From an uncultured Actinomycetota bacterium (GTDB lineage: Bacteria; Actinomycetota; Thermoleophilia; RBG-16-64-13): DNA of 64,000 nucleotides. The notes below the pieces were generated by a model. It was given only the letters and a program-made list of their open reading frames with translations, ran no database searches and was not told where the DNA came from. The position numbers were made by a program, and so were the translations under genes. Positions 1 through 64,000 of this stretch are shown here, one piece after another (position 1 is the first letter of the stretch; each line of letters opens with the position of its first letter). The stretch spans positions 32,812 through 96,811 of the forward strand of contig CAWGGI010000004.1 in the NCBI GenBank assembly GCA_963822135.1, given 5' to 3'.

Positions 1-109
1 GTAGGTCGCGGGATTTGGCGAAAGCTCTGAATGACGCTGACCCTTCCGGAGCCGAGCCCGGAGGCGCAGGACTGATGACCTACCACGTGCACATGAGCGA
101 GAGATAGAA

Positions 110-133
110 GGAGGGAGCCTCTTGGCTCCCTCC
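110..133 (-). terminator. GC hairpin GGAGGGAGCC-tctt-GGCTCCCTCC followed on the minus strand by a T-rich run; candidate intrinsic terminator of the secreted-protein gene pair
   Basis: Perfect 10-bp inverted repeat read directly, 55 nt downstream of the stop at 189-191. Confidence 0.4.
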
Positions 134-188
134 GGAGTTCTCAGCTTGCCCACTTCTGTCATGCTGTGGCACTGTCTGAAACTTCGCC

Positions 189-692
189 TCACTTCTCGAT
201 GATGTAGCCGGTCCTTTCTTGCACAAAGTCAAATTCCGTGGCCGTCCATTTGACCTGCAATCCGGCCACATTCCCAGACACGCCGTGACCTTCGCCGGTG
301 AGGCTGGCGACACCGGTGGCCCCGTTCACTTTGATGTTGACCGTCCCTTCCCAGACGTCGCCGGTCAGCGCCTCAGTCCTATACGTTGCGTGGCCGACGA
401 TGAAGTAGGGGGGATACGGGGGATAGGTCAGCATTCTGAAGCGATTGACACTGAAGACGGTCCAGCCGCTCAGACGGGGGTCGTTGGATACGTCCCTGAA
501 AGTCCGGACATCGCCCCAGCCGTGTACGGTAACGCCTGCCCAGAATTCGCTGTAGCTGTCGAAGTTCCAGTCGGTCATTGTCGCGGTGGTGTTGAACCCG
601 GTCTTCGCCCCGGCGCTCGCCGGTCCGACCATTACCACCACCAGCACGAGAGCCAAAACCGGGATTAGGAGAGGCAGCAACAGGCGTTTCAT
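189..692 (-). CDS. Secreted hypothetical protein, tandem paralog 1 (167 aa, signal peptide MKRLLLPLLIPVLALVLVVVMVGPASA)
   Basis: ATG at 692-690 inside the 189..1259 ORF. Hydrophobic N-terminus ending ASAGA. C-terminus TGYIIEK mirrors the upstream copy. No family recognised. Confidence 0.6.
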   Translation of the reverse strand: MKRLLLPLLIPVLALVLVVVMVGPASAGAKTGFNTTATMTDWNFDSYSEFWAGVTVHGWGDVRTFRDVSNDPRLSGWTVFSVNRFRMLTYPPYPPYFIVGHATYRTEALTGDVWEGTVNIKVNGATGVASLTGEGHGVSGNVAGLQVKWTATEFDFVQERTGYIIEK

Positions 693-748
693 GATTCCTC
701 CCTTCGTCAGGATGTGACAGAAGGCACCTACCGTTGTTCCGGTTCGCC

Positions 749-1259
749 TCACTTCTCGATGACGTAGCCGGTAGAATCTAGCGCCATGCCGAACGGCCAA
801 GTGGCCCCGTTTGCCACGGCGGTCCACTTCACCTGATATCCGGCCACGCTCCCGGACACTCCATGGCCTTGGCCGCGCTGCTGCCCATCCCGTGAGCAGG
901 TTGACCTCTTCGGTGAAGGTTCCTACCCAGACACCGCCGCCAGCCACCTCAAGCCTATAGGTACCCCAACCGTAGCCCCTCATGGCCACAAGGTCGAAGT
1001 TGAGGTTCTCGGTTATGTAGTTCGTACCAGACAGAAGGGGGTAGGTCGACACGTCCGTGGCCTCTATAGGTCCGCCGCGGAGGTGCTCGGCGGCGTCGCC
1101 GCTCGCCCAGGCTCTTTCAGGGGGGGCTGTGTAATTAGCCAACGAGTGGGTGGTAAAAGCAATCTTCTCCGCCCCGGCGCTCGCCGGTCCGGCGAGCGCT
1201 GCCACAAGGACAAGCACCAACAGGACCATCAGCCCGAGCAGGATGTATCTACGTTTCAC
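749..1259 (-). CDS. Secreted hypothetical protein, tandem paralog 2 (one frame change near 870-890)
   Basis: GTG start at 1259 with signal peptide MKRRYILLGLMVLLVLVLVAALAGPASA. After ...GTFTEEVNLLTG the homologous tail (GHGVSGSVAGYQVKW...STGYVIEK, stop 749-751) is in another frame. The 3' end cctcacttctcgatga(c/t)gtagccgg is repeated at 187 and 747. Confidence 0.55.
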
Positions 1260-1645
1260 GGGACTTCGCCTTCCTACGAGAATGTCACCGCTCGCCTGTT
1301 CCTCGCGTCTACCTCCACACTGTCCCCCTTCCTCCTTGTGGGTCGGCGGGACGAGTCATCGCGCCGCCCCCAGGGACGGTTGCGTTCTATCAGGTCGATA
1401 CTTCGCCCTCAGGCGGGCTTACGTGGGACTGAGGCGACAGGCGGGCGGCCAGACCACGCGGTCCCACAGGTGGAGACCGCCCGACAGGCAGGGACAATAC
1501 TTCATGGGCAGTAACTCCAGCATATTCCGTCTGCACGGAGAGTCAAGATGCACCGAGAAGTCGGCCTCGACGGTTTCACGGACATCTATCTTCGGGGCCT
1601 CCGTTCGCGAAGGGGTCGGCTCACACCCAGGCGCCGCATCCGTAT

Positions 1646-2608
1646 ATGATGAATCCGTCTTCGCGTATCGCTGTTCATCGGGGGTATGGCGCCATGGTTT
1701 CCGAAGACGATCACGAAGTCTTCCTGATCAGCTCCACAGACAGAGAGACGGCGGTCAGAAGCCTTCTTGGCCGAACCGACTTGGCTCGCTTCTCCGGAAA
1801 GAGCGTGGCCGTCAAGGCCAACTTCAACAGCGCCGACCCGTTCCCCGCCTCGACTCATCCCGATACGCTCACGGCCATGATCACGATGCTGCAGGAGGCC
1901 GGCGCCAGAGAGGTCACGCTGGCCGAGCGGAGTGGCATGGGAGACACCCGGGAGAACCTGGAGCGACTCGGCATCTTCGATCTCTCGAGGCGGTTGGGCT
2001 TCGGGGTCGTCGTCCTGGATGAAGAACCCAAGGAGAATTGGGTGAAGATCGAGCGCGACGGGACCCACTGGCTCCGAGGCTTCTACCTTGCGAAGACCTT
2101 CCTCGATGCCGACGTCGTGGTCCAGACCTGCTGCCTCAAGACCCATAGATTCGGCGGTCACTTCACGATGTCTCTCAAGAATTCCGTCGGTCTGGTGGCC
2201 AAGACCGTGCCCGGGGGCGTCTACAACTACATGTGGGAGCTTCATGGATCTCCCCACCAAAGGCTGATGATCGCCGAGATCAACAAGTACTACCAAGTAG
2301 ACGTGGTGGTCATGGACGCAGCGGAGGCCTTCATCAGCGGAGGTCCAGACAAGGGTGCAGGGGTCGCGCCCGGACTCATGCTCGCCTCCAGAGACAGAGT
2401 GGCCATCGACGCGGTCGGAGTGGCGATCTTGAGGAAGTTCGGCGCATCCACCCTCGCAAAGAAACCGGTCTTCGAGCTGGATCAGATCCGCAGAGCCGCG
2501 GAACTGGGAGTGGGAGCCGCGTCGGCCTCGGCAATACGGCTGACACCCCTGGACGACCGAAGCGGGGAAACCGCCGACGAGATCCGGCGCATTCTCCTGA
2601 GCGAGTGA
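1646..2608 (+). CDS. DUF362 domain-containing protein
   Basis: 320-aa ORF with DUF362-like layout (VAVKANFNSADPFPASTHPD, VVQTCCLKTHRFGGHFTMSLKNSVG, DAAEAFISGGP, ASRDRVAIDAVG). An alternative start at 1694 has a better GGGGG RBS. Confidence 0.75.
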   Translation: MMNPSSRIAVHRGYGAMVSEDDHEVFLISSTDRETAVRSLLGRTDLARFSGKSVAVKANFNSADPFPASTHPDTLTAMITMLQEAGAREVTLAERSGMGDTRENLERLGIFDLSRRLGFGVVVLDEEPKENWVKIERDGTHWLRGFYLAKTFLDADVVVQTCCLKTHRFGGHFTMSLKNSVGLVAKTVPGGVYNYMWELHGSPHQRLMIAEINKYYQVDVVVMDAAEAFISGGPDKGAGVAPGLMLASRDRVAIDAVGVAILRKFGASTLAKKPVFELDQIRRAAELGVGAASASAIRLTPLDDRSGETADEIRRILLSE

Positions 2609-2745
2609 CGGGAGCACCCGGCTGCTCGAATCCCCTCTAGGGCCGTCTCCCTAGAGCCGCCAGACCACATCCAAGGGCCCACGGGGCGCTCCCGGCCCGT
2701 CTGCGACCATCGCCCGGCGGCGGACATGCCGGACGCGCGGCGGAT

Positions 2746-2818
2746 GCGCGGCAGGTGCGCGGCGGGCAGCGCGCCAGCGCGGCAGGTGCGCGGCGGCAGC
2801 GCGGCAGGTGCGCGGCGG
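2746..2818. repeat. Imperfect GC-rich tandem repeat, core gcgcggcaggtgcgcggcgg x3
   Basis: Core copies at 2746-2765, 2777-2796 and 2799-2818, with irregular 31- and 22-nt spacing; intergenic. Confidence 0.5.
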
Positions 2819-2976
2819 GCGCCGCGGCCAGCCCGCACGCTGCGCCGGAGGCCTCGCAACGCGCGTCTCGCGGCGCCTCGTCGCGGGGCCTGCTCGCCAC
2901 AACGAACCGCGAAAGTCTTGGCCGGTTTCTGCCGATATATGGGAGCAGAAACCGCGGAAAGGTCGTGCTTGGACTG

Positions 2977-4311
2977 ATGGGTCGGCTGCATCGTTTGAGA
3001 CGCAGGTTGCTGGGCCTTGGATGGCCCTCTCGTCCCGCGCCCGTACAACCGCGGAACCCTCTCCCTGGACTTGCCGCGAATCGTAACGCCTGCCGCGATG
3101 CCCGCCCCCGCGCGACCGTCGTCAGGATCGACCTCCCCGCTCTGGCCCTCATCGGATTCGCTCTGCTGATCAGCGCCGGGATCCTGCTCTGGGTCGCGGT
3201 GTCGCCCTCCTTGGCGGTGCCCCCCACCACGACCACCGAGATAACCCTTACCGAGCAGGTCAAGACCCAGGTGGACGCCCTCACCGCTCAGGCACAGGCC
3301 ATCCAGGCCGATGTCGAAGCCCTCAACGAACAGCTCTCCGAGAACTCCGAGGCCTACAACCAGTGTCTCGCCGATCTCGAGTCGGCCAACGAGCGTCTGC
3401 TGCAGCTTCGCCGCGACGTAGCCGACGCCCAGGTCGACAAGAAGTACCGGGAAGACCGTTTCGCCGAGCGTATCCGGACCATCTACAAGTCCGGGGGTCG
3501 CGACCAGCTCCTGCAGATGCTGCTGCTCGCAGACGGCATGGAGGACCTCTACAAGCGGGTTCGCCTGGTCGCCACCCTGGCCGACCGCGACAGGGACCTC
3601 GTCAACAATCTCAAGGAGAGCAGCACCAGACTGGACCTTCTGCTCGAGGCCGCGGCCAATCAGAAGCGTGAGCAGCTCCGGCTCCAGCGGGAGCTCATCG
3701 AGCGGAAAGCGACGATAGAGGCCACGGTAGCCCAGCGTGAACAGACCCTGGCGGGTCTCGATTCGCGGGTCAGAGCGGTCATCGAGCAGGAGCGTCAACG
3801 GCAGAAGGAAGAGCAGGAGAGGATCCGCCGGGAGCTCGAGGCCCGGTTGCAGGCGGCGCTGCTGGCGGCCCGCAACCACGTGCTGAACGACGGAAAGGTG
3901 TATGCCGGCAAGCTTCCGCATACCGACGACGAGATCCTCAGTCAGGTCCTCGAGACCGCGGTGAGCTACATGGGCATCCCCTACGTCTGGGGCGGCAGCC
4001 GTCCGTCGAGCGGCCTGGACTGCTCGGGCTTCGTTCGCTACGTGTTCAAGCAGCACGGCGTCAGGCTGCCCCACTATTCCGGCTACATGGCCCAGATGGG
4101 CATCCCGGTGACTCTCGCCGAGATCCAGCCCGGCGACGTGGTGGCATTCGGATACCCCGTCCATCACGTGGGCATCTATATCGGCGACGGCCTCTTCATC
4201 CACACGCCCGGCGACTACGTCAAGATCCAGAGACTCAGCAGCCGGAAGAACCTTTCCGCCATCCGGCGCTTCACTCTGCAGATGCGGACGGGCGACCCCC
4301 TGGTCGAGTAG
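2977..4311 (+). CDS. Coiled-coil / NlpC-P60 family peptidoglycan endopeptidase (RipA/PcsB-like architecture)
   Basis: C-terminal NlpC/P60 core GIPYVWGGSRPSSGLDCSGFVRYVF...HHVGIYIGDGLFIHTPG (catalytic Cys and His). TM/signal segment LALIGFALLISAGILLWVAV, then about 250 aa of Q/E/L/R-rich heptad-like sequence. The maximal ORF starts at 2755, so the start is uncertain. Confidence 0.85.
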   Translation: MGRLHRLRRRLLGLGWPSRPAPVQPRNPLPGLAANRNACRDARPRATVVRIDLPALALIGFALLISAGILLWVAVSPSLAVPPTTTTEITLTEQVKTQVDALTAQAQAIQADVEALNEQLSENSEAYNQCLADLESANERLLQLRRDVADAQVDKKYREDRFAERIRTIYKSGGRDQLLQMLLLADGMEDLYKRVRLVATLADRDRDLVNNLKESSTRLDLLLEAAANQKREQLRLQRELIERKATIEATVAQREQTLAGLDSRVRAVIEQERQRQKEEQERIRRELEARLQAALLAARNHVLNDGKVYAGKLPHTDDEILSQVLETAVSYMGIPYVWGGSRPSSGLDCSGFVRYVFKQHGVRLPHYSGYMAQMGIPVTLAEIQPGDVVAFGYPVHHVGIYIGDGLFIHTPGDYVKIQRLSSRKNLSAIRRFTLQMRTGDPLVE

Positions 4312-4376
4312 GCGCCCTCCAGGGAGAAGCGCTCGCCCGCCTGAGCGGAGTAGTCGCCCCCCGCGCATAGCGGGTC

Positions 4377-4396
4377 ACCCGCCCGGCGGGTTTTTC
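4377..4396 (+). terminator. Rho-independent terminator after the NlpC/P60 gene
   Basis: ACCCGC-ccg-GCGGGT stem followed by TTTTT. Confidence 0.6.
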
Positions 4397-4399
4397 CGC

Positions 4400-4405
4400 T
4401 AGAAT
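4400..4405 (+). promoter_or_regulatory. -10-like TAGAAT placed for a leaderless transcript of the 4412 gene
   Basis: TAGAAT ends 6 nt before the ATG at 4412. No RBS and no convincing -35. Confidence 0.3.
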
Positions 4406-4411
4406 CGGCTT

Positions 4412-4720
4412 ATGCCGCTGCCAGCGATCATCCTGATCTGTGTGGGGTGCGCCCTCATCCTAGGAGGGCTGGTGTTCATCGGCATCAGGCTCTACGCGCT
4501 CATCAAGGCGGCACGCAAGGCGGGCATCCGCAACATGTCCGATGTGCAGGAGATAATCGCCAGGGTGCAGAGGCTGGAGCCGCGGTTCCGCGAACTGGAG
4601 AGAAACCAAGCGGCCCTGGCCGAGAGCCTGCAAAGACTCTCAGCCGAGGCCGCTGTTCTCAATTACCTCGCCGAAGAGCTCGACCGGGCGACCGGCAGTC
4701 TCTCCAGCCTCAAGAAGTAG
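4412..4720 (+). CDS. Small membrane-anchored coiled-coil protein (hypothetical)
   Basis: 102-aa ORF. One N-terminal TM helix (AIILICVGCALILGGLVFIGIRLYALI) followed by a helical E/R/L-rich tail. Confidence 0.5.
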   Translation: MPLPAIILICVGCALILGGLVFIGIRLYALIKAARKAGIRNMSDVQEIIARVQRLEPRFRELERNQAALAESLQRLSAEAAVLNYLAEELDRATGSLSSLKK

Positions 4721-4726
4721 AGCAGC

Positions 4727-4951
4727 CTAGACCGGCACTACCTCTTTGACGGCCGGGACCTGCTCCTTGAGCACCCGCTCGACCCCCATACGCAGGGTCA
4801 TCTGCGACATCGGGCAGCTACCGCAGGCGCCGACCAGCTTGACCTTGACGGTGCCGGTAGCTTCGTCGACATCCACGAGTTCGATGTTGCCGCCGTCGTT
4901 CTGGAGGGCGGGACGGATCAGATCCAGCGCCTTTTCGACATCCTCTTTCAC
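4727..4951 (-). CDS. NifU-like (Nfu C-terminal domain) Fe-S cluster scaffold/carrier protein
   Basis: 74 aa with the Nfu signature IRPALQNDGGNIELVDVD...VKLVGACGSCPMSQMTL (CxxC). Confidence 0.85.
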   Translation of the reverse strand: MKEDVEKALDLIRPALQNDGGNIELVDVDEATGTVKVKLVGACGSCPMSQMTLRMGVERVLKEQVPAVKEVVPV

Positions 4952-4966
4952 GTTCTTCTCCTTGGA

Positions 4967-6148
4967 TCAGACCTTGACGATGGTGGCGACACCCTGGCCG
5001 CCACCGACGCACATGGTGGCCAGACCGTACGTGCCGCCCTCTTGCTTGAGCGCATGGATGAGGGTGGTGATGATACGGGCGCCCGAGGCTCCGATGGGAT
5101 GCCCCAGGGCGATGGCGCCACCGTAGGGGTTGACTTTGCTCATGTCGAGACCGAGTTCCTTGGCCACTGCGCCGGCCTGGGCGGCAAAGGCCTCGTTGGA
5201 CTCGATGACATCCATCTGATCGACGGTCATGCCGGAGATCTCGAGCACCTTCTTGGTGGCGTAGTAGGGGCCCATGCCCATGTACGCGGGATCGAGAGCG
5301 GCGGAGGCGTAGGCGACCAGCGTGGCCAGAGGCTTGATGCCCCTCTTGTCCGCCCACTCCTTGGAAGTGACCACAAAGGCCGCGCCGGCGTCGTTGATGC
5401 CGGAGGCGTTGCCCGCCGTGACGGTGCCGTCTTTCTTGAAGGCCGGCTTGAGTTTGGCGAGGCCTTCGAGAGTGGTGTCGGCACGGACATGCTCGTCGGT
5501 GTCGAAGATCTTGGGATCGCCCTTCTTCTGCGGGATCTCCACCGGCACGATCTCGGCCTTGAATTTGCCGGCAGCGATGGCTGCGGTGGCCTTCACCTGG
5601 CTCTGGTAGCCGATCTCGTCCTGCACTTCCCGGGTGATCCCGTACTTCTCGGCCACGTTCTCAGCGGTGGTCCCCATGTGGTAGTCGCACATTGCGCACC
5701 ACAGACCATCGAGGATCATCATGTCCTGCAGGACCCCGTCGCCCATGCGGTAGCCCGTGCGGGCCTTGGGCACCAGGTAGGGGGCCATGCTCATGTTCTC
5801 CATACCGCCAGCCACGACCACCTCGGCTGCGCCGGCCTTCACGGCATTGGCAGCTACGTGGAGAGCCTTGGCGCCGGAGGCGCAGACCATGTTCAGAGCC
5901 CACGCATGGACGTCCTGAGGGATACCTGCCTTGAGCGCCGCCTGACGGGCGGGGTTCTGGCCCTGACCACCCTGCAGGACGTTGCCCATGATGACTTCTT
6001 CGACCTCGGTGGGCTCGACGCCGGCCCTCTTGAGGGCTTCGGTGATGGCGATGGCGCCGAGTTGGCTCGCCGGTATCTCGGCCAGCGTTCCCAGGAAGCG
6101 ACCGACGGGGGTACGGGCGGCACTGAGGATCACAACCTCTCGAGACAA
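4967..6148 (-). CDS. Acetyl-CoA C-acetyltransferase (thiolase II)
   Basis: Thiolase motifs: [25 protein letters not shown] (active-site Cys), [35 protein letters not shown] start at 6148 preceded by GGAAAGGAG gives 393 aa. The longer ORF to 6316 has a non-protein-like extension. Confidence 0.9.
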
Positions 6149-6363
6149 CGGGTTCTCCTTTCCTAGGGGAGCGCCTCTGCGTCGCGATGGCCCCCACGAC
6201 ACCGCCCTGCTGGCGCGACCCGAGTATTGATCTGCGCGAGAGAAGATACCATCCCGGGACCTCCTTGACCCGCAGATGCAGGCCTGAAGGTGCCATGGCG
6301 TGGGCCAGCCTTCCACTGGGTGGGCGCGATCACCGCGGCGCAGCGCGAAGCCCTGGCGCAGTC

Positions 6364-6421
6364 ACCACGGCGCGGAGCGACGCGCCGTGGCGGCGCCGCG
6401 GCCGGCGGGGCCGGCCGCGGC
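6364..6421 (-). terminator. Two consecutive GC-rich hairpins downstream of the 6421 gene (factor-independent terminator candidates without U-tract)
   Basis: CCACGGCGCG-gagcga-CGCGCCGTGG at 6364-6389, then GCCGCGGCCGG-cgggg-CCGGCCGCGGC at 6395-6421, which overlaps the stop codon. Confidence 0.35.
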
Positions 6422-6705
6422 TAGCCTATGATCTCGTCGAGCTCGTCGGGGTGAGGCCCCGCCCACGGCCGGGGCCCGGCAAGTGCGCGGGAGACCACGA
6501 CGCCGTTCTGGTCGAGAAGTTGGATGATCTCGGCGGTCATGGGCCAGTATTCCTGCTCCCGCTCGCTGCCCGCTGCACCCTCGGTGGCCACGTAGAGCAC
6601 TGTAAGACGCAATTCTCCGTCGACGTCGTCGGCCAGGACCCGATAGCCGCGCTCGAGCCAGTGGGTGAGTCTGGCCTCGAACTCCTTGCGATCGCTCTCG
6701 TCCAT
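6421..6705 (-). CDS. Hypothetical protein (94 aa)
   Basis: ORF with balanced, protein-like composition and no recognised domain. Confidence 0.45.
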   Translation of the reverse strand: MDESDRKEFEARLTHWLERGYRVLADDVDGELRLTVLYVATEGAAGSEREQEYWPMTAEIIQLLDQNGVVVSRALAGPRPWAGPHPDELDEIIG

Positions 6706-6759
6706 ATCGCCTCCTTCGTCCCGGCTCCCGGCTGGAGCGCCCGCCGCGACACAGAGGTT

Positions 6760-7233
6760 CTAACCGTTTGCGAGGGCGGCCAAACCCTCCTCGTCCTTGG
6801 GACGCCAGCCGGCGCTGAACAGGAAGAACAAGGCGGATGTTCGGCCCAGATGGGCGAATACCTGCGCGAGGCCTTCCGCAGCTGCGTCGAGGTCGCTTCC
6901 CGCCCCCAATTCCACCAAGTAGGCATGGAACGACGGCCGTCCGTCGATCTGCTCGCCAAAGACGCCGGCATTCTTGATGACCGCCTCGATCTTGCGGCGA
7001 TTGCGGATGACCCCGGGGTCCGATAGGAGCCGGGTCACATCCTGCTCTCCCATCTGCTCGACCTTGGCCGGGTCGAAGCCGTGAAAGGCGAGCCCCATCT
7101 CCTTCCACCTCGATTCCACCACCTTGGGGCCGAGCCCCGCGGAAAAGACCGCCCTCGCCAGCAAGGCGAAGTACTCCTGGTCGGACTGGGGATACTCGCC
7201 GGCTCTCTGCATCCAGGCCTGCTTCTCGAACAT
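6760..7233 (-). CDS. tag: DNA-3-methyladenine glycosylase I
   Basis: MFEKQAWMQ...EYFALLARAVFSAGLGPKVVESRWKEM...VIRNRRKIEAVIKNA matches the Tag family. ATG at 7233 is preceded by GGAGGAGG. Confidence 0.8.
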   Translation of the reverse strand: MFEKQAWMQRAGEYPQSDQEYFALLARAVFSAGLGPKVVESRWKEMGLAFHGFDPAKVEQMGEQDVTRLLSDPGVIRNRRKIEAVIKNAGVFGEQIDGRPSFHAYLVELGAGSDLDAAAEGLAQVFAHLGRTSALFFLFSAGWRPKDEEGLAALANG

Positions 7234-7264
7234 GGCTCCTCCTCGCCTCCGTGACCTTCTGAGC

Positions 7265-7325
7265 TGTGGCGGTCCGCATCGTGCGGCCGCCCTCACCGTG
7301 TGGCGGTCCGCGCCGTGCGGCCGCC
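7265..7325 (-). repeat. Two tandem copies (34-nt period) of a 27-nt GC hairpin unit downstream of the ABC ATPase gene; probable terminator structures
   Basis: tgtggcggtccgcatcgtgcggccgcc (7265-7291) and tgtggcggtccgcgccgtgcggccgcc (7299-7325); 25/27 identical. Confidence 0.45.
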
Positions 7326-7364
7326 GCGACGAGGCGATGGTAGGAGGAGGAGCGGAAGAAGTAT

Positions 7365-8041
7365 CTACAACAGAGGCTGGAACTTGGCGAGCCACTCGCG
7401 CGCCACGGCCGCGCGGTCACTCAGGTCGAGCTCCCGCAGCTGCTTGTCGGGCATGAGCTCGATCACGCGATCGGCGAGCTGCAGCACTTCGGTGAGGTCG
7501 TGGGTCACATAGACGGCGGTGGTCCGGTTCTCCCTCAGTATCCGCTGCAGCATGACCATCAAGGCCGCCTTGAGGGTTGCGTCCATCCCGGTGAACGGCT
7601 CGTCCAGCAGCAGGACGGCCGGCTCCACCGAAAGCGCGCGCGCCACCGAGACCCGCTGAGCCATCCCGCCGCTCAATTCGGCGGGGTGATAGTGCTCGAA
7701 CCCCGCAAGATCCACCCGGGCAAGCCAGCGCAGCGGCCTTCTCCCGGGCCTCGGCCTTGGGTATGCCTTTGGCGCGAAGCGGCGCAGCCACGTTGTCGAG
7801 GGCAGTGCGCCACGGAAGCAGGCGCGGCTCCTGGAACACGTACCCCACCACGCCCTCGGCCACCTGCACGCGTCCCCTCATCGGGGCTGAAGATGCCGGT
7901 GATGAGCTTGAGGATGGTGGTCTTTCCCGCTCCGGACGGCCCCACCACCCCCATGATCTGCCCCGTTTCGATGTGAAACGAGAGATCGTGCAGGACCTCG
8001 AGGGAATCGAAGGACTTGGTCACATGCTCGAACGTGATCAT
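7365..8041 (-). CDS. ABC transporter ATP-binding protein, NitT/TauT (nitrate/sulfonate/bicarbonate) type; two frame changes
   Basis: Walker [11 protein letters not shown]-loop [11 protein letters not shown], signature [15 protein letters not shown], Walker B LLLLDEPF and H-loop VTHD. These lie in three frames (ORFs 7673..8041, 7417..7881, 7365..7715), with shifts near 7880 and 7725. Confidence 0.8.
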
Positions 8042-8090
8042 CGGACGGCTCCCGACCCGCGTGCGGCCTCGCTCGTACCCGCTGCCGGGC

Positions 8091-8891
8091 TCATTCCGGG
8101 ACCTTCCGCCAACGCATCGCCCTCTTCTTGACGGGGCGGAGCACGCCGAACTCGATCACAGCCATGAGCACGAGCAGTACCAGGACCCAGGCGTACAGTT
8201 GCGGGGTCTCGAGAAAGCTCATGGCCCGCGAGAAGGCGTGACCGATCCCATCGGCTGCCGCCAGGACCTCCGCCAGCACCACGGCGCGGACGGCGATGCC
8301 CGTGGCCAGGGTCAGCCCTGCGATGGCAGGCGATGCGACTCCCGGCAGATAGACCTCGCGGAGCATGAGGCTCCGGGGAAAGCGGTAGACCCGGCCCATC
8401 TCCACCAACCGCCGGTCGATGGCCAGGACTCCCGCGACGGTGTTCACGTACATGGTCGGCACCACGATGAGCGCGACCACGAAGATCACGGTGAAACCGC
8501 CCAGACCGAACCAGAGCATGGCCAGCACGGCGATGATGACCGCGGGGATGGTCATGCCCACCCAGCGCAGCGGCTCGAGGAATGCCCGCAGCCTGGGTTC
8601 CAGCCCGGCCGCGACGCCGAGCAGCCAGCCCACAGCCGCGCCTATGGCGAGACCGATGACCAGACGCTCCAGCGTGATGAGCAGCTCCTTCCACAGGGTG
8701 CTGCCCCAGGCCAGATCGGCCAGAGCCTGGAGGGTATCGGCTGGGGACGCCATGATGGCCGGGCTCATGAAGAGCGAGAGTAGCTGCCATCCGACGAGGA
8801 TGGCAGCTACTCCGGCGAGGGTATAGAGCAGCCGGGAGCGCCTGGACGCGCCTCTCGGCGGTCTAGGGGGTGTAGTTGAAGTAGAAGCCAT
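8091..8891 (-). CDS. ABC transporter permease (TauC/SsuC-like)
   Basis: Multi-TM ORF with the EAA-like loop region (AFSRAMSFLETPQLYAW). The start could be 8891 or 8909; either overlaps the binding-protein gene end. Confidence 0.8.
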   Translation of the reverse strand: MASTSTTPPRPPRGASRRSRLLYTLAGVAAILVGWQLLSLFMSPAIMASPADTLQALADLAWGSTLWKELLITLERLVIGLAIGAAVGWLLGVAAGLEPRLRAFLEPLRWVGMTIPAVIIAVLAMLWFGLGGFTVIFVVALIVVPTMYVNTVAGVLAIDRRLVEMGRVYRFPRSLMLREVYLPGVASPAIAGLTLATGIAVRAVVLAEVLAAADGIGHAFSRAMSFLETPQLYAWVLVLLVLMAVIEFGVLRPVKKRAMRWRKVPE

Positions 8892-9990
8892 CGTCCGGCA
8901 GCTTGCCACCGATCACTTGCGGCGAGAGTTCGGACAGGGCCTGGAAGAACGCCTCCAGGCTCACCCGGGCGTCGACGGCCGTGGTGTATCTCCAGGTGAT
9001 GTTCTGGAGCGAGGCGGTCATGACCGCGGCTTTCAGGCCGAGCTGAGGCAACTGCGTCTCCACCAGTTGACCGGCCTCTTCCGGGTTGTCGAGCATCCAA
9101 CTCACCGCCGCCTGATATTCCCTCAGGAACGCGGCGATCACCTCGGGCTTGTCGAGCACCGAGGCGGTGGCGATCGTACCGGCGATGGGGCTCTCGGTGC
9201 CACCGGAGGCCTCCACCCAGGCCTGGTCGAAGGCAAGGGCCCGGTGCAGAGGCTTGTCGGCCGTCTTGGTCTGGAGGAGGACGGCGGTGGCCAAGGCCTC
9301 GCTGAGGACGGCGTTGTCCACCTGGCCGGAGACCAGCAGTTGCGCCGCCTGCGTGGGGTCGGTGGCGTAACGCAGGCCGAAATCCTTCTGGGGGTCGAGT
9401 CCCTCCGCTTTGGCGATGTACTGGAACATCAGATCGGGGACGCTCCCCTCGAAAGGCACCACCAAGGACTGACCCTTGATGTCGGCGAAGCTGGCTGCAT
9501 CGGGATCCCTGGTGATGAGATAGGTGATGTTCCACACCGAGATATCGAGCAGCTGCAGCTCTATGCCTTTGTTGTAGAAGATGGCGGAGTTGTTCGAGGG
9601 CAGGGTGACGAAATCACCCTGGCCGCCGGCCACATAGGCCATGAGTTGGTCCGGGTTCTCCCAGATGACCACTTCGGTCTTCTCAGCGACGTCCGCAAGC
9701 TTGTTGTTGACCGCCATGTAGGCGAGCGGTATGGCCATCGGGCCGGGCGGCGCCACCAGGGTCAGCTTCTCGAGCTTGGGGGCAGCTGCCGAGGTCGTGG
9801 TGGCTGCCTCCGAGGTAGTGGTGGGCGCTGCAGTAGTAGTGGGGGCGGCAGACGTCGTAGGGCCGACAGTAGTGACCGCGCCGGTCGTGGTGGTCTCTTC
9901 CGAAGTGCCGCAGCCGACAACACCCACCGCGAGCACCAGGACGACAGCTAGAACGCCGACGACGCCAAGACACCTCATGCGCTTGATCAT
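8863..9990 (-). CDS. ABC transporter substrate-binding lipoprotein (NMT1/THI5-like, NitT/TauT family)
   Basis: Lipobox LAVGVVGC, then a long Thr/Ala/Pro linker and a periplasmic-binding fold. The ATG at 9990 overlaps the upstream stop (ATGA). Confidence 0.7.
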   Translation of the reverse strand: MIKRMRCLGVVGVLAVVLVLAVGVVGCGTSEETTTTGAVTTVGPTTSAAPTTTAAPTTTSEAATTTSAAAPKLEKLTLVAPPGPMAIPLAYMAVNNKLADVAEKTEVVIWENPDQLMAYVAGGQGDFVTLPSNNSAIFYNKGIELQLLDISVWNITYLITRDPDAASFADIKGQSLVVPFEGSVPDLMFQYIAKAEGLDPQKDFGLRYATDPTQAAQLLVSGQVDNAVLSEALATAVLLQTKTADKPLHRALAFDQAWVEASGGTESPIAGTIATASVLDKPEVIAAFLREYQAAVSWMLDNPEEAGQLVETQLPQLGLKAAVMTASLQNITWRYTTAVDARVSLEAFFQALSELSPQVIGGKLPDDGFYFNYTP

Positions 9991-10235
9991 TCGGCGAAAT
10001 CCATCCTCTGCAGCCCGACGCCCTTGAGCTCGCCCAGTTCCCGGTAGAAAGCCTCGGCCTCGTCGCCGAAGACGTCGATCAGCACCAGTCCGCTCGGGGA
10101 GCAGCTGGTCATGTCGGCGTCGTGGATGCCCAGGCGGGTACGGATATTGCATCCGTACTTGGTGAGCACCGCCTGGACGGCGGGGACGTTCTCAGTCCTC
10201 TGCGAGATATGGACGCCGAAGATAGTGTGTTTCAT
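9987..10235 (-). CDS. Small ACT-like regulatory protein, resembling the TM1266 ('iron-only hydrogenase system regulator') family
   Basis: 82 aa. The beta-alpha-beta-beta-alpha-beta-like pattern IFGVHISQR...VQAVLTKYGCNIRTRLGI...GLVLIDVFGD...ELGELKGVGLQRM is assigned by recalled similarity only. Confidence 0.45.
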   Translation of the reverse strand: MKHTIFGVHISQRTENVPAVQAVLTKYGCNIRTRLGIHDADMTSCSPSGLVLIDVFGDEAEAFYRELGELKGVGLQRMDFAE

Positions 10236-10341
10236 GACCCCTCCATCAGTACCGGTTTGCCGGGCGCTTGACGCAGATGCAAGTGTAACCTGCCGAACGG
10301 GCCTGTGTACCGGCCGGCCGGCGATTCACCGCTCGTGCCTG

Positions 10342-10370
10342 TTGACGAGATATCCCCAGAAGAGTAGATT
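10342..10370 (+). promoter_or_regulatory. Sigma-70-type promoter of rex: TTGACG - 17 nt - TAGATT
   Basis: Hexamers at 10342-10347 and 10365-10370 with a 17-nt spacer, 47 nt upstream of the rex start, in a locally AT-richer patch. Confidence 0.45.
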
Positions 10371-10405
10371 GTGAAACGCATAACAACGTTGTGACGAGCG
10401 TAACA
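10369..10405 (+). promoter_or_regulatory. Two tandem Rex-operator-like sites overlapping the -10 and transcription start region
   Basis: TTGTGAAACGCATAACAA (10369-10386) and TTGTGACGAGCGTAACA (10389-10405). Compare the Rex consensus TTGTGAA-N4/6-TTCACAA; the right half-sites are degenerate. Confidence 0.4.
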
Positions 10406-10416
10406 CTGGGGAAAGA

Positions 10417-11496
10417 GTGGCGACTGTCGCGAAGCCCGTGGTCTCGCGGAGGACGGTGCAGAGGCTCAGCCTCTATAGGCGCCTGCTCACCGACCTCAAG
10501 AGGACCGGCACTACCAGCATCTACTCCCACCAACTCGCCCATCTCGCCGGGGTGAGCGCCGCGCAGGTGCGCAGGGACTTCATGGTGATCGGCTACTCGG
10601 GCAGTCCCAACCGTGGCTATCAACTCGACACCTGCCTGGCCAGCATCGAGGACCTCCTCGACGGGACCACGCGACAGGATGTGGCCCTCGTCGGTCTCGG
10701 TCGGCTCGGGCACTCCGTCCTGGCGCACTTCGCCGGCCGACGCCCGCTCCTGAGGATCGCCGCCGGCTTCGACACCGATCCAGGGCTCATCGGCACCTCG
10801 GTGGAGGGGTGCCCCGTGTATGCGATGGCCGATCTCGAGCGCATCGTCAAGCAGAAGGCCATCAGGGTAGCCATCCTCGCAGTACCGTCGGAAAGGGCGC
10901 AGGCGGTGGCCGAGTCGCTGGTGCGGGCCGGGGTACGAAGCATCGTGGACTTCACCTCGATCCCCCTGCGCGTGCCGGAGAACGTTTTCGTGAGGCAGAT
11001 GGACATCACCTCGGCGCTGGAGACCGCAGCCTTCTTCGCCCGCCAGGAGGGGGACGGGGAGGCCGACGTCGAGAACGGGGGCGACATCGGCTCCGAAGCC
11101 GAGATGGAGCCCATCATCAACACTATCGACTCACTTCTCGCGGGGGCCGACATGAGACTGGACGAGCTCGCACTCCGGATCGGGGCCAAGGTGCTGACCC
11201 CCGGTCCCGCGGATGCACAGGTGACGAAGATCTACGCGGGCGACCGCGTCAGCGACCTCCTCAACGAGGCCTCGCGCAAGACGCTGCTGGTGACGAACCT
11301 GGCCAACCTGCAGATGGTGCGGGTGGCCGAGTTGATGGAGGTTCCGGGAATCTGTTTCGTGGACGGAGTGGAGCCGGAGTCGGACATGGTCGACCTCGCG
11401 CTGCGCAACCACACCATGCTGATGGTATCCCCGGTCGGGGTGTTCGAGACCTGCGGCCTGATCTACCAGCTGCTCACCGGGAACGGCCAGAGCTAG
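10417..11496 (+). CDS. rex: Redox-sensing repressor Rex fused to a C-terminal DRTGG-type domain
   Basis: Residues 1-215: Rex winged helix (RRTVQRLSLYRRLL, ISSHQLA-like IYSHQLAHLAGVSAAQVRRD) plus Rossmann domain (VALVGLGRLGHSVL). An acidic linker follows. Residues 235-359 parallel the stand-alone DRTGG protein at 13165 (LDELALRIGAKVLTPG...IYAGDRVSDLL...LLVTNLAN...MLMVSPVGVFETCGLIYQLL). Confidence 0.8.
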   Translation: MATVAKPVVSRRTVQRLSLYRRLLTDLKRTGTTSIYSHQLAHLAGVSAAQVRRDFMVIGYSGSPNRGYQLDTCLASIEDLLDGTTRQDVALVGLGRLGHSVLAHFAGRRPLLRIAAGFDTDPGLIGTSVEGCPVYAMADLERIVKQKAIRVAILAVPSERAQAVAESLVRAGVRSIVDFTSIPLRVPENVFVRQMDITSALETAAFFARQEGDGEADVENGGDIGSEAEMEPIINTIDSLLAGADMRLDELALRIGAKVLTPGPADAQVTKIYAGDRVSDLLNEASRKTLLVTNLANLQMVRVAELMEVPGICFVDGVEPESDMVDLALRNHTMLMVSPVGVFETCGLIYQLLTGNGQS

Positions 11497-11506
11497 GAGA
11501 ACGCAC

Positions 11507-13168
11507 GTGGTGGAGTTCGTCTCATACGACATCGAGGGCAACGACTTTCGCCAAGCCGGTGCGGCATCCCGCTCCATCAAGGAGCACCTCAAGCGCATCG
11601 GAGCCGACGCCGAGGCGATCCGACGGACGATGATCGCCGCCTACGAGGCGGAGATGAACGTGGTCATCCATTCGGCCGGGGGTCGGCTGGAAGCCTCCCT
11701 CAGCGATTCGCAGATAGATGTGAATGTCATCGACGAGGGCCCGGGGATCCCCGATATCGACCAGGCCATGACCGAAGGCTTCTCCACGGCCAGCGCCGAG
11801 GCTCGCGCGCTCGGCTTCGGAGCCGGTATGGGCCTGCCCAATATCCAGCGAAACAGCGATCGCCTGCGGGTGACATCGCGGGTGGACGAGGGCACCCGTG
11901 TGAACTTCACCATCTACCTCAAGCCCGAGACGACACGCAAGGCGCCTTCCATCTCTCTGTATGCCTCCGCCGACAAGTGCCGCGACTGCGGGGCCTGCCT
12001 CCCGGCCTGCCCCACCCACGCCATGCGCGTGTGGAGCGGCCGCCCCAGCGTGCTCGAGCACCTCTGCATCGACTGTGCCGAGTGCATCGCCGTATGCACG
12101 AGCGACGCCCTTACCGTTGCCACCGAGTTCTCGTCGTTGGAAGACTTGAGCGATCGCGAGCACATGGTGCTCGCCGTGCCCCCGGCACTGCTGGCGGGCT
12201 GCGGCCCTGAATACCCGCCGGCAGCGGTCTTCGGGACGCTGGAGGAGCTGGGCTTCGCCGCAGGTGGTCACCGTCGCACCCTACGAGGATGCTCTCCGGC
12301 AGGCCGTCCTTGCCGCAGGGTCGGGACCGCTGATCGTCCCCTCGTGCCCCGCGGTGACGAACCTCATCGAACTGCGCTTCCCCTCGCTCGTCCCGTCGCT
12401 CGCGGCCTACGACTCGCCCTGGGAGGCCGTGCAGACGGCCTACGCAGGGCGCCGAGTGGCCTACGTGGTCTCCTGCCCCAGCCAGCGCTCGGCGCTGCTG
12501 CAGCAGGCGGAGGCCGCGGCCGCCGATGGCGGCGCGCTGCCCCGGCCTGAGTTCCTTATGCCCGAATGGGTGCGACAGGCGGTAATGAAGCGGCTCACCC
12601 AAGGGGAGCAGCCCAGCCGGCCGCCTCTTCGTCGCAGGTGGCTTCGCCACAGGTGCCCGAGTCGCAGGCGGGTCCGTCGGACGCGGGTCCGTCGCAGGCC
12701 GCTTCTCCGCTCGTCGTCACCGGCGTCCGCAACGTGCTGGCCGTCCTCGAGCAGATGGAGAACGGCCTGCTGGGGGACGTCGCGATCGTGGAGCCGTATG
12801 CCTGTGAGGGAGGGTGCTTCGGCTCGCCTCTGCTCTTCGAGAGTCATCAGGTGGCGACGCGCCGCTGGGAGCAGGGAAGAGATGCGCTCAGGCTGGCCGC
12901 GGGAGGCGAGGCAGCCCTCTCGGCCCCGCCCGCGGCTCTGCGCCGGCAGCCGTTCGCCGCCCGTCCCGGCATCAGACTCGATCCGGACATGTCCGAGGCC
13001 ATCCAGAAACTCGGCAGGATCCAGATGATCCGACGCTCGTTCCCCGGCAAGGACTGCGGGGTGTGCGGAGCGCCCACCTGTGCGGCGCTGGCCGAAGACG
13101 TGGTCCTCAAACGAGCCGCTGTGGACCTGTGCCCGTACCGCTTCGAGAACACGGAGGTGGACTCGTGA
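11507..13168 (+). CDS. Putative sensory protein: RsbW/SpoIIAB-like kinase domain, 2x[4Fe-4S], [FeFe]-hydrogenase-like H-domain, C-terminal Fe-S domain (HfsC/HfsB-like fusion); two frame changes
   Basis: HATPase_c (NVVIHSAGG..., DEGPGIPD, GFGAGMGLPN). Ferredoxin motifs CRDCGACLPACP and CIDCAECIAVCT. Hydrogenase-like motifs VPSCPAV, VVSCPSQRS and YACEGGCFGSP. C-terminal CGVCGAPTCAALAEDVVLKRAAVDLC. Built from ORFs 11507.., 12264.. and 12566.., with shifts near 12265 and 12600. RBS AGGAG before the GTG at 11507. Confidence 0.7.
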
Positions 13169-13513
13169 CGCTTCACGAACTGCATCGCTGCCCTGGGTCT
13201 TCGCGAGCTCACCCCCATCGGCGACGGGAACGACGTGATCAGCCACGGATACGCCTCCGACCTGCTGAGCGACGTGCTGGCTCACGCTCCGGCGGGAGGG
13301 GTTCTGGTGACCTTGCAGGTGCATCTGAACGTCATCGCGGTGGCCAGCCACGCCGGCATGCGGGCCGTCATCTTCTCCAGCAGCCGGATGCCCGACGACG
13401 AGATCATCGAACGGGCCACCGCCGAGGGGTTGTCCCTCCTCAGCTCGTCCGCCGACACCTTCGAGATCGTGGGACGGCTGTACGAATCCGGCATCCGCGG
13501 AGGCGGGGCATAG
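13165..13513 (+). CDS. DRTGG domain protein (one frame change near 13183)
   Basis: GTG at 13165 overlaps the upstream stop (GTGA). VTLHEL / IAAALGLRELTPIGDGNDVISHGYASDLLSDVLAHA...VTLQVHLNVIAVAS...FEIVGRLYESG matches the hydrogenase-cluster DRTGG proteins. Confidence 0.65.
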
Positions 13514-13557
13514 AGCCTTGCGGAAGGAAACCATGCTTGAACGACGAGACTCCAGCG

Positions 13558-14334
13558 ATGCCAAGCCTCAGACGCTTCCGGGCCGACCTGCACATCCACA
13601 CCGGTCTTTCACCCTGTGGATCCGAGGAGATGACGCCCGCGGCGATCGTTGCGGCAGCGAAGGAGCTGGGACTTGACATGATCGCCGTCTGTGATCACAA
13701 CTCCGCGGGCAACGTCGCCGCCGTGCAGGAGGCCAACCGGCACGCGGACTCCACCCTTACCGTGCTCGCGGGTATCGAGGTGACCAGCATGGAGGAGGTC
13801 CACGTGGTGGGGCTCTTCCCCGGTGCGGCCGCGGCGGCGCGCGTCGCAGACCGGCTCCGGGATCTCCTGCCGCAGGCCGAGGGAGACTACTACTCCTACT
13901 TCGGACACCAGCTTCTTCTGGACGCGAACGGCGACCAGGTGGGAAGCGAGACGGCCGCTCTGGCCTTCGCCACCCCGCTCGACCTCACCGACACCGTGCG
14001 GCTGGTGCACGATGAGGGCGGCCTGGCTGTGGCGGCCCACGTCGACCGCCGGTCGTTCAGCGTCTTCTCGCAGTTGGGCTTCTTCCCTGCCGACGCCGGC
14101 TTCGACGCCATCGAGCTGTCCCTCAGGCGCCGTACGGAACCGTCTCGCGCAGCCGAATTCGCCCGCTTGGGCCTGCCGATGGTCGCGTCCTCGGACAGCC
14201 ACTACCTGGACGAGATCGGCAGGGCCTTCACCGACGTGTACGCGCTCGAACCCACGTTCGAAGAGCTGGCCTTGGCCTTCGCGAGCGAAGAGGGCCGGAG
14301 TGTCACTCCCGTTTGGAGGGATACCGATGCATGA
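13558..14334 (+). CDS. PHP-domain phosphoesterase (HfsD-like)
   Basis: FRADLHIHTGLSPCGS, IAVCDHNS, GIEVTS, AAHVDR and SSDSHY are the PHP metal-binding motifs. ATG at 13558 within ORF 12814..14334. Confidence 0.8.
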   Translation: MPSLRRFRADLHIHTGLSPCGSEEMTPAAIVAAAKELGLDMIAVCDHNSAGNVAAVQEANRHADSTLTVLAGIEVTSMEEVHVVGLFPGAAAAARVADRLRDLLPQAEGDYYSYFGHQLLLDANGDQVGSETAALAFATPLDLTDTVRLVHDEGGLAVAAHVDRRSFSVFSQLGFFPADAGFDAIELSLRRRTEPSRAAEFARLGLPMVASSDSHYLDEIGRAFTDVYALEPTFEELALAFASEEGRSVTPVWRDTDA

Positions 14335-14848
14335 CCTGTCGCTGTATCTGCTGGAAGTGCTGGTGAACTCCGTACGCGCGGGAGCAGGCCGGGTGGACAT
14401 CGCCGTGGTGATCGACCGCGCGACCGACCAGCTGCGGCTCACCGTGGACGACGACGGACCCGGGCTGGCGACGACGCCCGAGCAGACGCTGGACCCCTTC
14501 TACACGACCAAGCCCGGCAAGAAGACCGGCCTGGGTCTGAGCCTGTTGAAAGCCGATGCCCAGGCAGCGGGGGGCGACCTCGCCATCGGGCCTTCCCCCA
14601 CCCTCGGTGGAACCAGAGTGGAGGCCTGGATGAACTTCGACCACGTCGACCGGCCGCCGCTGGGAGATCTGGCCAGTTCCATCGTGGTGAGCGCCGTCAC
14701 CAACCCTGGAGTCGATTTCACCGTGAGTCTAGGAGGAGACGAGTTCGTCCCCCCGCTTGTCAAGGCGCCGCCCATCGAGGCTGCGTTCTTGCTCCAGCGG
14801 CACACGGAGGAACTCTCGAAGATAAACCCGAGCGAAAGGGAGTCATGA
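14327..14848 (+). CDS. Histidine-kinase-like ATPase (HATPase_c only) of [FeFe]-hydrogenase operons
   Basis: LLEVLVNSVRAG..., DDDGPGL, FYTTKPGKKTGLGLSLL. ATG at 14327 overlaps the PHP gene stop. Confidence 0.7.
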   Translation: MHDLSLYLLEVLVNSVRAGAGRVDIAVVIDRATDQLRLTVDDDGPGLATTPEQTLDPFYTTKPGKKTGLGLSLLKADAQAAGGDLAIGPSPTLGGTRVEAWMNFDHVDRPPLGDLASSIVVSAVTNPGVDFTVSLGGDEFVPPLVKAPPIEAAFLLQRHTEELSKINPSERES

Positions 14849-15435
14849 GCATGACCGACGATGTGGCAAGAGCGGACGGCTGCTCCAGCTGCGAAGAGGC
14901 TTCCGAGGAGGAGCTTCTCGCCCGCTTGGACGAGATCATCGCGAGCTACAAGGACAAGCCGGGTGCACTCATCCCGGTGCTGCAGATGGCGCAGGGCATC
15001 TTCGGCTACTTGCCCGAGGTGGCGTTGAAGCGCATCGCGAAGGGCATGCACAAGTCCTACAGCGAGGTAGCGGGTGTGGTCGGCTTCTATTCGTTCTTCT
15101 CGACCGTACCCCGAGGCCGCAACCTGGTCCGCGTCTGTCTGGGTACCGCCTGCTACGTGCGCGGAGGCATGAGGGTCCTCGAGGCCCTCAAGAAGGAGCT
15201 GGGGATCGACGTGGGCGAGACCACCGAAGACCGGGAGTTCTCCTTGGAAGTGGCGCGCTGCTTCGGCGCCTGCGGACTGGCGCCCGTCATCACCATCAAC
15301 GACGTGGTCCATCACCGGGTGAAACCCGCCCGTATCAACGAGGTGCTCGCTCAGTACGCTCCGGCGCCGGCGGCCGTCGCTGCCGAGGGCCTGACGCCGG
15401 AACCGGCGATCGCTGGGGAAAGGAGCGCCCGATGA
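14845..15435 (+). CDS. hydC: NuoE-like [2Fe-2S] subunit of NAD(P)-linked [FeFe] hydrogenase (HydC)
   Basis: ALIPVLQMAQ..., VCLGTACYVRG, ARCFGACGLAPV (the four NuoE cysteines). ATGA overlaps at both ends. Confidence 0.9.
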   Translation: MSMTDDVARADGCSSCEEASEEELLARLDEIIASYKDKPGALIPVLQMAQGIFGYLPEVALKRIAKGMHKSYSEVAGVVGFYSFFSTVPRGRNLVRVCLGTACYVRGGMRVLEALKKELGIDVGETTEDREFSLEVARCFGACGLAPVITINDVVHHRVKPARINEVLAQYAPAPAAVAAEGLTPEPAIAGERSAR

Positions 15436-15809
15436 CCGAGAAGATCAAGAGCCCGGCCGAACTGCTCGCCATGGCCGCAAAGGCGAAGGAAGACATCGAT
15501 CTTCGCTCCGGCGCCAAGGAGATCAAAGTGACCGTGCATATGGGCACCTGCGGGATCGCCGCCGGGGCCAGGGACGTAGTGGTCTCCTTCCTCACCGAGA
15601 TCGCGGACGCCGAGCTCAACAATGTCACCGTGCACCAGTCCGGCTGTGCCGGTCTCTGCGAGATGGAGCCCATGGCCACCATCCAGTTCGCGGATGGGGC
15701 TGTCTATCACTACGGTCATCTGGAGGACAGGAGCAAGGTCCGCGAGATCGTCCGCTCGCATCTCGTAGAGAACGATCCCCTGCCCGAGTACCTCGTCCAC
15801 TCGTCGTAA
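15432..15809 (+). CDS. Thioredoxin-like [2Fe-2S] ferredoxin
   Basis: VTVHMGTCGIAAGA ... QSGCAGLCEMEP pattern; 125 aa. Confidence 0.8.
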   Translation: MTEKIKSPAELLAMAAKAKEDIDLRSGAKEIKVTVHMGTCGIAAGARDVVVSFLTEIADAELNNVTVHQSGCAGLCEMEPMATIQFADGAVYHYGHLEDRSKVREIVRSHLVENDPLPEYLVHSS

Positions 15810-15841
15810 GCGTCCCGCCACCGGATAGCTAAGGAACGGAT

Positions 15842-18800
15842 ATGGATCAGATCAGCAACCACGTACTCGTCTGCACCGGCGGTGGGTGCATCGCGTCCGG
15901 AGCTCTGGAGGTCAGCGCCGCGTTCACCAAGGAGCTCGAAGACCTGGGGATCGAACGGCAGACCCGCGTCATCGAGACCGGCTGCCTCGGCCCCTGCGCC
16001 GTCGGACCGGTCGTCCTCGTGTACCCGGACGGCGTCTTCTACCAGAACGTCAAGATCGAGGATGTCCACGAGATCGTCGAGGAGCATCTGCTCAAGGGCC
16101 GCGTGGTCACCCGGCTGGTGAGCCACGCTCCCGGCACCGACCGCTCCGTCGCCGAGATGAGCGACGTGGAGTTCTTCAACCGCCAGGTCAAGATCGTCCT
16201 GCGCAACTCGGGGATCATCGACCCGCTCAAGATCGAGGAGTACATCGCCCGCGACGGCTACCAGGCGCTGGCCAAGGTGCTCACCGAGATGACGCCCGAG
16301 CAGGTGGTCGAGCGAGGTCCTGCGCAGCGGCCTGCGCGGCCGCGGCGGCGCCGGCTTCTCCACCGGGCTGAAGTGGAAGTTCGCCGGCAAGACCGAGTCG
16401 CGACGCGAAGTACGTCCTCTGCAACGCCGACGAAGGCGACCCCGGCGCCTTCATGGACCGCTCGCGTCCTGGAGGGCGACCCGCACAGCCGTCATCGAAG
16501 GCATGACCATCGGCGCCTACGCCATCGGCGCCAAGGAGGGCTACGTCTACGTGCGGGCCGAGTATCCGCTGGCCGTCGAGCGGCTGCAGCTACGCCATCG
16601 ACCAGGCCACGAGATACGGGTCTGCTCGGCAAGGACATCATGGGCACCGGCTTCGACTTCGACCTCGAGATCCGCATGGGAGCCGGCGCCTTCGTCTGCG
16701 GCGAGGAGACCGCCCTGATGCCTCCATCGAGGGCAAGCGCGGCGAGCCGCGGCCGCGGCCGCCGTTCCCGGCCGTGAAGGGTCTGTGGGACAAGCCCAGC
16801 GTGCTCAACAACGTCGAGACCTTCGCCAACATCGCCCGCCATCATCCTCAAGGGCGCCGAATGGTTCGCGCGCCATCGGCACCGAGAAGAGCAAGGGCAC
16901 CAAGGTCTTCGCCCTCGGCGGGGCCAGGTCAACAACACCGGCCTCGTCGAGGTGCCGATGGGCATCCCGCTGGGCGAGATCGTCTACGACATCGGCGGCG
17001 GCATGCCCGAGCGGCAAGAAGTTCAAGGCCGCGCAGATCGGCGGTCCCTCCGGCGGCTGCATCCCGCGCCAGCACCTGAACGTGCCGGTCGACTACGAGA
17101 TCGCTGCAGGAGCTGGGCGCCATCATGGGCTCCGGCGGCCTGATCGTCATGGACGAGGACACCTGCATGGTCGACGTCGCCCGGTTCTTCCTCGACTTCA
17201 TCCAGGACGAGACCTGCGGCAAGTGCCCGCCCTGCCGGGTGGGCACCAAGCGCATGCTCGAGATCCTCACCCGCATCTGCAACGGGCAGGGCGAGGAGGG
17301 CGACATCGAGAAGCTCGAACGACCTGGGCAGCATCATCAAGGACACCGCGCTCTGCGGCCTCGGCCAGACGGCGCCCAACCCGGTGCTCTCGACCATCCG
17401 CCACTTCCGCCACGAGTACGAGGCCCACATCCAGCGACCAGCACTGCGAGGCCGGGCGTCTGCTCGACGCATGTTCACGGCCCCGTGCAGCAACGCCTGC
17501 CCGGCCAGCGTCAACGTGCCCGGCTTCGTCAGTCTCATCGGCGAGAAGCGCTTCGACGAGGCCCTGCACGCTGCACCGCGAACGCAACCCGTTGGCCAGT
17601 ATCTGCGGCCGGGTCTGCTTCCATCCCTGCGAGAGCAAGTGCCAGCGCGGCTCGCTCGACGAGGCGGTGGCCATCCGCGGCCTCAAGCGCTTCATGACCG
17701 AGCAGGAGACCGAGGTCGCAGCTGCCCAGAGTCCTCGAGAACGCCGAGAACGCGGCGCGCAAGGTGGCCGTCATCGGCGCCGGCCCGGCCGGCCTGTCCT
17801 GCGCCTACTTCCTGGCCCGCCTGGGCTACAAGCCCACCATCTTCGAGAAGGAACCGAGCGCGGGCGGCATGCTCGTCCAGGCCATTCCCGCCTACCGGCT
17901 GCCCCGCGAGGAGTTGGGCCGCGAGATCAGCATGATCGAGAGCCTGGGCGCCACCATCAAGACCGGCAAGGCCCTCGGCACGCGACTTCACCCTGGCCGA
18001 CCTGCGCGAACAGGGCTACGAGGCAGTGTTCCTCGGCGTGGGCGCTCCGGCCGGGGTCGCGCTTGGGCATCCCCGGCGAGAGGCGGCGAAGGGGTCACCG
18101 AAGGCGCTGACCTTCCTGCGCGAGTACAACGTGCACGGCACGGCCGAGGTGGGTGAGGAAGTGGCCATGGTCGGCGGGGGCAACTCCGCCATCGACGCGG
18201 CGCGCACCGCCCTGCGCCTGGGCGCCGAAGCACGTCACCATCCTCTACCGCCGCCAGCGCGAGCAGATGCCCGCCTGGGCCGAGGAGATCAACGCCGCCG
18301 ACGAGGAGGGCATCACCGTCCTGCCTCTGACGGCTCCCAAGCAGATCCTGCGCGACGCCCAGGGCAAGGTGGTGGGCGTGCTCTGTCAGCGGATGGCGTT
18401 GGGCGACTACGACAGGAGCGGCCGCCGCCAGCCGGTGGCCGGCCGCAACCCGGACTTCACGGTGCGCTGCGACCAGGTGATCGCCGCGATCGGCCAGGCC
18501 CTCGACGCGAAAGCGCTCGTCGGCGACCTGCCGGTGGAACTCCGGAAGGGGTGGATCAGTGACCGACGGCACGACCGGCGCGACCAGCGTCGACTGGCTC
18601 TTCGCCGGCGGCGACGCCGTCACCGGTCCCGCCTCGGTGGTGGAGGCCGTCGGGCCGGAGAGCGGGCCGCGGTAGCCATCGACCAGCACCTCACCGGAGC
18701 CAACCACGCCTTCTGGCGGCGCGATATCGCCGTCGACGTGTTCTTCGATCCCGATGCCGACCCGGTGGCTACTCCCCGGGCCGCGGTCGTATGCCTCGAT

Positions 18801-18946
18801 CCCGAACTGCGCGCCTGCACCTTCGACGAGGTCGAGCTGTCGTGGACCCTCGACACCGCCTGTGCCGAGGCGAAGCGATGCCTGCGCTGCGACTACGGCA
18901 AGGTACCCGTACCGGCCGCCGATCTGCCGAGGAAGAGGTGGACTGA
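15842..18946 (+). pseudogene. hydB: NuoF-like flavoprotein (HydB) fused to a GltD/NfnB-like NAD(P)H oxidoreductase; about 26 frame changes as assembled
   Basis: N-terminal 2Fe-2S ([23 protein letters not shown]). NuoF core ([63 protein letters not shown]). It then runs directly into GltD-like [62 protein letters not shown]. Extra bases at 16313, 16401, 16465, 16490, 16590 and 16609, a missing base near 16725, and further shifts through 18928. Fragments correspond to ORFs 15842.., 16503.., 16774.., 17125.., 17384.., 16785.., 17764.., 18026.. and 18153... Confidence 0.8.
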
Positions 18947-20732
18947 TGCCGATCCTCACCATCGACGACAACAGAGTCGAAGTGCCCGAGGGCACCATCG
19001 CTGCTGGACGCCTGCCGGCAGGCAGGCGCGCACATCCCCACCCTCTGCTACCTGGAGGGCGTGCAGGCCATCGGGGCCTGCCGCCTGTGCCTGGTCGAAG
19101 TGGAGGGCGCCCGCACGCTGGTGGCGTCGTGCGCCCAGCCGGCGACCGAAGGCATGGTGGTCAAGACCAACACGCCGCGGGTCCGCAGAGGCGCGGCGGG
19201 CGGTCGTGCGAGTTGCTGCTCTCCGAGCACGACGGCGACTGCCAAACCTGCGTCCGCAACGGCGACTGCGAGCTGCAGAGCATCGCCAGAGATCTGGCAC
19301 GTCGACACCATCACCTACGAGGGCGAGCAAGGCCCGGCAGGTCATCGACGACTCCACCCCGGCGCTCATGCGCGACACCGGCAAGTGCATCATGTGCCGC
19401 CGCTGCGTCACGGTCTGCAACCAGATCCAGGGCGTGGGCGCGCTGTTCCCGCAGAACCGCGGCTTCGCCACCGTCATCGGCCCGGCCTTCGGCGGCGACC
19501 TCGCCGACGTGGTGTGCGTCCAGTGCGGCCAGTGCGCCGCCGTCTGCCCGGTGGGCGCCATCACCGAGAACAGCGCCATCGACCGGGTGTGGGCGGCGCT
19601 GGACGACCCCGACAAGCACGTCGTCGTCCAGACCGCGCCCGCGATCCGCGGCCGCCCTGGGCGAGGAGTTCGGCTACGCGCCCGGCACCCTGGTGACCGG
19701 CAAGATGGTCGTCGGCCCTGCGCCGGCTGCGGCTTCGACGAGGTCTTCGACACGAACTTCACCGCCGACCTGACCATCATGGAGGAGGGCACCGAGCTGC
19801 TCACCCGCCTCAAGAAGGCGCTCGGTCGACAAGCGAGCAGGTGGCCCTGCCCATGTTCACCAGCTGCTCCCCGGGCTGGATCAACTACATGGAGCACTTC
19901 AATCCCGACATGCTGGCCAACCTCTCCACCTGCAAGTCGCCGCAGCAGATGCTCGGCGCGCTGGCCAAGACCTACTACGCCGAGAAGATGGGCATCGAAG
20001 CCCGAGGACATGGTGGTGGTCTCGGTCATGCCCTGCACGGCCAAGAAGTTCGAGTGCACCCGGCCGGAGATGATCCGACAGCGGCTGCCAGGACGTCGAC
20101 ATGGTGCTCACCACCCGCGAACTCGCCCGCATGATCAAGCAGGCCGGCATCGACTTCCGCATCCTGCCCGACGGCCAGATGGACCGGCCCCTCGGGCATG
20201 TCCACGGGCGCGGCCGACATCTTCGCCGTCACCGGCGGCGTGATGGAGGCGGCCCTGCGCACCGCCTACGAGATCGTCACCGGCAAGCCCTTCCCCTTCG
20301 CCGGCCTGCACGTGCAGCCCATCGCCGGGCTCGAGGGCGTCAAGGAGGCCGCGGTCACCATCGAGGGGACCGTGCCGGAGTGGGCGTTCCTCAAGGGCGC
20401 CACGCTCAAAGTGGCCGTGGCCCACGGCCTGGCCAACGCGCAGAAGGTGATCGACCGCATCCGCTCGGGCGAGGCCGAGTACCACTTCGTCGAGGTCATG
20501 ACCTGTCCGGGCGGCTGCATCGGCGGCGGCGGGCAGCCCCGCCTCACCTCCGACGCGGTGCGCGCAGGCCCGCATCCGCGCCATCTACGCCGAGGACGAG
20601 AGTCGCGAACTGCGCAAGTCGCACGAGAACCCCGACGTCCAGAAGCTCTACGAGGAGATGCTGGGCAGCCCGCTCGGCGAACTCTCCCACAAGCTGCTTC
20701 ACACCAAGTACACGGAGAAAGAAAGGGTATAG
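18946..20732 (+). pseudogene. hydA: [FeFe]-hydrogenase catalytic subunit HydA, copy 1; at least 10 frame changes as assembled
   Basis: ATG at 18946 after AGGAAGAGGTGG. N-terminal 2Fe-2S (CRLCLVEVEG) and FeS domains (CIMCRRCVTVC, CVQCGQCAAVCP). H-cluster motifs FTSCSPGW, MPCTAKKFE and VEVMTCPGGCIGGGGQP. Tail LLHTKYTEKERV with stop at 20730-20732. Pieces lie in all three frames (ORFs 18754.., 19061.., 18153.., 19841.., 20198..). Confidence 0.85.
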
Positions 20733-20774
20733 AGCGCTTGACCGCGATGCCAGTGCCGGCCCCAGTGCTATCGT

Positions 20775-21286
20775 GTGGATACCATGACACCTGAGGACAC
20801 CATGATGACCGATGAGCCCGCGCTCATATTGATCGTCGACGACGACTTCGATTTTCTCGAGCTCAACCGTCTGATCCTCGAGAGAGCGGGCTATCGCGTC
20901 ACCACAGCCGCGGACCCGAGGCAGGCCCTCCGCGCCATGGCGCAGGAGAAGCCGGCTCTGGTGATCACCGACCTCATGATGACCAGTCCGGATTCGGGCT
21001 TCTCGTTCAGCCGGGCCATCAAGGAGGAGCCGGCCTACGCGGACATCCCGGTCATCATCGCCACGTCGGTATCCGCCGCCCTGGGCCTGGATTTCCGGCC
21101 CCGTTCCGCCGATGACCGCGCCACCATGAACGTCGATGCCTATTTCGACAAGCCTCTCGACGCCGCGCGCCTGCTCGCCACGGTGGCCGAACTCCTCGCC
21201 GCGGGGAAAGCGGACGCGGCCGAAGAACCCGCGGCGGCGTCGAGGGAGCCGCCGCGGAACCGGCTCCCTCGGAAGCGAGCGAGTGA
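20775..21286 (+). CDS. Stand-alone response-regulator receiver protein
   Basis: LILIVDDD..., VITDLMMTSPDSG, DAYFDKPL. The annotated frame reads on to 21656. A TGA at 21284-21286 in the -1 frame, overlapping the next ATG, suggests an indel in the Ala/Pro/Glu tail near 21235. Confidence 0.7.
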
Positions 21287-23308
21287 TGTCTGTCCAGGAC
21301 AACGCGCTCGTCACCATCATCGGCGAGCGCTGCCGAATGTGCTACGCCTGCATCCGCGAATGCCCGGCCCGAGCCATCCAGGTGGTGGACGGACAGGCCA
21401 GCGTCATGCCGCAGCGCTGCATCGGCTGCGGCAACTGCGTCAGGGTGTGCAGCCAGAACGCCAAGGCCGTACGGGACGACACCGAGAAGGCCTTCAACCT
21501 CATCGACTCGCGTCTGCGGACGGCGGCCATGGTGGCCCCCAGCTTTCCCGCGGAGTTCACCGACATCGAGCCCGGACGTCTGGTGGCTATGATCCGCGCG
21601 CTCGGCTTCTCCTCGGTGCACGAGGTATCGCTGGGCGCCGACCTGGTGGCTTATGAGTATGCCGAGTTGCTGCGCCGGGATCCCGAAGGTCGCTATATCA
21701 CCACCCCGTGCCCGGCCGTGCATTCCTACGTTCGGAAGTACCGGCCGGATCTCACCCGCTTCCTGGCTCCTGTCGCCCCCCCCATGGTGGCGATGGCCAG
21801 GGCGCTGCGTCACGATCTGGGTGACGACCTGCACGTGGTGTTCATAGGGCCCTGTATCGCCAAGAAGTGGGCGTCCATCGACACCACCCACTTGGAGATC
21901 GAGGCGGTCCTCACCTTCGCCGAGCTCAGGCAGATGTTCGAGAAGCGCGGCATCACGCCCGAGGGGGTCACCGCCGAAGACGATTTCGACCCGCCGTATG
22001 GTGGGGTCGGCGCCGTCTTCCCCATCTCGCGGGGGCCTGCTGCAGACCGCCGGGCTCCAGGCCGACCTTCTCTCGGGCGAGATAATCGTCGCCGAGGGCC
22101 GTGACGAGTTCGTCGACGCGCTGGAGGAGTTCGACATCTCCCACACGGGCGCCCGCCTCCTCGACATCCTCTCCTGCCAAGGCTGCTTCGCGGGAGCCGG
22201 CATGACCAGCGACGAGACCAACATGCAGCGCCGCGCCCGCATCAGCAGCTACGCCAATACCCGCATCGCGAACTTCGAGGACGAGCAGCGCGAACAGATC
22301 GCATCAGCCCGGGAGCGCTACAAGGACATCGACCTCGCTCGCGAGTTCGAGGCCGACCCGCAGACTCTCGACAGCCCCGACACGCCCGCGGAGCTCAAGG
22401 AGATCCTGGAGCGGATGGGCAAGCACGGGGAGAAGGATTTCCTCAACTGCGGCGCCTGCGGCTACCACACCTGCCTCGATCATGCTCGGGCCATCTATGC
22501 CGGTCTCGCCGATTCCGAGATGTGCCTTCCCAACACCATCGAGCAACTGCGCACCGCGTACGGCGAACTCGAGGAATCCCACCGCTCTCTGGAGGACGCA
22601 CAGGAGGCGCTGGAGAAGTCCACCAGACTGGCGAGCATGGGGCAGCTGGCGGCCGGCATCGCCCACGAGGTGAACAACCCGCTGGGGATCCTTCTGCTGC
22701 ACGCCAACCTGGCGCTGGAGGAGGCCGAGGAGCACTGCCAGCTTCATGAAGACCTGGCGACCATCGTCGACCAGGCCAACCGCTGCAAGCGCATCATCTC
22801 CGGTCTTCTCAACTTCGCCCGTCAGAGCCGGGTGGTCCGTCAGCCCACCGATCTGGCCGAACTGGTCCAGAAAGTGCTGCATACCTTGCCCGTGAGCGAA
22901 GGGGTGCAGATGGAGGTAGAGGACCGTCTCACGGATGCGGTGGCCGAGATCGACTCCGACCAGATCGTCCAGGTGCTCAGCAACCTGCTGAGTAACGGTC
23001 AGCACGCCATGCCCGATGGCGGCAGGGTCGTGGTGACCCTCACCGACACGCCGGACGAGGTGGTCATCGAGGTCGCCGATACCGGGGTGGGGATCCCCGA
23101 AGAGAACATGAGCAGGCTCTTCGACCCGTTCTTCACCACCAAACAGGTAGGCATGGGGACCGGGCTGGGACTGGCCATCACCCATGGGATCGTCAAGATG
23201 CACCGCGGGCAGATCACCGTCGAATCGAACGCCGACCCGCAGGCCGGTCCCACAGGTACGACCTTCACGGTCCGGCTGCCGCGTTACGAAGAACAAGCGG
23301 CCGCTTAA
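21286..23308 (+). CDS. [FeFe]-hydrogenase-like (HydS-type, group C-like) sensor histidine kinase; one frame change near 22030
   Basis: 2x[4Fe-4S] (CRMCYACIRECP, CIGCGNCVRVCS). H-domain with TTPCPAV, IGPCIAKKW and LSCQGCFAGAG. Extra Fe-S motif CGACGYHTCLDHARAIYAGLADSEMC. HisKA H-box AAGIAHEVNNPLG. HATPase N/G boxes (NLLSNGQHA, DTGVGIP, GTGLGL). Joined from ORFs 21136..22104 and 21998..23308. Confidence 0.8.
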
Positions 23309-23326
23309 GGTGCCGGGGGCGAAAGC

Positions 23327-24481
23327 GTGATGCAACCCCAGGAACAGGTGGTCCGGATCGGGATGGTGGACGACGAGGAGCCGCTGTGCCTGGCCGTCAG
23401 CCGCATCCTCGCCAAGTACAAGGTGCACGTGCCCGATGTGGGTGTCGACGCCTCCTACGACTTCGCCTATTTCACGTCGGGCGAGCAGTTCATGCAGGCT
23501 GCGAACGAGGGCGCTCAGTTCGACCTCCTGTTGCTCGACCTCAAACTCCCCGGAATGAGCGGGCTCGAGATACTCACCGAGCTCACCCGCCAGAACCGGG
23601 GAGTCCTCAGCATCATGATCACCGCCTACGCCACGTTCGAGACCGCCGTACAGTTCACCAAGCTGGGAGGCTACGACTTCCTGGCCAAGCCCTTCTCCCC
23701 CGACGAGCTGCGCTATGCGGTCCGCAAGGCCACCGTCCAGTTCATCGTGAGCAAAGAGGCGCGGCGCCTCGCCGACGAGAAGCGTCAGATCCGCTTCAAC
23801 TTCATCTCCGTGCTCGCCCACGAGCTCAAAGCTCCCCTCAACGCCATCGAGGGCTATCTCAAGATCCTGCAGATGGACGAACCCGACGAGCGCCGGCAGA
23901 TGATCGACCGCAGCCTCATCCGGCTGGACGGCATGAAGAAGCTCATCTTCGACCTCCTGGACCTCACCCGCATCGAATCGGGGCAGAAACAGAGGACTTT
24001 CACCACCGTGGACGTGAGCGCTCTGGCGAAGAGCACCGTGGAACTGTTCACGGCAGAGGCCGCTGCGCGTGGTATCACCATGCAGGTGGAGCCGGGTGAG
24101 ACCGTCGAGATGGTCGCCGACGCCAGCGAGATAGAGATCGTCCTCAACAACCTCGTCTCCAATGCGGTGAAGTACAACCGCGACAACGGCTCCGTCCGGG
24201 TCTCCGTGGGTCGGGGGCCCGAAGGCGTCGAGATCTCGGTGACCGACACCGGCATCGGGCTGACGCCCGAAGAGGCCGCCAAGCTCTTCACGGAGTTCGT
24301 CCGCATCAAGAACGAGGATACGATCAAGGTGATCGGCAGCGGCCTGGGACTGTCCACGGTACGCAAGCTCGCCCAGCTCTACGGCGGCGACGCGAACGTG
24401 GAGAGCGTCAAGGGCGAGGGCAGCACCTTCACCGTGACGCTCCACGACGCGGGCCCGGCGCCCGCGGCCGGCGCGCAGTAG
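23327..24481 (+). CDS. Hybrid receiver - histidine kinase (REC-HisKA-HATPase_c)
   Basis: REC (MVDDEE, LLLLDLKLPGMSG, FLAKPF). H-box SVLAHELKAPLN. NLVSNAVKY, DTGIGL, GSGLGLS. Intact 384-aa ORF. Confidence 0.85.
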   Translation: MMQPQEQVVRIGMVDDEEPLCLAVSRILAKYKVHVPDVGVDASYDFAYFTSGEQFMQAANEGAQFDLLLLDLKLPGMSGLEILTELTRQNRGVLSIMITAYATFETAVQFTKLGGYDFLAKPFSPDELRYAVRKATVQFIVSKEARRLADEKRQIRFNFISVLAHELKAPLNAIEGYLKILQMDEPDERRQMIDRSLIRLDGMKKLIFDLLDLTRIESGQKQRTFTTVDVSALAKSTVELFTAEAAARGITMQVEPGETVEMVADASEIEIVLNNLVSNAVKYNRDNGSVRVSVGRGPEGVEISVTDTGIGLTPEEAAKLFTEFVRIKNEDTIKVIGSGLGLSTVRKLAQLYGGDANVESVKGEGSTFTVTLHDAGPAPAAGAQ

Positions 24482-24520
24482 CCCGCGGCCTCGCCGGGCA
24501 CCGACAAGACCCGCAAGCGA

Positions 24521-24566
24521 GAAGGCCGGCGGCCCGTCGCGCTGACGGGGCCGCCGGCCTTCGTTT
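24521..24566. terminator. Strong hairpin between convergent operons (bidirectional terminator candidate)
   Basis: GAAGGCCGGCGGCCC - 12-nt loop - GGGCCGCCGGCCTTC (15 bp) followed by GTTT. Confidence 0.6.
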
Positions 24567-24618
24567 CACTTCGGGGCCGGAAAGCCGGGCCGCGAAGGGC
24601 CCGGCGATCAACAGAGCG

Positions 24619-26574
24619 TCATTCGATGAATTTGCCGCGTGCCTTGTACTTGGTATGGAGCAACTCGTGGCTCTTGTGGCCGCAAGGCCCGTCGGTGAGG
24701 AACTCCTGGTAGACCCGCGTGACCGCCGGGTTCTCGTACGACTTGCGGACGTCCAGGGTCTTCTCTTCGGAGTAGATGGCCTTGGCTCGGGCAGCCCGGA
24801 TCTCGGGGCTGGTGGGAATGGGCTGGCCGCCGCCGCCCAGGCATCCGCCGGGGCAGGCCATGAACTCGACGAAATGGCACTCGCTGAACTTGCCGCCGGC
24901 CTTGATGTCTTCCATCACCTTCTTGGCATTGGCCGTTCCGTGAGCCACCGCGACCTTGAGCGTGGCGCCCTTCAGCCAATCCCAGCTGGGCACGAGGTGC
25001 TTGACGATGTCGGGGACCGGGCCCACATCGGGGATGTTGACCTCGGCGTAGCGGACGCCCTCGAACCCGCGGACGGGGACGATGTCACCCTGCTCGTAGA
25101 TGCTCTCCACTTTCCTGCCGGTCACCAGTTCGATGACGGTGCGCAGGGCGGACTCCATGACCCCGCCGGTGGCGCCGAAGATGAGACCGGAGCCCGTCGC
25201 CGTGCCGAACGGGTTGTCGAAATCGGACTTGGGCAGGCCGGGCACCTGGATGCCCGCCTGCAGGAACATCTTGCCGAGCTCGCGGGTGGTGAGGCCGAAA
25301 TCCACGTCCTTGTAGCCGCTGTCGCGCATCTCCGGGCGGTTGCACTCGAACTTCTTGGCGGAGCAGGGCATGAGCGCCACGCTGACGATGTCGGCCGGGT
25401 CGATACCCATCTTCTCCGCGTAGTAGGTCTTGATGAGCGCCCCGAACATCTGCTGAGGGCTCTTGGCCGACGAGAGGTTGGGGATGTATTCGGGATAGAA
25501 GTGCTCCAGATACTTCACCCAACCGGGCGAGCAACTGGTGAACTGGGGCAACGCTTGGTCCTTGTCGCCCAGCACCAGCGCCTTGTACAGGCGGAGGATG
25601 AGCTCCGTGCCCTCTTCGATGATGGTGAGGTCGGCCGTGAAGTTGGTGTCGAACACCTTCTCGAAGCCGACGCGACGCAGCGCGGTGTTCATCTCCCCCG
25701 TGACCGAGGTGCCCGGCTCGAGGCCGAACATCTCCCCCATGCCGGCACGCGGCGACGGCGCGGTCTGGATGATCACGTGCTTGGTGGGATCGTCGAGCGC
25801 ATCCCAGACCGGATACAGGGCAGGCGTTGCGTACAGTGCCGCGGTGGGACAGCGATTGATGCACTGACCGCAGTTGATGCACACCACGTTGAGGAGCGGT
25901 TTGTCCAGGAAGGTGCTGATGTGCACCTCGTTCGACCGGTTCACGGCTTCGAGGACACCCACTTCCTGCAGGTCGATACAGGTCCGCACGCAGCGCCGGC
26001 AGCGGATGCACTTGTTCATGTCCCGCACCACCGAATAGCTCGACGTGTCGGTGGGGATGGGCACTTCGGGATGGCCGAAGCGGAACTTGTCCACCCCGTA
26101 CTCTTCGGCCAGGGACTGCAGTTCGCAGTTGCCGTTGCGGATGCAGGAGTAGCAGTCGCCGCAGTGCTCGGAGAGCAGCAGGTCGAGCACATGCCGGCGG
26201 GCGATGCGCACCGCCTTGGAGTAGCTGTTGATGCGTATGGGTGAGGTGATGGGGTACGAGCAGGCGGCCTGCAGCGTGCGCTGGCCTTCGACCTCGACCA
26301 CGCAGATGCGGCAGATGCCGGCCACTTCGAGGTCGGGGTGATAGCACAGCGTGGGAATGCGGATGCCCATGCTCTTGGCGGCCTCGAGGATGGTAGTCCC
26401 GAAGGGGACTTTGGTCTCCATGCCATCGATGGTCACGGTGACCGTCGCCCCGATCGCCTCAGGCGATTCCGGCTCCGCCACCGGCTCGAAGAGCTGGCTG
26501 AGGGGGGCACGCCGCTTGGCCGCGTAGGTCTTCTCCCCCTTGGGAGGGAAGTCGGTCTCTATGGTATCGCTCAT
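24619..26574 (-). CDS. hydA: [FeFe]-hydrogenase catalytic subunit HydA, copy 2 (intact, 651 aa)
   Basis: 2Fe-2S (CRICVVEVEG), CGDCYSCIRNGNCELQ, CIRCRRCVRTC and CINCGQCINRCP. H-cluster motifs FTSCSPGW, MPCSAKKFE and VEFMACPGGCLGGGGQP. Confidence 0.92.
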   Translation of the reverse strand: MSDTIETDFPPKGEKTYAAKRRAPLSQLFEPVAEPESPEAIGATVTVTIDGMETKVPFGTTILEAAKSMGIRIPTLCYHPDLEVAGICRICVVEVEGQRTLQAACSYPITSPIRINSYSKAVRIARRHVLDLLLSEHCGDCYSCIRNGNCELQSLAEEYGVDKFRFGHPEVPIPTDTSSYSVVRDMNKCIRCRRCVRTCIDLQEVGVLEAVNRSNEVHISTFLDKPLLNVVCINCGQCINRCPTAALYATPALYPVWDALDDPTKHVIIQTAPSPRAGMGEMFGLEPGTSVTGEMNTALRRVGFEKVFDTNFTADLTIIEEGTELILRLYKALVLGDKDQALPQFTSCSPGWVKYLEHFYPEYIPNLSSAKSPQQMFGALIKTYYAEKMGIDPADIVSVALMPCSAKKFECNRPEMRDSGYKDVDFGLTTRELGKMFLQAGIQVPGLPKSDFDNPFGTATGSGLIFGATGGVMESALRTVIELVTGRKVESIYEQGDIVPVRGFEGVRYAEVNIPDVGPVPDIVKHLVPSWDWLKGATLKVAVAHGTANAKKVMEDIKAGGKFSECHFVEFMACPGGCLGGGGQPIPTSPEIRAARAKAIYSEEKTLDVRKSYENPAVTRVYQEFLTDGPCGHKSHELLHTKYKARGKFIE

Positions 26575-26608
26575 GTGTATGCTTCCTTGTTATAAGGAAA
26601 AGTGCCCG

Positions 26609-27812
26609 CTACCGGGACCTTTTCGCGTGTCCCATGATCTCGTCGCCGAAGCTCTCGATGATGGAGGTGAACGCCACCGAGCTCGTCTGCCCCAGACCAC
26701 ACTTGGAGGCCACCTGCATGGTGTTGCAGAGGGCCCGGAGGTCGTGCAGGTAATCCGTGGTGCAGGTGCCCTCCATGAGCATGTCCACCCCTTCAAGCAG
26801 CTTGCCGTTGCCCAACCGGCAGGGGGTGCACTGCCCGCACGACTCGTCGACGAAGAACTCGAGCAGGTTGTGAGCGACCTCCAGCATGTCGCGACCCGGA
26901 CCGATGACGATGATGGAGCCCCCGGTGGGCACATCCTCGAACGCTATGCGGCGGCTGAAAGCGGACCGCGGGACGCAGCGCCCCGAAGCTCCCCCACCTG
27001 CACGGCCTTGGCATCCTCGCCGCCGACCTCTTCCAGCAGCTCCGCGACGGTGATGCCGAACGGGAATTCGTAGACGCCCGGACGGGCGCAATCGCCGGAC
27101 ACGCTGAACAGCTTTCTCCCGGTCGACGTGGCAGTCCCGGAACTCTTGAACCAGTCGACTCCCTTGGCGAAGATGCAGGCCACCCAGGCCAGCGTCTCCA
27201 CGTTGTTGACCACCGAGGGCCGGTGCAGAAATCCCGAGACCACCGGGAACGGGGGCCGGTTCCGCGGCTCCCCGCGGAAGCCTTCCAGGGATTCGATGAG
27301 AGCGGTCTCTTCGCCGCACACATACGCTCCCGCCCCGAGCCCCACGACGATATCGAAATCGAAGCCTTCGATGCCGGCTATGCCTTTGCCCAGGAGCCCG
27401 GCCTTACGACGGGCCTCGACGACCTCTTCGAGATGATGCTTGAGATAGGCGTATTCGGCCCGCAGGTAGATCAGGCCCAGCGAGGCGCCGATGGCTCGGG
27501 CGCCGATGGTCATGCCCTCGATCACCAGTTCGGGATAGTCGGTGAGGATGACCCGGTCCTTGTACGTGCCGGGCTCGCCCTCGTCGGCGTTGCAGATTAG
27601 GTACTTGGGTTCCCGCTTCTCGGCGGCCGCGAAGTCCCACTTCATCCCCGTGGGGAATCCTGCGCCGCCGCGGCCCTTGAGCCGGGAGTCCCGCACCAGG
27701 TCGATGATGGCCCCGCGGGACATCTCCAGCGCGTTCTTGAGGCCCTCGCCGGCCGTGACGGAGTCGAAGGTCAGGCCGCGCCCCGGGTCTCGATGATGGT
27801 TTCGACGGTCAT
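26609..27812 (-). CDS. hydB: NuoF-like flavoprotein subunit (short form, no extra ferredoxin domains); two frame changes
   Basis: [66 protein letters not shown]. The ATG at 27812 overlaps the nuoE stop (ATGA). Shifts near 27780 and 26990 (ORFs 26944..27870 and 26609..27319). Confidence 0.85.
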
Positions 27813-28336
27813 CTCGCACGCTCCGGGGCTCGCTGGGTACCATGCTCTTCGGCTTTGAGGCGGTATTCATCCACGATGGCGCGAACCTTGGCCTGGTTCA
27901 GCTGGGTGTAGACCTGCTCGTTCACCAACATCGCCGGCCCCTGGTCGCACATGCCCATGCAGTTGGTCCACTGCAGGGTGAAGGTGCCGTCCGGGGAGGT
28001 CTCTCCAAAATCGAGGCCCAACGCCTCCTCGAGCTGCTTGGCGACCAGCTCCTTGCCGGCAAAATCGCAGGAAAGCGTGCGGCAGAGGCGGAACACATAG
28101 CGCCCTTCGGTCTCGGGCTGGAGGAACGCGTAGAAAGTGGCGACCGCGTAGACCTCCACCGGGTGGATGTCGAGCACGTCCGCGATCAACTGCATGGCGT
28201 AGCTGTCGACGCCCCTGTACTTGGCTTTGACCTCTTGGAGGATGGGGATGAGGCTGCTCCGGTTGTAGCCGGTCAGTTCCGCGATGGCCGTGACGTCATC
28301 GCGCAACCGATCGCGCTCGGTCACAAGGGCCATCAT
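27809..28336 (-). CDS. hydC: NuoE-like [2Fe-2S] subunit (copy 2)
   Basis: SLIPILQEVK..., RLCRTLSCDFAG, TNCMGMCDQGPA; 175 aa, intact. Confidence 0.9.
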   Translation of the reverse strand: MMALVTERDRLRDDVTAIAELTGYNRSSLIPILQEVKAKYRGVDSYAMQLIADVLDIHPVEVYAVATFYAFLQPETEGRYVFRLCRTLSCDFAGKELVAKQLEEALGLDFGETSPDGTFTLQWTNCMGMCDQGPAMLVNEQVYTQLNQAKVRAIVDEYRLKAEEHGTQRAPERAR

Positions 28337-28716
28337 TCGCCTCCCTGCTTCGCGAGAAGGGCGGCCACCAACCGCACCAGGGTGGCCGGGTCGGCCGGCT
28401 TCTCCAGGAACTCGTCGACCGGGACGATCTCTTCGTCCTTGCCGATGCTGAGACCCATGGCCTGGTTGACGCTGGTGAGCATGAGGATGGGCAGTTCGAA
28501 CCCCTTGCGCCTGAGCTGCCGCGCCAGACGCAGTCCGTCATCGGGTTCCTCCATCATCACGTCGAGGACCAGAAGGTCGGGTGCAAGAGACTCGACCGCC
28601 CGGAGACCCTCGTCGGCGTTCGACGCCGCCTCTACCGTGTAGCCCTCCCTCTCCAGGACGAGCCTACAGGCAGCGACAACGTCTGGATCATCGTCTACGA
28701 CCAAGATTTTCGACAT
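28333..28716 (-). CDS. Stand-alone response-regulator receiver protein heading hydrogenase operon 2
   Basis: ILVVDDDPD, LLVLDVMMEEPDDG, EFLEKP; 127 aa. The stop overlaps the nuoE start. Confidence 0.85.
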   Translation of the reverse strand: MSKILVVDDDPDVVAACRLVLEREGYTVEAASNADEGLRAVESLAPDLLVLDVMMEEPDDGLRLARQLRRKGFELPILMLTSVNQAMGLSIGKDEEIVPVDEFLEKPADPATLVRLVAALLAKQGGE

Positions 28717-28879
28717 GCACTCCCCCTAAACGGATGACAACACTTATCCTACCGCGCGTGCGGATGCGAACCGTCGTGGACCGCCCCCTAGTGCGCTGCA
28801 GTCTAGCACGCACTCCTCACCATCGCGCAATCGATTATCACTACGTGTATACGAGATATCGTCCCATGCTTGCGTGGTA

Positions 28880-29955
28880 TCAGCAGATACGCGGCAGAGT
28901 CTCCCCCGGCGGCATGTCGATGATCCGTTCGCCGCCGATCCTGGTGGCGAGGACGGCCTTCCCTCCCGCCTGGGCGGTGACTTCGCCGATGATCGCCGCC
29001 GAGGTTCCGAGCGGATGGGACCGGAGCGCAGCCAGGACGTCCGCCGCAGCCTGCGCGGCGCAGAACAGCACCAGCTTGCCCTCGTTCGCGACCGCGAGGG
29101 CTCGAAGCCCAGCAGGTCGCACGCGCCGCGCACGGAGCCGCGTACAGGTATGCGGGTCTCGTGGATCCGCATTCCGTATCCGCAGGCCTCGGCCATGTCG
29201 CACAGGGCGCCGGCCAGTCCTCCCCGAGTGAGGTCGCGCATGGCGTGCATCTCCGGCGCCGAATTTCCAGCACCGCCGCGGACCAGCTCCCCGAGGGGAG
29301 CGCAGTCGCTGACCAAGTCGGCGGAGAAACGAGATGCCCGAGCGCCGGGCCATGATCGCCGCGCCGTGGTCGCCCAGAAGGCCGTTCACGATGATGGCGT
29401 CGTCCGGCCGGATGCGATCGGGGCCCAGCCGGGACGACCCGACGATCCGACCGATCCCCGCCGTGTTGATGATACAGCCCGTCACATCGACCCTTCTCGA
29501 CCACCTTGGTATCGCCGGTGACCACGTTGACTCCGGCCTCCTTGGCCGTCGACCCCACCGAGCGGAGACGGCCGCCAGGTCGGCGATGGGAAGTCCCTCC
29601 TGGAGCACCAGCGCCAGGCTCATCCACAGCGGCTCTGCGCCCATGACCGCCAGGTCGTTGACCGTGCCGCACACGGCCAGCTTGCCGATGTCACCGCCGG
29701 GAAAGAACAGGGGCGGACGACGTAGCTGTCGGTGGTGAAGGCCAGGTCACAGGCCGCTGCATCGGCGGCCACGGATCCCGTGGACCCGCAGTCGCGCAGC
29801 CGGAGCACGGCGGAGTCGTCCAGCGGATGAAGGAGCGGGTTGTCGAGAACGGGCAGGATGACCGACTCGATGAGTTCCTTGGTGAGAAGGCCTCCACCGC
29901 CGTGGGCGAGCAGCACTCGGTCCGATCTGATGCGTCGTGAGCGCCCGGGACTCAT
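28880..29955 (-). pseudogene. hypE: Hydrogenase maturation protein HypE; about 7-8 frame changes
   Basis: LLAHGGGG, CGTVNDLAVMGAEP, VVTGDTKVV, MRDLTRGGLA and the C-terminal PRIC (carbamoylated Cys motif) are spread over three frames (ORFs 29620.., 28880.., 28803.., 28744..). The ATG at 29955 overlaps the hypD stop. Confidence 0.85.
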
Positions 29956-31046
29956 GAGTCCCTCCTTGTCCCGTATCGCCAGTGTGCGGCGCAGGCCCCC
30001 TCGCTGGACACCATGCAGGGGCCCTCGGGCGTGAGCGGAGAGCAGCGCCGGTCGAACAACGGACATTCGGGCGGAGCGATGACTCCTCGCAGCACGTCGC
30101 CGCAGCGGCAGCCCCGGGGCGGCTCCCCGGGCACGATCTCGACCCCGAACTTCGTGGCTGCGTCGTGCTCGCTGAACTCGGCGCGTACGGCCAGCCCGCT
30201 CCCCGGGATCACCCCGAGCCCCCTCCATTCGCTGTCGCAGGCCTCGAAGACCTGGGCCATGATCTGCTGGGCGATCTGGTTGCCCTCCCTGGTGACCGCA
30301 CGGCCGTACTCGATCTCCACTTCGCTGCGGCCCTCGGCTATCTGACAGAGCAGCATCGCGATGCCCTCCAGCAGGTCGACATCTTCGAAACCGGTCACGA
30401 CACAGGGGAGGCGATACTCGTCCGCCAGAAAGGAGAAGACCGCAGCCCCGGTGATCACACTCACATGTCCGGGGCAGATGAACCCGTCGATGGCCACGTC
30501 TCCCCCGCTCGCCAGAGCCCTCATCGGTCCCGGCATGGTCTTGAGGGCGCTCAGCACCGAGAAGTTCGCCAAGCCCTCGTCCCGGGCCGAGCGGATGGAC
30601 ACTCCCACTCCGGGGACGGTGGTCTCGAACCCCACCCCCAGAAAGACCACGGAACGCGCGGGATCTTCCCGGGCAAGCGCGAGCGCATCGGTTGGAGAGT
30701 AGACCACCTGGACGGACGCTCCCCCCGCCCTCTCCCGCTCCAGTGAGGAATCGCTTCCCGGCACCCGGACAAGGTCGCCGAACGTGGCCACCGTCACCTC
30801 GGGCCGCCGACACAACTCGATGGCCGCGTCGATGTAGCCGTTGGGGGTGACGCACACCGGGCACCCCGGACCGGAGATCAGACGCACCGATTCCGGCAGC
30901 AGGGAGCGCAGCCCGCTGCGGAAGGCCACCATGGTGTGAGTCCCGCACACCTCCATCAGCCGCACCGTGCGGCCGATGCCCGCCGAGTACTCGGCAATGC
31001 GCGACAGCCCCGACGCGCCGGCGGGATGTCCCTCGGCGATCACCAC
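29952..31046 (-). CDS. hypD: Hydrogenase maturation protein HypD
   Basis: MEVCGTHT, GPGCPVCV, FETT, and the C-terminal Cys-rich motif CRCGDVLRG...CPLF...C...PEGPCMVSSEGACAA. Intact, 364 aa. Confidence 0.9.
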   Translation of the reverse strand: MVIAEGHPAGASGLSRIAEYSAGIGRTVRLMEVCGTHTMVAFRSGLRSLLPESVRLISGPGCPVCVTPNGYIDAAIELCRRPEVTVATFGDLVRVPGSDSSLERERAGGASVQVVYSPTDALALAREDPARSVVFLGVGFETTVPGVGVSIRSARDEGLANFSVLSALKTMPGPMRALASGGDVAIDGFICPGHVSVITGAAVFSFLADEYRLPCVVTGFEDVDLLEGIAMLLCQIAEGRSEVEIEYGRAVTREGNQIAQQIMAQVFEACDSEWRGLGVIPGSGLAVRAEFSEHDAATKFGVEIVPGEPPRGCRCGDVLRGVIAPPECPLFDRRCSPLTPEGPCMVSSEGACAAHWRYGTRRDS

Positions 31047-31264
31047 GCCTCACTCGACCAGGTGCCGTCCAGCATGGCCTTCCATTCGAGGACGTCCCGC
31101 TCGGTCCACCGTTCGATGGCGAATCCGGCATGCACCAGAAGGTAGTCGCCGACGGCGACGCCCTCCACCAAGGATAGGTCGACATCGCGCCGCGCCCCGT
31201 CCACCGAGACCACGGCCTTCGTCCCCGTCACTTCCACCACTTCGCACGGCACGGCTAAGCACAT
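31040..31264 (-). CDS. hypC: Hydrogenase maturation chaperone HypC
   Basis: Begins MCLAVPCEVVE (the essential Cys2). 74 aa within ORF 31040..31489. Confidence 0.9.
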   Translation of the reverse strand: MCLAVPCEVVEVTGTKAVVSVDGARRDVDLSLVEGVAVGDYLLVHAGFAIERWTERDVLEWKAMLDGTWSSEAW

Positions 31265-33745
31265 GAGAGTTCCCCTTCGGCTGCCCGCGCCAGGGCGACC
31301 GCTACCTGCCCCAGCGAGATTCCCCCGTCGTTGCAGGGTACGGCAGAGTTGGCGTGCACGGTCAGGCCTTCGGCGGTCAGCGCGCGTGTCAAGCCGCTCA
31401 GCAGCAGGCGGTTCTGGAACACCCCGCCGGAGAGCACGACCTCCCGGAGCCCGCGCTGCGCGCAGAGGCGGACCGCGGTCTCGGCGCACGCGGCGATGAC
31501 GGTCTCGTGGAACCGGGCGGCGATGAGGCCTGCCCCGGTTCCCCGCTTCATGTCGCCCAGCAGCGCCACGAAGGCCGGTCCCAGATCGAGCTCCCAGGGT
31601 TCCTGGTCCGCGCGGATGCCGTATGGATATGGTGCGGCGGCGCCGTCCGCGGCCTCGCGGCAGGCCGCGGTCGCGGCCGTCTCCAAGCGTATGGCGCCTT
31701 GAGCCTCATATCCGGCGGTGTCGCAGTAGCCCAGCAGCGCCGCCACCGCGTCGAACATCCGCCCGGCACTGGAGGTGAGAGGGCAGTTGAGGCCCGACTC
31801 GATGAGCGTGACGATCCTGTCCGCCCGTCCATCCGCGAGCCACTCCGGCATGCGGATGCCGGCAGATACCGTCTCCCCGGCAGATGCAGACACCGTCGGA
31901 CTCGGACCCATATCCGCGAACGCGCCGGCGAGGTCGATCCCCTCGCCGTGGCACACGCTCACGGCCATCCGCCAGGGCTCGTCGATGGCCTTCTCTCCGC
32001 CCGGAAGCGGGTAGCGCCGGAACCGAGCCAGACGTTCGAAGGCGCGCCGGTCTGCCACGAGAAACTCGCCCCCCCATACCGTGCCGTCGGGACCGTAGCC
32101 CGTCCCATCCAGGGCCACTCCCAGCACCAGCTCCTGCAGCCCGCACTCCGCCATGACTCCCGCGATGTGGGCGTGATGGTGCTGCACGCCGATCAGAGGC
32201 ACGCCTTCAAGCCGGCAAGCATAGCGGGTGGAGAGATAGCCCGGATGAAGGTCATGGGCCACGAACTCGGGCTTGACCCGCAGGAGCGCGAGCCACCTCT
32301 GGATCTCCTCTTCGAAGAAGGTGTTGGTGGCGTGATCGGCCAGGTCGCCGATGTGCTGGGAGACGTAGGCATTGCCCTCCACCGCCAGGCAGAACGTGCT
32401 CTTGAGGTCGCCCCCCGTGCCGAGGATCACCGGCGAGCCGGCGGCGGCGCGAGGAGGCCGCACCGGCCGATGAGCCGCTGGCAACCTGCGAGCCGGCCGC
32501 CAGCGGAATGGGGGTGGGTACGAAACCCCGGGCCCGGCGGAGGAACCGGCGCTCGCCATCGACGAACCGCACCACCGAGTCGTCGCAGCGATGCTGGATG
32601 AGCCGGTCGTGAGTGAGGGCGGCATCCGCGATCCCTTCCCCAAGGAGAACCGCCACCTGGTCCTCGTCCTGGGCGATGGGCTCCTCGAGGTGGTTGCCAC
32701 TGGTGAGGACCAGGGCCTCGAACTCCTCCATGAGCAGATGGTGGAGGGGGGTGTACGGGAGGAAGACACCGGTGTCGTCGGTGTCGGGGGAGATGCCCGG
32801 ACCCAACAGGCCGTCGAGCACGACGATCGGGCGCGCCGCGGAGAGGAGTTCGTCCTCCTCTGGGGGCGTGACACGGAACCGCTCCCGCAGCGCGGCGAGA
32901 TCGCGGAACATCACAGCGAGAGTCTTGTGCGGCCGTTCCTTGCGCGCCCGAAGTCGATCGACGGCGTCCACATCGAAGGCGTCGCAGGCCAGGTGGTATC
33001 CCCCCAGACCCTTCACCGCCACGATCGCCCCCTGCCGGAGCAGAGCCTGCGCTCGCCGCAGCGCCTCCTCTGTCTCGGCTACGGGCCGCCCGTCGCTCCC
33101 CAGGAGAGTCAGACGTGGCCCGCACACCGGGCAGGCGTTGGGCTCCGCGTGAAAACGCCGATCGCCGGGATCCGCGTATTCCCGGCCGCAGTCCGGGCAG
33201 AGCCGGAAAGTGTGCATGGACGTGTTGGCCCTGTCGTAGGGAAGATCGCGGAGTATGGTGAACCGCGGCCCACAGTCGACGCAGTTGATGAACGGGTAAC
33301 GGAAGCGCCGGTCGCGAGAGTCGCGCATCTCGGATAGGCACGGACCGCAGGTGGCGAGGTCCGGCGGGAGTTGGACGGTGACCGCCCCGCGCGTCTCCGA
33401 AGCGACCACGTCGAACCGCTCGTAACCCTCGAGCGGCAACCTCTCCGTCTCGAGCCGCAGGATCGACGCCCGCGCGGGGACGCTCTGCTCGAGCCGCTCG
33501 AAGAAGAGAGAGACATCCCCCTCGCGCCCCTCGACCTCCAGCGTCACACCGCCCGGGTCGTTGCGCACATAGCCGGTCAGACCGCAGGCGACGGCATGTC
33601 GGTAGACGGCCGGACGGAAGCCGATCCCCTGCACCCTGCCCGCGATGGTCGCCCGCACCCGGGTGCGGGCTCCGTCTGCGCGACTTTCGGTGGCGGCGCC
33701 GCCGGCACGGTCGCCGGCTGCGCTCCATCCGTCACCAGAGTTCAT
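31255..33745 (-). CDS. hypF: Carbamoyltransferase HypF; one or two frame changes near 32440-32480
   Basis: Acylphosphatase domain (RVQGIGFRPAVYRHA), two CxxC-x18-CxxC zinc fingers (CGPCLSE...CVDCGPR; CPDCGREY...CPVCGPR), YrdC-like and Kae1-like parts (GGDLKSTFCL, HHHAH). Joined from ORFs 32252..33745 and 31255..32874. Confidence 0.88.
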
Positions 33746-33841
33746 CGCGTGACGGCTCTGACGTCACCGGAGCTCATCGCGCGGCGGTTCCGCCGTCACC
33801 GGGATTCATCGCGCGGCACCGGTGCCCTGGTGATGACGCTC
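33742..33841 (-). repeat. 32-nt tandem repeat (3 units plus a degenerate one) spanning the hypB stop and hypF start; each unit ends CGCG-ATGA
   Basis: ATG codons at 33809, 33777 and 33745, each overlapping a TGA (ATGA). The units encode MNPGDGGTAAR*, MSSGDVRAVTR* and then HypF MNSGDGW.... Confidence 0.8.
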
Positions 33842-34480
33842 GATCGCTCCGGCCACCCAGTCCACAAGACCCTCGATGCCCTGGCCCGTCCGGCAGGAGA
33901 CCTCGATGAGCGGGGCATGCGGGTTCAGCCCGCGGAAGTCCTTCACGAAGGTCTCCATATCGAAGTCGGTATGCTCGAGCAGGTCCATCTTGTTCAGAAC
34001 CAGCGCCGAGACCTCGTGGAAGAGCAGAGGGTACTTGGCCGGCTTGTCGTGCCCTTCCGCGACGCTGAGGATGCCGACCTTGGCGTCTTCGCCCAGGTCG
34101 AATTCGGCCGGGCAGGCTATGTTGCCCACGTTCTCGATGAACACCAGGTCGAGCGTCTCCAGCGGCAGCTCGGCGAGACCCCTGGCCACCAGCGCGGCCT
34201 CCAGATGGCAGCCCCCGTTGGTGAGCAGCTGGATGACGGGGACCTCGAGCGCCCCGATCCGCTGGGCGTCCCGAGTCGTGGCGATATCGCCCTCGAGCAC
34301 GGCCAGGCTGAACCGCTCGCGCAGCAGCGGGATGGTCTTCTCGAGCAGTGAGGTCTTGCCGGCCCCCGGCGCGCTGATGAGATTGAGAGCCGTGACCCCC
34401 GCCGTGGCGAGCAGCTTCCGGTTCTCTGCCGCCGCCTGATCGTTCGCCTCGAGGATGTTCTGCAGGACCTTGATCTCCAC
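33806..34480 (-). CDS. hypB: Hydrogenase nickel-incorporation GTPase HypB
   Basis: P-loop SAPGAGKTS, ENVGNIACPAEFDLGE (CH/metal motif region GGCHLEA), NKMDL. GTG start after AGAGGGAG. Confidence 0.9.
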   Translation of the reverse strand: MEIKVLQNILEANDQAAAENRKLLATAGVTALNLISAPGAGKTSLLEKTIPLLRERFSLAVLEGDIATTRDAQRIGALEVPVIQLLTNGGCHLEAALVARGLAELPLETLDLVFIENVGNIACPAEFDLGEDAKVGILSVAEGHDKPAKYPLLFHEVSALVLNKMDLLEHTDFDMETFVKDFRGLNPHAPLIEVSCRTGQGIEGLVDWVAGAIERHHQGTGAAR

Positions 34481-34497
34481 GTTCGCGCGCTCCCTCT

Positions 34498-34845
34498 TCA
34501 GTCGTCGGACAACTCAACGCTGACCAAGTTTAGCTCCTGCCCGGTGAGTAGCTCGCCACCAGGACCTCCGCACCCCGGGCAGACGAGCAGGGGGGCCTCG
34601 GCCGTGAAGACCTCGCCGCAGCGCGAGCACCTGCTCGTGGCCTCCACCATCTCGATCTCCAGCCGAGAGCCTTCCAGTGCCGTCCCCCTGGTGAGAACTT
34701 CGTAGTAGAACTCGAGACTATCCTTGACCACCAAACGCCAACTGCCGATGCGCAGCCCGGCCGACACGACCGCACGGCCCTCATGGGCGGCCCGCACCTC
34801 CTCGATCTGCTCGACCAGCGCCTGGGCGATGCCTAGCTCGTGCAC
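34498..34845 (-). CDS. hypA: Hydrogenase nickel-insertion protein HypA
   Basis: Begins (V/M)HELGIAQ. Zinc site CSRCGEVF...CPGCGG. The ORF could extend to the GTG at 34872. Confidence 0.85.
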   Translation of the reverse strand: MHELGIAQALVEQIEEVRAAHEGRAVVSAGLRIGSWRLVVKDSLEFYYEVLTRGTALEGSRLEIEMVEATSRCSRCGEVFTAEAPLLVCPGCGGPGGELLTGQELNLVSVELSDD

Positions 34846-34889
34846 CGGCGGCGATCCTTCAGAGGCGGGCACGAGTTACCATTGCGGCG

Positions 34890-35397
34890 ATGATGCGAAT
34901 GAAGACCCTCGTACTGGGAATGGGCAACCCGATACTCTGCGACGACGCGGTGGGGATACGGCTTGCCCGTGCCTGCAGCAACAGGCTGAGGGACCGCCGA
35001 CGTCGACTACGTGGTCGATTGCTCCGTGGGGGGCCTGAACATCCTCGACCTGGTGACGGGCTACGACAGACTGATCGTGTTCGACTCGATACAGGGTCGG
35101 GCGGGCCTCCTGGCGCCTGGTATGCGATGACCGGCGAGACCTTCAGGGAGACCATGAACCTGACCAACGTGCACGACGCGAATTTTACCACCGCCCTCGA
35201 GCTGGGCAGGCAGATGGGCGCGCACCTCCCCGGCCCCGAGGGACGTGCATATCTTCGCCGTCGAGATCGTCGACAACATGACCTTCTCGGAGAGTATGAC
35301 CCCCGAACTGGAGGCCGCCTACCCTGCCCTCCGTGCCGCGGTTGTGCGGGAAGCTCTCGCCCTGCTGCATACCCCTGCTAGTCCGTCCGCGGGGTAG
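34890..35397 (+). pseudogene. [NiFe]-hydrogenase maturation endopeptidase (HyaD/HybD/FrhD family); about 3-4 frame changes
   Basis: MKTLVLGMGNPILCDDAVGIRLA, ...DVDYVVDCSVGGLNILDLVTGYDRLIVFDSIQG..., ...LTNVHDANFTTALELGR..., ...DVHIFAVEIVD.... These lie in different frames, with the stop at 35395-35397. Confidence 0.8.
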
Positions 35398-36102
35398 AAG
35401 CCGACCAGTTGTCTCCCAGCGCAGCCGCCTCGCTCGTACCTCTTTCTGCGCTCGGCGTGACCGGCCCGGTCTCGCAGCCCACCGGGGAGTAGTAGATCAT
35501 CCCGCAGTTCCTGCACCGGTATTGTTCGGTCTCGTTCACGATGACGAAGGGCCGGTTGGCCGTCGAGCATTCGGGACAGGACATGCTGCGCATCTCGCTG
35601 CTGGCGGTGGTCTGAGGGATCGGGGTGCTGCGGGCGGCCACCAGATACTGCCGGAGAACGGCTGGTCGACCAGCCTGGCGCGCAGCTTCTCCAGACGGTC
35701 CGCCGTGACGCCGGCGATCGTCCTGACCACCCGGTAGCCGATGTGGTTGTTGGCCTCGAACAACTGCCTCAGCTTCTCGCCGTCCAACACGACGATGGTC
35801 GCATCCTCCGTGACCCATATGGCGGCCTTGAACATCTGGTCGTTCAGCACCGCCGACCAGCCGAACACGCTGCCCGGCCCCAACTCGTCGATGAGCACCT
35901 CGTTGCCGTCGCGGCTGCTCATCCTAACCGCGACCCGACCTTCCTTCAGCATGTAGAGGGCCCCCGCGTTCGTGCCCTCCGCGATGACGCGCGAACCTGC
36001 GCCCCTCTTCTCGACGGTGCCCAGCTTGGCCACCTCTTCGAGCTCCCTATCGTTCAGCTGGTCGAACAAGTTGCAGCATCTCAGTTCGTCGACCGGGATC
36101 AT
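35378..36102 (-). CDS. Cyclic-nucleotide-binding (Crp effector-type) domain protein with C-terminal zinc ribbon; one frame change near 35650
   Basis: cNMP-binding fold (LFDQLNDRELEEVA..., AEGTNAGALYMLKEGRVAV..., GPGSVFGWSAV). Tail in another frame: CPECSTANRPFVIVNETEQYRCRNCG. Confidence 0.65.
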
Positions 36103-36162
36103 CTCTAGCACCTCCTGGCTCCCGGACGGGGAGAAGCTCACCCGTACCGCCCCGCGAGCCGA

Positions 36163-37629
36163 TCAACAGTTGCGCTTGATCGTCTTGATGAGCTCGCCGT
36201 TCTTGTACAGGGCGGCCTCGAGCGGCATCTTGCCCAGGCTGTGCGTGGCACAGCTGTAGCAGGGGTCGAAGGCCCGGAAGGCCATCTCGACCATGTTGAG
36301 GATGCCCTGGTCCGGCTCCACGCCGGGCTTGATCAGGGCCTGGGCCACCTTCTTGGTCACCATCTGGATGGGGGCGTTGTTGTTGGTGGTGCCGACGATG
36401 AGGTTGGCGCTGGTGCAGATGCCCCGTTCGTCGCAGGTGTAGTGGTGGGTGAGGGTGCCGCGCATGGCCTCGACGATGCCGACGCCCTCGCCGGTGATGC
36501 TGCTGCGGGATGACGCGGCACGCCCTCGCTGGTGATCTCCGGGTCGGCGCAGTAGCGCTGGAGCGTCTCGGCGTTCTGCACCATCTCCACGAGCCGGGCC
36601 CAGTGCTGCGCCAGCAGCGCCTTGCAGGGATGGCCGCCCAGGGTGCGTGAACATCTCCTCGAACGCCTCCTGGGCCTTGGGCGTGGCCATGCGGTCGGCC
36701 ACGTTGAGCCGGGCCAGAGGCGTGGCGCAGTACAGGCTCGAGTCGATGCCCTCCACGAAGCCCTTCCAGCCCCGCTTCTTCAGGTACGGGAACTTGAGGT
36801 AGGTCCAGGGCTCCACGTGCTCGGCCACGTACTCGGCGTAGTCTCTGGGCTCGTACTTGTAGATCTCGTGGCCCTCGAAGTCCACCACGCGGACCTTGCC
36901 GTCGTAGAAGTTGGGGGCGTTGTTCTCGTCGACCAGGCCCATGTTGTGGACGTCGAGGGTGTACGGGCCGTTGACGATGAGGTCGACGTAGGCCGGGTTG
37001 CCCAGGACCACGTCCCGGAAGAGCTGCAGGGAGAACTGGGCGAAATCGTACAGCTCGTCCACCCAGGGCTTGATCTGCTCGAGCTCTTCCGGCTTGAGCC
37101 CCTTGGACACGCCGCCCGGCAGGCACCAGATGCCTGGGTGGTCCGGCCGCCGAGGACGTGCTGGATCTCCTGCGCCAGGGCCCGCGCCCGGATGACCTTG
37201 CCGCCGATCTCCAGGCCCACCTTGGCCACCACCCCCAGGATGTTGCGCACCGCCGGGTCGGCGTCGGGACCGCAGACGAAGTCGGGCGCCGCCAGCGCGT
37301 AGAAGTGGGCGATGTGGCTGTGGATGTAGTGAGCGTTGTAGTACATGTCGCGCAGCTTGTGGGCCAGCGGCGGCCACCTCGTTGCCGAAGCAGCCGTCCA
37401 CGGCCTTGGCGCTGGCCATGTGGTGGCTGGCCGGGCACACGCCGCAGATGCGGGTGACGATGCGCGGCAGCTCCTCGATGGGCCGGCCCACGACGAAGCG
37501 CTCGAAGCCGCGCAGCTCGGGGATCTGGAAGAAGCAGTCCTCCACCGCCCCGTCGTCGTCGAGGAAGATCTCGATCTTGCCGTGGCCTTCGAGCCGGGTG
37601 ATGGGATCGATGGTGATCGTTCGCGTCAT
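36163..37629 (-). pseudogene. mvhA: [NiFe]-hydrogenase large subunit, group 3c (MvhA-like); about 5-6 frame changes
   Basis: MTRTITIDPITRLEGHGKIEI, N-terminal Ni-Fe motif RICGVCPASHH and C-terminal DPCYSCATH. Internal segments are in other frames (for example ORFs 36780..37346 and 36357..36590). Confidence 0.85.
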
Positions 37630-38602
37630 TGCGCGGTAGCTCCTTTGCAGCAGCGAGGCCGGCAGCCCGAAGCGGTAGGCGAAGCTCGATGAAGTCGGGC
37701 AGGCCGGCGAGGATCCGCGTCGATCTCTTCGGGATCCTTGCTGTCGATGATCGAGGCGACCGCGCTGGCGAGCTTGGCGCCCTGGTCGACCACTCCGGGC
37801 AGCGGGACCGTAGCAGCCGCGGCACGCCATGCTGCTGTTGGGGCAGCGCACGCCGCAGCCCGAGCGGGTCGCCGAGCCGCAGCAGAGGATCGCCCTGCTC
37901 GAGCAGGCAGCGTGTCGGGGTCCTGGATGATCTCGCCACGGGCGGTAGAAGTGCTTGACCTTCTTCTCGTTCTTGGTGCGCTGGCAGTCGTCGCAGAGCG
38001 CGCGCTCGGAGGCGCCGACCACCGAGCCTTTCGGCGGCAGCTCGCCCTTCACCACCGCCAGGAGCGCCGCCTTGACCTGGTCGGGTGCCGGCGGGCAGCC
38101 GGGCAGGTAGTAGTCGACGTCGACGACGTCGTCCAAGCTTGTAGACCCGCCGGTAGAAGCGCCGGGATCTCGAGAGCGTCAGCCGTCGACGGCGCTCTCC
38201 GGCTGCGGCACGGTGCCGTTGCCCGGCTCGATCGAGGGGTTGTCGAGGTAGGCCGTCTCGAAGATCTCGCTCCTCGGTGGTCAGGTTGGCCAGGCCGGGG
38301 ATGCCGCCCATGTGGGCGCAGGAGCCGAAGGCGACCAGCAGCTTGCTCTTCTGCCGCAGCAGCTTGGCGATGTGCTCGTTCTCGCTGTTGCGCACCGCGC
38401 CGTTGAAGAGGGTGAGGTCGAGCTCGCCGTCCGCCATGGCCTCGACGTCCGTGTACTTGCCGTCGACGGCGATGGGCCACAAGCGGATGTCGGCGACCGC
38501 CGCCACGTCGAGGATGAACTCGTTGGTGTCGAGCACCGCGACGTCGCAGCCGCCGCACGCCGCGCCCCAGTACAGGGCGATCTGGAGCTTCTTGGCGGCC
38601 AT
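37626..38602 (-). pseudogene. mvhG: [NiFe]-hydrogenase small subunit (MvhG-like); many frame changes; 3' end uncertain
   Basis: MAAKKLQIALYWGAACGGCDVAVLD, FGSCAHMGGIPG, YLPGCPPAP, CCGSATRSGCGVRCPNSSMACRGCYGP, recovered from several frames. Confidence 0.8.
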
Positions 38603-38605
38603 GGC

Positions 38606-39045
38606 TCACCTCTCCAGCCGCGTCTGGTCGCCAGCGTCGGTCCGTGATCGCGCTGCGGCCCCAGCGCCCGCACCCTCTCGGTCATGTCGTTGACGATGTC
38701 GGCGAACCGCTGGCCCTCGCTGGCGCTCACCCACTCGAGGCGCACGCGGGCCGTCCTCGACGCCGTAGTCGGCGAGCAGCGTCTTGAGCAGCGGGAAGCG
38801 CCGCATCGCCTTGTAGTTGCCCTCCGAGTAGTGGCAGTCGCCCGGATGGCAGCCGCAGATCAGCACCCCGTCGGCGCCTCCGCCAGGGCCTGCAGGACGA
38901 AGGTCGGGTCGATCCGGGCCGAGCACATGACCCGGATGACGCGGACGTTCGGCGGGTACTGGATGCGGCTGGTGCCGGCCAGGTCGGCGCCGGTGTACGA
39001 GCACCAGTTGCAGAGGAAGCCGACGATCTTCGGTTCGAAGCTCAT
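38606..39045 (-). pseudogene. mvhD: MvhD-like [2Fe-2S] subunit (methyl-viologen-reducing hydrogenase delta); about 3 frame changes
   Basis: [53 protein letters not shown]. The ATG at 39045 overlaps the hdrA stop (ATGA). Confidence 0.8.
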
Positions 39046-40795
39046 GCCAGCACCCCCTCGATCTGGGCGAAGATCTGCTCGTCGGTGAAGTGGCGCGCCT
39101 TGATGGCGCCGCGACGGGCAGGCGGCCACGCAGCGCGCCGCAGGCCTTGCAGAGCGGCGCTGATCACGTGACTGCGCTTCTTCTCGAGCGTCGTAACTCG
39201 ATGGCGCTGTAGGGGCACAGCTCGTTGCACATGCGGCACCCCGAGCAGCTGGTCCTCGTCGACCTCGGCGAAGACGCCGTCGATCTCGATCTTCCCCTTG
39301 GCGATCTTGCGCCAGGATGCGCGCCGCGGCGGCCCGCGCCTGGGCCACGCGTGTCGGGGATGTCCTTGGGCGCCGCGCAGGTGCCGGCGATGTAGATGCC
39401 GTCGGTGGTGGTGGCCACCGGGTCGAGCTTGGGGTGGCTCTCGATGAACCAGCCGTCCTTGTCCTGGCTGATGTTGACCAGCCGGGCGACCTCGCCCGGA
39501 GTCTTCGCGCGCCTCCATGCCCACCATCAGGATGACCAGGTCGGCCGGGATCTCGATCGTCTCCCCGGACAGCTTCTCGTTGACCTCGATCAGCATCTCG
39601 CAGTCGTCGCTCGGGCCCCGCCTTGCGGATGACCGGGTGCTCGTTCTTGCCGTACATCAGGAACATGGTCTTCACCTCCGAGCGTCGTCCGGTAGAAGTC
39701 CTCGCACCCCTTCCCGAAGGCGTGCATGTCGATGTAGAGGTCGTACACGTAGCAGCCGGGGATGGCGCGACTTGATCTCGTGGGCGTACTTGAGCGCGGT
39801 CATGCAGCAGACGCGCGAGCAGTAGCCGTGGAACTCCGTGCTGCGGCTGCCCACGCAGTGGATGATGGCCACGTACTGCGGCAGCCGTCCCGTCGCGGGT
39901 CTGCGATCCGCCCGGCCCGCAGCATCTGCTCGAACTCGAACGAGGTGATGACGTTGGGCAGCTTGCCGTAGCCGTAGTGGGTGACCCGGCGCGGCGTCGA
40001 ACTCCTTGTAGCCGGTGCCCACGACGACGTTGCCGACCTCGACCTGGCTGTCCGTGCGCCGTCGCCCTCGGTGCGTCTCGGACAGTGGCCGTGAAGTTGC
40101 CGACGAAGCCCGTCGAGCGCTTGCGAGCTCGGAGCGGAGCAGGACGCTCGATGCGCGGTGCTCCTGCACCCGGGCGATGCGCTCGGTGCAGCAGGTCGCG
40201 CGCCGAGTCGAGATGGGGCGCGGTGAGGTCGACGCGGGCCAGGTTGCCGCCGAGGCTGTCCGCTGCCTTCTCCACCAGCAGACCGGCTGCGCCGCCGTCG
40301 GCCAGCTCCAGCGCCGCGGTCAGCCCGCGCGATGCCGCCGCCGATGCACCAGCGTGCGTCGGGCACATCTCCACCGTGCAGCGTCTCCAGCGGCTCGTGC
40401 TTGGCGACGCGGCGCGATGGCCGCGCCGGTCAGCGCCATGGCCTTCTCGGTGGCGGCCCGGCGGTCGCTCGTGCACCCAGCTGCACTGCTCGCGGATGTT
40501 GGCCATCTCGCAAGAAGTACGGGTTGATGCCGCCGGTCTGCAGGCCGCCCGGAAGGTGGGCTCGTGCATGCGCGGGCTGCAGGCGGCGACCACCACCCGG
40601 TCGAGACCCTGCTCCTGGATGTCCTTGATGATCATCTCCTGGCCGGGGTTGGAGCACATGTACTTGTAGGAGCTGGCGCACCGCCACGCCGGGCATGCTC
40701 CGCGGCGGTCTCGCACGACGTCTCGCAGTCCACCACCTTGGCGATGTTGGTGCCGCAGTTGCAGACGATAGACGCCGATCCTGTGCTTCTTCCAT
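39042..40795 (-). pseudogene. hdrA: HdrA-like FAD/FeS flavoprotein, copy 2 (QmoB-like position); heavily frame-disrupted
   Basis: [112 protein letters not shown]-terminal ferredoxin [13 protein letters not shown] at 40795. Confidence 0.8.
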
Positions 40796-40806
40796 AGCTG
40801 ACCTCG

Positions 40807-41981
40807 TCACGCGTCAGCAGCGCCGCTGGCCGGCTGCGGGCCGCCCGCGGCCGCGGCGGCGCTGCATGGCCTCGAGCGCGTCGCGGTGATCGCCGCGAAG
40901 TACATGGCCAGCGGCCGGTAGGCCAGGTGCGACCACTTGCTGAAGGGCACCTCGAGCACGAGCATCGGGACCACCCCATCAGGTGCACGACGTAGGTGAT
41001 GTTGGCGGCCGCTCGAGGCCGGTGCGGTGCAGGACGTGCTGCACGACGCCGGTGACGGCCACGACGAGGAGCATGATCAGGAAGATCCAGTCCGACTCGT
41101 GGGAGTGCGTGTAGTGCGGCTCGGTCTTCCTGAGCCGGCCGCGCAGCGCGAAGATCGACGTCCCGCAGCAGGCCGACGCTGGCGACGTAGCCGAAGGCGT
41201 GGACCGCCAGTCGATCGTCGGGCCCCGCCTGCATCGTGCCAGGAAGAACATGATCAGGACCAGCATGGTCACGTAGCTGAGCATCAGCACCAGGTGGATG
41301 GCCCACGGCCGCTTCGTTCTCGCACTTGGCGTACCGCTTCTGGGTGAAGAAGTGCAGCGGCAGCAGGTAGAGCGCCTTGACGTAGCTAGCCAGACCGGCG
41401 CGTGCAGGTCGCTTGTTGCGGCCCGATCGTGAACCACCACATGCGGACGGCGTTGATGAGCAGCAGGACGCCAGAGCACGCCGGCCATGACCCAGTCGAA
41501 GACGTGGACGCGCGAGCTCGGCAGGAACGCCTGGGCGCCGTCGTAGGAGCCGGATGTCGCCGCCTGGCAGGAAGCCCGTAGGCAGGAAGCCCACGCCGGT
41601 GAGGAGGCGCCACCAGAAGCATGGCCGCGAGCTCGGCCTTCCAGGAGCGGTAGAACAGCGCGCGAGATGCCGGTGAAGTCGTAGCGCGAGGTCAGCCAGC
41701 GGCGCAGGCTCATCATGGTCTCGCCGGGCTCGGCGCCGCGCGGGCACTGCGTCGAGCACTGGCCGCAGTAGTAGCAGAGCCACGGCTCGAGGACCCCTCA
41801 TCAGCTTCTCCTCGAGCCCCATCTGCAGGTATGCGCATCGGACTTGCGGGGAAAGACGAAGGGCTCGTCGGAGTGGGGGCACACCGCCGAGCAGTTGCCG
41901 CAGTGGTAGCAGTTCTGGACGTCCTCGGCGCCGTAGCTCTCCAGCTCGTCGATCAGCTTCGGGATTGACTCGAATCGCCAT
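40807..41981 (-). pseudogene. QmoC/HdrE-like membrane protein: N-terminal 2x[4Fe-4S] domain plus C-terminal multi-TM His-containing (heme b-type) domain; frame-disrupted
   Basis: MAIRVNPKLIDELESYG...CYHCGNCSAVCP...YYCGQCSTQCP. TM segments follow (WAIHLVLMLSYVTMLVLIMFFL, DWIFLIMLLVVAVTGVVQHVLH, VVHLMGVVPMLVLEVPFSKWSHLAYRP). ATG at 41981 after GAGGAGG. Confidence 0.65.
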
Positions 41982-41992
41982 GTCTCGCCTCC

Positions 41993-43817
41993 TCAGCCAG
42001 TGCCTGGCCAGCGCGTGCGCGGCACGCGCCTCGATCTCGCTGAGCGACAGTGCTGCTCCGGCTGCCGAGCCCCCGCCCGCTGATGATGCTGCTGCAGCGC
42101 GCCGGCGGCGACCGCCGAGGCCTGCGCCACCGTGTCGGGGATGTCCTTGGGCGCCTGGCAGGCTCCCGGCGACGAAGATGCCGCCGCGCTCGGTGTCGGT
42201 CGGCTCGCAGTTGTAGTTCAGCTCGCTGAACCAGCCGTCCGCGTCGCGGCCGATACCGAGCATCTCGGCCAGGCGGTCGCTGTCCCTTGGCCGGCATCAA
42301 GCCCGACGGCCAGGATGACCATGTCGACCGGGAACTCGACCAGCCGGTCACTGACGATGTCCTCGCCCTTGACGATCATCTGGCCGTCGACCTCGGTCAC
42401 ACGTGGCGGTGCGGCCGCGGACCACGAGGCACCTTCCGCCTTGATGCGCTCCATGAACTCCTCGTAGCCCTTTCCGAAGGCCCGCATGTCGATGTAGAAC
42501 TCGTAGCAGGCGGCGTCGGGCAGCTTCTCCTTGACCAGGTGGGCGAACTTCAGCGAGTACATGCAGCAGACGCGCGAGCAGTAGGGGTTGTAGTTGCGCG
42601 TCCCGCGACCCGACGCAGTGGATGATGGCGACGCTGCGAGGAGGCTTCCCCTCGGGGTCCAGGACCCACTCGTCCATCTTGTGCGCTTGTTGGGCTTGCA
42701 GGGTCTTGGTGACGATCTTGCCGCCGGTGGGTCCGGAGGCGTTGGTCATCCGCTCGAACTCGAGCGCGGTGAGCACGTTCGGCAGCACGCCGTAGCCGTA
42801 GCGCTCGATCTTGGTGGCGTCGAACACGTCGTAGCCGGTGGCCAGGACGATGTTGCCCACCTCGAGCTCGACCATCTCGTCCTTCTGCGTCGAGGTCGAT
42901 GCACTCCTTGGGGCACTTCTTGGCGCAGGCGCCGCACTTCTTGCCGTCGCTCTCGAAGTACAGGCAGACTCTCGGGTCGACGAGGTAGGCGTTGGGCACC
43001 GCCTGCGGGAACGGGATGTAGATCGACTTGCGGGTGGCGATCCCCGAGTCGAACTCGCTCGAGGCCCGGCGACCGGGCAGATCTCGGTGCAGGCGTTGCA
43101 GGCGACGCAGGATTCGACGTCCACGCGCCGGGCCCTCTTGCGGACGCTGTACCTTGTAGTCCCCGGGAGACCCGCTGACGCCTTCGACCTCGCGAGTAGG
43201 TCATCAGGTCGATCATCTCGTGCTGCGCCCACCGCCACCATCTTGGGCGTCAGGATGCAGGCGGCGCAATCGAGCGTCGGGAAAGGTCTTGTCGAACATG
43301 GCCATGTGGCCGCCGATGGTGGCCGTGCGCTCGACGAGGTAGACCTGCTTGCCGGCGTCGGCGATCTCGAGAGCCGCCTGGATGCCGGCCACACCACCTC
43401 CGATGATCAGCGTGCCCGGACGGGTCGCCGTGGTGCCGGGCCGCGCCGCCAACGGGAATGGGACCCCGAGGACGGCGCAGGCGACTATCGCACTTGGCGT
43501 CTGGGTGCGCCCCCCATGGCGCCGTGCTCGCGGAACGAGGCCAGTCGGACCTCGTCGGGATCCCCGCCAGCAAGTGCCATGGCCCGCGTGAAGACCGGCT
43601 TGAAGAACCCGGGCGAATCGCCGGCGACGACGATCCTTTCGAGCCGGTCCTTCTTGATCGCCTCAGACAGTGCCGCCGGGTCCAACTTGGGCTGTACGCC
43701 CAGATTTCGTACCGTCTCCACGCTTGGCAGGTTCGACGCGTACGACTCGACCGAGTGCAGATTGATCCCCTCTTGAGCGTCTTCCCACCCCTGGACGATG
43801 AATACTCCGGTCCTCAT
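41993..43817 (-). pseudogene. hdrA: HdrA-like FAD flavoprotein, copy 1 (QmoA-like position), with a cysteine-less N-terminal domain; frame-disrupted
   Basis: LIIGGGVAGIQAALEIADAGKQVYLVE, FPTLDCAACILTPKM, ferredoxin insert [27 protein letters not shown]. The N-terminal 110 aa (ORF 43485..43817) align to the HdrA N-domain but lack its Cys residues. Confidence 0.75.
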
Positions 43818-43870
43818 ACTCCTCCCCTTTGGCGTTGAAGTGTGACGGACTTACGTAGTGGGTCGATGGG

Positions 43871-43902
43871 AACAAAAAGACCGGCCTGCAAGAGACCGGT
43901 CT
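43871..43902 (-). terminator. Rho-independent terminator (AGACCGG - 11 nt - CCGGTCT then TTTTTG on the minus strand)
   Basis: 7-bp stem at 43878-43884 / 43896-43902 with the U-tract from 43874-43878. It lies 56 nt upstream of the hdrA start and 345 nt downstream of the acsE stop. Confidence 0.55.
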
Positions 43903-44247
43903 GAGCAGAAGGATTGTGGGAAAGACGTGGGAGCGCGCAGAAACTCGAGGCCCCGACCGCCGGACGTCCCGGGGGACGCCCAGGGGACCCCCGCCCAAGC
44001 GTGGGCAAGAGAGCACCCATACCACTTTCGCCAGCCAATTTCTTCCCCCAGAAACTGACATAGCCTTTTCCCGCTTGCGCCACGCTAGCATCTTGCCCGT
44101 GTCCGAGGCAAGACAATCGCGGTATAGACCTTTCTCACGCCACGGCGCGCACCCTGGCGATCAGCCCCGAGTAGTCACCGGCCGCGCCGCCAAACAGCGG
44201 CGCGGCCGACGCTCCCTGTCGCCGCCGGCGCGCCGGCGGCACCTCTA

Positions 44248-45168
44248 TCAGGTGCGCAGGTACGAGTCGGTGAAGATCACCTTGTTCAGGAGCACCTGCA
44301 CCGTCTTCCACACATCCACCTGGTCGGGGTCGGACATGTCGACGTCCGAGGGCTCCAGTTCCTCCATGGCGGCAGTGCGATCGTGGAGCTTGAGGAGAAG
44401 AGAGCCGACCCCAGTCGAGTCGTCACGCTGCTCGACTATGCGTATGAACTCCATCAGCTTCTCGTCGAGCGGGTCGGCGATGGCGGTGTCGAGGCCGGCA
44501 GCCATGAGCATGACCAGATAGGTACGGTTGAGCAGGCTCCGCTTCTCCGCCGCCACCGTGTTGGACACGTTGCTCAGACCGATGGTGGTCATCGGCGCCG
44601 GATCCATGCCTTGCTTGACATAGCGGATGGCCTCGAGGGCGTGAGGGGCGTACTCTTGACAGCCGGCCACGGTCATCGCCAGGGGATCCAGATACAGCCT
44701 ATCCATGGGGATGCCGACCTCCATCGCCCGCGGGACCAGCTGGTCGATGGCGATGGAGACCCGTTCCTCGGCGGTCATGGGGATGCCGCTCTTGCCCATC
44801 ATGAGGGCGATGAGCCCCGCGTTGTACTCCGCGGCCACGGGAGGAACGCGTTCCAGGCGCTCAGGTTCCCCAGAGGTGGAGTTGACGATCCCCGGCTGTT
44901 TCAGGAGAGCCAGACCGGCCTTGATGGCCTCGAGGTTGGTGGTGTCGAGGGAGATGGTCACGTCGACCACCTCTTGGACGGCCGGCACCAACCACTCCAT
45001 CACCTGGGGTCCCTCCTTCTTCTGGGGACCCACGTTGAGGTCGAGGATCGTGGCGCCACTCTCGACCTGGGCCTTCGCCAAGCGCTGCACGGCCTCGGTG
45101 TCACGGTTGGCTATCGCTTCCTTGACCGCGGGAGCGATGATGTGGATGTTCTCACCGATGATCAGCAT
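44248..45168 (-). CDS. acsE: Methyltetrahydrofolate:corrinoid/iron-sulfur protein methyltransferase
   Basis: Pterin-binding (DHPS-like) TIM barrel: IIGENIH, ILDLNVG, SLDTTN, NSTSG, YLDPL, GLSNVS. Intact, 306 aa. Confidence 0.88.
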   Translation of the reverse strand: MLIIGENIHIIAPAVKEAIANRDTEAVQRLAKAQVESGATILDLNVGPQKKEGPQVMEWLVPAVQEVVDVTISLDTTNLEAIKAGLALLKQPGIVNSTSGEPERLERVPPVAAEYNAGLIALMMGKSGIPMTAEERVSIAIDQLVPRAMEVGIPMDRLYLDPLAMTVAGCQEYAPHALEAIRYVKQGMDPAPMTTIGLSNVSNTVAAEKRSLLNRTYLVMLMAAGLDTAIADPLDEKLMEFIRIVEQRDDSTGVGSLLLKLHDRTAAMEELEPSDVDMSDPDQVDVWKTVQVLLNKVIFTDSYLRT

Positions 45169-45183
45169 GGCTCCTCCTTGGCG

Positions 45184-45961
45184 CTAGGCACGATCGGGTA
45201 TACGCAGGCATTTCTGCAGGATGGCTTTGACGGCTGGATAGACGGCCGACGAATCGTCCAGGTCGATCAGGGGCCGGCCGGCGGCATCGTACGTACCGAT
45301 GTCGGGGTCCTGGGGAAGCAGGCCGAGGAGCGGAACCCCCAGCGCTTCGGCGCGGGCGAGGAACTCCGGAGGCAACTCGCCGGAGACCCGGTTGACGATG
45401 AGACCGGAGTGGCCGATACGGGTGCCCAACGAGTCCACGAGCCGCACGATCTGCTCGGCGGCCGCCAGGCCTCGCTGGGAAGGGTCGCTGATGATGAACA
45501 GCCAGTCGACATCGCGCGTGGTCTGCCGGCTGATGTGCTCCATGCCGGCCTCGTTGTCGATGACCACGCTTCGATAGTTGTCGCCCAGACGGTCGATGGC
45601 CGAGCGAAGCATGTGGTTGGCGGCGCAGTAGCAGCCCGGTCCTTCCGGCCTGCCCATGGCCAGCAGATCGACGTCGTGTCCCTCGACCACGCACTGCTCC
45701 ACCTGATACTGGAACCAGTCGGGCTTGGAGATGCCCTGCTGGAACGTGCCCGCCCGTGACCTGGTCGCGCGTGTCCTCGCGGATCTGGCCGACCGTCTCG
45801 CCCAGGTCCATCCCCAGGGCCATGTTCAGATTCGAGGCCGGATCGGCGTCGATGGCCAGGACCGGGGTGAGCCCGACCTCGAGCAGGTACTTCATCGCGA
45901 GTGCGGCGAAGGTGGTCTTGCCGGTGCCACCCTTGCCGACGATCGCCAGGGTCTCGGTCAT
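45184..45961 (-). CDS. cooC: CooC-type nickel-insertion ATPase (CODH/ACS accessory); one frame change near 45740
   Basis: Deviant Walker A GKGGTGKTT, DADPASN, metal-binding CYC in GPGCYCAANH. The ATG at 45961 overlaps the upstream stop (ATGA). Confidence 0.85.
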
Positions 45962-47949
45962 CGCGTCCCCCCCTCTACCTGTCGGACGGCGTCCAGCGTC
46001 CGCCTGACCGACGGGAACAGGCTCTCGTCGGTGTGGGGGATGAACAGTGCCGAGGTGAACGCGTCCATGAAGCGGTTGTCGGCGCTCAGTTCCAGGTAGG
46101 TCATCTTGGCAGCCAGTTCGTCCACCTGGGCGCGGTGCCTCCCGGCAGGTGAGCGCCAGATAGGCACCCTGGACGGAGGTGTTGCCCAGGTAGGTGAAGC
46201 GCTCCCAGGGGAGGTCGGGCAGGAGGCCGATATCGATGGCCTTCTCGATGTCGATGTGACGGCCGAACGCCCCGCCGATGAGTACCCGCTCCACGTCGGT
46301 GATGGCCAGGCCCACGCTGTCGCACAGGACCGCCGCCCCCGCGTAGATGGCCGCCTTGGCCCGCAGCAGGTTCTGGATGTCGGTCTCGGTGAGGACGATG
46401 TCCCTGGCCGTTCGCCGACTCCGCCGCCCAGGCGACCACGTACTCCGGCCCTTCTTCGCCCCGACGCATGCGCGGGCTGCCTCCGTGCCCGGCGATGCGT
46501 CCGCTCTTGTCGATGACCCCGGCCACCAGCATCTCGCCCAGAAGGGAGATCATGCCCGATCCGCAGATGCCGAGAGGCGGCAGCGTCCCCTACGGTGCTC
46601 AACGTGGGCTCGAGCGGTCTTGGGGTCGATCCACACCTCCTCGATCGCCCCGGCTGACGGCGCGCATGCCCGAGGTGGCGCCGGCTCCTTCGAAGGCGGG
46701 TCCCGCCGAGCAGGCGCAGGTGATCAGCCAGTCGGAGTTGCCCAGCACCATCTCGCCGTTGGTGCCCACGTCGATGAAGAGGCTGACCGGCTCTTCCTCG
46801 TGCATGCCCGTGCGCAGCACCCCGCGGTGATATCGCCGCCCACGTACGCTCCGACCGCCGGAAGGCAGTCGACGATGGCTTCGGGGTGCATGTGCAGGCC
46901 CAGCCGCGCGGCCGGCACCGGCGGGAAGCGCCCCGCCGCCGGGATGTACGGCTCCAGCCTGATGTGGTGCGGCCTCCAGCCCCAGGAACAGGTGGATCAT
47001 GGTGGTGTTGCCGGCCACCATGGCCAGCGTGATCTGCTCCGCCGACAGGCCCTCTCGGGCCAGCATCTCGTCCATCAGGGTGTTGATGGTGGTGATGACC
47101 CGTTCCTGCAGCTCCGCGGCTGATCGGGCTGCCGGGCGTAGATGATGCGGGAGATGACGTCCTCGCCGCAAGCGATCTGTCCGTTGTAGGCCGAGGCGTG
47201 GGCTATCAGCTCGCCGGTGCGCAGATCCCCCAGGTAGGTGGCCACGCTCGTCGTCCCGATGTCAATGGCCAGACCCAGCGACTCTGGTCCCTGCCTTGCC
47301 GGGCGAGCACGTCCAGCAGGCGGTACGGGCCGCTCGGGGCGGTCCAGTCGCCTTGCTCCACCTCGGCGGTGACGGTCCACTCCCCGTCCCGGAGGCGCGG
47401 CCGGCATGCGCAGCCAGAGCGCCGAGCGTAGGCCTGACCTCGCGCAGTCCGTGCTGTCGCGCCAGTTCCCTCTGCACCCGCTCGAGATCGGGGGTGTTGT
47501 CCCCCATCGAGGGGGGCTCGACGGTCAACTCGTAGCGAGCCACCCAGGGATCGGCGGCGTGTTCGCAGAGGACCACATCCGGGGCCGTCTTCTCGGCGGC
47601 GTCGCCGCGCATCGGCGCGCTCGACCAATTCTTCTCGGGGCGGCAGCCAGACGGTCACGTCGCTGCCGACGAGCGTCTGGCAGGCGAGAGCGTAGCCTCG
47701 AGCGATGTCGTCCTCGCTCAGGCGGAGAGCCGAGCGGCGACGCACCTCGCCCTCACGGACATGGACGACGCAGCGGCCGCAGCGCCCCTGTCCTCCACAG
47801 GGCAGGGGTACGCTCAGGCCCGCCTGGGAGATGGCTTCTTCCAGCAGGGTCCCAGCCGGCACGGTGACCGTCACGCCGGCCGGGTCCAGACGGACGACAC
47901 ACGGCCGGTCTTCGCCGGCCTCCCTGGGGGTCGGCTCTTCTTGCGCCAT
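45958..47949 (-). pseudogene. Reductive activator of corrinoid Fe-S protein (RACo/AcsV-like: [2Fe-2S] ferredoxin + ASKHA ATPase); about 8 frame changes
   Basis: N-terminal plant-type ferredoxin LPCGGQGRCGRCVV. ASKHA motifs LAIDIGTTSVA, MVAGNTTM and FIDVGTNGEMVLG. C-terminal IGGAFGRHIDIEKAIDIGLLP. Confidence 0.8.
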
Positions 47950-49303
47950 CAGCCCTTGGCCAGTTGCCTGAGGAACGACGGGATACCGATGGCCTCGCGC
48001 GGCCCGACCATGATCTGCCAGCCCGGCAGCTCCTCTTCGAGGTCGCCGGAGATGCTGGCTACAAAGCCCGGGGATGATGATCTGGCGATGGCTGATCTTG
48101 TCGGGCACCTCAAAGGCCTTGACGGCCTTGGCGATGCGTTCGGCGTCGAACTTGCCCGCGGCCCAGGCCGTCAGCACCGACATCCCCTCCGAATCGGCCA
48201 CCAGCAGCCAGGCCGGCCGGCCGCTGCCCTCCACCTCACCGGCCACTGAGAAATAGGTGAGCGAGAAGTTGGTGGTGACGAGAAGCGGCGAATCGGGCGT
48301 GGGAGACCCGATCTCGTACAGCACCGGGAGTCACCTGGATGGGCTTCTGCGGGTCGGTGTAGATGTTCTGCCGCAGGGTGAGGAGCGAATAGAGCGCGGC
48401 GGGCTCAAAGTGATCCAGCACGATGATCCCCGCGTACTTGTCGACGAACTGGGTAGCCAGCATGGTCTCCATCTCCACACTGGCCGCAGCCTTGCCGGGG
48501 AAGGTGATGACGGGGTACCCGAGCTGCCGGAAGTTCTTCTTGATGGCCGCCCGCCGCATCTTGGTGAGGGCGGCCAGCGAATCGGCCCAGCCCTTGGTGC
48601 CCGGGTCGAGCACCAGCTCTTCCATCCCCTGCTTGACCACGTCGTCGACCAGACCGGCAAGCGCTTCCAGGTCCCCGCCCCAGCCCTTGACGGCGAGGAC
48701 GGCGCCGTACTTCTTGGCCAGCGCGGCCATGGCCTCCCAGTTGTCGGGGCCGGCGGCGTAGACCAGCGGCGCCCTGCCCTGGGCGACTTTGAGACCGGCC
48801 TCCATGGTGGCCGGGTCGGAGCTCATGAGGATGACGGCCAGGTCCTTGCTGGCCACCTGGCCGACCCGGGCGGCGAACTTGTCCGCGGACCCGGCCGATC
48901 CCTCCACGGCGACGCCGTCGGGGCGAAGAGTCATGCCCACCCGCTCGACCTGGTAATCGGCTATCTGGCCCAATCTTGCGGCGAATTCCTCATCGCTCAG
49001 ATCCTCCGGCAGCCGGTAGAAGAACCCCGGCTGGTGGTAGAAGGTCTTCTCGTGCCGGAAGATGACGGTCTCGTTGCCGACCTCGAACTTGTGCCCGTCC
49101 TTGCCCACGGAGACCAGGCGGATGGGCGGCGCCGCGGCGCTGTCCAACTGGGTCTTCGTCTCCTCCGACACGTATGGGCAGGCCGACAGCTCGACCTGGC
49201 GGGCGGCCAGTTTCATCGCAAAGGCCAGGCAGGTGGGAAAGCCGCACTCCTTGCAGTTCGTCTGCGGCAACATCTTGTATATCGCGAGGCCACTCAGTGC
49301 CAT
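47949..49303 (-). CDS. acsC: Corrinoid/iron-sulfur protein large subunit; two frame changes (near 48325 and 48070)
   Basis: N-terminal [4Fe-4S] motif LPQTNCKECGFPTCLAFAMKLAARQVELSACPY, TIM-barrel part, and a C-terminal B12-binding part LLVTTNFSLTYF...IIIPG. Confidence 0.85.
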
Positions 49304-49375
49304 GTGGCGCGCTCCTTTCGCGTTGGGACGTCAGCGTTCACGGCATCGGCAGTCACGGTCGGGCCGGTCGCCGAC

Positions 49376-50350
49376 TCACGAAGCCGGGGTCATCAGCCCG
49401 GTGATCGCCTCCTTGACCAAGGGGATGGCGTCGGGATGGCGAAGCACCACGATGTCCGCCCCGGTCTCGATCAGCGTCACCGCCGTGTTCGTCTCCCAGA
49501 GCAGGGCCCTCGTGGCCCAGTCGCCCCACTGCGCCGGTACGCCTTCGCCGGTCCGGGTCTCCTTGGCCCGCCAGGCTTCGTAGCCGGCGGTCACGATCAT
49601 CGGCAGCTGAAGCGCGCTGTCGCCTCCGAGCGCCGCCAGACGAAGCCGTTCCATCACCGAATAGGTGTACTCGAGACCATACCCCAGAGCGCCCGTGGTC
49701 GGGTCCATGATGATGCGGTCGCGATCCAAGCGCATGTCGATATCAGGACGTTGAGCTGCTTGGCGAGGTTGACGTCGATGGGGGACTTCGCGATCACCAA
49801 CTGGTTGTTGGCCAGCGCCGCGGCCACGATGGTGCGGTAGTTCTTGTCCTCGCAGTTGCCCAGAGCGACCCGCTCCCCAGCGGCCTCCTCCGCGGCGGCG
49901 ACCAGCACCTCGTTGTCCTTGTCCGGCTGACCGGGGCCATAGACGATGAGTGGCAGGGTGGTCGCCTCGAGCACCCGGCGCACCGTAGCACGCGCCTCCT
50001 TGGCGCCCGTGTTGCCCCGCTCGGGGTGGGCGCTGTCCAGCGACAGGGCGATCACGTCGGCCCCGAGGGCCTCGGCCTGCGCCGCCCAGACGGCCGGGTC
50101 GTCGAGGGCCTTCCCCCAGGCCTTGACCAGGAGGTCCGACCAATCGTCGGGAGCCTGGTCTCTGACCTCGACGGCGACCACCGGCTTGTTGGGGATCTGA
50201 CCTTCGAAGTGCAGGAACGGCAGCGTGTTCTGTCCGCCCACCGTGACCGTGCTGCCTCGCGTGCCGCCCTGATCGGGCCCGGCGCCAAGCGTCACCTCGA
50301 GGATCCTGCCGCTCCACGTCTCGTTGACATTCGGACATAGCTACAGACAT
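49376..50350 (-). CDS. acsD: Corrinoid/iron-sulfur protein small subunit; two frame changes (near 50328 and 49740)
   Basis: GRILEVTLGAG...VTVGGQNTLPFLHFEG, ...IIMDPTTGALGYGLEYTYSVMERLRLAAL.... Confidence 0.82.
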   Translation of the reverse strand: MSVAMSECQRDVERQDPRGDAWRRARSGRHARQHGHGGRTEHAAVPALRRSDPQQAGGRRRGQRPGSRRLVGPPGQGLGEGPRRPGRLGGAGRGPRGRRDRPVAGQRPPRAGQHGRQGGACYGAPGARGDHPATHRLWPRSAGQGQRGAGRRRGGGRWGAGRSGQLRGQELPHHRGRGAGQQPVGDREVPHRRQPRQAAQRPDIDMRLDRDRIIMDPTTGALGYGLEYTYSVMERLRLAALGGDSALQLPMIVTAGYEAWRAKETRTGEGVPAQWGDWATRALLWETNTAVTLIETGADIVVLRHPDAIPLVKEAITGLMTPAS

Positions 50351-50391
50351 CCAGGTCTCCTTTCTTGCGGGGCGCGTCCCATGGACGGTTC

Positions 50392-52674
50392 TTAGAAGAT
50401 CGGGTCCATGGTCAGGGCCGGGTGCTCATGCTCCTCCAGGAAGGGCAGCAGTTCCTCGACCGTCGTCGCCGCACGCTCGTCGGCGATCTTGTCCAGCAGG
50501 TCGGGGTCGCCCTCGCGCTCGCAGACAGCCTTCAATTCCTCGGCCATGGATCTCTTGAGGAAGCTCGACATCCAGACGACACGCTTGAACCCGCCGTCGC
50601 CGGAGATGAACTTGCGGCTGAGCAGGTAGTACTTGCCTACGCCCATCATGCCGGGCGTCTGCAGGCCGCCGCCGGCCATGCCGGCCAGGGTGGAGAAGGT
50701 CATGCCGGCGGGGGTCATGCTCGGGTCCTCACGCGAGACCACCATGACGCCGTTGGCCTCGGGGATGACCATCGCGATGCACTCGAAGCAGCCGCAGGCG
50801 GTCATCGGGGTCGTCCATGATCGAGTACAGGGTGACCCGCTCCACGGTCTGGTGCGAGTTCTGGTAGACGAACTCGTTCGGGCCCTGCCAGACGCCCTTC
50901 ACCGGGTCGAGGCAGAGCCCTTGGGGATCGGCTGGTTGGGCCCGGTGGGGTTGATCTGGTAGGAGGCCTTGCAGTCCAGCCAGTTGTAGGCGCCGCAGAG
51001 CCCCAGGCGCTCGGGCGAGATGACGCAGACGTGGTTGGGCGCAAAGCTCTGGCACAGCGTGCAGCTGTAGAACTCGTCCACCGACTCGTCCACCATGTCG
51101 GCCAGGCGGATGTTGCGGGCCTGGTAGGCCTCGCGGGCCTTGGCCAGCCACTCCTCGAACGGCTCGTGATCGGTGTAGAGGGTGACCTGCACCTTGTCCA
51201 CGATGGCGCCGAAGTCGGCGTGGAAGCGGGCGTAGAGGATGTCGCCGAAGTGCTTGAGGCCGAAGCCCTTGTCGACGGCCGCCTTGCTGATGCGGATCCA
51301 GGTGATGTCGCGCTGGCCGATATGCTGGATGCCGGAGGCGCCGTTGACGAAGTAGTGGATCTGGCGCTCGAGCACCGGCTCGAAGTCCTCCTGCATCTTG
51401 CGTCCGGCCACCTCGACGACGATGCCCAGGTCCATGGCCCCGCCCTCGGCGACGCTCGTCGAAGTCCGGGCCGACCACGTTCGATCTTGCCGTCTTCGAC
51501 CTCGTCCAAGTCGGCCATGCGCAGGTACTCGAAGGCATGCGCCTTCGACCCGCCGAACTCGACGCGCATGTCGGCCTTGCGCACGCGCTCGCCCTCAAAG
51601 GCGCTGCCGTAGGGCACGGGGATGGGCACGTCGGTGATCTTGATCTTGACGCCCGCGGACCTCGATGCAGCGCTGCACCAGCTTGCGCGCCCGCTCGGTG
51701 TCGTTCTCGCCCTCGATGTCGTCGAAGGGCATGCTGATGACATGCTCGTACTGCGTGATGCCGGTGGGCAGGATCTGCGGGATGACCGTATCGGCGATGA
51801 CCGGGAAGCCATAGTTGATGGCGCCGGCCGCCGTCGCGTACTTCAGGTCGTCCACCTCGCCCAGAGCCAGGACAAAGGCGAACACGCGGTACTTGTTGTA
51901 GAGCAGGATGTCGCGGATCTGGCCGCCCGACATGCCGCCGAAGGTGAGCGCCGAGCGGGTGGCAAAGCCCAGGGCGTAGATGGCCGAGATGGTGTCGGTG
52001 CCGAAGGGCACGATGTAGGTGTCGTAGCCCATCTCGACGCCCTCTTCCTGCAACTGGTGGATGATGCTGCGCCCGTTGACGTTGCCGGAGAGGAAGACCA
52101 GGATGTTGCGCTTCTGCAGCTCGCGCACGATGGAAACGGCCGCCTCGTTGCTGCTGGCCGCGCCGACGATGGCCGCGAACCCCGGCATGCGGCCGTCCAC
52201 CAGCTGGATGCCCCAGGCGCGCAGCTGGATGTCGTCGATGGGGCCGTTGGCATAGCCGCCGCCGCCCCCGCCGTTGCTGTCGGGGCTGGTGAAGCTGGTG
52301 CCGGTGAGCTTGAGGCCGGGGATGGGCTCGGGCTGCTGGCCGCGGACGAAGCGCATGGCCTCGATGGCTTCCATGGCCAGGAGCGTGGCGGCGCCGCAGT
52401 CCAGCGTCTCACCCAGATAGGGCAGCCACAGACTGTCGCCCGGCACACTGTTGAGCAGGCTCTTGGCGTGCGCCACGGCCTTGCGCAATTCTCCCAGGGT
52501 GTCACCTCCATCCCGGTGAAGCCCAGGATGACGGGCAGATAGTAGGCGGTGTTGGTGAAGGCGACGGGCGTGCCCGGCGCCCAGGTCGGCGATGGCGGCT
52601 TCGAGCATCTGCTCGGCCTCCCCGACGATGAGGTTGGCGCCGCGGATGGCAGCCTTGGCGATGTATCTAGACAC
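50392..52674 (-). pseudogene. acsB: Acetyl-CoA synthase (ACS alpha, A-cluster subunit); about 6-7 frame changes
   Basis: GTG at 52674 after AAGGAGGAG. SCTLCQSFAPNHVCVISPERLGLCGA and the Cys-Gly-Cys A-cluster motif ACGCFEC. Fragments correspond to ORFs 51595.., 51843.., 50802.., 50899.., 50729.. and 50392... Confidence 0.88.
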
Positions 52675-54700
52675 GTCTGACTCCTCCTTGTCCTGCGACG
52701 CCTACCGGCGACGCTGAGTAGAGGTTGAGGGGCTCGCCCTCTTCCAGATCGGCAAGCATCTCCTCCATGAGGCGGTCGCCACTCTGGCCGAACCGCTGCG
52801 GGTCCCACTCCGCCAGGCCCAGCGCTGCGCGCTTGCGCGTCGAGTGGCCGTGAACGCCTTGTCGATGAGCGCGTCGATGTCGGGCTCGAACTCGATCCCG
52901 CCGCCGAAACGTTCCAGCCAGCCGTTGAGGATGATGTCCACCACCTCGGGGCTGTTCTCCACCGGCGAGGGCAGGCCGAAGAGCACGTAGGCTCCCGAGG
53001 CCGCACAGTAGCAGCCGATGGCGAGCGCCTTCTCGGACATGTACTCGGGGCAGATGCCCACCGCCGGAAGATCGGAGATGTCCTCCCCCAGGCCACCTTC
53101 GGTGGCACATTCGGTGAGGATGGTCAGGATGCGCGAGTTGTCCACGCAGGAACCCACGTGGAGCACCGGTGGGATACCGATAGCCTCGCACACCTCCTGA
53201 GCCCCGCGCCGGCGTGGTCCATGAACTCCGGCTTCAGATAGCCGAACTTCGCGGCCGCGGTGGCGGCGCACCCGGTGACGACCACCAGCACATCGTTCTT
53301 GATGAGCTCGCGGACGATCTTGACGGTCGGCGCATCCTGGGTGACGCGCGCGTTGTTGCAGCCCACGACGGCCGCGAGGCCGCGGATGCGACCCTGGGCC
53401 ACGGCATCGTTGAGCGGGCGGAACGAACCCCGATACAGGCCGCCCTGCATGTAGCGCACGTACTCGTGCGAGAAGCCGGCGATGAGGGCCTCGTCGGGCT
53501 GTGAGCCCGGGATCTTCGTGGTCCCGCGGTTCGCGTAGTTGTCGATGGCCGCCCGCACGATCTCCTTGGCGCTCTGGTAGGCCCGATGCTCGTCGAACTC
53601 GATGTGGGTGGCACCCGTGATCTTGGCCTTGGGCGAGGTGGTGATGAGCTTGGTGTGGTAGTGCGAGGACACTTCGGCCAAGGCCTGCATCATGCACTGC
53701 ACGTCCACGATCATGGCCTCCACCGCTCCGGTGGCGATGGCCAGCTCCTGAGAGAGGAAGTTGCCCGCCGGCGGGATGCCGTGGCGCATCAGTACCTCGT
53801 TGGCGGTGCAGCAGATGCCGGCCAGGTTGATGCCGTTGGCTCCCTTGCTCTTGGCGTACTCGAGGAGTTCGGGATCGGTGGAGACGGCCACGATCATCTC
53901 CGACAGCGTCGGGTCGTGGCCGTGGACGATGACGTTGACCTCGTCGTCCTTGAGCACGCCCAGGTTCACCTGGCTCTGCAGCGGAGTCGGCGTGCCGAAG
54001 AGGATGTCGCTGATGTCGGTGGCGAGCATCGAGCCGCCCCACCCGTCGCTCAGAGCACGCGCGCAACGTCTGGTCGAGGATGTTCTCGGCGTCCTGGTCG
54101 TCGCCCATATGCGTGCGATGCATGATCTCAACGATCTCGCGGTCGATCCCGCGGGGACCGATCTTCGCCTCGCGCCAGAGCGCCTGGCGGGGTTTGGTCG
54201 CCCGGCTCAGGTAGATGAGTTCCCCGGTCTGCTGACCGAACTGGGCCAGCGCCGTCTCGGCCACGTCCCGAGCGATGTCCATGATCGACCGGCCCTCGGT
54301 CTTGATGCCCATGTAGCCTGCGACCGCGTGCAGCTTCACCTCGTCGCGGATGCGGAAGCTTCTCTGCTTCGCCAGTGGCCACAGCCAGGAGAGCGAAGGC
54401 CATACCCCGGCCGTGATCGGAGTGGGCCGCCGCGCCCGCGGCCACCGAGCGGGCGAAGTTGCGGGCCGCGACGGTGGCCCGGGTGGCCCCGCACACACCC
54501 ACGGTGTTCTTGCCGACCAACCGGCAGGGCCCCATCGCGCAGTGCTTACAGCAGCCCCCGTCGGCGCCGATGGGACAGGGCTTGATGCTGATGGCCCGGT
54601 CGAACGAGGTCTCGATCACCCCTTCGCAATAGCCGAGCACCTCACAGACCGCGGTATCTATGCTTTTGTCTTCCGGTAACGGGATCCTCTGTTCCGGCAT
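52667..54700 (-). pseudogene. acsA: Anaerobic Ni-Fe-S carbon monoxide dehydrogenase catalytic subunit; about 6 frame changes; stop at 52667 or 52702
   Basis: B/D-cluster Cys region CPIGADGGCCKHCAMGPCR...GVCGA. HGHDP, GICCTANE, VGCNN, HVGSCVDNSR (C-cluster ligands). Confidence 0.88.
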
Positions 54701-54750
54701 TACTGCTGCTCCTTTCGATGTGCCACACGCAGCCCAGGGGCTCTGCCCGG

Positions 54751-55083
54751 CTAGTAGCGGCGGAAGTCTCCTGCCATCTCGCGATCCTTGAGCTCGGTCA
54801 CCGTCTTGCGATCGAGCACCACGTACCAGGCCGAACCGTCTTCGTGCCTCTGGGGAAGCTCGATCATGGCCGGCGCTTCTCCGGGCGTGTACCCCGCCGA
54901 AGCGAGCGCTTCGCGGATACCCTCCTCCGATGCGGCGGCCTCATCGAACCGCACCGCGACCGTACGTCTTGCCGCACTCGCGATCACCTCGCTGACCCCG
55001 GCCACACCGAGGAGTGACTCGCGCACGCGGAGCACGTGGTGGTCAGCCCACATGCCCGGCACGTTGATGATGGTCTGCTTCAT
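54751..55083 (-). CDS. HMA-fold-like small protein lacking the CxxC metal site (GMWADHH instead), first gene of the CODH/ACS operon
   Basis: MKQTIINVPGMWADHHVLRVRESLLGVAGVSEVIASAARRTVAVRFDE...IREALASAGY follows the ferredoxin-like HMA pattern, followed by a 45-aa tail. ATG at 55083. Confidence 0.55.
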   Translation of the reverse strand: MKQTIINVPGMWADHHVLRVRESLLGVAGVSEVIASAARRTVAVRFDEAAASEEGIREALASAGYTPGEAPAMIELPQRHEDGSAWYVVLDRKTVTELKDREMAGDFRRY

Positions 55084-55333
55084 GCGTGCCCACCTTTCCT
55101 CTCGCCCTGGGCGCCGGCAGCCGCGGGCGCCTCCCTGATACTTCTGGAAATGACCGGTCGTCTGGTCGGTAACGGCGCCGAGGCGCACACGACAAAGGAC
55201 ATGCTCACGTAGAGCCGTAGCGGCGGGGTTGACCGGGCAAAGCCCAGGTCGCTCTTCATCTGACCCCCAACTGATCGTGTCGATGGCAGGTAGCAGGAGT
55301 GCCCACGAAACCTTCGTAGGCCATACCCGACAC

Positions 55334-55376
55334 AGTATATTGGCAAAAAAGTATAGCAGCGTTCACGGGCTCGCAA
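55334..55376 (-). promoter_or_regulatory. Candidate promoter of the CODH/ACS operon: TTGCGA - 15 nt - TATACT, with a second TATACT 10 nt downstream
   Basis: The only AT-rich patch in the 300-nt gap. On the minus strand the hexamers are at 55376-55371, 55355-55350 and 55339-55334. Confidence 0.35.
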
Positions 55377-55382
55377 GGACCC

Positions 55383-56510
55383 CTAGATGAGCCCGGTCCG
55401 CCTGGCGATGTCCTCCACCCGGCGAGCCACTTCGGGAGCCGCGTCGTATACCGCGACACCGCGCATGTCGGCGTCAACAACGTGCTCGTCGCGGGGAAGC
55501 CAGCCCGCCAGCCCGCCGCGCCCCGGGGGATCGCCCCCCTCCTGGCGCCTTCCGTGCTCCACGTACTCCGTCACGAAAGCGAGATCGTCGTCGCCGCGCA
55601 CCTTGTTGGCTACCACCCACACCGCCGGGACTCCCAGCTCCCCGGCCATTCGTTCGATGTCGGCCGCCACCATCAGGCTTCGCTGCCCGGGCTCTACAAC
55701 GACATACATGGCGTCGACCGCCGCCGCGGTCCCGCGCCCCAAGTGCTCCACTCCGGCGACCATGTCAAGGAGCACGGTCTCCTTCTCCCGCAGAAGCAGA
55801 TGGGTCACCAACGCGCGCAGCACCGTGTTCTCCGGGCAGACGCAGCCGGCGCCGGCTCCCTTCACCGTCCCCATCTCGAGGAGATGCACCCCCTGATACG
55901 ACACCGAGAAGCGTTCGGGGATATCGTCCACCCGAGGGTTGAGCCGGAAGTACGCGCCGCTCTCACCCGGCCGAGCACCGGTGCGCTCCTCTATGAGGTC
56001 GCGCATCTCGACGACCGGAACGATCTTCTCAAGCAGATCCGGGGGGAATCCCAGCGCCTGCCCCAGGGTGGGGTTGGGATCGGCGTCGATCGCGTATACC
56101 TTCTGTCCGGCGGCCGCAAGCACCCGGGCCAGGACACCGCTGAAGGTCGTCTTTCCTACGCCGCCTTTGCCCGCTACAGCGATCTTAGGCATCGCCGACC
56201 TACTCGTCCGCGGCGGCGTCCGCGCCACCGTGGCCGCGCCACCGTCCGGCGTGGCGTCGTCCGCCCCGGCGTCGTCGGCACCACGCGTTCCCATGAGGGC
56301 CTGCCAGCGTTCCTCACCCAGACACGCGCGTGCCTGCGAGCACCATTCCACGCACGAGGGCACGGAATCCTTCTGCACGTAAGAGCCACAGGTACGGCAC
56401 TTCACCCGGATCTCGTCCGAGAACATCTCCACCTCGCTCCCGCAGGTCGGGCAAATGTGGAGCGAGACAGTAAGGTGCCGTCCATCCTGCCCGGGACACC
56501 GGCCGGCCAT
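55383..56510 (-). CDS. cooC: CooC-type nickel-insertion ATPase with an N-terminal Cys-rich zinc-ribbon-like extension
   Basis: N-terminal CPTCGSEVEMFSDEIRVKCRTCGSYVQKDSVPSCVEWCSQARAC and an Ala/Asp/Gly linker. Then GKGGVGKTT, DADPNPT and the CVC metal motif (GAGCVCPEN). ATG at 56510 after GGAGGTG; one uninterrupted frame. Confidence 0.75.
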   Translation of the reverse strand: MAGRCPGQDGRHLTVSLHICPTCGSEVEMFSDEIRVKCRTCGSYVQKDSVPSCVEWCSQARACLGEERWQALMGTRGADDAGADDATPDGGAATVARTPPRTSRSAMPKIAVAGKGGVGKTTFSGVLARVLAAAGQKVYAIDADPNPTLGQALGFPPDLLEKIVPVVEMRDLIEERTGARPGESGAYFRLNPRVDDIPERFSVSYQGVHLLEMGTVKGAGAGCVCPENTVLRALVTHLLLREKETVLLDMVAGVEHLGRGTAAAVDAMYVVVEPGQRSLMVAADIERMAGELGVPAVWVVANKVRGDDDLAFVTEYVEHGRRQEGGDPPGRGGLAGWLPRDEHVVDADMRGVAVYDAAPEVARRVEDIARRTGLI

Positions 56511-56682
56511 GTGTTCACCTCCGCTCGGCGCGTGGTCGTAGCGCACAGACTTTAGCCCAAACGGGCGAAAACTATGCGTGTCTTGCCCACGGCCGAGGGC
56601 GGTCGCGCCAAGCTCTATCTCAGCTTGACCCTTATGCTGCCGGCGAAGGGCAGCTCCTCCTGCCGGCGAAAGGCGCCCCGGA

Positions 56683-58293
56683 TCAGGCGCCCAGCAGCTC
56701 GCGCCCGTGACGGCGAAGGGCGTCCATCAGGCCGTCGAGGTCCGCAGGAGTGGTGAGCGGGTTGATGATGGTGACGCGAAGGGCACCCACGCCGTCGCGT
56801 TTGAACGGCACGATGTAGTACTCGCCGGATTCGATGAGGCGGCGACGAAGCTCCAACTGAAAGTCGCCCAGACGCTCGACGGGCGCGTCGCGCAGACCTG
56901 TGGGGACGTGCCGGAACACCACGATATTGCATTCCGGATCGTTCAGAGGAACGAAGTCGTCCGCCGCCACGAGCTTCTCGTGGAAGGTGCGGCCCAGGGC
57001 GAAGGTCACGTCCACCATGTCGGCGAAGAGTTGACGCCCAAACAGCGACCACACGCCCCAGAGTCCGAAGGCCGCGGCCCTCTTGGTGCACTCCACCGTC
57101 TTCATGCCGCTGTCGTATTCGGCCAGGCCGGGGGCCGCCGGGTCGAACAGGTAGGGGGCGTCCTGCCTGAACGCCTCGAACCGATGCGCTGCGTCCCGGT
57201 ACAGCACGAAGGCGCAGAGGCCGGGCACGAACAGCATCTTGTGGGCATCCCACACCACGCTGTCCGCACGCTCCAGACCTGCCGTCAGGTGCCGATGACG
57301 GTCGCTGAGGACGGCGGCTCCCCCATGCGCCGCGTCGACGTGCAGCCAGACACCGTGGCTCCCGCAGACGTCGGCTATGTCGCCCAGAGGGTCGAACGCC
57401 CCCGTCGGCGTTGCGCAGGCGCAAGCCACCACAGCGACTGCGCGCCGCCCCTGCTCGCGCACGCGGTCCAGCTCTGCGTCGAGCGACCCCGGATCCATGC
57501 GGCCCCGCGCATCCAATCCCACCCGCACCACCTGACGGCTGCCGAGTCCCAAGATCCCCGCGGCACGCGCCACACTATAGTGAGCCTCGGCATGAGCCAA
57601 GAGGACGGGTTCGCCCTCGTCGCGCGTGAGGCCGTGCTCCCAGGCGTCGCCCAGAGCGACGTTCCGGGCAGTGAGGAGCGCGGTGAGGTTGGCGAGCGAG
57701 CCACCGTGGGTGACGGTGCCCGCGAAGCTGTCCGGCTCCCACCCTATCGCCATACCGAGTTCCCGCACCATCGCCTGCTCCACCGCGGTGGCCCAGGGCC
57801 CCATCTCGTAGATGGCCATCACCTGGTTGGTGACCGACCCCACCGCGTCGAACAGTCCGCCGAGCGGCACCGGAGCGGGTACCTGGTGTCCGATGTAGCG
57901 AGGATCGTGCAGGTTGAGACCCCGCTCGAGCATCACCTGGACCAGGTGGGCAAAATGGTCGGTGAGCTGGGGGACTTGCTCTCGAGTCAGCCGCTCCGGG
58001 GACTCGGGCGCGGCCGCCGGCGTGGCGGCACGGGGCCGGCCCGCCGGCTTGCCGCCAGGCGACCCGTGCCCCTGACGGCCGGCAGGTGTGGGACCTCGCA
58101 AGAACAGACTCGCCTCGCGGATACCATCCTCCGGCTCCGCCCAAGGCAGAACGGCACCCTCCGAACGCTCGGCGCGCGCCAGCTGGTCGGCGAGGAGATC
58201 GGCCAGACGATGACCGGCCTCCCGAAGAAGCTCCGGATCGTAAGCAGCAGCGATCCTCTGCCGGGCTGGGGCGAGTTCGTCAATCGCGGTCAA
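56683..58293 (-). CDS. Pyridoxal-phosphate-dependent decarboxylase, group II family
   Basis: HDPRYIGHQVP, THGGSLANL, HVDAAHGG and SVVWDAHKML (PLP lysine). TTG start at 58293 after GGGGAGG; the ORF extends to 58398. Confidence 0.8.
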   Translation of the reverse strand: MTAIDELAPARQRIAAAYDPELLREAGHRLADLLADQLARAERSEGAVLPWAEPEDGIREASLFLRGPTPAGRQGHGSPGGKPAGRPRAATPAAAPESPERLTREQVPQLTDHFAHLVQVMLERGLNLHDPRYIGHQVPAPVPLGGLFDAVGSVTNQVMAIYEMGPWATAVEQAMVRELGMAIGWEPDSFAGTVTHGGSLANLTALLTARNVALGDAWEHGLTRDEGEPVLLAHAEAHYSVARAAGILGLGSRQVVRVGLDARGRMDPGSLDAELDRVREQGRRAVAVVACACATPTGAFDPLGDIADVCGSHGVWLHVDAAHGGAAVLSDRHRHLTAGLERADSVVWDAHKMLFVPGLCAFVLYRDAAHRFEAFRQDAPYLFDPAAPGLAEYDSGMKTVECTKRAAAFGLWGVWSLFGRQLFADMVDVTFALGRTFHEKLVAADDFVPLNDPECNIVVFRHVPTGLRDAPVERLGDFQLELRRRLIESGEYYIVPFKRDGVGALRVTIINPLTTPADLDGLMDALRRHGRELLGA

Positions 58294-58322
58294 GGTGCTT
58301 GGGCCTCCCCGACCGTCGGGGC

Positions 58323-58715
58323 TCAGTCTTTGCTTGCCGGCGCCTTGATGAAGCCGATCAGTGCCATCACGTAGATCACCAGGAGGAGGATCGACCATAT
58401 CGGGAAGTAGGGGATCATGAAGAACTCAGAGAGCACGGCGAGAGACAGCGCGATGATGGCGACTATCTCCCCCCACCGTTTCCCGTTGAGCGCCGCGGCC
58501 CCCGCGAAGACGAGGAGCACGCCCACCGCCAGCGACCAGACGGCAAGACCGGTGATATCCACCAGAAGGAAGCCCTGGTAGCCCTGTATGATCCACTCGT
58601 CTCGGAAGAGGCCGATCACTCCCGAGAGCAGTTTGAACCCGCCCGAGATCATCATGAGGAACGCCCCGATGGCGGCCCAGGTCCCCCACCGAGTCTGGCC
58701 CGTGTTCTCCGTCAT
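58323..58715 (-). CDS. Four-TM membrane protein (hypothetical)
   Basis: 130-aa ORF with four hydrophobic helices. RBS GAGGGAGG. Confidence 0.6.
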   Translation of the reverse strand: MTENTGQTRWGTWAAIGAFLMMISGGFKLLSGVIGLFRDEWIIQGYQGFLLVDITGLAVWSLAVGVLLVFAGAAALNGKRWGEIVAIIALSLAVLSEFFMIPYFPIWSILLLVIYVMALIGFIKAPASKD

Positions 58716-58863
58716 CTGCCGACCTCCCTCAGTATGTAAGCGATAGAAACGTCAAGGGCTCGAGGCCGTGTGGGCCGAGTCTCGTCGCAAGCGGGATAGT
58801 TCGAGCAAGAGGAGAGAGAACCTTCTTTCCCGCTCCCAGTCCCCCTACTATGGGCAATACTCA

Positions 58864-58895
58864 TTGCATTGACCGTTTTCTGCAACACAATGCAA
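58864..58895. promoter_or_regulatory. Inverted repeat TTGCATTG-N16-CAATGCAA (with internal GCAACA direct repeat); candidate operator
   Basis: 8-bp arms at 58864-58871 and 58888-58895 in an AT-richer intergenic patch upstream (minus strand) of the membrane protein/decarboxylase genes. Confidence 0.3.
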
Positions 58896-58930
58896 CAGAG
58901 ACGCACGAGCCCACCGAGCCGCGGACTGCG

Positions 58931-59461
58931 TCAGCCGTGAGGCTCGGTCTGCAGTGCGTAGAGGTCGACCATCCGGCCCAGTTCTCGCCAGCGCGAGCCG
59001 AACCGGACCTTCTGCTCGTAGATCATGCCCAGTTTCGCGGCTACCCGCTTCGAGGCCTCGTTGTCGGGATCGATGAGAGCGATCAGGCGGGGGAAGCCCA
59101 ATACCTGGATGGCATGGTCGCGAATGGCCGCGGCCGCCTCGGTTGCATAGCCCTTTTGCCAGTGCTCCGCGGCCAGCACGTAGCCCAGTTCGACCTCGCG
59201 CCCGTGCTCGAGGTCCCGGACCGTGAGTCCGGCCCGGCCGACGAACTCACCCGTGGTCTTCAATCGGATCGACCAGGTCCCGAATCCATGCTCCTGCCGG
59301 TGAGCGAGGGTCTTTCCGAGCCAAGCTTCGGTCTCGCTTCGCTCGGCCGGAGCACCGTTGCCGACGAACTCGATCACCCGCTGGTCCGCATATAGACGGA
59401 CGAGGTCGTCCAGATCCTCCTGCTGGAGTTCGCGAAGAAGAAGGCGCAGCGTCTCGATCAT
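58931..59461 (-). CDS. GNAT family N-acetyltransferase (RimJ/RimL-like)
   Basis: LRLLLRELQQEDLDDL..., acetyl-CoA motif region WQKGYATEAAAAIRDHA, IDPDNEASKRVAAKLGM. Confidence 0.8.
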   Translation of the reverse strand: MIETLRLLLRELQQEDLDDLVRLYADQRVIEFVGNGAPAERSETEAWLGKTLAHRQEHGFGTWSIRLKTTGEFVGRAGLTVRDLEHGREVELGYVLAAEHWQKGYATEAAAAIRDHAIQVLGFPRLIALIDPDNEASKRVAAKLGMIYEQKVRFGSRWRELGRMVDLYALQTEPHG

Positions 59462-59568
59462 GGAACGAATGGTAGCAGCCGGGCTGGACGGTCCCTGCGC
59501 ATCGCGGGTCGGCGGGCTGACGATTTCCCGAGGTTATGCTAGCCTCTGCGGGCTAGCCCGTGAGGACC

Positions 59569-60792
59569 ATGTCGCCGGGCGGAACACGTCGACATGCGGT
59601 GAGGGAGGCTCTGATCAACAGCGGCACGGTGCAGAGTATCGGTCCGCGCCTGGTGTGCGCTTTTCTCCTCGCCGTGGTCTGCGTGCTGACAGGCACCCAG
59701 CCGGCCCAGGCCGCGCCCCAGGACATCACCCGAGCCCAGACCCAGGCCGCCGCTCTCGAGGCCCAGCTCAAAGAGTTGACCGCCCAGGCCCAACTGCTCA
59801 GAGAGCAGTACGAAGCCGCCGCCACCCAGTTGGCCCAGACCCAGACCGAGGCAGCCGAGAACGCCTCTCTGCTCGCGCAGGCCCAGGAAGACCAGGCGAA
59901 TGCGGAGAACGCGCTGAACGACCGGCTGGCTGAGATATACAAGCAGGGGCGAAGCGGCACCCTCGACCTCCTGCTCAGCTCGAGCTCTTGGTCCGACCTT
60001 CTGGAGCGCATGACGCTCCTCGAGCGGATAAGCAAACAGGACACGGACCTCGTTCGACAGGTGACCGCCTTTCGAGCTCAGGTGGCCGATCGCGAAACGA
60101 AACTCGCGGCTCAGCTCGAAAAACAGGATGCTGCCGCCAAACAGGTCGAGACCGCCAGCCAGGCGGTGACCCAGAAGCTGGAGCGGACCAAACAGCTTCT
60201 GAAAGGCAAGGAAGCGGAGATCGCTCGGCTGCAGAGGGCGTGGCAGGCCCAGCTGGCGAAACAGGCGCAACTCGAGAAGGAGCGCCAGGCCCGACTGCAG
60301 GCGGCTCTGGCCGCGGCGCAGGTGGCTGCTCAGAAGAAGAAGCCCGCGCCGACCAGCCCTCCGACCACCACCAGACCGGACAGCGGCCAAGTCCATAACC
60401 GCGGTTCCAACATCCTGAAGCCGGAACAGATAGCTCTGGTAGCGCAGAAGGCGGGGTTCTCCGGAGAGAGCCTGGTGATCTCAGTAGCAGTGGCGATGGC
60501 GGAGTCTCGCAGCGACGCCAACGCCATAGGCAGACATACCTACGGTCTGTGGCAGATCTTGTCCTACGCTCACCCCGACATGATCAATCCCCGCAATCCC
60601 GACGCGAGCAGGTGGTACGACCCCTACGTGAACGCGAGGTTCGCGTGGAAGATATCGGGCCACGGCACGTGGTGGCGACCCTGGGGAGTGTATACGACCG
60701 GGAGCTATCTGAGGAACATGGCCCGGGCGCGCGCGGGCGTGGAACTCCTGCTCACCAATCCGTCAGCGGTAGTACCGCCCACCGCCAAGTAG
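59569..60792 (+). CDS. Secreted coiled-coil protein with C-terminal lysozyme-like/transglycosylase (SLT-like) domain
   Basis: Signal peptide ...VVCVLTGTQPAQA/AP and about 230 aa of Q/A/E/L coiled coil like the NlpC/P60 protein at 2977. Pro/Thr linker. C-terminal AVAMAESRSDANAIG...YGLWQI (catalytic Glu context). The ORF begins with GTG at 59560. Confidence 0.7.
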   Translation: MSPGGTRRHAVREALINSGTVQSIGPRLVCAFLLAVVCVLTGTQPAQAAPQDITRAQTQAAALEAQLKELTAQAQLLREQYEAAATQLAQTQTEAAENASLLAQAQEDQANAENALNDRLAEIYKQGRSGTLDLLLSSSSWSDLLERMTLLERISKQDTDLVRQVTAFRAQVADRETKLAAQLEKQDAAAKQVETASQAVTQKLERTKQLLKGKEAEIARLQRAWQAQLAKQAQLEKERQARLQAALAAAQVAAQKKKPAPTSPPTTTRPDSGQVHNRGSNILKPEQIALVAQKAGFSGESLVISVAVAMAESRSDANAIGRHTYGLWQILSYAHPDMINPRNPDASRWYDPYVNARFAWKISGHGTWWRPWGVYTTGSYLRNMARARAGVELLLTNPSAVVPPTAK

Positions 60793-60797
60793 CGACC

Positions 60798-61037
60798 CTA
60801 CTTCACCGCGCTCTCGCCACCTATCTTCTGGGCCGGCCGGCCAAGAAGGACGAGCACCACGATGGCGATGATGGTAGCGATGATGGCGTAGGTGAAGAGC
60901 CCGGCCAGGCTGTCGTCGACGCCCGTGATCTTGATGATGGCCGCCTTGATGGCCTCGTTCCAGGCCAGGGCACACACGAAGCCCAGTGCCGCCGACGCCA
61001 AGGTGATCATGGTCTGCAGAAACACACGTCCGCGCAT
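60798..61037 (-). CDS. Small two-TM membrane protein (79 aa)
   Basis: ATG at 61037 after AAGAGGAG. LASAALGFVCALAWNEAIKAAI and AIIATIIAIVVLVLL. The long upstream extension of ORF 60798..61517 is Arg/Pro-rich and not protein-like. Confidence 0.6.
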   Translation of the reverse strand: MRGRVFLQTMITLASAALGFVCALAWNEAIKAAIIKITGVDDSLAGLFTYAIIATIIAIVVLVLLGRPAQKIGGESAVK

Positions 61038-61430
61038 AGCTCCTCTTTGTGGCAAGTGTGACCACCGAATTCGCGCACGACCAGCGGTGTCCTGTCGAGG
61101 CCCCGGGCCGGCCGGTGAGCCGGGCCGAACCCCGTGCCCGGGGCCGCCTGCCCTGGTGACAAGCCCGATATAGACGTCAGCCGGCTTGTGAGGGGCACAC
61201 TTGATCGGCCGCATCGATCCGGCGGAACCTGAATGGCCCCAACGGTACCCGCGCAGACAACGAAGTAGCGTGGACCGCCTCAGGTAGATGAGCGGGGGGT
61301 ACTGGACGGTCTTCGACCAACCTGAGGGGCGCGGGTTACCTGATTGGAGTAGCTCGCATTCTGGCGGCCTTCCTCGACGAAGCGTTATACTGTTAGACGG
61401 ATTACGGTGAGGTAAGAGCGAGAGAGTCTC

Positions 61431-62452
61431 ATGGAAGTACGCGAGATACCAGTCGGCGACGCCCTGATCGGCTTGACGCTCGCGTACGATCTGACCGGAA
61501 TAACGCCCGGCAAACAAAAAGGCGCGGTCCTACGACGCGGCCACGTGATAAGCGAGAGTGATCTCGCTCTCCTTCGCGACATTGGGAAGTCGCACCTAAA
61601 GATCCTCCAACTGGCCCCCGATGAGGTACATGAGGATGACGCCGCACAGGCGCTCGCCCGCATGCTCGCGGGAGACGGCATCGAAGTTGAGCTTCCGGGA
61701 GAGGCCTGGGCCGATCTTGTCGCCTCCCGGACGGGTCTTCTCAAGGTCGACGCCAAACGTCTACTCCGGCTGAACCTCCTAGGAGATCTGATCGTAGCCA
61801 CCCGGCACAACAACTTCCCGGTCAGAGCCGGGGAAACAGTGGCCAGGGCCAAGGTCGAGGACTGGTCGTCAAGCGGTCGGTGCTGGAGGAGGCGGAGGTG
61901 CTTGGGGCAGGTCCCTCAGCGGTACTCGCGGTTCTGCCCTACAGGAGTATTCGAGGCGCCGCGGTCATCACCGGCCGAGAAATCTACGAGGGGCGCAGGA
62001 AGGACGCCTTCGAGCCTCTGCTTAGACAACGGCTCGAAGAGTACGGCAGTGCCCTCGCCCAGGTGGAGATCGTTCCTGATGAGGTGTCCGAGATTGGACG
62101 TGCCATCGCTTCCGCGCTGGACTCGGGTGCCCAGCTTGTCTTTGTGACGGGCGGAGGCTCGCCCGATGACGCGACAGGCGAGGCTGTCGCCCAGGGCGCC
62201 GACGAGTTGGTCTTCCACGGGGTCCCGGTCGCTCCTGGGGCGATGAGCTTCCTTGCCTATTCTCAGGGCGTGCCGATCCTGGGTGTGCCTGGGGGGCTGC
62301 TTGCCCGGCCACGCGGTTTTGTCGATCTTCTTCTCCCTCGACTCCTGACCGGTGACCGGCCGACGAAGGAGGATGTGGCCGAGTATGGCTACGGGGGTCT
62401 TTGTCTGCGCTGTCCCACCTGCGCGTTCCCGGCTTGCTCCTTCGGCAAGTAG
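61431..62452 (+). CDS. Molybdopterin-binding (MoCF_biosynth/MoeA-CinA-like) domain protein; one frame change near 61860
   Basis: C-terminal half VITGREIYEGRRKDAF...LVFVTGGGSPDD...GVPVAPGAMSF..GVPILGVPGG is the MoCF-type fold. Cys-rich end CLRCPTCAFPAC. Joined from ORFs 61431.. and 61880... Confidence 0.6.
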
Positions 62453-62564
62453 CTCGCATCGCAGTTCAATGATTTGACTTCCAAAACGAAGGGGCCGGAC
62501 GTCTGGCACCAGAATCCAGGCCCCCGAATCCTACCGGCCGCCGGCGCTTTGCAGCGTATTCCAG

Positions 62565-62635
62565 TGGGCGATACTGGATTTGAACCAGTGACTTCTGCCG
62601 TGTGAAGACAGCGCTCTCCACTGAGCTAATCGCCC
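62565..62635 (-). tRNA. tRNA-Val (anticodon CAC)
   Basis: GGGCGAT/ATCGCCC acceptor stem, GCTC/GAGC D stem, CTGTC-TTCACAC-GGCAG anticodon arm, ACTGG-TTCAAAT-CCAGT T arm, discriminator A. No encoded CCA. Confidence 0.9.
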
Positions 62636-62704
62636 TTGTAAGGGGTGATGATGATAGCAGCAGGTTCGCCGGGCCGCCAAGACCGCGACCGCGCGCGGGG
62701 CCTC

Positions 62705-63094
62705 CTATCTGCGGCTCGATACGGAGGGGACCTCCCAGTAGTGGGCGTGGACGATCCTCCAGACCCGCTCTTCCTGATGCAGCACGAACGTATGCCGTAT
62801 GACGGCCCGTCTCCCGTCCTTCCAGGCCGCCGACACCGCGTCTGCGGCCCAGCCCCACGGACCCCTCGCAGTACGCCTCCAGCGCGAGGACCCTTATCTC
62901 CGGCGGACCCGACACGGTCAGCGCTCGGTACGCTTCGATCAGGCTCTCGCGATCGCCGAGCCACTCACCGTGCTCACCTATGGCGACGAAACCCTCGTCT
63001 TCGGACAGCAGCGCATCGGCCGCGGGGACGGCCTCGCCGGCCTGGATAGCGTTGAACCAGCCGAGGACAAGGTCTCGGATCTCCGGGCAGTCGA

Positions 63095-63098
<4 letters not shown>
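62705..63098 (-). CDS. SnoaL/NTF2-like small protein; one frame change near 62860
   Basis: GTG at 63098 after GGGAGGAGGGG, overlapping the ATPase stop (GTGA). [15 protein letters not shown]... then ...[30 protein letters not shown] in a second frame, with TAG at 62705-62707. Confidence 0.5.

Positions 63099-64000
<902 letters not shown>

Follow-up and report, generated by a model that had tools for sequence, protein, structure and literature searches.

The gene set at positions 11507-14848 of the window, that is, of the whole 64,000-nucleotide stretch of DNA analyzed here, represents a single copy of a module that is very widespread and still uncharacterised. Its first gene encodes an ATPase fused to [4Fe-4S] motifs, a hydrogenase H-domain and a C-terminal CX2CX4CX16C domain, and is followed by genes for a DRTGG protein, a PHP phosphoesterase and a histidine-kinase-type ATPase; a Rex protein fused to a second DRTGG domain heads the set, and NuoE, Fdx, NuoF/GltD and HydA come after it. 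The module comprises DRTGG-A (here part of Rex), a SpoIIAB-type ATPase, a HydS protein of group D (M2e)-like type, DRTGG-B, the PHP phosphoesterase and an orphan histidine-kinase-type ATPase (HATPase2). We tentatively read the set, with slightly less than even confidence, as the ATPase-fused form of a widespread H2 or redox signalling module on an electron-bifurcating-type [FeFe]-hydrogenase operon, which would act through its DRTGG partners on Rex control.

Gene order and reading frames

Pfam analysis of the merged translation places the genes and their domains, all on the forward strand, where the earlier note had located them. Gene 1 (11507-13168) and DRTGG-B meet in a GTGA, the GTG start of the latter overlapping the stop of the former; the PHP and HATPase2 genes share an 8-bp overlap (ATGCATGA), and ATGA junctions link HATPase2 to NuoE and NuoE to Fdx. 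DRTGG-B and PHP are separated by a 44-nt gap without overlap; as a whole, the set is tightly coupled. The set does lie directly upstream of the hydrogenase genes, a putative target operon (14845-20790) that is heavily frame-broken in the window and was assigned through Pfam and intact orthologues (L005). It consists of NuoE (14845-15435; 2Fe-2S_thioredx), a 2Fe-2S Fdx-like protein (15432-15809), a NuoF-GltD-like fusion (15842 to ~18900; Complex1_51K, NADH_4Fe-4S, Fer4_20 and Pyr_redox_2 in L005) and HydA (~18950-20790; Fe_hyd_lg_C at 332 bits and Fe_hyd_SSU in L005). A second sensor set (20775-23308), identified by tblastn and by Pfam on intact orthologues (L015), is present in 38/54 loci and encodes a REC-only response regulator (20775 to ~21230; Response_reg) and HydS2 (21286-23308), in which Fer4, Fe_hyd_lg_C (135 bits) and FeS domains are joined to HisKA and HATPase_c.

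Gene 1 is read in frame 2, then in frame 0 (~12262-12602) and then again in frame 2. Compared with a JGI contig (L001) that is 97% identical to the window and has intact ORFs, the window has gained a C near 12261 and lost one base near 12602, both in the H-domain, and has gained another C near 13183, which breaks the frame of the DRTGG gene. The suggestion that the frame changes are artefacts is therefore borne out by single-base indels absent from so similar a contig, with the correction that there are three of them and not two. Removal of the indels leaves a single fused ORF, as predicted: in addition to the mapping on L001, one database protein (P0001) is a single 553-aa ORF with 96% identity over 100% of the merged gene 1 product. 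It could be argued that the frame changes are real and reflect pseudogene decay of the sensor and DRTGG genes and of much of the hydrogenase operon, inasmuch as the breaks cluster between 11.5 and 22 kb (three in the module, ~55 single-base insertions at 16309-20563 relative to contig L003, and one in HydS2 near 21990), while the 8.5 kb upstream contain only two. Nonetheless, the three frame segments of gene 1 still match an intact protein at 96% identity without other lesions, nearly all defects are single-base insertions, the signature of sequencing error, and similar breaks occur in the long-read MAGs that make up many of the closest genomes (e.g. L003), all of which makes decay very unlikely.

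The putative sensor protein and its H-cluster pocket

The N-terminal domain of gene 1 (11507-11926, residues 1-140; HATPase_c_2 at residues 15-135) is a GHKL ATPase of the RsbW/SpoIIAB type, as the earlier note had recognized. Foldseek superimposes it on SpoIIAB (1til, 1th8) and RsbW (6m36) with TM scores of 0.75-0.85 and rmsd of 2-3 A, and the N-box (E47/N51), the G1 box (D76xGxG) and the G2 box (GxGxG) are invariant in 120/120 homologues; its score against the SpoIIAB NCBIfam model is 51 bits, versus a cut-off of 135. Two [4Fe-4S] ferredoxin motifs follow (11954-12121, residues ~150-205; Pfam Fer4 families, with a Fer4 dicluster at 152-201), their eight cysteines invariant among homologues. 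The protein ends in a CX2CX4CX16C [4Fe-4S] domain (13019-13168, including the stop; PF04060 FeS, 41.3 bits, residues 512-543) of the type found at the N-terminus of RnfB (PDB match 9eri_B), in which C517-x2-C520-x4-C525-x16-C542 is likewise invariant.

Between these elements lies a divergent [FeFe]-hydrogenase H-domain (12149-12841, residues ~215-445), which contains the two indels of the gene and a low-complexity linker. Both a hydrogenase HMM (Fe_hyd_lg_C, 40.6 bits versus a cut-off of 22.1, best stretch 220-308, covering only positions 3-105 of the 245 in the profile) and a fold search (CpI, HydABC and DdH folds, Foldseek probability 1.0) recognize it. The cluster cysteines (C280, C323, C433 and C437, in PSCPAV, SCPSQ and ACEGGC) are kept and invariant in homologues, and the proton-relay position is S, V, M, A or T, never C, in 120 homologues, again in agreement with the earlier reading. 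The pocket that would hold the H-cluster nevertheless looks eroded across the fused family. The equivalent of CpI K358 is Gln in 118 of 120 homologues (Q326 in gene 1) and Lys in none; those of M353 and M497 are Val and Tyr; and the 'G.GW..GGE' element ('FGATGGVMEAA' in HydA, F417 region), kept in TamHydS and in unfused relatives, is found in just 1/120, its place being taken by a linker of variable length (P2-to-P3 distance 88-177 aa) that is modelled as disordered in gene 1 (residues 370-397, AF2 pLDDT <50). Because of the Gln at the K358 position and the disordered linker in place of the F417-region element, H2 sensing becomes uncertain, and that part of the original proposal is weakened even as the H-domain itself is confirmed.

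The sensor part of gene 1 is, by sequence, a relative of TamHydS (29% identity, E 4e-49, residues 150-533). This protein of Thermoanaerobacter mathranii, a putative sensory [FeFe]-hydrogenase of group D (M2e) (PMC8163306; PMC13104023), binds a functional H-cluster, and its gene adjoins those of a kinase-like ATPase and a group A hydrogenase operon (PMC8163306). The fused and unfused HydS families align with 100% profile-profile probability (E 2e-75). Gene 1 and TamHydS share two N-terminal [4Fe-4S] motifs, an H-domain lacking the proton-relay Cys, the C-terminal CX2CX4CX16C, the absence of PAS and a location beside a hydrogenase operon, and the group D signature residues of TamHydS (R-x-R, D-C and E-D; PMC13104023) are also present in the gene 1 family. 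Unlike TamHydS, gene 1 carries an ATPase fused at its N-terminus, and where TamHydS keeps the Lys at the K358 position (FISPCAAKVT) and the GVGWANSGGEAFG element, the family in the window has SCPSQRS and a disordered linker. A 2026 paper on TamHydS still asks for its interaction partners (PMC13104023), in line with the earlier statement that the mechanism of such systems is unknown.

A widespread module and its putative regulatory partners

The fusion had been considered unusual; it is real but common. Gene 1 has more than 1,148 homologues, the 120 listed ones all with the same fused architecture, and the ATPase-HydS fusion occurs in at least 528 species genomes of Actinomycetota, Planctomycetota, Hydrogenedentota, Spirochaetales and others. 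A published compilation of 70 group D enzymes includes no Actinomycetota or Planctomycetota. A HATPase-fused group C sensory hydrogenase, encoded ahead of a trimeric hydrogenase and with Rex nearby, had moreover been mentioned in groundwater Elusimicrobia (bioRxiv 10.1101/765248), in a passing note, without DRTGG, PHP, Rex-DRTGG or active-site analysis, to which gene 1 can be likened by description only. Gene order is near-universal across phyla: in a survey of 80 fused loci, with denominators that vary by gene, DRTGG-A is present in 78/78, DRTGG-B in 75/79, PHP in 73/75, HATPase2 in 71/73, NuoE in 68/69 and HydA in 51/55. At least 597 Bacillota species carry the module unfused, with DRTGG-A, ATPase, HydS, DRTGG-B and PHP as separate genes (DRTGG-A 68/72, HATPase_c_2 73/77, DRTGG-B 65/76, PHP 63/73 loci), and three alternative fusions join its parts: ATPase with HydS, HydS with DRTGG-B (P0261) and Rex with DRTGG-A.

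Rex-DRTGG-A (10417-11496) combines a winged helix, a Rossmann NADH sensor, an acidic linker and the C-terminal DRTGG-A domain (residues ~245-355). The Rex part matches Put_DNA-bind_N and CoA_binding in Pfam and the Rex NCBIfam model at 188 bits (cut-off 126), and this long form (350-410 aa) makes up at least 120 clusters. A Pfam search of the C-terminal domain returned no DRTGG match, but hhalign aligns it with the stand-alone DRTGG family at 99.9% probability (E 8e-34), corroborating the earlier assignment and pointing to DRTGG-A and DRTGG-B as paralogues. Fusion of Rex and DRTGG-A is seen in 48/72 loci, all of them in Actinomycetota and accounting for every locus of that phylum that could be judged; elsewhere DRTGG-A is a separate ORF of ~130 aa with no attached DNA-binding domain. 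A Rex-operator-like palindrome, TTGTGAAACGCATAACAA (10369-10386), with two mismatches to TTGTGAAnnnnTTCACAA, lies 31 bp upstream of the Rex-DRTGG start. Comparable sites (≤2 mismatches) at the same position (~-50 to -110) occur in 14/47 Actinomycetota loci. The background density is 0.007 sites per 370 bp, and of the 17 sites in 890 kb, 14 fall at this position; a putative Rex site before the operon is thus conserved.

DRTGG-B (13165-13513; Pfam DRTGG, 26.8 bits versus 25.2) is a stand-alone protein of 115 aa, intact in L001 and 100% identical to a database protein (P0275). Its AF2 model (pLDDT 91) best matches 2ioj, a DRTGG structure (TM 0.82), and further the DRTGG domain of CBS-PPase and the N-domain of HprK, and the predicted fold is genuinely DRTGG, unrelated to STAS in Foldseek. 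DRTGG alignments offer no clear candidate for a universal phospho-acceptor; the Ser of a D-x-x-S-[DN] motif is conserved, and the adjacent Ser/Gly/Cys position differs between lineages. The PHP phosphoesterase (13558-14334, 258 aa; Pfam PHP and PHP_C) has no NCBIfam match above cut-off, and its HxH motif (DLHIHT) and other metal-ligand motifs are conserved in 76 orthologues. HATPase2 (14327-14848; HATPase_c, 50 bits) is an orphan histidine-kinase-type catalytic (CA) domain with conserved N, G1 and G2 boxes and a C-terminal extension of ~70 aa but no HisKA/DHp; its best NCBIfam matches, all far below cut-off, are CA domains of sensor kinases. In Bacillota it sits between NuoE and Fdx.

Known systems and possible modes of action

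The earlier note had likened the set to hfsABCD, which comprises a partial large-subunit-like protein, a PAS-hydrogenase, a Ser phosphatase and a ferredoxin-linked hydrogenase (PMC11837493). Like hfsABCD of Thermoanaerobacterium and the HydS (PAS), kinase and phosphatase sets of Ruminococcus albus (group C, M2f), the module pairs a hydrogenase-like putative sensor with phospho-signalling genes, and an association with Rex-controlled fermentation genes is also common to them; HfsA, too, is reported to bear a partial resemblance to a hydrogenase large subunit (PMC11837493). The sensors of those loci, however, have PAS, and their partners are PP2C-type Ser phosphatases and a ferredoxin-linked hydrogenase; Pfam finds no PAS, PP2C/SpoIIE phosphatase or HfsD-type ferredoxin-linked hydrogenase in the module. 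The hfs locus includes neither DRTGG nor PHP, and the sensor of gene 1 aligns end to end with group D/M2e rather than with PAS-bearing group C, so that an hfs-type locus is the least probable reading of all. HydDB group C1, 'histidine kinase-linked (putative)' (PMC5037454), likewise unites putative H2 sensors with kinase-type ATPases, and HydS2 fits this description literally; the ATPase of gene 1 is of SpoIIAB type without HisKA/DHp and therefore not a histidine kinase. SpoIIAB/RsbW modules resemble the set in the N-terminal fold and full ATP-binding motifs of gene 1, and in being accompanied by a gene for a phosphoesterase and by two small partner proteins that are paralogues, but the set has no STAS, sigma factor or PP2C: its candidate partners have the DRTGG fold, and its phosphoesterase is of PHP type.

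An eroded pocket in the fused family means that H2 may not be the signal, and the same architecture could house a degenerate H-domain with a [4Fe-4S] cluster as its sole cofactor, which would inform the fused ATPase of the ferredoxin/NADH redox poise or of damage by O2/NO; this is a doubtful yet serious possibility. Eukaryotic hydrogenase-like proteins of the Nar1/NARFL type provide a model for it. It would account for the substitutions described above and for the low Fe_hyd_lg_C scores of the fused family (38-41 bits, versus 62-117 in unfused relatives, 135 in the histidine-kinase-linked paralogue and 332 in HydA), and the four conserved cysteines, all of them also ligands of the [4Fe-4S] subcluster, are hence no proof of [2Fe] binding. 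Set against this are the clear derivation of the family from group D HydS, with a member that binds a functional H-cluster (PMC8163306), its tight linkage to a hydrogenase operon, which requires HydEFG maturases in the host, and an invariant Gln326-Arg327 that could replace Lys in binding the cyanide ligand. The module might instead act post-translationally on the HydABC-type enzyme (as an on/off switch, in protection or in assembly), with DRTGG, PHP and the second ATPase as accessory subunits or modifiers. Its genes appear co-transcribed with those of the enzyme, given the gene overlaps, and the position of HATPase2 among structural genes in Bacillota suggests that it may act on the enzyme complex; since DRTGG-A lacks a DNA-binding domain outside Actinomycetota, a transcriptional output is not general. 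We consider this improbable in view of the Rex-DRTGG-A fusion in all judgeable Actinomycetota loci and of the conserved operator site. To our knowledge, moreover, the cryo-EM structures of HydABC (7q4w, 8a6t, 7p8n) contain HydA, HydB and HydC subunits only.

Our best inference is thus that an H2- or redox-gated ATPase acts on DRTGG partners and modulates Rex control of the hydrogenase operon. The Fe-S and H-domain part would gate the fused ATPase in response to H2 or to the redox state of the ferredoxin/NADH pool; the ATPase would bind and/or phosphorylate both of the paralogous DRTGG domains, a modification that the PHP enzyme would reverse. We know of no case of DRTGG as a substrate of GHKL Ser kinases, and the scheme is drawn by analogy with the partner switching of SpoIIAB, sigma-F, SpoIIAA and SpoIIE, with DRTGG standing in for STAS and PHP for PP2C. 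In the Actinomycetota, where DRTGG-A is covalently part of Rex, the signal passed on by the ATPase would hence converge with that of NADH/NAD+ on the hydrogenase operon's operator.

Gene row and frame breaks

The window, with a G+C content of about 66%, carries a packed row of genes on the + strand from 10417 to 20790. A Rex protein with an additional C-terminal domain (10417-11496; NCBIfam) lies directly ahead of gene 1, which runs from a GTG start at 11507 to a TGA stop at 13166-13168. The merged 552-aa translation of gene 1 contains, by Pfam, a HATPase_c_2/HATPase_c domain (residues 15-138), a Fer4 dicluster of two [4Fe-4S] motifs (152-201), an Fe_hyd_lg_C domain (best stretch 220-308) and an "FeS" domain of the RnfB-N-terminal type (PF04060, 512-543). 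There follow on the same strand, again by Pfam, a DRTGG protein here called DRTGG-B (13165-13513), a phosphoesterase with PHP and PHP_C domains (13558-14334), a histidine-kinase-type HATPase_c with a tail of about 70 aa (HATPase2, 14327-14848), NuoE (14845-15435) and a small 2Fe-2S ferredoxin-like protein (Fdx, 15432-15809). The coupling by overlaps that an earlier note described for the first four of these genes is present between gene 1 and the DRTGG gene (GTGA) and between the PHP and HATPase genes (8 bp), but not between the DRTGG and PHP genes, which are separated by 44 nt; both the HATPase/NuoE and the NuoE/Fdx junctions are ATGA. In NCBIfam, neither the fusion protein nor DRTGG-B, PHP or HATPase2 reaches the cut-off of any curated model. 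Sequence searches of the PDB returned only weak domain-level matches for the fusion protein (RnfB N-terminus, HydA1, SpoIIAB) and no meaningful match for DRTGG-B; a fold search was needed.

In the window, gene 1 is read in frame 2, then in frame 0 (about 12262-12602) and then in frame 2 again. A JGI metagenome contig (L001) with 97% DNA identity over 3 kb has uninterrupted ORFs, and its 553-aa protein, P0001, is 96% identical to the merged gene 1 translation along its full length. Compared with this contig, one C is added near 12261 and one base is lost near 12602 in the window; there are also balanced indels in the low-complexity linker of gene 1 and a third break, an additional C near 13183, within the DRTGG gene. 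The two frame changes that the earlier note had considered as possible artefacts are hence both absent from L001, although the third had been overlooked, and the single fused ORF expected once the indels are removed exists intact as P0001. Further downstream, the frames of NuoF-GltD and HydA keep changing because of some 55 single-base insertions at 16309-20563 relative to L003, the closest genome locus; the related locus L005 has an intact 1025-aa NuoF-GltD-like ORF and a 573-aa HydA ORF. This indel density is far above that of the upstream region, which has 2 breaks over some 8.5 kb and where genes are mostly intact with the exception of one ABC-transporter ATPase gene (7377-8041, - strand), which is read in three frames, with two breaks, against its orthologue in the related locus L002 and has intact neighbours. 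Many of the relatives stem from long-read MAG projects. The frame breaks in the window are most likely assembly errors, and the rival reading, that they mark recent decay and the genes are pseudogenes, strikes us as very improbable.

Sensor family and H-cluster pocket

Of the 1,148 significant homologues that a protein search with the fusion protein yielded, each of the 120 listed has the four domains (527-642 aa), and when genomes were scanned, one for each species, a full-length relative turned up in at least 528 species. Carriers among the matches listed belong to the Actinomycetota (Thermoleophilia, Gaiellales), Planctomycetota, Hydrogenedentota, Spirochaetales, Nitrospiraceae and Bradymonadales, and in groundwater Elusimicrobia a HATPase-fused sensory hydrogenase has already been noted, its gene lying immediately ahead of that for a trimeric group A hydrogenase and Rex being nearby (bioRxiv 10.1101/765248). 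Judged by these counts and by that report, the fusion of ATPase and HydS is genuine but neither rare nor unreported, and can no longer be called unusual. The fusion and PHP are also kept, in altered gene order, in L081 (Hydrogenedentota) and in L078, a MAG labelled Bathyarchaeia, a label that may reflect binning contamination or gene transfer; homology mapping found no match to DRTGG-B in either locus.

When 1.8 billion representatives were searched with the C-terminal 187 residues of the fusion protein, the 841 matches fell into two length classes, of about 510-600 aa (fused) and about 416-442 aa (without the ATPase). Pfam found Fe_hyd_lg_C and FeS in 30 of 30 sampled relatives and the ATPase domain in seven of them, and the fused and unfused profiles align with 100% probability (hhalign, E 2e-75, residues 147-566 against 5-414). 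Group D (M2e) is defined by two N-terminal [4Fe-4S] clusters, an H-domain, a C-terminal CX2CX4CX16C domain and the lack of PAS (PMC8163306), and Pfam and motifs together recover this entire layout, PAS-free, in gene 1. P0001 residues 150-533 align at 29% identity (E 4e-49) with TamHydS, the putative sensory hydrogenase of this group from Thermoanaerobacter mathranii, whose sequence was translated from the codon-optimised DNA in the supplement of PMC13104023 and contains OCR indels, so that the motifs and the identity of about 29% are reliable and single residues are not. The equivalents of TamHydS R30/R32, D378 and E392/D393 are kept as R174/R176, D516 and E530/D531 (R-x-R, D-C, E-D). A hydroxyl residue in place of M353 is stated to be well conserved in M2e; the fused family has V-S-C here, Ser directly preceding the Cys (-1) and Val one place further back (-2), one register off from the OCR-derived I-S-P-C of TamHydS, with Ser at -2.

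An hfs-like system is one of four rivals to the mechanism proposed below, and it was to hfsABCD that the module had been likened. That locus encodes a partial large-subunit-like protein, a PAS-hydrogenase (HfsB), a Ser phosphatase (HfsC) and a ferredoxin-linked hydrogenase (HfsD) (PMC11837493). None of the last three is found among the Pfam domains of the module, whose composition thus differs from hfsABCD, and the likeness does not hold.

In Foldseek the N-terminal domain fits the SpoIIAB and RsbW structures with TM 0.75-0.85 and an rmsd of 2-3 A, and all 120 of 120 fused homologues retain the G1 and G2 boxes along with the catalytic Glu and Asn of the N-box. These two lines point to an enzyme that is very probably ATP-binding and SpoIIAB-like, albeit no equivalog (TIGR01925, 51 bits where the cut-off is 135). 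The homology-mapped genes of 80 fused and 80 unfused loci include no STAS or sigma genes; the neighbours are DRTGG, PHP and HATPase_c.

The H-domain passes the hydrogenase HMM (40.6 bits, gathering score 22.1), as the earlier note had anticipated, though the best stretch covers only profile positions 3-105 of 245. Its fold is matched by Foldseek to CpI, DdH and the HydA of HydABC with probability 1.0, at a TM of about 0.3-0.36 that is low on account of the several domains in the query. C280, C323, C433 and C437 (CpI C300, C355, C499 and C503) are present in all 120 fused homologues, but all four also ligate the cubane, and their conservation does not therefore show binding of the [2Fe] subcluster. 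The proton-relay Cys is indeed missing, S, V, M, A or T standing at the C299 position throughout the 120. The [2Fe] subcluster is held by the Lys at K358, a role known from CpI mutagenesis, and by the F417-region segment; the K358 position is Gln in 118/120 fused homologues and Lys in none, and the equivalents of M353 and M497 are Val and Tyr. The F417-region segment reads GVGWANSGGEAFG in TamHydS, G..W...GGE in unfused relatives and FGATGGVMEAA in HydA; the W..GGE element occurs in just one of the 120 fused homologues, its place in the family being taken by an Ala/Pro/Ser-rich linker. Because of this linker, disordered in the AlphaFold model of the fusion protein, the P2-to-P3 distance in the fused family varies between 88 and 177 residues. 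Scores against Fe_hyd_lg_C run from 332 bits for HydA through 135 for the histidine-kinase-linked paralogue and 62-117 for unfused relatives to 38-41 for the fused family. By these residues and scores the fused family has an eroded H-cluster pocket, and binding of the [2Fe] subcluster may have been lost in this branch, which matters when choosing a model protein.

Conserved partners, alternative fusions and operator

The window proteins were mapped onto 80 fusion loci, the denominators being the loci long enough to judge. DRTGG-A, the paralogue that forms the C-terminal domain of Rex in the window, lies directly upstream in 78/78, and the row continues with DRTGG-B (75/79), PHP (73/75), HATPase2 (71/73), NuoE (68/69), Fdx (66/68), NuoF (65/66) and HydA (51/55). 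The unfused family, found by a second scan in at least 597 Bacillota species, has the order DRTGG-A, HATPase_c_2, HydS, DRTGG-B and PHP (L085 being a further example), and in most of the loci with the operon downstream PHP is followed by NuoE, HATPase2, Fdx, NuoF and HydA; the counts are 68/72 for DRTGG-A, 73/77 for HATPase_c_2, 65/76 for DRTGG-B and 63/73 for PHP. Across well over a thousand species the sensor thus appears to be accompanied by one constant set of five partners, with partner counts taken from 80 + 80 loci.

Three independent fusions link these parts: ATPase with HydS in the window, HydS with DRTGG-B, and Rex with DRTGG-A. The second is seen in P0261, a homologous protein of 545 aa with DRTGG-B at its C-terminus. 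At L083:1494-3131 and L084:744-2381, from another lineage, genes for otherwise unfused HydS with a C-terminal DRTGG-B (545 aa) are preceded by a separate 142-aa HATPase_c_2 gene. The third fusion occurs in 48/72 loci, all of them from Actinomycetota; in Planctomycetota and Spirochaetales, DRTGG-A stands alone as an ORF of about 130 aa. The window Rex scores 188 bits against the NF003995 cut-off of 126 (NCBIfam), and its C-terminal domain, Pfam negative, is a paralogue of DRTGG-B by hhalign (E 8e-34), in agreement with the earlier description of a set headed by Rex-DRTGG. Rex proteins of this long form (350-410 aa), which end in a DRTGG-like domain, occur in at least 120 protein clusters; these are annotated merely as 'redox-sensing transcriptional repressor', the extra domain being missed by Pfam.

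DRTGG-B itself matches the Pfam DRTGG model (PF07085) at 26.8 bits against 25.2, and its structural model (pLDDT 91) superposes on 2ioj with TM 0.82, with 3l2b and then the HprK N-domain as further matches. A STAS-like partner was ruled out, since the model fits DRTGG structures and not STAS. A universal phospho-acceptor Ser in DRTGG was likewise discarded: the SDLLSDVL of DRTGG-B, as against GDRxSDLL in DRTGG-A, holds within fused-family clades, and the extra Ser of DRTGG-B was dropped as evidence because one Bacillota example has Cys at that position in both paralogues.

A Rex-operator-like palindrome, TTGTGAAACGCATAACAA, lies at 10369-10386, with 2 mismatches, 31 bp upstream of the Rex-DRTGG start. 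In 14/47 Actinomycetota loci a similar site is found upstream at a distance of about 50-110 bp, and of the 17 sites of this kind counted over 890 kb of locus sequence, 14 fall at that upstream position. The operon is thus probably autoregulated by its own Rex. A weaker match at 434-451, with 3 mismatches, a stringency at which chance alone would give 0.35 matches in the window, may be noise.

The stretch 20775-23308 holds a second sensor set, consisting of a REC-only response regulator followed by a HydS-like protein in which Fer4, Fe_hyd_lg_C and FeS are fused to HisKA and HATPase_c. This protein retains the K358-equivalent Lys (GPCIAKK), and its gene has one frame break near 21990. A second HydS-like gene follows HydA in 38/54 related loci, and the operon hence has two hydrogenase-derived sensors. 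In HydA, the classical motif is TSCCPxW; the window has F-T-S-C-S-P-G-W (~19860-19885), with one Cys followed by Ser, a form shared by 39 of 56 related loci, FSSCSPGW being found in 13 and ITSCSPGW in a Bacillota locus.

Proposed mechanism and its significance

The wider question is how the partial pressure of H2 is perceived by anaerobes, and how fermentation and the electron-bifurcating hydrogenases are tuned to it. [quoted passage not shown] The locus, an actinobacterial one, belongs to an already known kind, in which a putative sensory hydrogenase of group C/D type has an attached ATPase of the kinase type and lies beside Rex and a bifurcating hydrogenase. In the searchable literature we found no description of the constant partner set of DRTGG-A, DRTGG-B, PHP and HATPase2, of Rex-DRTGG or HydS-DRTGG fusions, or of the eroded pocket of the fused branch. 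Searches for DRTGG with hydrogenase, for PHP with bifurcating hydrogenase and histidine kinase, and for anti-sigma, PHP and Rex brought up nothing relevant, and the Morra 2022 review mentions neither kinases nor group D. With the premise of an unusual fusion gone, the locus looks less exceptional than the earlier note held, and the mechanism is still a proposal.

Alongside the observed components, their conservation, the fusions and the operator-like site, we infer the following steps. The Fe-S/H-domain would read H2 or redox poise and gate the fused SpoIIAB-like ATPase, which would bind or phosphorylate the DRTGG paralogues, PHP resetting them. In Actinomycetota, where the DRTGG-A partner is part of Rex, this signal would meet NADH/NAD+ sensing at the hydrogenase operon. 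Such a scheme makes physiological sense, as the direction of the enzyme depends on NADH, ferredoxin and pH2. The mechanism nonetheless has weak points: to our knowledge there is no precedent for DRTGG as a kinase partner, DRTGG has no universal acceptor residue, the scheme assigns no part to HATPase2, and the DNA-binding output is absent outside the Actinomycetota. A rival reading places the control post-translationally, on HydABC. Another regards the protein as a redox sensor through its [4Fe-4S] clusters only, and what was once an H2 sensor may in the fused family have become a [4Fe-4S] sensor of redox state alone. In its most far-reaching form, the proposed mechanism would amount to partner switching or a phospho-relay of a new type, in which a hydrogenase-derived Fe-S sensor gates a GHKL ATPase whose switchable partners are DRTGG domains, one tethered to the output (Rex in Actinomycetota) and the other a free decoy or substrate reset by PHP; we put this forward tentatively, as a possibility with the odds rather against it.

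The comparative pattern drawn from these loci is, at the level of gene content and order, strong and directly testable. A sensor fused to a SpoIIAB-type ATPase, to DRTGG-B and, via DRTGG-A, to Rex provides testable hypotheses on who talks to whom. If the proposal is true, the three alternative fusions would reveal which proteins group D HydS interacts with, partners that have long been sought, and DRTGG domains would gain their first defined signalling role.

Follow-up and report, generated by a model that had tools for sequence, protein, structure and literature searches.

The signalling locus

The window, that is, the whole 64-kb stretch of DNA that was analysed, comes from an uncultured wetland actinobacterium and contains a cluster of signalling genes situated between those for HydA1 (about 18946-20732, + strand) and HydA2 (24619-26574, - strand). 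The central gene encodes a hydrogenase-like sensor histidine kinase (HydS-HK), and the relevant features are:

20802..21286, + strand: REC1, a stand-alone receiver of about 160 aa after correction (Pfam Response_reg, E 5e-17)
21286..23308, + strand: HydS-HK, hydrogenase-like sensor histidine kinase, 673 aa, a single gene after removal of an extra C at 22030
21313..21462, + strand: two [4Fe-4S] ferredoxin motifs, CxxCxxCxxxCP and CxxCxxCxxxC, residues 10-59 (Pfam Fer4_10/Fer4, Fer4 dicluster)
21520..22198, + strand: H-domain, residues 79-304, including the inserted C at 22030 (Pfam Fe_hyd_lg_C, E 6e-36)
22030..22030, + strand: single inserted C, an apparent frame change
22442..22531, + strand: C-terminal Fe-S motif Cx2Cx4Cx16C, residues 386-415 (Pfam FeS PF04060, E 2e-8)
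22637..23284, + strand: kinase core, HisKA 451-513 (with His460 in AAGIAHEVNNPLG) and HATPase_c 556-666 (Pfam)
23327..24481, + strand: REC-HK, an N-terminal REC (Asp71) followed by HisKA (His165) and HATPase_c (Pfam)
24524..24559, no strand assigned: hairpin rich in G+C, lying where the REC-HK and HydA2 genes converge; probably a terminator, judging by its sequence
28333..28716, - strand: REC3, the other stand-alone receiver, encoded by the gene that heads operon 2 (Pfam Response_reg, E 3.5e-22)

The Pfam domains confirm what the earlier note had read from the sequence, namely a receiver and a receiver-kinase hybrid flanking the sensor gene and a further REC-only gene at the head of operon 2. 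That note also had the receiver gene overlapping the start of HydS-HK by TGATG, which holds once a 2-base insertion (GG) at 21233-21234, overlooked in that note, is removed and fails in the sequence as given, where the REC1 reading frame (frame 0) misses the TGA of the overlap (frame 2). With the insertion removed, the REC1 tail ...AAEPAPSEASE* is restored, and its TGA stop (21284-21286) shares one base with the ATG of HydS-HK (21286-21288). Alternative REC1 starts are an ATG at 20784 and a GTG at 20775.

Integrity of the sensor kinase gene

The second frame break lies within the H-domain, where relatives read ISGGLLQ while the window reads ISRG and then changes frame at 22030. For comparison of frames we used L001, a contig that is 98% identical to the window. 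The extra bases at both sites are lacking in L001 and in every public contig that spans them; those lacking the C at 22030 come from four runs (X2, X5, X6 and X26). Downstream of the break at 22030, the corrected frame shows 21 synonymous as against 3 non-synonymous codon differences. The earlier note had allowed that correction of this frame change might reveal two separate genes; it yields one, which is unbroken in a 99% identical protein of 673 aa (P0001), and more than 100 relatives are full length with the same set of Pfam domains.

Neighbouring genes contain about 15 further frame breaks, counted by tblastn with orthologues as the GC3 frame plot was too noisy for counting, and three of these are contradicted by run X27. 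Such a density points to an error-prone assembly rather than to two genes. Truly split signalling genes occur in 4 of 19 loci from MFD MAGs and in none of the 61 others, a tally obtained by reading all 80 loci by eye, since an automatic count over-called splits via long in-frame ORF extensions. The HydA2 protein of the window had no entry in a contig index, and an exact 41-mer across the frameshift was not found in species-representative genomes, the nearest genome being a different species with 90.6% nucleotide identity (L004). Most likely, both frame breaks are assembly errors. Programmed frameshifting was rejected, as the shift site shows no conservation and relatives encode the protein without a change of frame.

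That the frameshift is real, with a hydrogenase-like fragment (stop at 22104) and a sensor-less kinase from about 21998 representing a pseudogene or two genes, is scarcely credible: the window sequence as given does carry the frame change, and a private, very recent event in the source strain is conceivable, but the missing base in L001 and all spanning contigs, the predominance of synonymous changes in the corrected frame, the dense frame breaks across many conserved neighbouring genes and the unbroken state of all non-MFD relatives speak against it. As judged from the sequence, the region 21286-23308 is thus one gene, intact in nature, that encodes a soluble HydS-HK protein.

Sensor domains

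In the corrected protein, two ferredoxin motifs are followed by an [FeFe]-hydrogenase H-domain, the Cx2Cx4Cx16C motif, a long helix, HisKA and HATPase_c. The earlier reading of an H-domain with all four cluster cysteines and with proline at the relay position is borne out, as the strings TTPCPAV, GPCIAKKW and SCQGCFAGAG, together with the H-box string AHEVNNPLG, are all found in the corrected translation and residues 1-430 match Fe_hyd_lg_C-type models. Alignment to HydA1 of T. kivui assigns the H-cluster ligands to C142, C190, C297 and C300 and places Pro141 at the position of the relay cysteine, so that the relay Cys299 is absent. The positions of Met353 and Met497 are taken by Gly188 and Leu295, while Lys193, which aligns with Lys358 of CpI, is retained. 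Foldseek matches of the H-domain are CbA5H, DdH and HydABC. The eight cysteines of the ferredoxin motifs are invariant (alignments A1 and A2).

The additional motif, C388-x2-C391-x4-C396-x16-C413, leads straight into the kinase: in the AF2 model, a long helix (414-442) begins immediately after C413 and runs into the DHp domain. A Pfam search found no PAS domain in HydS-HK, and no membrane segment was found in its sequence. The protein carries the features by which sensory-type enzymes (groups C and D) are recognised, namely ferredoxin motifs, the four H-cluster cysteines and a C-terminal Fe-S site, and it also shows the published characters (PMC8163306) of a lost relay Cys299 and of replacement at Met353 and Met497. 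The domain assignments thus support a view of HydS-HK as a classical HisKA kinase to which a putative sensory [FeFe] hydrogenase of group-C-like type is fused.

Kinase core

The top NCBIfam matches of the kinase core are AtoS (E 7e-57), VirA-like and ZraS, all with scores far under the equivalog cut-off of the respective family, and HydS-HK is therefore not an orthologue of AtoS/ZraS-type kinases. Foldseek matches the core to the cytoplasmic domain of ZraS (34% identity). The H-box is HEVNNPL, with an ExxN motif, and the residues of class I (HisKA) kinases are invariant in alignments A1 and A2 (H460, N566/N570, D598xGxG, F612 and G624xGxG). AF2 predicts a helical hairpin at 449-512, with a low confidence that stems from modelling the protein as a monomer. 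Covariation between kinase and receiver is unusable, because the DHp domain of HydS-HK is invariant across 77 orthologues.

Receivers and surrounding genes

REC-HK is soluble and has no further sensor domain; those residues of its acceptor Asp, His and ATP-binding boxes that were checked are invariant or nearly so. Its REC resembles LuxO and AtoC, and its kinase resembles TorS and PhoR. REC1 and REC3, which share 37% identity, resemble PhoB and OmpR, respectively, and both match a DVU0259/DivK-type model with scores well under the curated cut-off. The stop of REC3 overlaps the start of the NuoE/HydC gene, and in most Actinomycetota relatives REC3 lies directly 3' of REC-HK, overlapping NuoE.

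In an HMM search, the 64 kb yielded three REC domains and no others, and the window thus has no response regulator with an output domain; a Pfam search found no Hpt domain. The statement in the earlier note that no DNA-binding output domain appears anywhere thus stands for response regulators but is too broad for the window, where other DNA-binding regulators are encoded, Rex at 10384 and one of the cNMP-binding type at 35536. The two further sensing layers that the note had described, an Hfs-like module and Rex, are both present. The source organism additionally encodes CODH/ACS and a [NiFe] hydrogenase.

Searches for control signals gave little. A search for Rex boxes returned two weak matches, a number also reached in 14 of 100 shuffles and so not significant, and no Rex box was found upstream of REC3 in 31 loci. 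A scan for sigma70 promoters gave no match, the count of terminators was not above that of shuffled sequences, and the terminator-like site at 24547-24561 was picked up only by a consensus scan. Contigs from RNA-labelled runs match the HydS-HK gene at 97-100%; these are few, and carry-over of DNA is possible.

Conservation of the module

Intact orthologues of HydS-HK occur in at least 10 phyla. Invariant in 77 of them are the four H-cluster cysteines, Gly188, Lys193, the cysteines of Cx2Cx4Cx16C and the H-box, and the relay position is occupied by T, S, P or A but never by C. The gene set is conserved to a similar extent. A REC-HK orthologue follows HydS-HK in 30 of 33 Actinomycetota loci and in 40 of 41 loci from other phyla (70 of the 74 that could be scored), and a single REC adjoins HydS-HK in 68 of 80 loci. 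The set of HydS-HK, REC and REC-HK is thus conserved in at least 10 phyla and is not peculiar to the source genome; one of the related loci, from Hydrogenedentota, has an orthologue in the same arrangement.

The module typically lies within or beside clusters of the HydABC type (bifurcating), often directly after hydA, and is co-operonic in most phyla. Five loci (L051, L055, L060, L068 and L071) possess HydS-HK and REC-HK with no hydrogenase nearby. In several Planctomycetota loci an NtrC-type sigma54 activator is encoded divergently upstream of the operon. In one locus (L059) the NtrC-type gene adjoins its own Cache-HAMP kinase, and the Planctomycetota regulators may belong instead to such a neighbouring kinase.

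A separate observation concerns the hydrogenases near the module, nearly all of which carry TSCSP, with Ser at a cluster-ligand position, rather than TSCCP. This oddity may belong to the same regulatory story.

A predicted two-tier kinase cascade

What the analysis establishes directly is the integrity of the gene, the order of its domains, the conservation of its ligands and of catalytic residues, and the existence of a conserved set of genes. We think that HydS-HK is probably an H2- or redox-responsive kinase at the head of a cascade that runs from HydS-HK to the REC of REC-HK and on to the single-domain receivers. The H-cluster would bind H2 or turn it over slowly, sharing its redox state with the N-terminal clusters, and the long helix adjoining the last Fe-S cysteine would change conformation and so alter autophosphorylation at His460. 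A redox switch at the C-terminal cluster itself is doubtful, because H2 fails to reduce that cluster in TamHydS (PMC13104023). The phosphoryl group would pass to REC-HK, whose receiver is AtoC/LuxO-like, and would switch the PhoR-like kinase of that protein. The kinase in turn would phosphorylate the PhoB/OmpR-like REC1 and REC3; this order of transfer is drawn only from family resemblance and gene co-occurrence. REC1 and REC3 would then act via protein-protein contact, or the signal would end at a DNA-binding regulator encoded elsewhere, the expected outcome being a tuning of the two adjacent electron-bifurcating hydrogenases.

The earlier note had proposed a multi-step phosphorelay, in which the REC-only proteins would serve as intermediates or phosphate sinks and the output would be a DNA-binding response regulator elsewhere in the genome. 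Such a relay is possible, if rather unlikely. It would account for the absence of an output domain from the 64 kb, the kinase core of HydS-HK is of the AtoS/ZraS (NtrB-like) type, and the [NiFe] sensor system does terminate at an NtrC-type regulator, HoxA (PMC10073562). Yet no Hpt was found, and the complete ATP-binding kinase of REC-HK makes it unlike a transferase of the Spo0B/ChpT kind, for which reasons the data are better matched by a two-tier cascade of kinases than by a His-Asp-His-Asp relay. Moreover, HydS-HK has no REC, that of the second protein is N-terminal, and the conserved set of three genes has no regulator travelling with it. The NtrC-type activators divergently upstream in Planctomycetota favour a relay and keep a conventional output possible, which qualifies the view in the same note that the output is not a conventional transcription factor or is encoded elsewhere; the adjoining Cache-HAMP kinase at L059 weakens their bearing on the module. 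To our knowledge, Actinomycetota generally lack sigma54, which counts against a relay with an NtrC-type output.

The signal itself might be other than H2. HydS-HK could respond to redox conditions in the cell (via its accessory clusters, to the pool of ferredoxin or NAD(P)H) or to O2 or CO, the H-domain being a structural or cluster-holding relic. We consider this unlikely. There are three accessory [4Fe-4S] sites, the proton relay is lost, the authors of one study could barely detect H-cluster motifs in their own group C1 proteins (PMC11406978), the C-terminal cluster of TamHydS is unresponsive to H2 (PMC13104023), and Rex at the same locus indicates that redox control is in use. Against this reading stand the four H-cluster cysteines and Lys193, invariant over at least 10 phyla, and the behaviour of TmHydS and TamHydS: both carry these substitutions, yet bind an H-cluster and show a reaction with H2 (PMC8163306). 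Linkage of the gene to hydrogenase operons, save for the five loci named above, also speaks against it.

Another version of the H2-responsive cascade, which we regard as quite unlikely, has it end at the receiver-only proteins: REC3, translationally coupled to NuoE/HydC, would bind the electron-bifurcating HydABC or the adjacent RsbW-like/DRTGG/PHP module and gate activity or direction post-translationally. If true, this would amount to phosphorylation control of a bifurcating hydrogenase that requires no transcription factor.

Finally, HydS-HK might belong to the bifurcating hydrogenase complex as a subunit with a structural or regulatory role, feeding or draining electrons, with the kinase part secondary. 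In most phyla its gene shares an operon with those for HydABC, and such a protein has been named a T subunit, 'BfuT' (PMC11406978). This is highly improbable in view of the invariant kinase boxes and His460, the co-conserved, dedicated REC-HK partner, and the loci where both proteins occur with no hydrogenase nearby.

The kinase cascade that we favour bears on the question of whether, and by what route, 'sensory' [FeFe] hydrogenases signal. Work on TamHydS published in 2026 overturned the preferred idea of an Fe-S redox switch and asked for interaction partners to be identified (PMC13104023). As HydS-HK has the sensor fused to its output domain and the partners are encoded adjacently, H2-dependent autophosphorylation and phosphotransfer would be directly assayable. 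The module appears to control electron-bifurcating hydrogenases in abundant, uncultured anaerobes of wetlands and sediments, and as the present host has CODH/ACS and a [NiFe] hydrogenase, it bears on the balance of H2 production and consumption in methane-producing habitats.

Comparison with known systems

The closest characterised proteins are TmHydS (group C, M2f) and TamHydS (group D, M2e). Both share with HydS-HK the two N-terminal [4Fe-4S] motifs and the C-terminal Cx2Cx4Cx16C, both keep the four H-cluster cysteines with loss of the relay Cys299 and substitution of Met353 and Met497, and both have a bifurcating group A hydrogenase next door (PMC8163306). Met353 is replaced by Gly as in TmHydS, and Met497 by Leu as in TamHydS. 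HydS-HK differs in that it lacks PAS, its Fe-S site being followed by one helix and a complete HisKA/HATPase_c kinase, and in a P3 motif that is one residue shorter (CxGC); its sequence is too distant from both for placement without a tree. Membership in the TmHydS-type M2f was rejected, as no PAS follows the C-terminal Fe-S site (Pfam, and the AF2 helix from 414 into DHp).

HydS-HK is a member of a widespread and already catalogued class of presumed H2 sensors, the kinase-linked sensory [FeFe] hydrogenases. Its published counterparts are the 'histidine kinase-linked' C1 proteins of HydDB group C and the 'BfuT' beside BfuABC, known from Hydrogenedentota and Caldithrix abyssi, in which a sensor with a HATPase_c/His-kinase domain is encoded beside group A3 genes (PMC5037454, PMC11406978). 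Forms with a kinase domain are listed under both C1 and C3 (PMC11406978). That work is genomic only and silent on the receiver and REC-HK partners. As the class is catalogued and the assembly error-laden, the local copy adds modestly.

The HisKA core is like that of AtoS/ZraS/NtrB-type kinases, which differ in having a membrane or periplasmic sensor. Multi-kinase networks such as DivJ/PleC-DivK and LovK-LovR/PhyK employ single-domain receivers that serve, between the kinases, as diffusible switches or as phosphate sinks. REC1 and REC3 share the REC fold with these, the resemblance being one of logic only.

In HoxBC-HoxJ-HoxA of Cupriavidus necator and in HupUV-HupT-HupR, a low-turnover hydrogenase likewise reports H2 to a kinase, which is NtrB-like and acts with an NtrC-like regulator to control hydrogenase expression (PMC10073562). 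That [NiFe] sensor is an unrelated, separate complex, its kinase contains PAS, and there is one known DNA-binding output. Membership in the [NiFe] regulatory hydrogenase systems was rejected, as the sensor of HydS-HK is of the Fe_hyd_lg_C type. HydS-HK instead joins an [FeFe]-type sensor and a kinase in one polypeptide, to be followed by a second kinase and receiver-only proteins, and the system may work like HoxBC/HoxJ/HoxA.

Reading frame and domains of the sensor kinase gene

The stretch 20775-24481, in a window with a G+C content of about 66%, contains three reading frames on the forward strand that look like coding sequence. That of the hydrogenase-like sensor histidine kinase, here termed HydS-HK, runs in frame 1 from the ATG at 21286 to about 22035 and then in frame 2 up to the stop at 23308, giving a product of 673 aa when the frame break is read through. 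Pfam identified the following domains and signalling genes.

HydS-HK residues 10-59: Fer4 dicluster
HydS-HK residues 79-304: Fe_hyd_lg_C (E 6e-36, cut-off 22 bits)
HydS-HK residues 386-415: FeS motif PF04060
HydS-HK residues 451-513: HisKA
HydS-HK residues 556-666: HATPase_c
20802-21286, forward: stand-alone receiver (REC1), upstream of HydS-HK
23327-24481, forward: REC, HisKA and HATPase_c (hybrid REC-HK), downstream of HydS-HK
28333-28716, reverse: receiver-only gene (REC3)

The fusion of a hydrogenase-like sensor to a kinase, as proposed in an earlier note, is thus borne out by the Fe_hyd_lg_C match. The sequence strings quoted there all occur in the translated protein and the three neighbouring genes are present, so that the observation is real. 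The nearest NCBIfam models were a monomeric [FeFe] hydrogenase for the middle of the protein and the AtoS, VirA-like and ZraS kinases for its C-terminal 240 residues, the latter far below equivalog cut-offs.

Origin of the frame breaks

The earlier note had left room for two separate genes at the frame break. Correction of the frame yields one protein. More than 100 full-length relatives (about 670 aa) with the same Pfam set were recovered by protein search, among them P0001, which is 99% identical and has an unbroken frame. Across 2.5 kb, the contig encoding P0001 (L001) matches the window at 98% identity, with exactly two gaps: an additional C in the window at 22030, where relatives read ISGGLLQ, and an additional GG at 21233-34, within the tail of the upstream receiver. 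Because of the latter, the uncorrected receiver ORF misses the TGA of its TGATG overlap with HydS-HK, while the corrected tail ends in AAEPAPSEASE and a stop, exactly as in L001.

Public contigs from seven sequencing runs were compared with this region. Every contig spanning 22029/30 (runs X2, X5, X6 and X26) has one base fewer, and every contig spanning 21233 (runs X3 and X5) has two bases fewer, so none of the spanning contigs supports the extra bases of the window. Downstream of the break, 21 of the 24 codon differences from L001 are synonymous and 20 of 24 base changes fall on third positions of the corrected frame; the region has therefore remained under purifying selection.

Queries by tblastn with intact proteins of L002 (a Gaiellales MAG with 85% aa identity and the same gene order) revealed frame switches in many neighbouring genes too: at least six in the NuoF-GltD fusion, at least three in HydA1, and others in NuoF2, HypE and the first sensor gene. 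Run X27 contradicts the breaks at 20073, 20197 and 26990. Among 80 related loci read by eye, truly split signalling genes occur in 4 of 19 MAGs of the MFD set, which are long-read assemblies, versus none of the 61 other loci. From these comparisons, we think that the window is most likely an error-prone assembly, that the frame break is artefactual and that HydS-HK is a single, intact gene in nature.

Frame breaks occur throughout 12324-34000 and beyond (e.g. at 12590, 16400-20700, 20073, 20197, 21233, 22030, 26977-26990 and 29713), at about 15 per 20 kb in otherwise well-conserved genes that are intact in their orthologues; at several of these sites independent public contigs disagree with the window. 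The pattern resembles that of a long-read assembly left unpolished, and any call of a “pseudogene” or “frameshift” within it needs checking at the level of reads.

Conserved residues and predicted structure

Species-representative genomes were scanned for related loci; 547 candidate stretches were confirmed, and 80 of them, all from MAGs, make up the set of loci used here. They represent Actinomycetota (Thermoleophilia/Gaiellales), Planctomycetota, Hydrogenedentota, Eisenbacteria, Fermentibacteria, Acidobacteriota, Latescibacterota, Myxococcota, Neomarinimicrobiota and Brocadiia. Conservation was scored over 77 full-length HydS-HK orthologues (51-93% identity), with residue equivalences set by alignment to solved group A enzymes. 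The H-cluster cysteines C142, C190, C297 and C300 are invariant in all 77, as are Gly188 (at the Met353 position), Lys193 (aligned with Lys358 of CpI), the Cx2Cx4Cx16C cysteines and the H-box AAGIAHEVNNPLG. The relay-cysteine position is occupied by T, S, P or A, and by cysteine in 0 of 77. This comparison shows strong selection on the putative H-cluster site, and a kinase predicted to be complete and of the bifunctional type (HExxN).

In an AlphaFold model (mean pLDDT 73.5; H-domain 80-94), a long helix (414-442) starts directly after C413 and is followed by the DHp hairpin (449-512) and the ATP-binding domain. Foldseek matched the front of the model to the hydrogenases CbA5H, DdH and HydABC and its back to the cytoplasmic domain of ZraS; among the solved structures matched by alignment and by Foldseek, none is of a HydS-type protein. 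Pfam detected no PAS domain, and there is no membrane segment (maximum Kyte-Doolittle 19-residue mean 1.18).

Gene neighbourhood

REC-HK follows HydS-HK in 30 of 33 actinomycetotal loci and, in other phyla, in 40 of 41. The exceptions are mostly ORF-calling artefacts or contig ends; in L015 and L017, both MFD loci, it is REC-HK that is split or run-on. In REC-HK, Asp71 (the acceptor), His165 and the N, G1 and G2 boxes are invariant or nearly so, and the residue at His+4 is A or S in every case. Its HisKA phosphatase motif is missing the T/N, a residue associated with phosphatase activity, and REC-HK may therefore act as a kinase only.

Of the 80 loci, 68 have an adjacent stand-alone receiver, located upstream in Actinomycetota and between the two kinases in other phyla. 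The usual actinomycetotal order, on one strand, is HydA1, REC1, HydS-HK, REC-HK, REC3, NuoE, NuoF, HydA2, with REC3 overlapping NuoE. Relative to most actinomycetotal loci (comparison with L007-L039), the block from REC3 to HydA2 (24619-28716) is inverted in the lineage of the window, L002, L004 and L010. In most other Actinomycetota REC3 directly follows REC-HK on the same strand, which makes the four signalling genes contiguous.

The 64-kb window contains only three REC domains, those of REC1, REC-HK and REC3. Several planctomycetotal loci, including the three listed below, carry NtrC-type sigma54 activators (REC, Sigma54_activat and HTH_8), divergently upstream of an operon of NuoE, NuoF, HydA, HydS-HK, REC and REC-HK.

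L041:3583-5055, reverse: NtrC-type activator
L053:3589-5016, reverse: NtrC-type activator, adjoined by a REC plus GCV_H-like protein
L059:610-2031, reverse: NtrC-type activator, adjoined by a Cache-HAMP kinase as its own kinase

Proposed signalling mechanism

We favour a process in which H2 would act at the H-cluster of HydS-HK, with the N-terminal clusters serving as electron path, and the helix that starts at the C-terminal cluster would change conformation and so alter kinase activity. A redox change of the C-terminal cluster is not assumed, because H2 does not reduce that of TamHydS, a putative group D sensor (PMC13104023). The AtoS/ZraS-like kinase of HydS-HK would pass its phosphoryl group to the LuxO/AtoC-like receiver of REC-HK, and the TorS/PhoR-like kinase of REC-HK to the PhoB/OmpR-like REC1 and REC3, an order suggested by matching family resemblances and the near-obligate pairing of the two kinases. 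The most likely targets are the two adjacent bifurcating-type hydrogenases, control of which would act via a regulator encoded elsewhere or via direct protein contact.

Other hydrogenase-related genes, a putative promoter region and possible expression

10384-11493, forward: Rex ORF, 370 aa (Rex domains at residues 20-192)
11546-13165, forward: second kinase-fused hydrogenase-like sensor, first gene of operon 1 (frame break near 12590)
13169-13513: DRTGG, after this sensor
13594-14304: PHP, after DRTGG
14327-14812: HATPase_c, after PHP
15842-18923, forward: HydB fusion of operon 1, about 1026 aa, intact in L002 (at least six frame changes in the window copy)
about 18946-20732, forward: HydA1
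24619-26574, reverse: HydA2
28795-28809, upstream of REC3 (reverse): conserved AT-rich block GTGCTAGACTGCAGC
28832-28842, upstream of REC3 (reverse): conserved AT-rich block AGTGATAATCG, -10-like
28845-28860, upstream of REC3 (reverse): conserved AT-rich block GATATCTCGTATACAC
within 28883-38178 and 44248-56726, reverse: HypE, HypD, HypC, HypF, HypB, [NiFe] hydrogenase and CODH/ACS cluster
35536-36162: cNMP-binding regulator

HydA1 and HydA2, both of group A, have FTSCSPGW in place of the canonical TSCCP: serine occupies the position of a [4Fe-4S]H ligand cysteine (C300 of CpI) and the relay cysteine is retained. (T/S)SCSP occurs in 94 of 95 HydA ORFs adjoining the sensor module in the 80 loci. 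Serine at this position has been mentioned without biochemistry (PMC11406978), and the literature searched contained no characterised enzyme of this kind.

The operon-1 sensor combines an N-terminal RsbW/anti-sigma-type HATPase_c_2, two Fer4 motifs, a diverged H-domain and a Cx2Cx4Cx16C site. Its intact relatives are about 520 aa long (L023:368-1936), and the L023 protein has Val at the relay position. HydB of operon 1 joins NuoE-like, NuoF (Complex1_51K, NADH_4Fe-4S) and GltD-like (Fer4_20, Pyr_redox_2) parts, a fusion which suggests an electron partner different from that of operon 2, perhaps NADPH-linked. The CODH/ACS cluster includes a pterin-binding protein, CdhD with an FeS motif, a Prismane/CODH protein and a CooC-like ATPase; from its gene content, the organism therefore unites three hydrogenase types with Wood-Ljungdahl genes.

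Over its C-terminal 110 or so residues, the Rex ORF matches the DRTGG-like protein from operon 1 with 36% identity; this long ORF may be either a fusion of Rex and DRTGG or a further artefact of assembly. A Rex-box-like site (TGTGAAACGCATAACA, 10370-10385), weak and statistically non-significant, overlaps its start; upstream of REC3, a Rex box is absent in all 31 loci examined. The AT-rich blocks are kept among the closest relatives and probably serve as promoter or operator for operon 2. For a freshwater metagenome, RNA-Seq run X25 yielded contigs that match HydS-HK (22081-23112) and HydA2 (24653-25568) at 97-100%, a hint that both are expressed in situ, although depth is very low and DNA carry-over is possible.

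Comparison with known systems

HydS-HK shares with the putative sensors TmHydS (group C) and TamHydS all sequence hallmarks of sensory group C/D enzymes except the PAS domain (PMC8163306). HydDB lists group C1 as “histidine kinase-linked (putative)” (PMC5037454), and a survey from 2024 describes HATPase_c-bearing group C proteins as well as “BfuT” proteins that carry a His-kinase domain and are encoded next to BfuABC in Hydrogenedentota and in Caldithrix; it makes no mention of response regulators (PMC11406978). In the literature searched, no demonstration of signalling by an [FeFe] sensor was found; the [NiFe] system HoxBC-HoxJ-HoxA is a functional analogue (PMC10073562). By its predicted domains, HydS-HK genuinely belongs to a catalogued, uncharacterised class; possibly new are the conservation of the three signalling genes as a set and the close association of that set with TSCSP-type hydrogenases.

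Follow-up and report, generated by a model that had tools for sequence, protein, structure and literature searches.

An operon common in uncultured soil and wetland bacteria that probably couples hydrogen, the quinone pool and ferredoxin

A first-pass annotation of a 64 kb stretch of DNA (the window) from a Gaiellales-like actinobacterium described an Mvh-type [NiFe] hydrogenase clustered with two HdrA-like flavoproteins and a QmoC-like membrane subunit, with no HdrBC. Such a cluster raises the question of where the electrons of hydrogen go. We therefore ask what the genes encode, how widely the arrangement is conserved, and which acceptors its products may serve.

Gene content and integrity of the locus

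Frame-corrected translations were searched with Pfam and NCBIfam models and the gene junctions were read directly from the sequence. The six closely packed genes occupy 36163-43817 on the minus strand in the order hdrA1-qmoC-hdrA2-mvhD-mvhG-mvhA (Table 1), as annotated. The ATG of hdrA1 at 43817 is preceded by a ribosome-binding site, and its stop is separated by 11 nt from the qmoC ATG (41981); the qmoC stop lies about 10-20 nt ahead of the hdrA2 ATG (40795). The ATGA overlap already described for hdrA2 and mvhD was found again, and mvhG and mvhA share an ATGA overlap as well; mvhD and mvhG are 3 nt apart, and mvhA stops at 36163.

Table 1. Predicted features of the operon and its flanks (window coordinates)
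Feature	Coordinates	Strand	Evidence
hdrA1, QmoA-like HdrA flavoprotein	41993..43817	-	NCBIfam HdrA2 model E 6e-141
qmoC, HdrC-like 2x[4Fe-4S] and six-helix membrane domain	40810..41981, 3' end approximate	-	NF038018
hdrA2, QmoB-like HdrA flavoprotein	39042..40795	-	NCBIfam E 7e-139
mvhD, [2Fe-2S] adaptor subunit	38606..39045	-	PF02662 (FlpD) E 3e-56
mvhG, [NiFe] hydrogenase small subunit	37626..38602	-	PF01058 (Oxidored_q6) E 7e-25; NCBIfam VhuG E 1e-41
mvhA, [NiFe] hydrogenase large subunit, Mvh/Vhu type (group 3c)	36163..37629	-	NCBIfam VhuA E 6e-112; PF00374 (NiFeSe_Hases)
cNMP-binding protein, C-terminal Cys4 zinc-ribbon	35378..36141	-	PF00027 E 8e-17
HycI-type hydrogenase maturation protease, convergent with operon	34890..35393	+	PF01750 E 2e-6
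hypA-hypB-hypF-hypC-hypD-hypE, [NiFe] maturation	28950..34850, approximate (frameshifts)	-	Pfam on frame-corrected chunks
Terminator-like hairpin, 10-bp stem then T run, between acsE and hdrA1	43878..43902	-	consensus match

All six reading frames are interrupted in the sequence as given, and some 60-90 single-base indels are spread over the operon. A codon-usage Viterbi model placed 61 frame changes within 35300-44300; homology-guided frameshift alignment counted 90 across the six genes, most of them a single surplus base, and no in-frame stops. Four DNA runs and four RNA runs provided contigs of related organisms that lose or gain one base at predicted sites (43282, 40328, 39351, 39496, 36645/6, 41012, 41659, 41798 and 37132), and the indels are thus errors of the window sequence rather than marks of a pseudogene. 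A decayed cluster with genuine frameshifts would also lack intact ORFs, but we regard this as very improbable: the corrected genes have no in-frame stops and are 72-87% identical to orthologues, neighbouring genes are frameshifted too while corrected chunks across the window still give strong Pfam matches, and all eight runs providing the relatives' contigs, which lack the indels, are independent. Compared with the orthologues in locus L044, the reconstructions are 81% (hdrA1; 18 frameshifts, no stops), 80% (hdrA2; no stops), 82% (mvhG) and 87% (mvhA; no stops) identical.

The predicted flanking genes for a cNMP-binding protein and a maturation protease are likewise present and, with hypABFCDE, lie downstream of the operon. 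The clean L044 orthologue of the cNMP-binding protein matches PF00027 with E 1.5e-19; among the other loci only L025 and L044 have this gene 3' of the operon. It is a lineage-specific neighbour and may have a regulatory role. The HycI gene, convergent in the window, is the seventh gene of the operon in most other genomes, for example on the same strand directly after mvhA in L001, L003, L086 and L087. The hyp genes gave matches to HypA, cobW, zf-HYPF/Sua5/HypF_C, HupF_HypC, HypD and AIRS/AIRS_C. Upstream, acsE lies at 44248-45168 with the remaining CODH/ACS genes beyond it. The intervening hairpin suggests that the operon may be transcribed apart from the Wood-Ljungdahl genes, with the reservation that the region holds three terminator-like sites and 3.4 are expected by chance.

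Neither HdrB (CCG domain), a stand-alone HdrC nor MetF/MTHFR was found across the whole 64 kb window; correction of the frames did not uncover an acceptor module. Pfam searches of eight independently annotated contexts from other genomes (including L001-L004 and L085-L087) likewise found no HdrB, separate HdrC or other acceptor gene.

Hydrogenase, flavoproteins and membrane subunit

Among all NCBIfam hydrogenase models, VhuA gave the best match to MvhA, which has the motifs RICGVCPASH and DPCYSCATH and a C-terminal extension for protease processing. In MvhD, Cys12/15/41/66/71 are invariant in 59 sequences. Both flavoproteins are of the HdrA type, at about E 1e-140 with NCBIfam and about E 1e-136 to 1e-148 against methanogen HdrA, but their domains differ. 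HdrA1 has a degenerate, Cys-free N-terminal domain, a TrxR/FAD domain, the motif FPTLDCxxC, an inserted 2x[4Fe-4S] ferredoxin domain and CVGSR...YCSRVCCM, without a C-terminal ferredoxin domain; a clean orthologue aligns with methanogen HdrA (8rvv_A) over residues 17-556 (E 5e-136). In HdrA2, an N-terminal 4-Cys domain is followed by a TrxR/FAD domain lacking both the insert and an equivalent of Cys197, and by a C-terminal 2x[4Fe-4S] ferredoxin domain; aligned to 8rvu_a, it extends through the C-terminal domain but leaves a gap at residues 244-325, where the inserted domain lies. The Cys ligands are invariant in 58 HdrA1 and 52 HdrA2 orthologues. Judged by these domains, the two proteins carry complementary halves of the cofactor set of methanogen HdrA. 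In methanogens a single four-domain HdrA forms a homodimer, whereas here each of two polypeptides carries half of the accessory domains. The same split is seen in the apr-linked QmoA/QmoB pair of locus L014; QmoA is like HdrA1, and QmoB like HdrA2 plus MvhD.

The membrane protein matches the qmoC model NF038018 over profile positions 5-360 of 360 (E 3e-54) with 185 bits; the scores obtained (178-190) are below the curated cut-off of 300 bits. It is 61-65% identical to QmoC from the genuine aprBA-qmoABC loci L014 and L023. Its N-terminus resembles HdrC (E 9e-14), and eight Cys and His157/225/257/290/329/348 are kept in 81-82 of 82 sequences. Six transmembrane helices are present in the AF2 model, K+R counts predict an N-in/C-in topology with the FeS domain on the cytoplasmic side, and invariant His residues lie near both membrane faces. 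It is therefore a member of the QmoC family and not a plain polyferredoxin, and putatively a di-haem b, quinone-interacting anchor. In its helix bundle, its conserved His near both faces and its cytoplasmic FeS part it resembles the anchors of HdrED and NarI-type dihaem cytochromes b. The likeness is marginal. There are six helices, NarI having five, and the His residues are spread across several helices, not two. The NarI family PF02665 matches two of 30 members (best E 0.002). Foldseek gave no significant match for the membrane domain (best E 0.2); NarI chains reached a probability of up to 0.87 at E about 1, with TM-scores of 0.40-0.43 on the target. In IMG, one fragment belonging to this family carries the annotation 'nitrate reductase gamma subunit'.

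Distribution and relation to known complexes

The operon is common in uncultured soil and wetland bacteria. An exact protein look-up (four loci) and a genome scan (80) gave 84 loci, 50 of which share the order hdrA1-qmoC-hdrA2-mvhDGA, and two have mvhDGA-hdrA1-qmoC-hdrA2; with the same gene order in so many loci, the arrangement is far from chance. Identical operons occur in at least 50 species-level MAGs of at least nine phyla, including Acidobacteriota, Actinomycetota, Myxococcota, Latescibacterota, Sumerlaeota, Krumholzibacteriota, Chrysiogenota and Bacteroidota. The bacterial hosts found are MAGs without exception. The pairwise-identity matrices of the six proteins are correlated with one another (r 0.38-0.88), and metatranscriptome contigs of relatives cover all six genes, qmoC included; in wetland and sediment samples, members of the family are both abundant and transcribed. 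The flanks in the annotated contexts are unrelated between genomes. The first-pass annotation had placed the cluster next to Wood-Ljungdahl genes, which holds for the window but not for the operon in general: this neighbourhood is limited to the Gaiellales-like lineage (the window, L025 and L044) and is a trait of that lineage.

Methanogen MvhAGD-HdrABC (PDB 5ODC, 8RVU, 7BKB) shares with the operon a group 3c hydrogenase, MvhD, HdrA-type FAD/FeS proteins and an HdrC-type 2x[4Fe-4S] part. It differs in possessing HdrB, with its noncubane clusters and disulfide site. Here, moreover, the HdrC-like part continues into a six-helix membrane domain, from which we expect a complex bound to the membrane and linked to quinone. 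Two HdrA-like flavoproteins are also combined with QmoC in the QmoABC of sulfate reducers and Chlorobi, but in the order A-B-C rather than A-C-B. In our operon a distinct gene encodes MvhD and a real hydrogenase comes after it, and neither aprBA nor sat is nearby. The flavoproteins are only 29-37% identical to apr-linked QmoA/B and score much higher with HdrA models, at 542 and 601 bits compared with 325 and 359 for the apr-linked pair. The Qmo part agrees with the 'type II Qmo' to which Neukirchen et al. 2023 assigned no definite role (PMC10504309).

In some loci the hdrA1-qmoC-hdrA2 core adjoins other partners: MvhD, two FeS proteins and a Flx-like FAD/NAD-binding protein in L068 and L072, and MvhD with a formate-dehydrogenase-like molybdopterin oxidoreductase in L010. 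These arrangements fit a core that may accept various MvhD-docked donors, much as MvhD-type adaptors dock alternative donors on HdrA in FlxABCD-HdrABC (Desulfovibrio) and Fdh-MvhD-HdrABC (Methanococcus). There HdrBC is the terminal module; here it is QmoC.

The closest likeness is to the 'Mvh-Qmo-Hdr' cluster of the Archaeoglobi Ca. Methanoglobus nevadensis and Ca. M. hypatiae (Buessecker et al. 2023, cited in Lynes et al. 2024, PMC10945360). By the published description, that cluster comprises MvhAGD, two copies of HdrA, of which DiSCo assigns one to QmoB, and a QmoC that includes an HdrC-like part, but no HdrB; it is highly expressed in culture, and bifurcation from H2 to menaquinone and ferredoxin was proposed for it. 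The likeness is thus one of stated composition and proposed function, and neither the cluster nor the idea is new here. The archaeal hosts are thermophiles, unlike the mesophilic bacteria of many phyla reported here.

Given these relatives, the terminal acceptor might be a third protein encoded elsewhere, with QmoC just one of two outlets; the candidates would be a disulfide reductase resembling HdrB/HdrD, a partner of the AprAB or DsrC type or, for the present lineage, methylene-THF reductase. Canonical Qmo flavoproteins pass electrons to AprAB (PMC3333476), QmoC of the same branch occurs in aprBA-qmoABC and DsrE-associated clusters, and the window is only 64 kb of the genome, outside which hdrBC or another partner could be encoded. 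We nevertheless consider this reading quite improbable: neither the window nor any of the eight Pfam-annotated contexts has a gene of this kind linked to the operon, and the operon moves between phyla as a self-contained unit.

Proposed electron transfer

The operon probably couples hydrogen, the quinone pool and ferredoxin. On balance we lean towards a single membrane-attached, reversible complex, facing the cytoplasm, that would divide the electrons of H2 between menaquinone and ferredoxin. H2 would be oxidized or evolved by MvhA and MvhG, and the [2Fe-2S] adaptor MvhD would pass electrons to an HdrA1/HdrA2 heterodimer. HdrA2, with its N-terminal [4Fe-4S] and C-terminal ferredoxin domains, would represent the entry part of methanogen HdrA, and HdrA1, with its inserted ferredoxin domain and a Cys completing the partner's cluster, the exit part; jointly they would rebuild one full HdrA unit around a FAD. 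The high-potential branch would run from the flavin by way of QmoC, first along the pair of [4Fe-4S] clusters in its HdrC-like domain and then along its membrane haems, to menaquinone, which would replace the heterodisulfide and HdrB of methanogens. The low-potential branch would lead through the ferredoxin domain of HdrA1 to ferredoxin or a ferredoxin-like partner; by analogy with AprAB for Qmo, that partner could be an enzyme rather than free ferredoxin. The net reaction would be 2 H2 + MQ + Fd(ox) <-> MQH2 + Fd(red) + 2 H+. Conserved cofactor ligands and swappable donor modules are consistent with the first-pass suggestion of H2 oxidation or evolution coupled to menaquinone and/or a bifurcating HdrA.

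The established potentials (E0') are -414 mV for H2, -74 mV for menaquinone, about -450 to -500 mV for ferredoxin and -140 mV for the heterodisulfide. As a high-potential acceptor, menaquinone is thus not inferior to the heterodisulfide. A plain H2:menaquinone oxidoreductase, in which flavins and clusters are a mere wire with no third redox partner, would find every element that it requires; the annotated contexts have no ferredoxin gene in the operon, and many hosts come from groups of soil bacteria known to respire. It would, however, waste some 340 mV, and simpler membrane-bound uptake hydrogenases exist for this task. The inserted ferredoxin domain is the ferredoxin-reducing arm in methanogen HdrA. 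Simple electron transfer would leave unexplained both the strict conservation of this 8-Cys domain in HdrA1 and the requirement for two flavoproteins, and we judge it unlikely.

At about 1-10 Pa H2 the proposed bifurcating reaction would be near equilibrium and could therefore also run in reverse, from quinol and reduced ferredoxin to H2. H2 evolution by confurcation might even be the main role, with menaquinol and reduced ferredoxin co-oxidized when external acceptors are exhausted in wet anoxic soil; the menaquinol might then be supplied by dehydrogenases of fermentation or of the beta-oxidation type. For canonical Qmo, menaquinol is the presumed electron source (PMC3333476), and NarI/HdrE-type anchors usually oxidize quinol. 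If the quinone site lies near the outer face, as in NarI, quinone reduction from the cytoplasm would dissipate membrane potential, which complicates the H2-uptake direction. The abundance and transcription of the family in wetlands and sediments would suit H2 evolution, as would two clusters for HydABC-type [FeFe] hydrogenases in the window, which include sensory modules and are typical of H2-cycling anaerobes. At standard potentials, however, evolution is feasible only below roughly 1-10 Pa H2, a position between CODH/ACS and hyp genes suits H2 uptake for CO2 reduction equally, and direction is not encoded in sequence data; we hold evolution as the main role to be doubtful.

If the favoured reading, division of H2 electrons between menaquinone and ferredoxin, is correct, the operon would supply the adjoining CODH/ACS of this Gaiellales-like actinobacterium with reduced ferredoxin.

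Frame correction and layout of the operon

A plain ORF listing gave no intact reading frame for any of the six operon genes in the window sequence as given (G+C ~67%), and recognizable protein stretches change frame every 100-150 nt. The correction proposed in the first-pass annotation was carried out with two methods. A codon-usage Viterbi model with one-base slips, whose log-odds were trained on the window's own long ORFs of high GC3, predicted 61 frame changes in 35300-44300. A few of these were wrongly placed, among them shifts at the start of qmoC and in the HdrA1 and HdrA2 Cys motifs. In the second, proteins of clean orthologues (relatives' genes free of frameshifts) were aligned to the window DNA with frameshifts allowed. 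All six proteins were recovered with 0 in-frame stops and 72-87% identity to the orthologues; this required 90 slips, mostly one extra base, a count that may include over-called shifts in divergent stretches. Single-base indels occur about once per 85-150 nt (for example in 35300-44300), mainly as an extra base and with no obvious preference for homopolymers, and they affect every gene examined in the window. Strong Pfam matches were found across the whole window once the translations were frame-corrected. Frameshifts at this density might also be read as decay, that is, as a cluster of pseudogenes. However, contigs of relatives from four wetland DNA runs and four metatranscriptomes differ from the window by one base at predicted sites (listed in the table). 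Because these contigs have one base fewer or more at each such site, the frameshifts are errors of the window sequence; with relatives free of the indels and no in-frame stops after guided alignment, the pseudogene reading was rejected.

The predicted minus-strand order of hdrA1, a membrane protein gene, hdrA2, mvhD, mvhG and mvhA was upheld by Pfam and NCBIfam matches to the corrected translations, and the tight packing noted earlier was evident when the junctions were read from the DNA. A ribosome binding site precedes hdrA1, 11 nt separate hdrA1 from qmoC and 3 nt separate mvhD from mvhG, and there are ATGA overlaps at hdrA2/mvhD, as had been claimed, and at mvhG/mvhA. No match to a sigma-70-like promoter was found, and 34-46 kb contained neither a riboswitch nor a match to any other Rfam family.

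Coordinates of the operon genes and of other features of the window
Feature	Coordinates	Strand	Match or content
hdrA1	43817 to 41993	-	HdrA-type models, ~1e-140
qmoC	41981 to ~40810	-	NF038018 (qmoC) end to end, 3e-54
hdrA2	40795 to 39042	-	HdrA-type models, ~1e-140
mvhD	39045 to 38606	-	FlpD (PF02662), E 3e-56, positions 1-123/123
mvhG	38602 to 37626	-	Oxidored_q6; VhuG, 1e-41
mvhA	37629 to 36163	-	NiFeSe_Hases; VhuA, 6e-112
Terminator-like hairpin	43902-43878		between the operon and acsE
Indel sites matched by relatives' contigs	43282, 40328, 39351, 39496, 36645/6, 41012, 41659, 41798, 37132
CODH/ACS cluster	44248-56200	-	complete, CooC to AcsE
Small ORF (MKQTIINVPGMWADHHVLRVRESLLG...)	~54900-55200	-	between cooC and the CODH gene; no Pfam match at E<=1e-5
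DUF7144 membrane protein and PLP-dependent decarboxylase	57600-58700	-	upstream of the Wood-Ljungdahl block
HydABC-type [FeFe] hydrogenase, one set	24549-29700	-	NuoE-like, NuoF-like, HydA
HydABC-type [FeFe] hydrogenase, separate set	~13900-21700	+	NuoE-like, NuoF-like, HydA; NuoF fused to a GltD-like NAD(P)H/FAD domain (Fer4_20 + Pyr_redox_2)
Rex repressor, then HydS-like sensory [FeFe]-hydrogenase domains	~10338-14500 and 21000-24547	+	HydS-like proteins with HATPase, PHP, response-regulator and histidine-kinase modules

The assignment of the hydrogenase to the Mvh type also held. Reconstructed MvhA carries both Ni-Fe ligand motifs, RICGVCPASH at the N-terminus and DPCYSCATH at the C-terminus, and the gene for MvhD (FlpD), the group 3c adaptor subunit, lies directly upstream of mvhG. 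The best NCBIfam models were VhuA for MvhA, with NiFeSe second (1.5e-54), and VhuG for MvhG, against 1e-14 for FrhG. Since the scores of 374 bits (MvhA) and 143 bits (MvhG) fall under the archaeal equivalog cut-offs of 800 and 450, we assign the two proteins to group 3c (Mvh/Vhu-type) at the level of the family and not of the equivalog.

Downstream of the operon are a gene for a cNMP-binding and zinc-ribbon protein, a convergent gene for a HycI protease, hypABFCDE and a HydABC-type [FeFe] hydrogenase; upstream are the genes for AcsE, CooC, RACo, both CFeSP subunits, ACS, CODH and a second CooC. The cNMP-binding protein and maturation protease reported as flanks, and the Wood-Ljungdahl genes reported next door, are thus all present. 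Rex, the sensory [FeFe]-hydrogenase-like proteins with their kinases, and the second NuoE/NuoF-GltD/HydA set occupy the remaining third of the window; the Rex/HydS-like part looks like an H2/redox-sensing regulatory block.

HdrB, with its two CCG domains, had been reported absent, and the domain scan agreed: there was no PF02754 match at E<=1e-5 in frame-corrected coding-strand translations of nearly the whole 64-kb window, that is, all but ~1-1595 and 60813-62192 (~2 kb together). Stand-alone HdrC, MTHFR and APS reductase (AprA/AprB) were likewise not found in the translated coding strand over nearly the whole window, and no CCG-domain gene occurs in the Pfam-annotated contexts of relatives (L001-L004, L085-L087). 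A rival reading, with a third protein partner of the complex encoded elsewhere, is not favoured by the data.

The membrane subunit and the two flavoproteins

The membrane protein had been described as QmoC-like, with two [4Fe-4S] clusters and a multi-helix domain with conserved His, and the HMM check bore this out. The window protein matches NF038018 over positions 5-360/360 with 185 bits, under the curated cut-off of 300; a clean Mvh-linked orthologue scores 178 bits, a DsrE-linked relative 169, and the apr-linked QmoC of L014, a locus of the aprBA-qmoABC kind, 190. Because a genuine apr-linked QmoC reaches only 190 bits, the cut-off excludes the whole branch and not just the Mvh-linked form, and the window protein is a QmoC of a branch beyond the reach of the curated model. 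The window QmoC is 61-65% identical to those of loci L014 and L023, in which qmoC follows aprB-aprA-(sat)-qmoA-qmoB, and we take this kinship as decisive for the identity of the protein. Its database matches number more than 3000; the best 120 are all 65-73% identical, and some of the 120 are annotated QmoC by IMG.

Eight Cys, forming two [4Fe-4S] motifs, are invariant in 82 QmoC sequences, and 81-82 of these also share each of His157, 225, 257, 290, 329 and 348. An AF2 model (pLDDT 81) places six long transmembrane helices after the FeS domain. Lys plus Arg number 12 in the N-terminal domain, 8 in loop 2, 3 in loop 4 and 6 at the C-terminus, and 0, 0 and 0 in loops 1, 3 and 5; the predicted topology has the former four inside and the latter three outside. 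This topology puts His156 and His256 close to the outer face of the membrane, and His224, His289 and His347 close to the inner one. In the model, the conserved His would be enough for two putative bis-His haems. There is little direct evidence for a NarI-type fold: PF02665 (NarI) matches 2 of 30 family members (best E 0.0019), a PDB sequence search with the family matched only HdrC, at the N-terminus, and a Foldseek search with the AF2 model gave nothing significant, NarI chains appearing with probability 0.77-0.87 at E ~1. With Pfam NarI matching so few members, the putative haem-b assignment rests on QmoC homology and the conserved His.

Two HdrA-like flavoproteins had been claimed, and both genes match HdrA-type models strongly. 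When clean orthologues were compared with the solved methanogen HdrA, the two proteins proved to have complementary domain sets. HdrA1 has the TrxR/FAD domain, an FPTLDCxxC motif and an inserted 2x[4Fe-4S] ferredoxin domain, and lacks the Cys of the N-terminal domain and the C-terminal ferredoxin domain. HdrA2 has the N-terminal Cys domain, the TrxR domain and a C-terminal 2x[4Fe-4S] domain, and lacks the inserted domain and an equivalent of Cys197. Both carry the cluster motif CVGSR...YCSRVCCM and the FAD motif GxGxxG. All of the Cys named here are invariant in 52-58 orthologues and are found in the reconstructed window proteins.

The apr-linked QmoA/QmoB pair of L014 is split in the same way, with a fused MvhD-like end added to QmoB; thus HdrA1 corresponds to QmoA, and HdrA2 with MvhD to QmoB. 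In sequence, however, the window pair is much nearer to archaeal HdrA than are the apr-linked proteins, with 542 and 601 bits for HdrA1 and HdrA2 against the HdrA2 model versus 325 and 359 for apr-linked QmoA/B, to which they are only 29-37% identical. Unlike MvhAGD-HdrABC, the operon has no HdrB and no single four-domain HdrA polypeptide, the accessory domains being divided between HdrA1 and HdrA2. It resembles QmoABC in its QmoC, an HdrC-like domain fused to a membrane domain, and in its QmoA-type and QmoB-type domain sets, but its order is A-C-B followed by mvhDGA rather than qmoA-qmoB-qmoC, and there is no aprBA in the window. By sequence, HdrA1-QmoC-HdrA2 corresponds to the type II Qmo of Neukirchen et al. 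2023 (PMC10504309), which occurs with or without Apr/Dsr and whose role is given there as unknown. A type II Qmo is also present in Ammonifex degensii, an H2-using organism that is in culture.

Distribution and alternative contexts

When one genome per GTDB species was scanned, at least 592 species proved to have a relative of the window QmoC, and 80 loci were retrieved; with four from exact protein look-up these make up the 84 loci compared. The synteny comparison suggested at the outset showed the identical order, hdrA1-qmoC-hdrA2-mvhD-mvhG-mvhA, in 50/84. In two loci mvhDGA is placed first, and nine are cut off by a contig edge. The hdrA1-qmoC-hdrA2 core stands without a hydrogenase in five, or six with L048, which the classification misfiled, and 18 were classed as having more distant flavoproteins, the aprBA-qmoABC loci included. 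All hosts are MAGs, from the Acidobacteriota, Actinomycetota (Thermoleophilia, Gaiellales), Myxococcota, Latescibacterota, Sumerlaeota, Krumholzibacteriota, Chrysiogenota, Bacteroidota and others. The full operon is also found on L061, a contig labelled 'Patescibacteria group bacterium'; it is probably mis-binned, since its arrangement is nearly identical to that of Chrysiogenales and Aminicenantes loci.

In the Pfam-annotated contexts of relatives the flanking genes are unrelated, and the operon usually closes with HycI. Across 38 complete operons mean identities range from 0.62 (QmoC) to 0.78 (MvhA), and the pairwise-identity matrices of the six proteins correlate (r 0.38-0.88), which fits an operon that may have been inherited and transferred as one unit. 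Metatranscriptome contigs of relatives together cover all six genes, and wetland metagenomes are rich in fragments of the family. The neighbor-joining tree of QmoC is star-like and does not set Mvh-linked members cleanly apart from those in other contexts, and no evolutionary order was drawn from it.

The closest relatives, L025 (a Gaiellales MAG) and L044, share with the window the neighbourhood ACS-CFeSP-RACo-CooC-AcsE-[operon]-cNMP-hyp, and the gene order of the CODH/ACS cluster is identical in these Gaiellales-like loci. A mechanistic link to the Wood-Ljungdahl pathway as a general property of the operon was rejected, this neighbourhood being common only to these three.

Other modules take the place of the hydrogenase beside the core in three loci. 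L068 and L072 (4700-8100) have MvhD, two FeS proteins and a Flx-like FAD/NAD-binding protein, with no hydrogenase; L010 (12900-16200) has MvhD, an FeS protein and a formate-dehydrogenase-like molybdopterin oxidoreductase. The core would thus take alternative MvhD-docked donors. As called, the L010 molybdopterin ORF has no N-terminus, which may reflect a selenocysteine TGA.

Two further arrangements were observed. Six loci (L016, L017, L056, L060, L079, L084; ~1-7500) have a second, conventional hdrA-mvhD-mvhG-mvhA cluster 1-4 kb from the Qmo-type operon. Its proteins are only 42% (hdrA), 61-65% (mvhD), 39-49% (mvhG) and 47-59% (mvhA) identical to those of the window, and these genomes therefore keep two distinct Mvh systems adjacent. 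In seven Actinomycetes MAG loci (L035, L036, L051, L055, L057, L062, L082; 4300-11200) a QmoC from the branch of the window protein is encoded after a fusion of MvhD and HdrA (972 aa), a full HdrA and a small DsrE-like protein; this DsrE-linked arrangement is a third, undescribed QmoC context.

Proposed electron flow and relation to described systems

The operon is real and conserved and encodes a predicted complex that is probably important. With its composition, order, cofactor ligands, topology and co-inheritance in hand, together with the transcription of relatives, we infer that the six products form one complex. MvhD would relay electrons from MvhAG to the entry clusters of HdrA2, from which they would reach a FAD. 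There the path would fork, one arm leading to menaquinone by way of the HdrC-like clusters and the haems of QmoC, the other to ferredoxin by way of the ferredoxin domain inserted in HdrA1. A plain wire from H2 to quinone is not favoured by the data. The relevant potentials are -414 mV for H2, -74 mV for menaquinone, ~-450 to -500 mV for ferredoxin and -140 mV for the heterodisulfide, and on these textbook values menaquinone is no worse than the heterodisulfide as a driver of ferredoxin reduction by H2. The overall reaction would be near equilibrium at 1-10 Pa H2, so its direction may depend on conditions; an H2-evolving, confurcating role is not favoured by the data.

Both the architecture and this hypothesis are already published for archaea. 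Lynes et al. 2024 (PMC10945360) report a highly expressed 'unique gene cluster' in Ca. Methanoglobus hypatiae and, in line with Buessecker et al. 2023 on Ca. M. nevadensis, hypothesize that in this system electrons from H2 are bifurcated, to menaquinone and to ferredoxin. As described there, this 'Mvh-Qmo-Hdr' has the same MvhAGD, two HdrA and a QmoC/HdrC fusion without HdrB. The window operon is a bacterial, Wood-Ljungdahl-adjacent member of this previously proposed kind. Ramos et al. 2012 (PMC3333476) only speculated on a hydrogenase as a possible Qmo partner. MAG papers routinely label such genes MvhADG-HdrABC. In the literature searched, we found QmoC and an Mvh hydrogenase described in one operon only in the Ca. 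Methanoglobus work, and found no description of the bacterial operon and its breadth, the complementary HdrA1/HdrA2 split or the alternative donor modules. The window itself is of limited value, its sequence being error-ridden and the concept having been proposed already for Archaeoglobi.

To our knowledge, the only setting in which flavin-based bifurcation by HdrA is understood is that with HdrBC, where the heterodisulfide of methanogens serves as high-potential acceptor. For a large subset of bacterial HdrA/Mvh homologues in hosts without coenzyme M, the operon gives a concrete, testable answer, namely that menaquinone would replace the heterodisulfide by way of QmoC. A broader reading, which we offer tentatively and consider rather doubtful as a whole, is that HdrA1-QmoC-HdrA2 is a general quinone-linked electron-bifurcating hub, to which an MvhD adaptor can dock any of several donors (Mvh hydrogenase, an enzyme resembling formate dehydrogenase, a Flx-like NAD(P)H module), and the HdrA-proximal source of the Qmo of sulfate reducers; such a hub would operate close to equilibrium, and through it hundreds of uncultured species of soils and wetlands would link ambient H2 both to their quinone pool and to CO2 fixation that depends on ferredoxin. 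Given the number of species-level genomes with the family and its abundance in wetland metagenomes and metatranscriptomes, a reversible coupling site for H2, quinone and ferredoxin would matter for models of H2 turnover, acetogenesis and CO2 fixation in anoxic soils, and it would also bear on the working of the sulfate reducers' Qmo.
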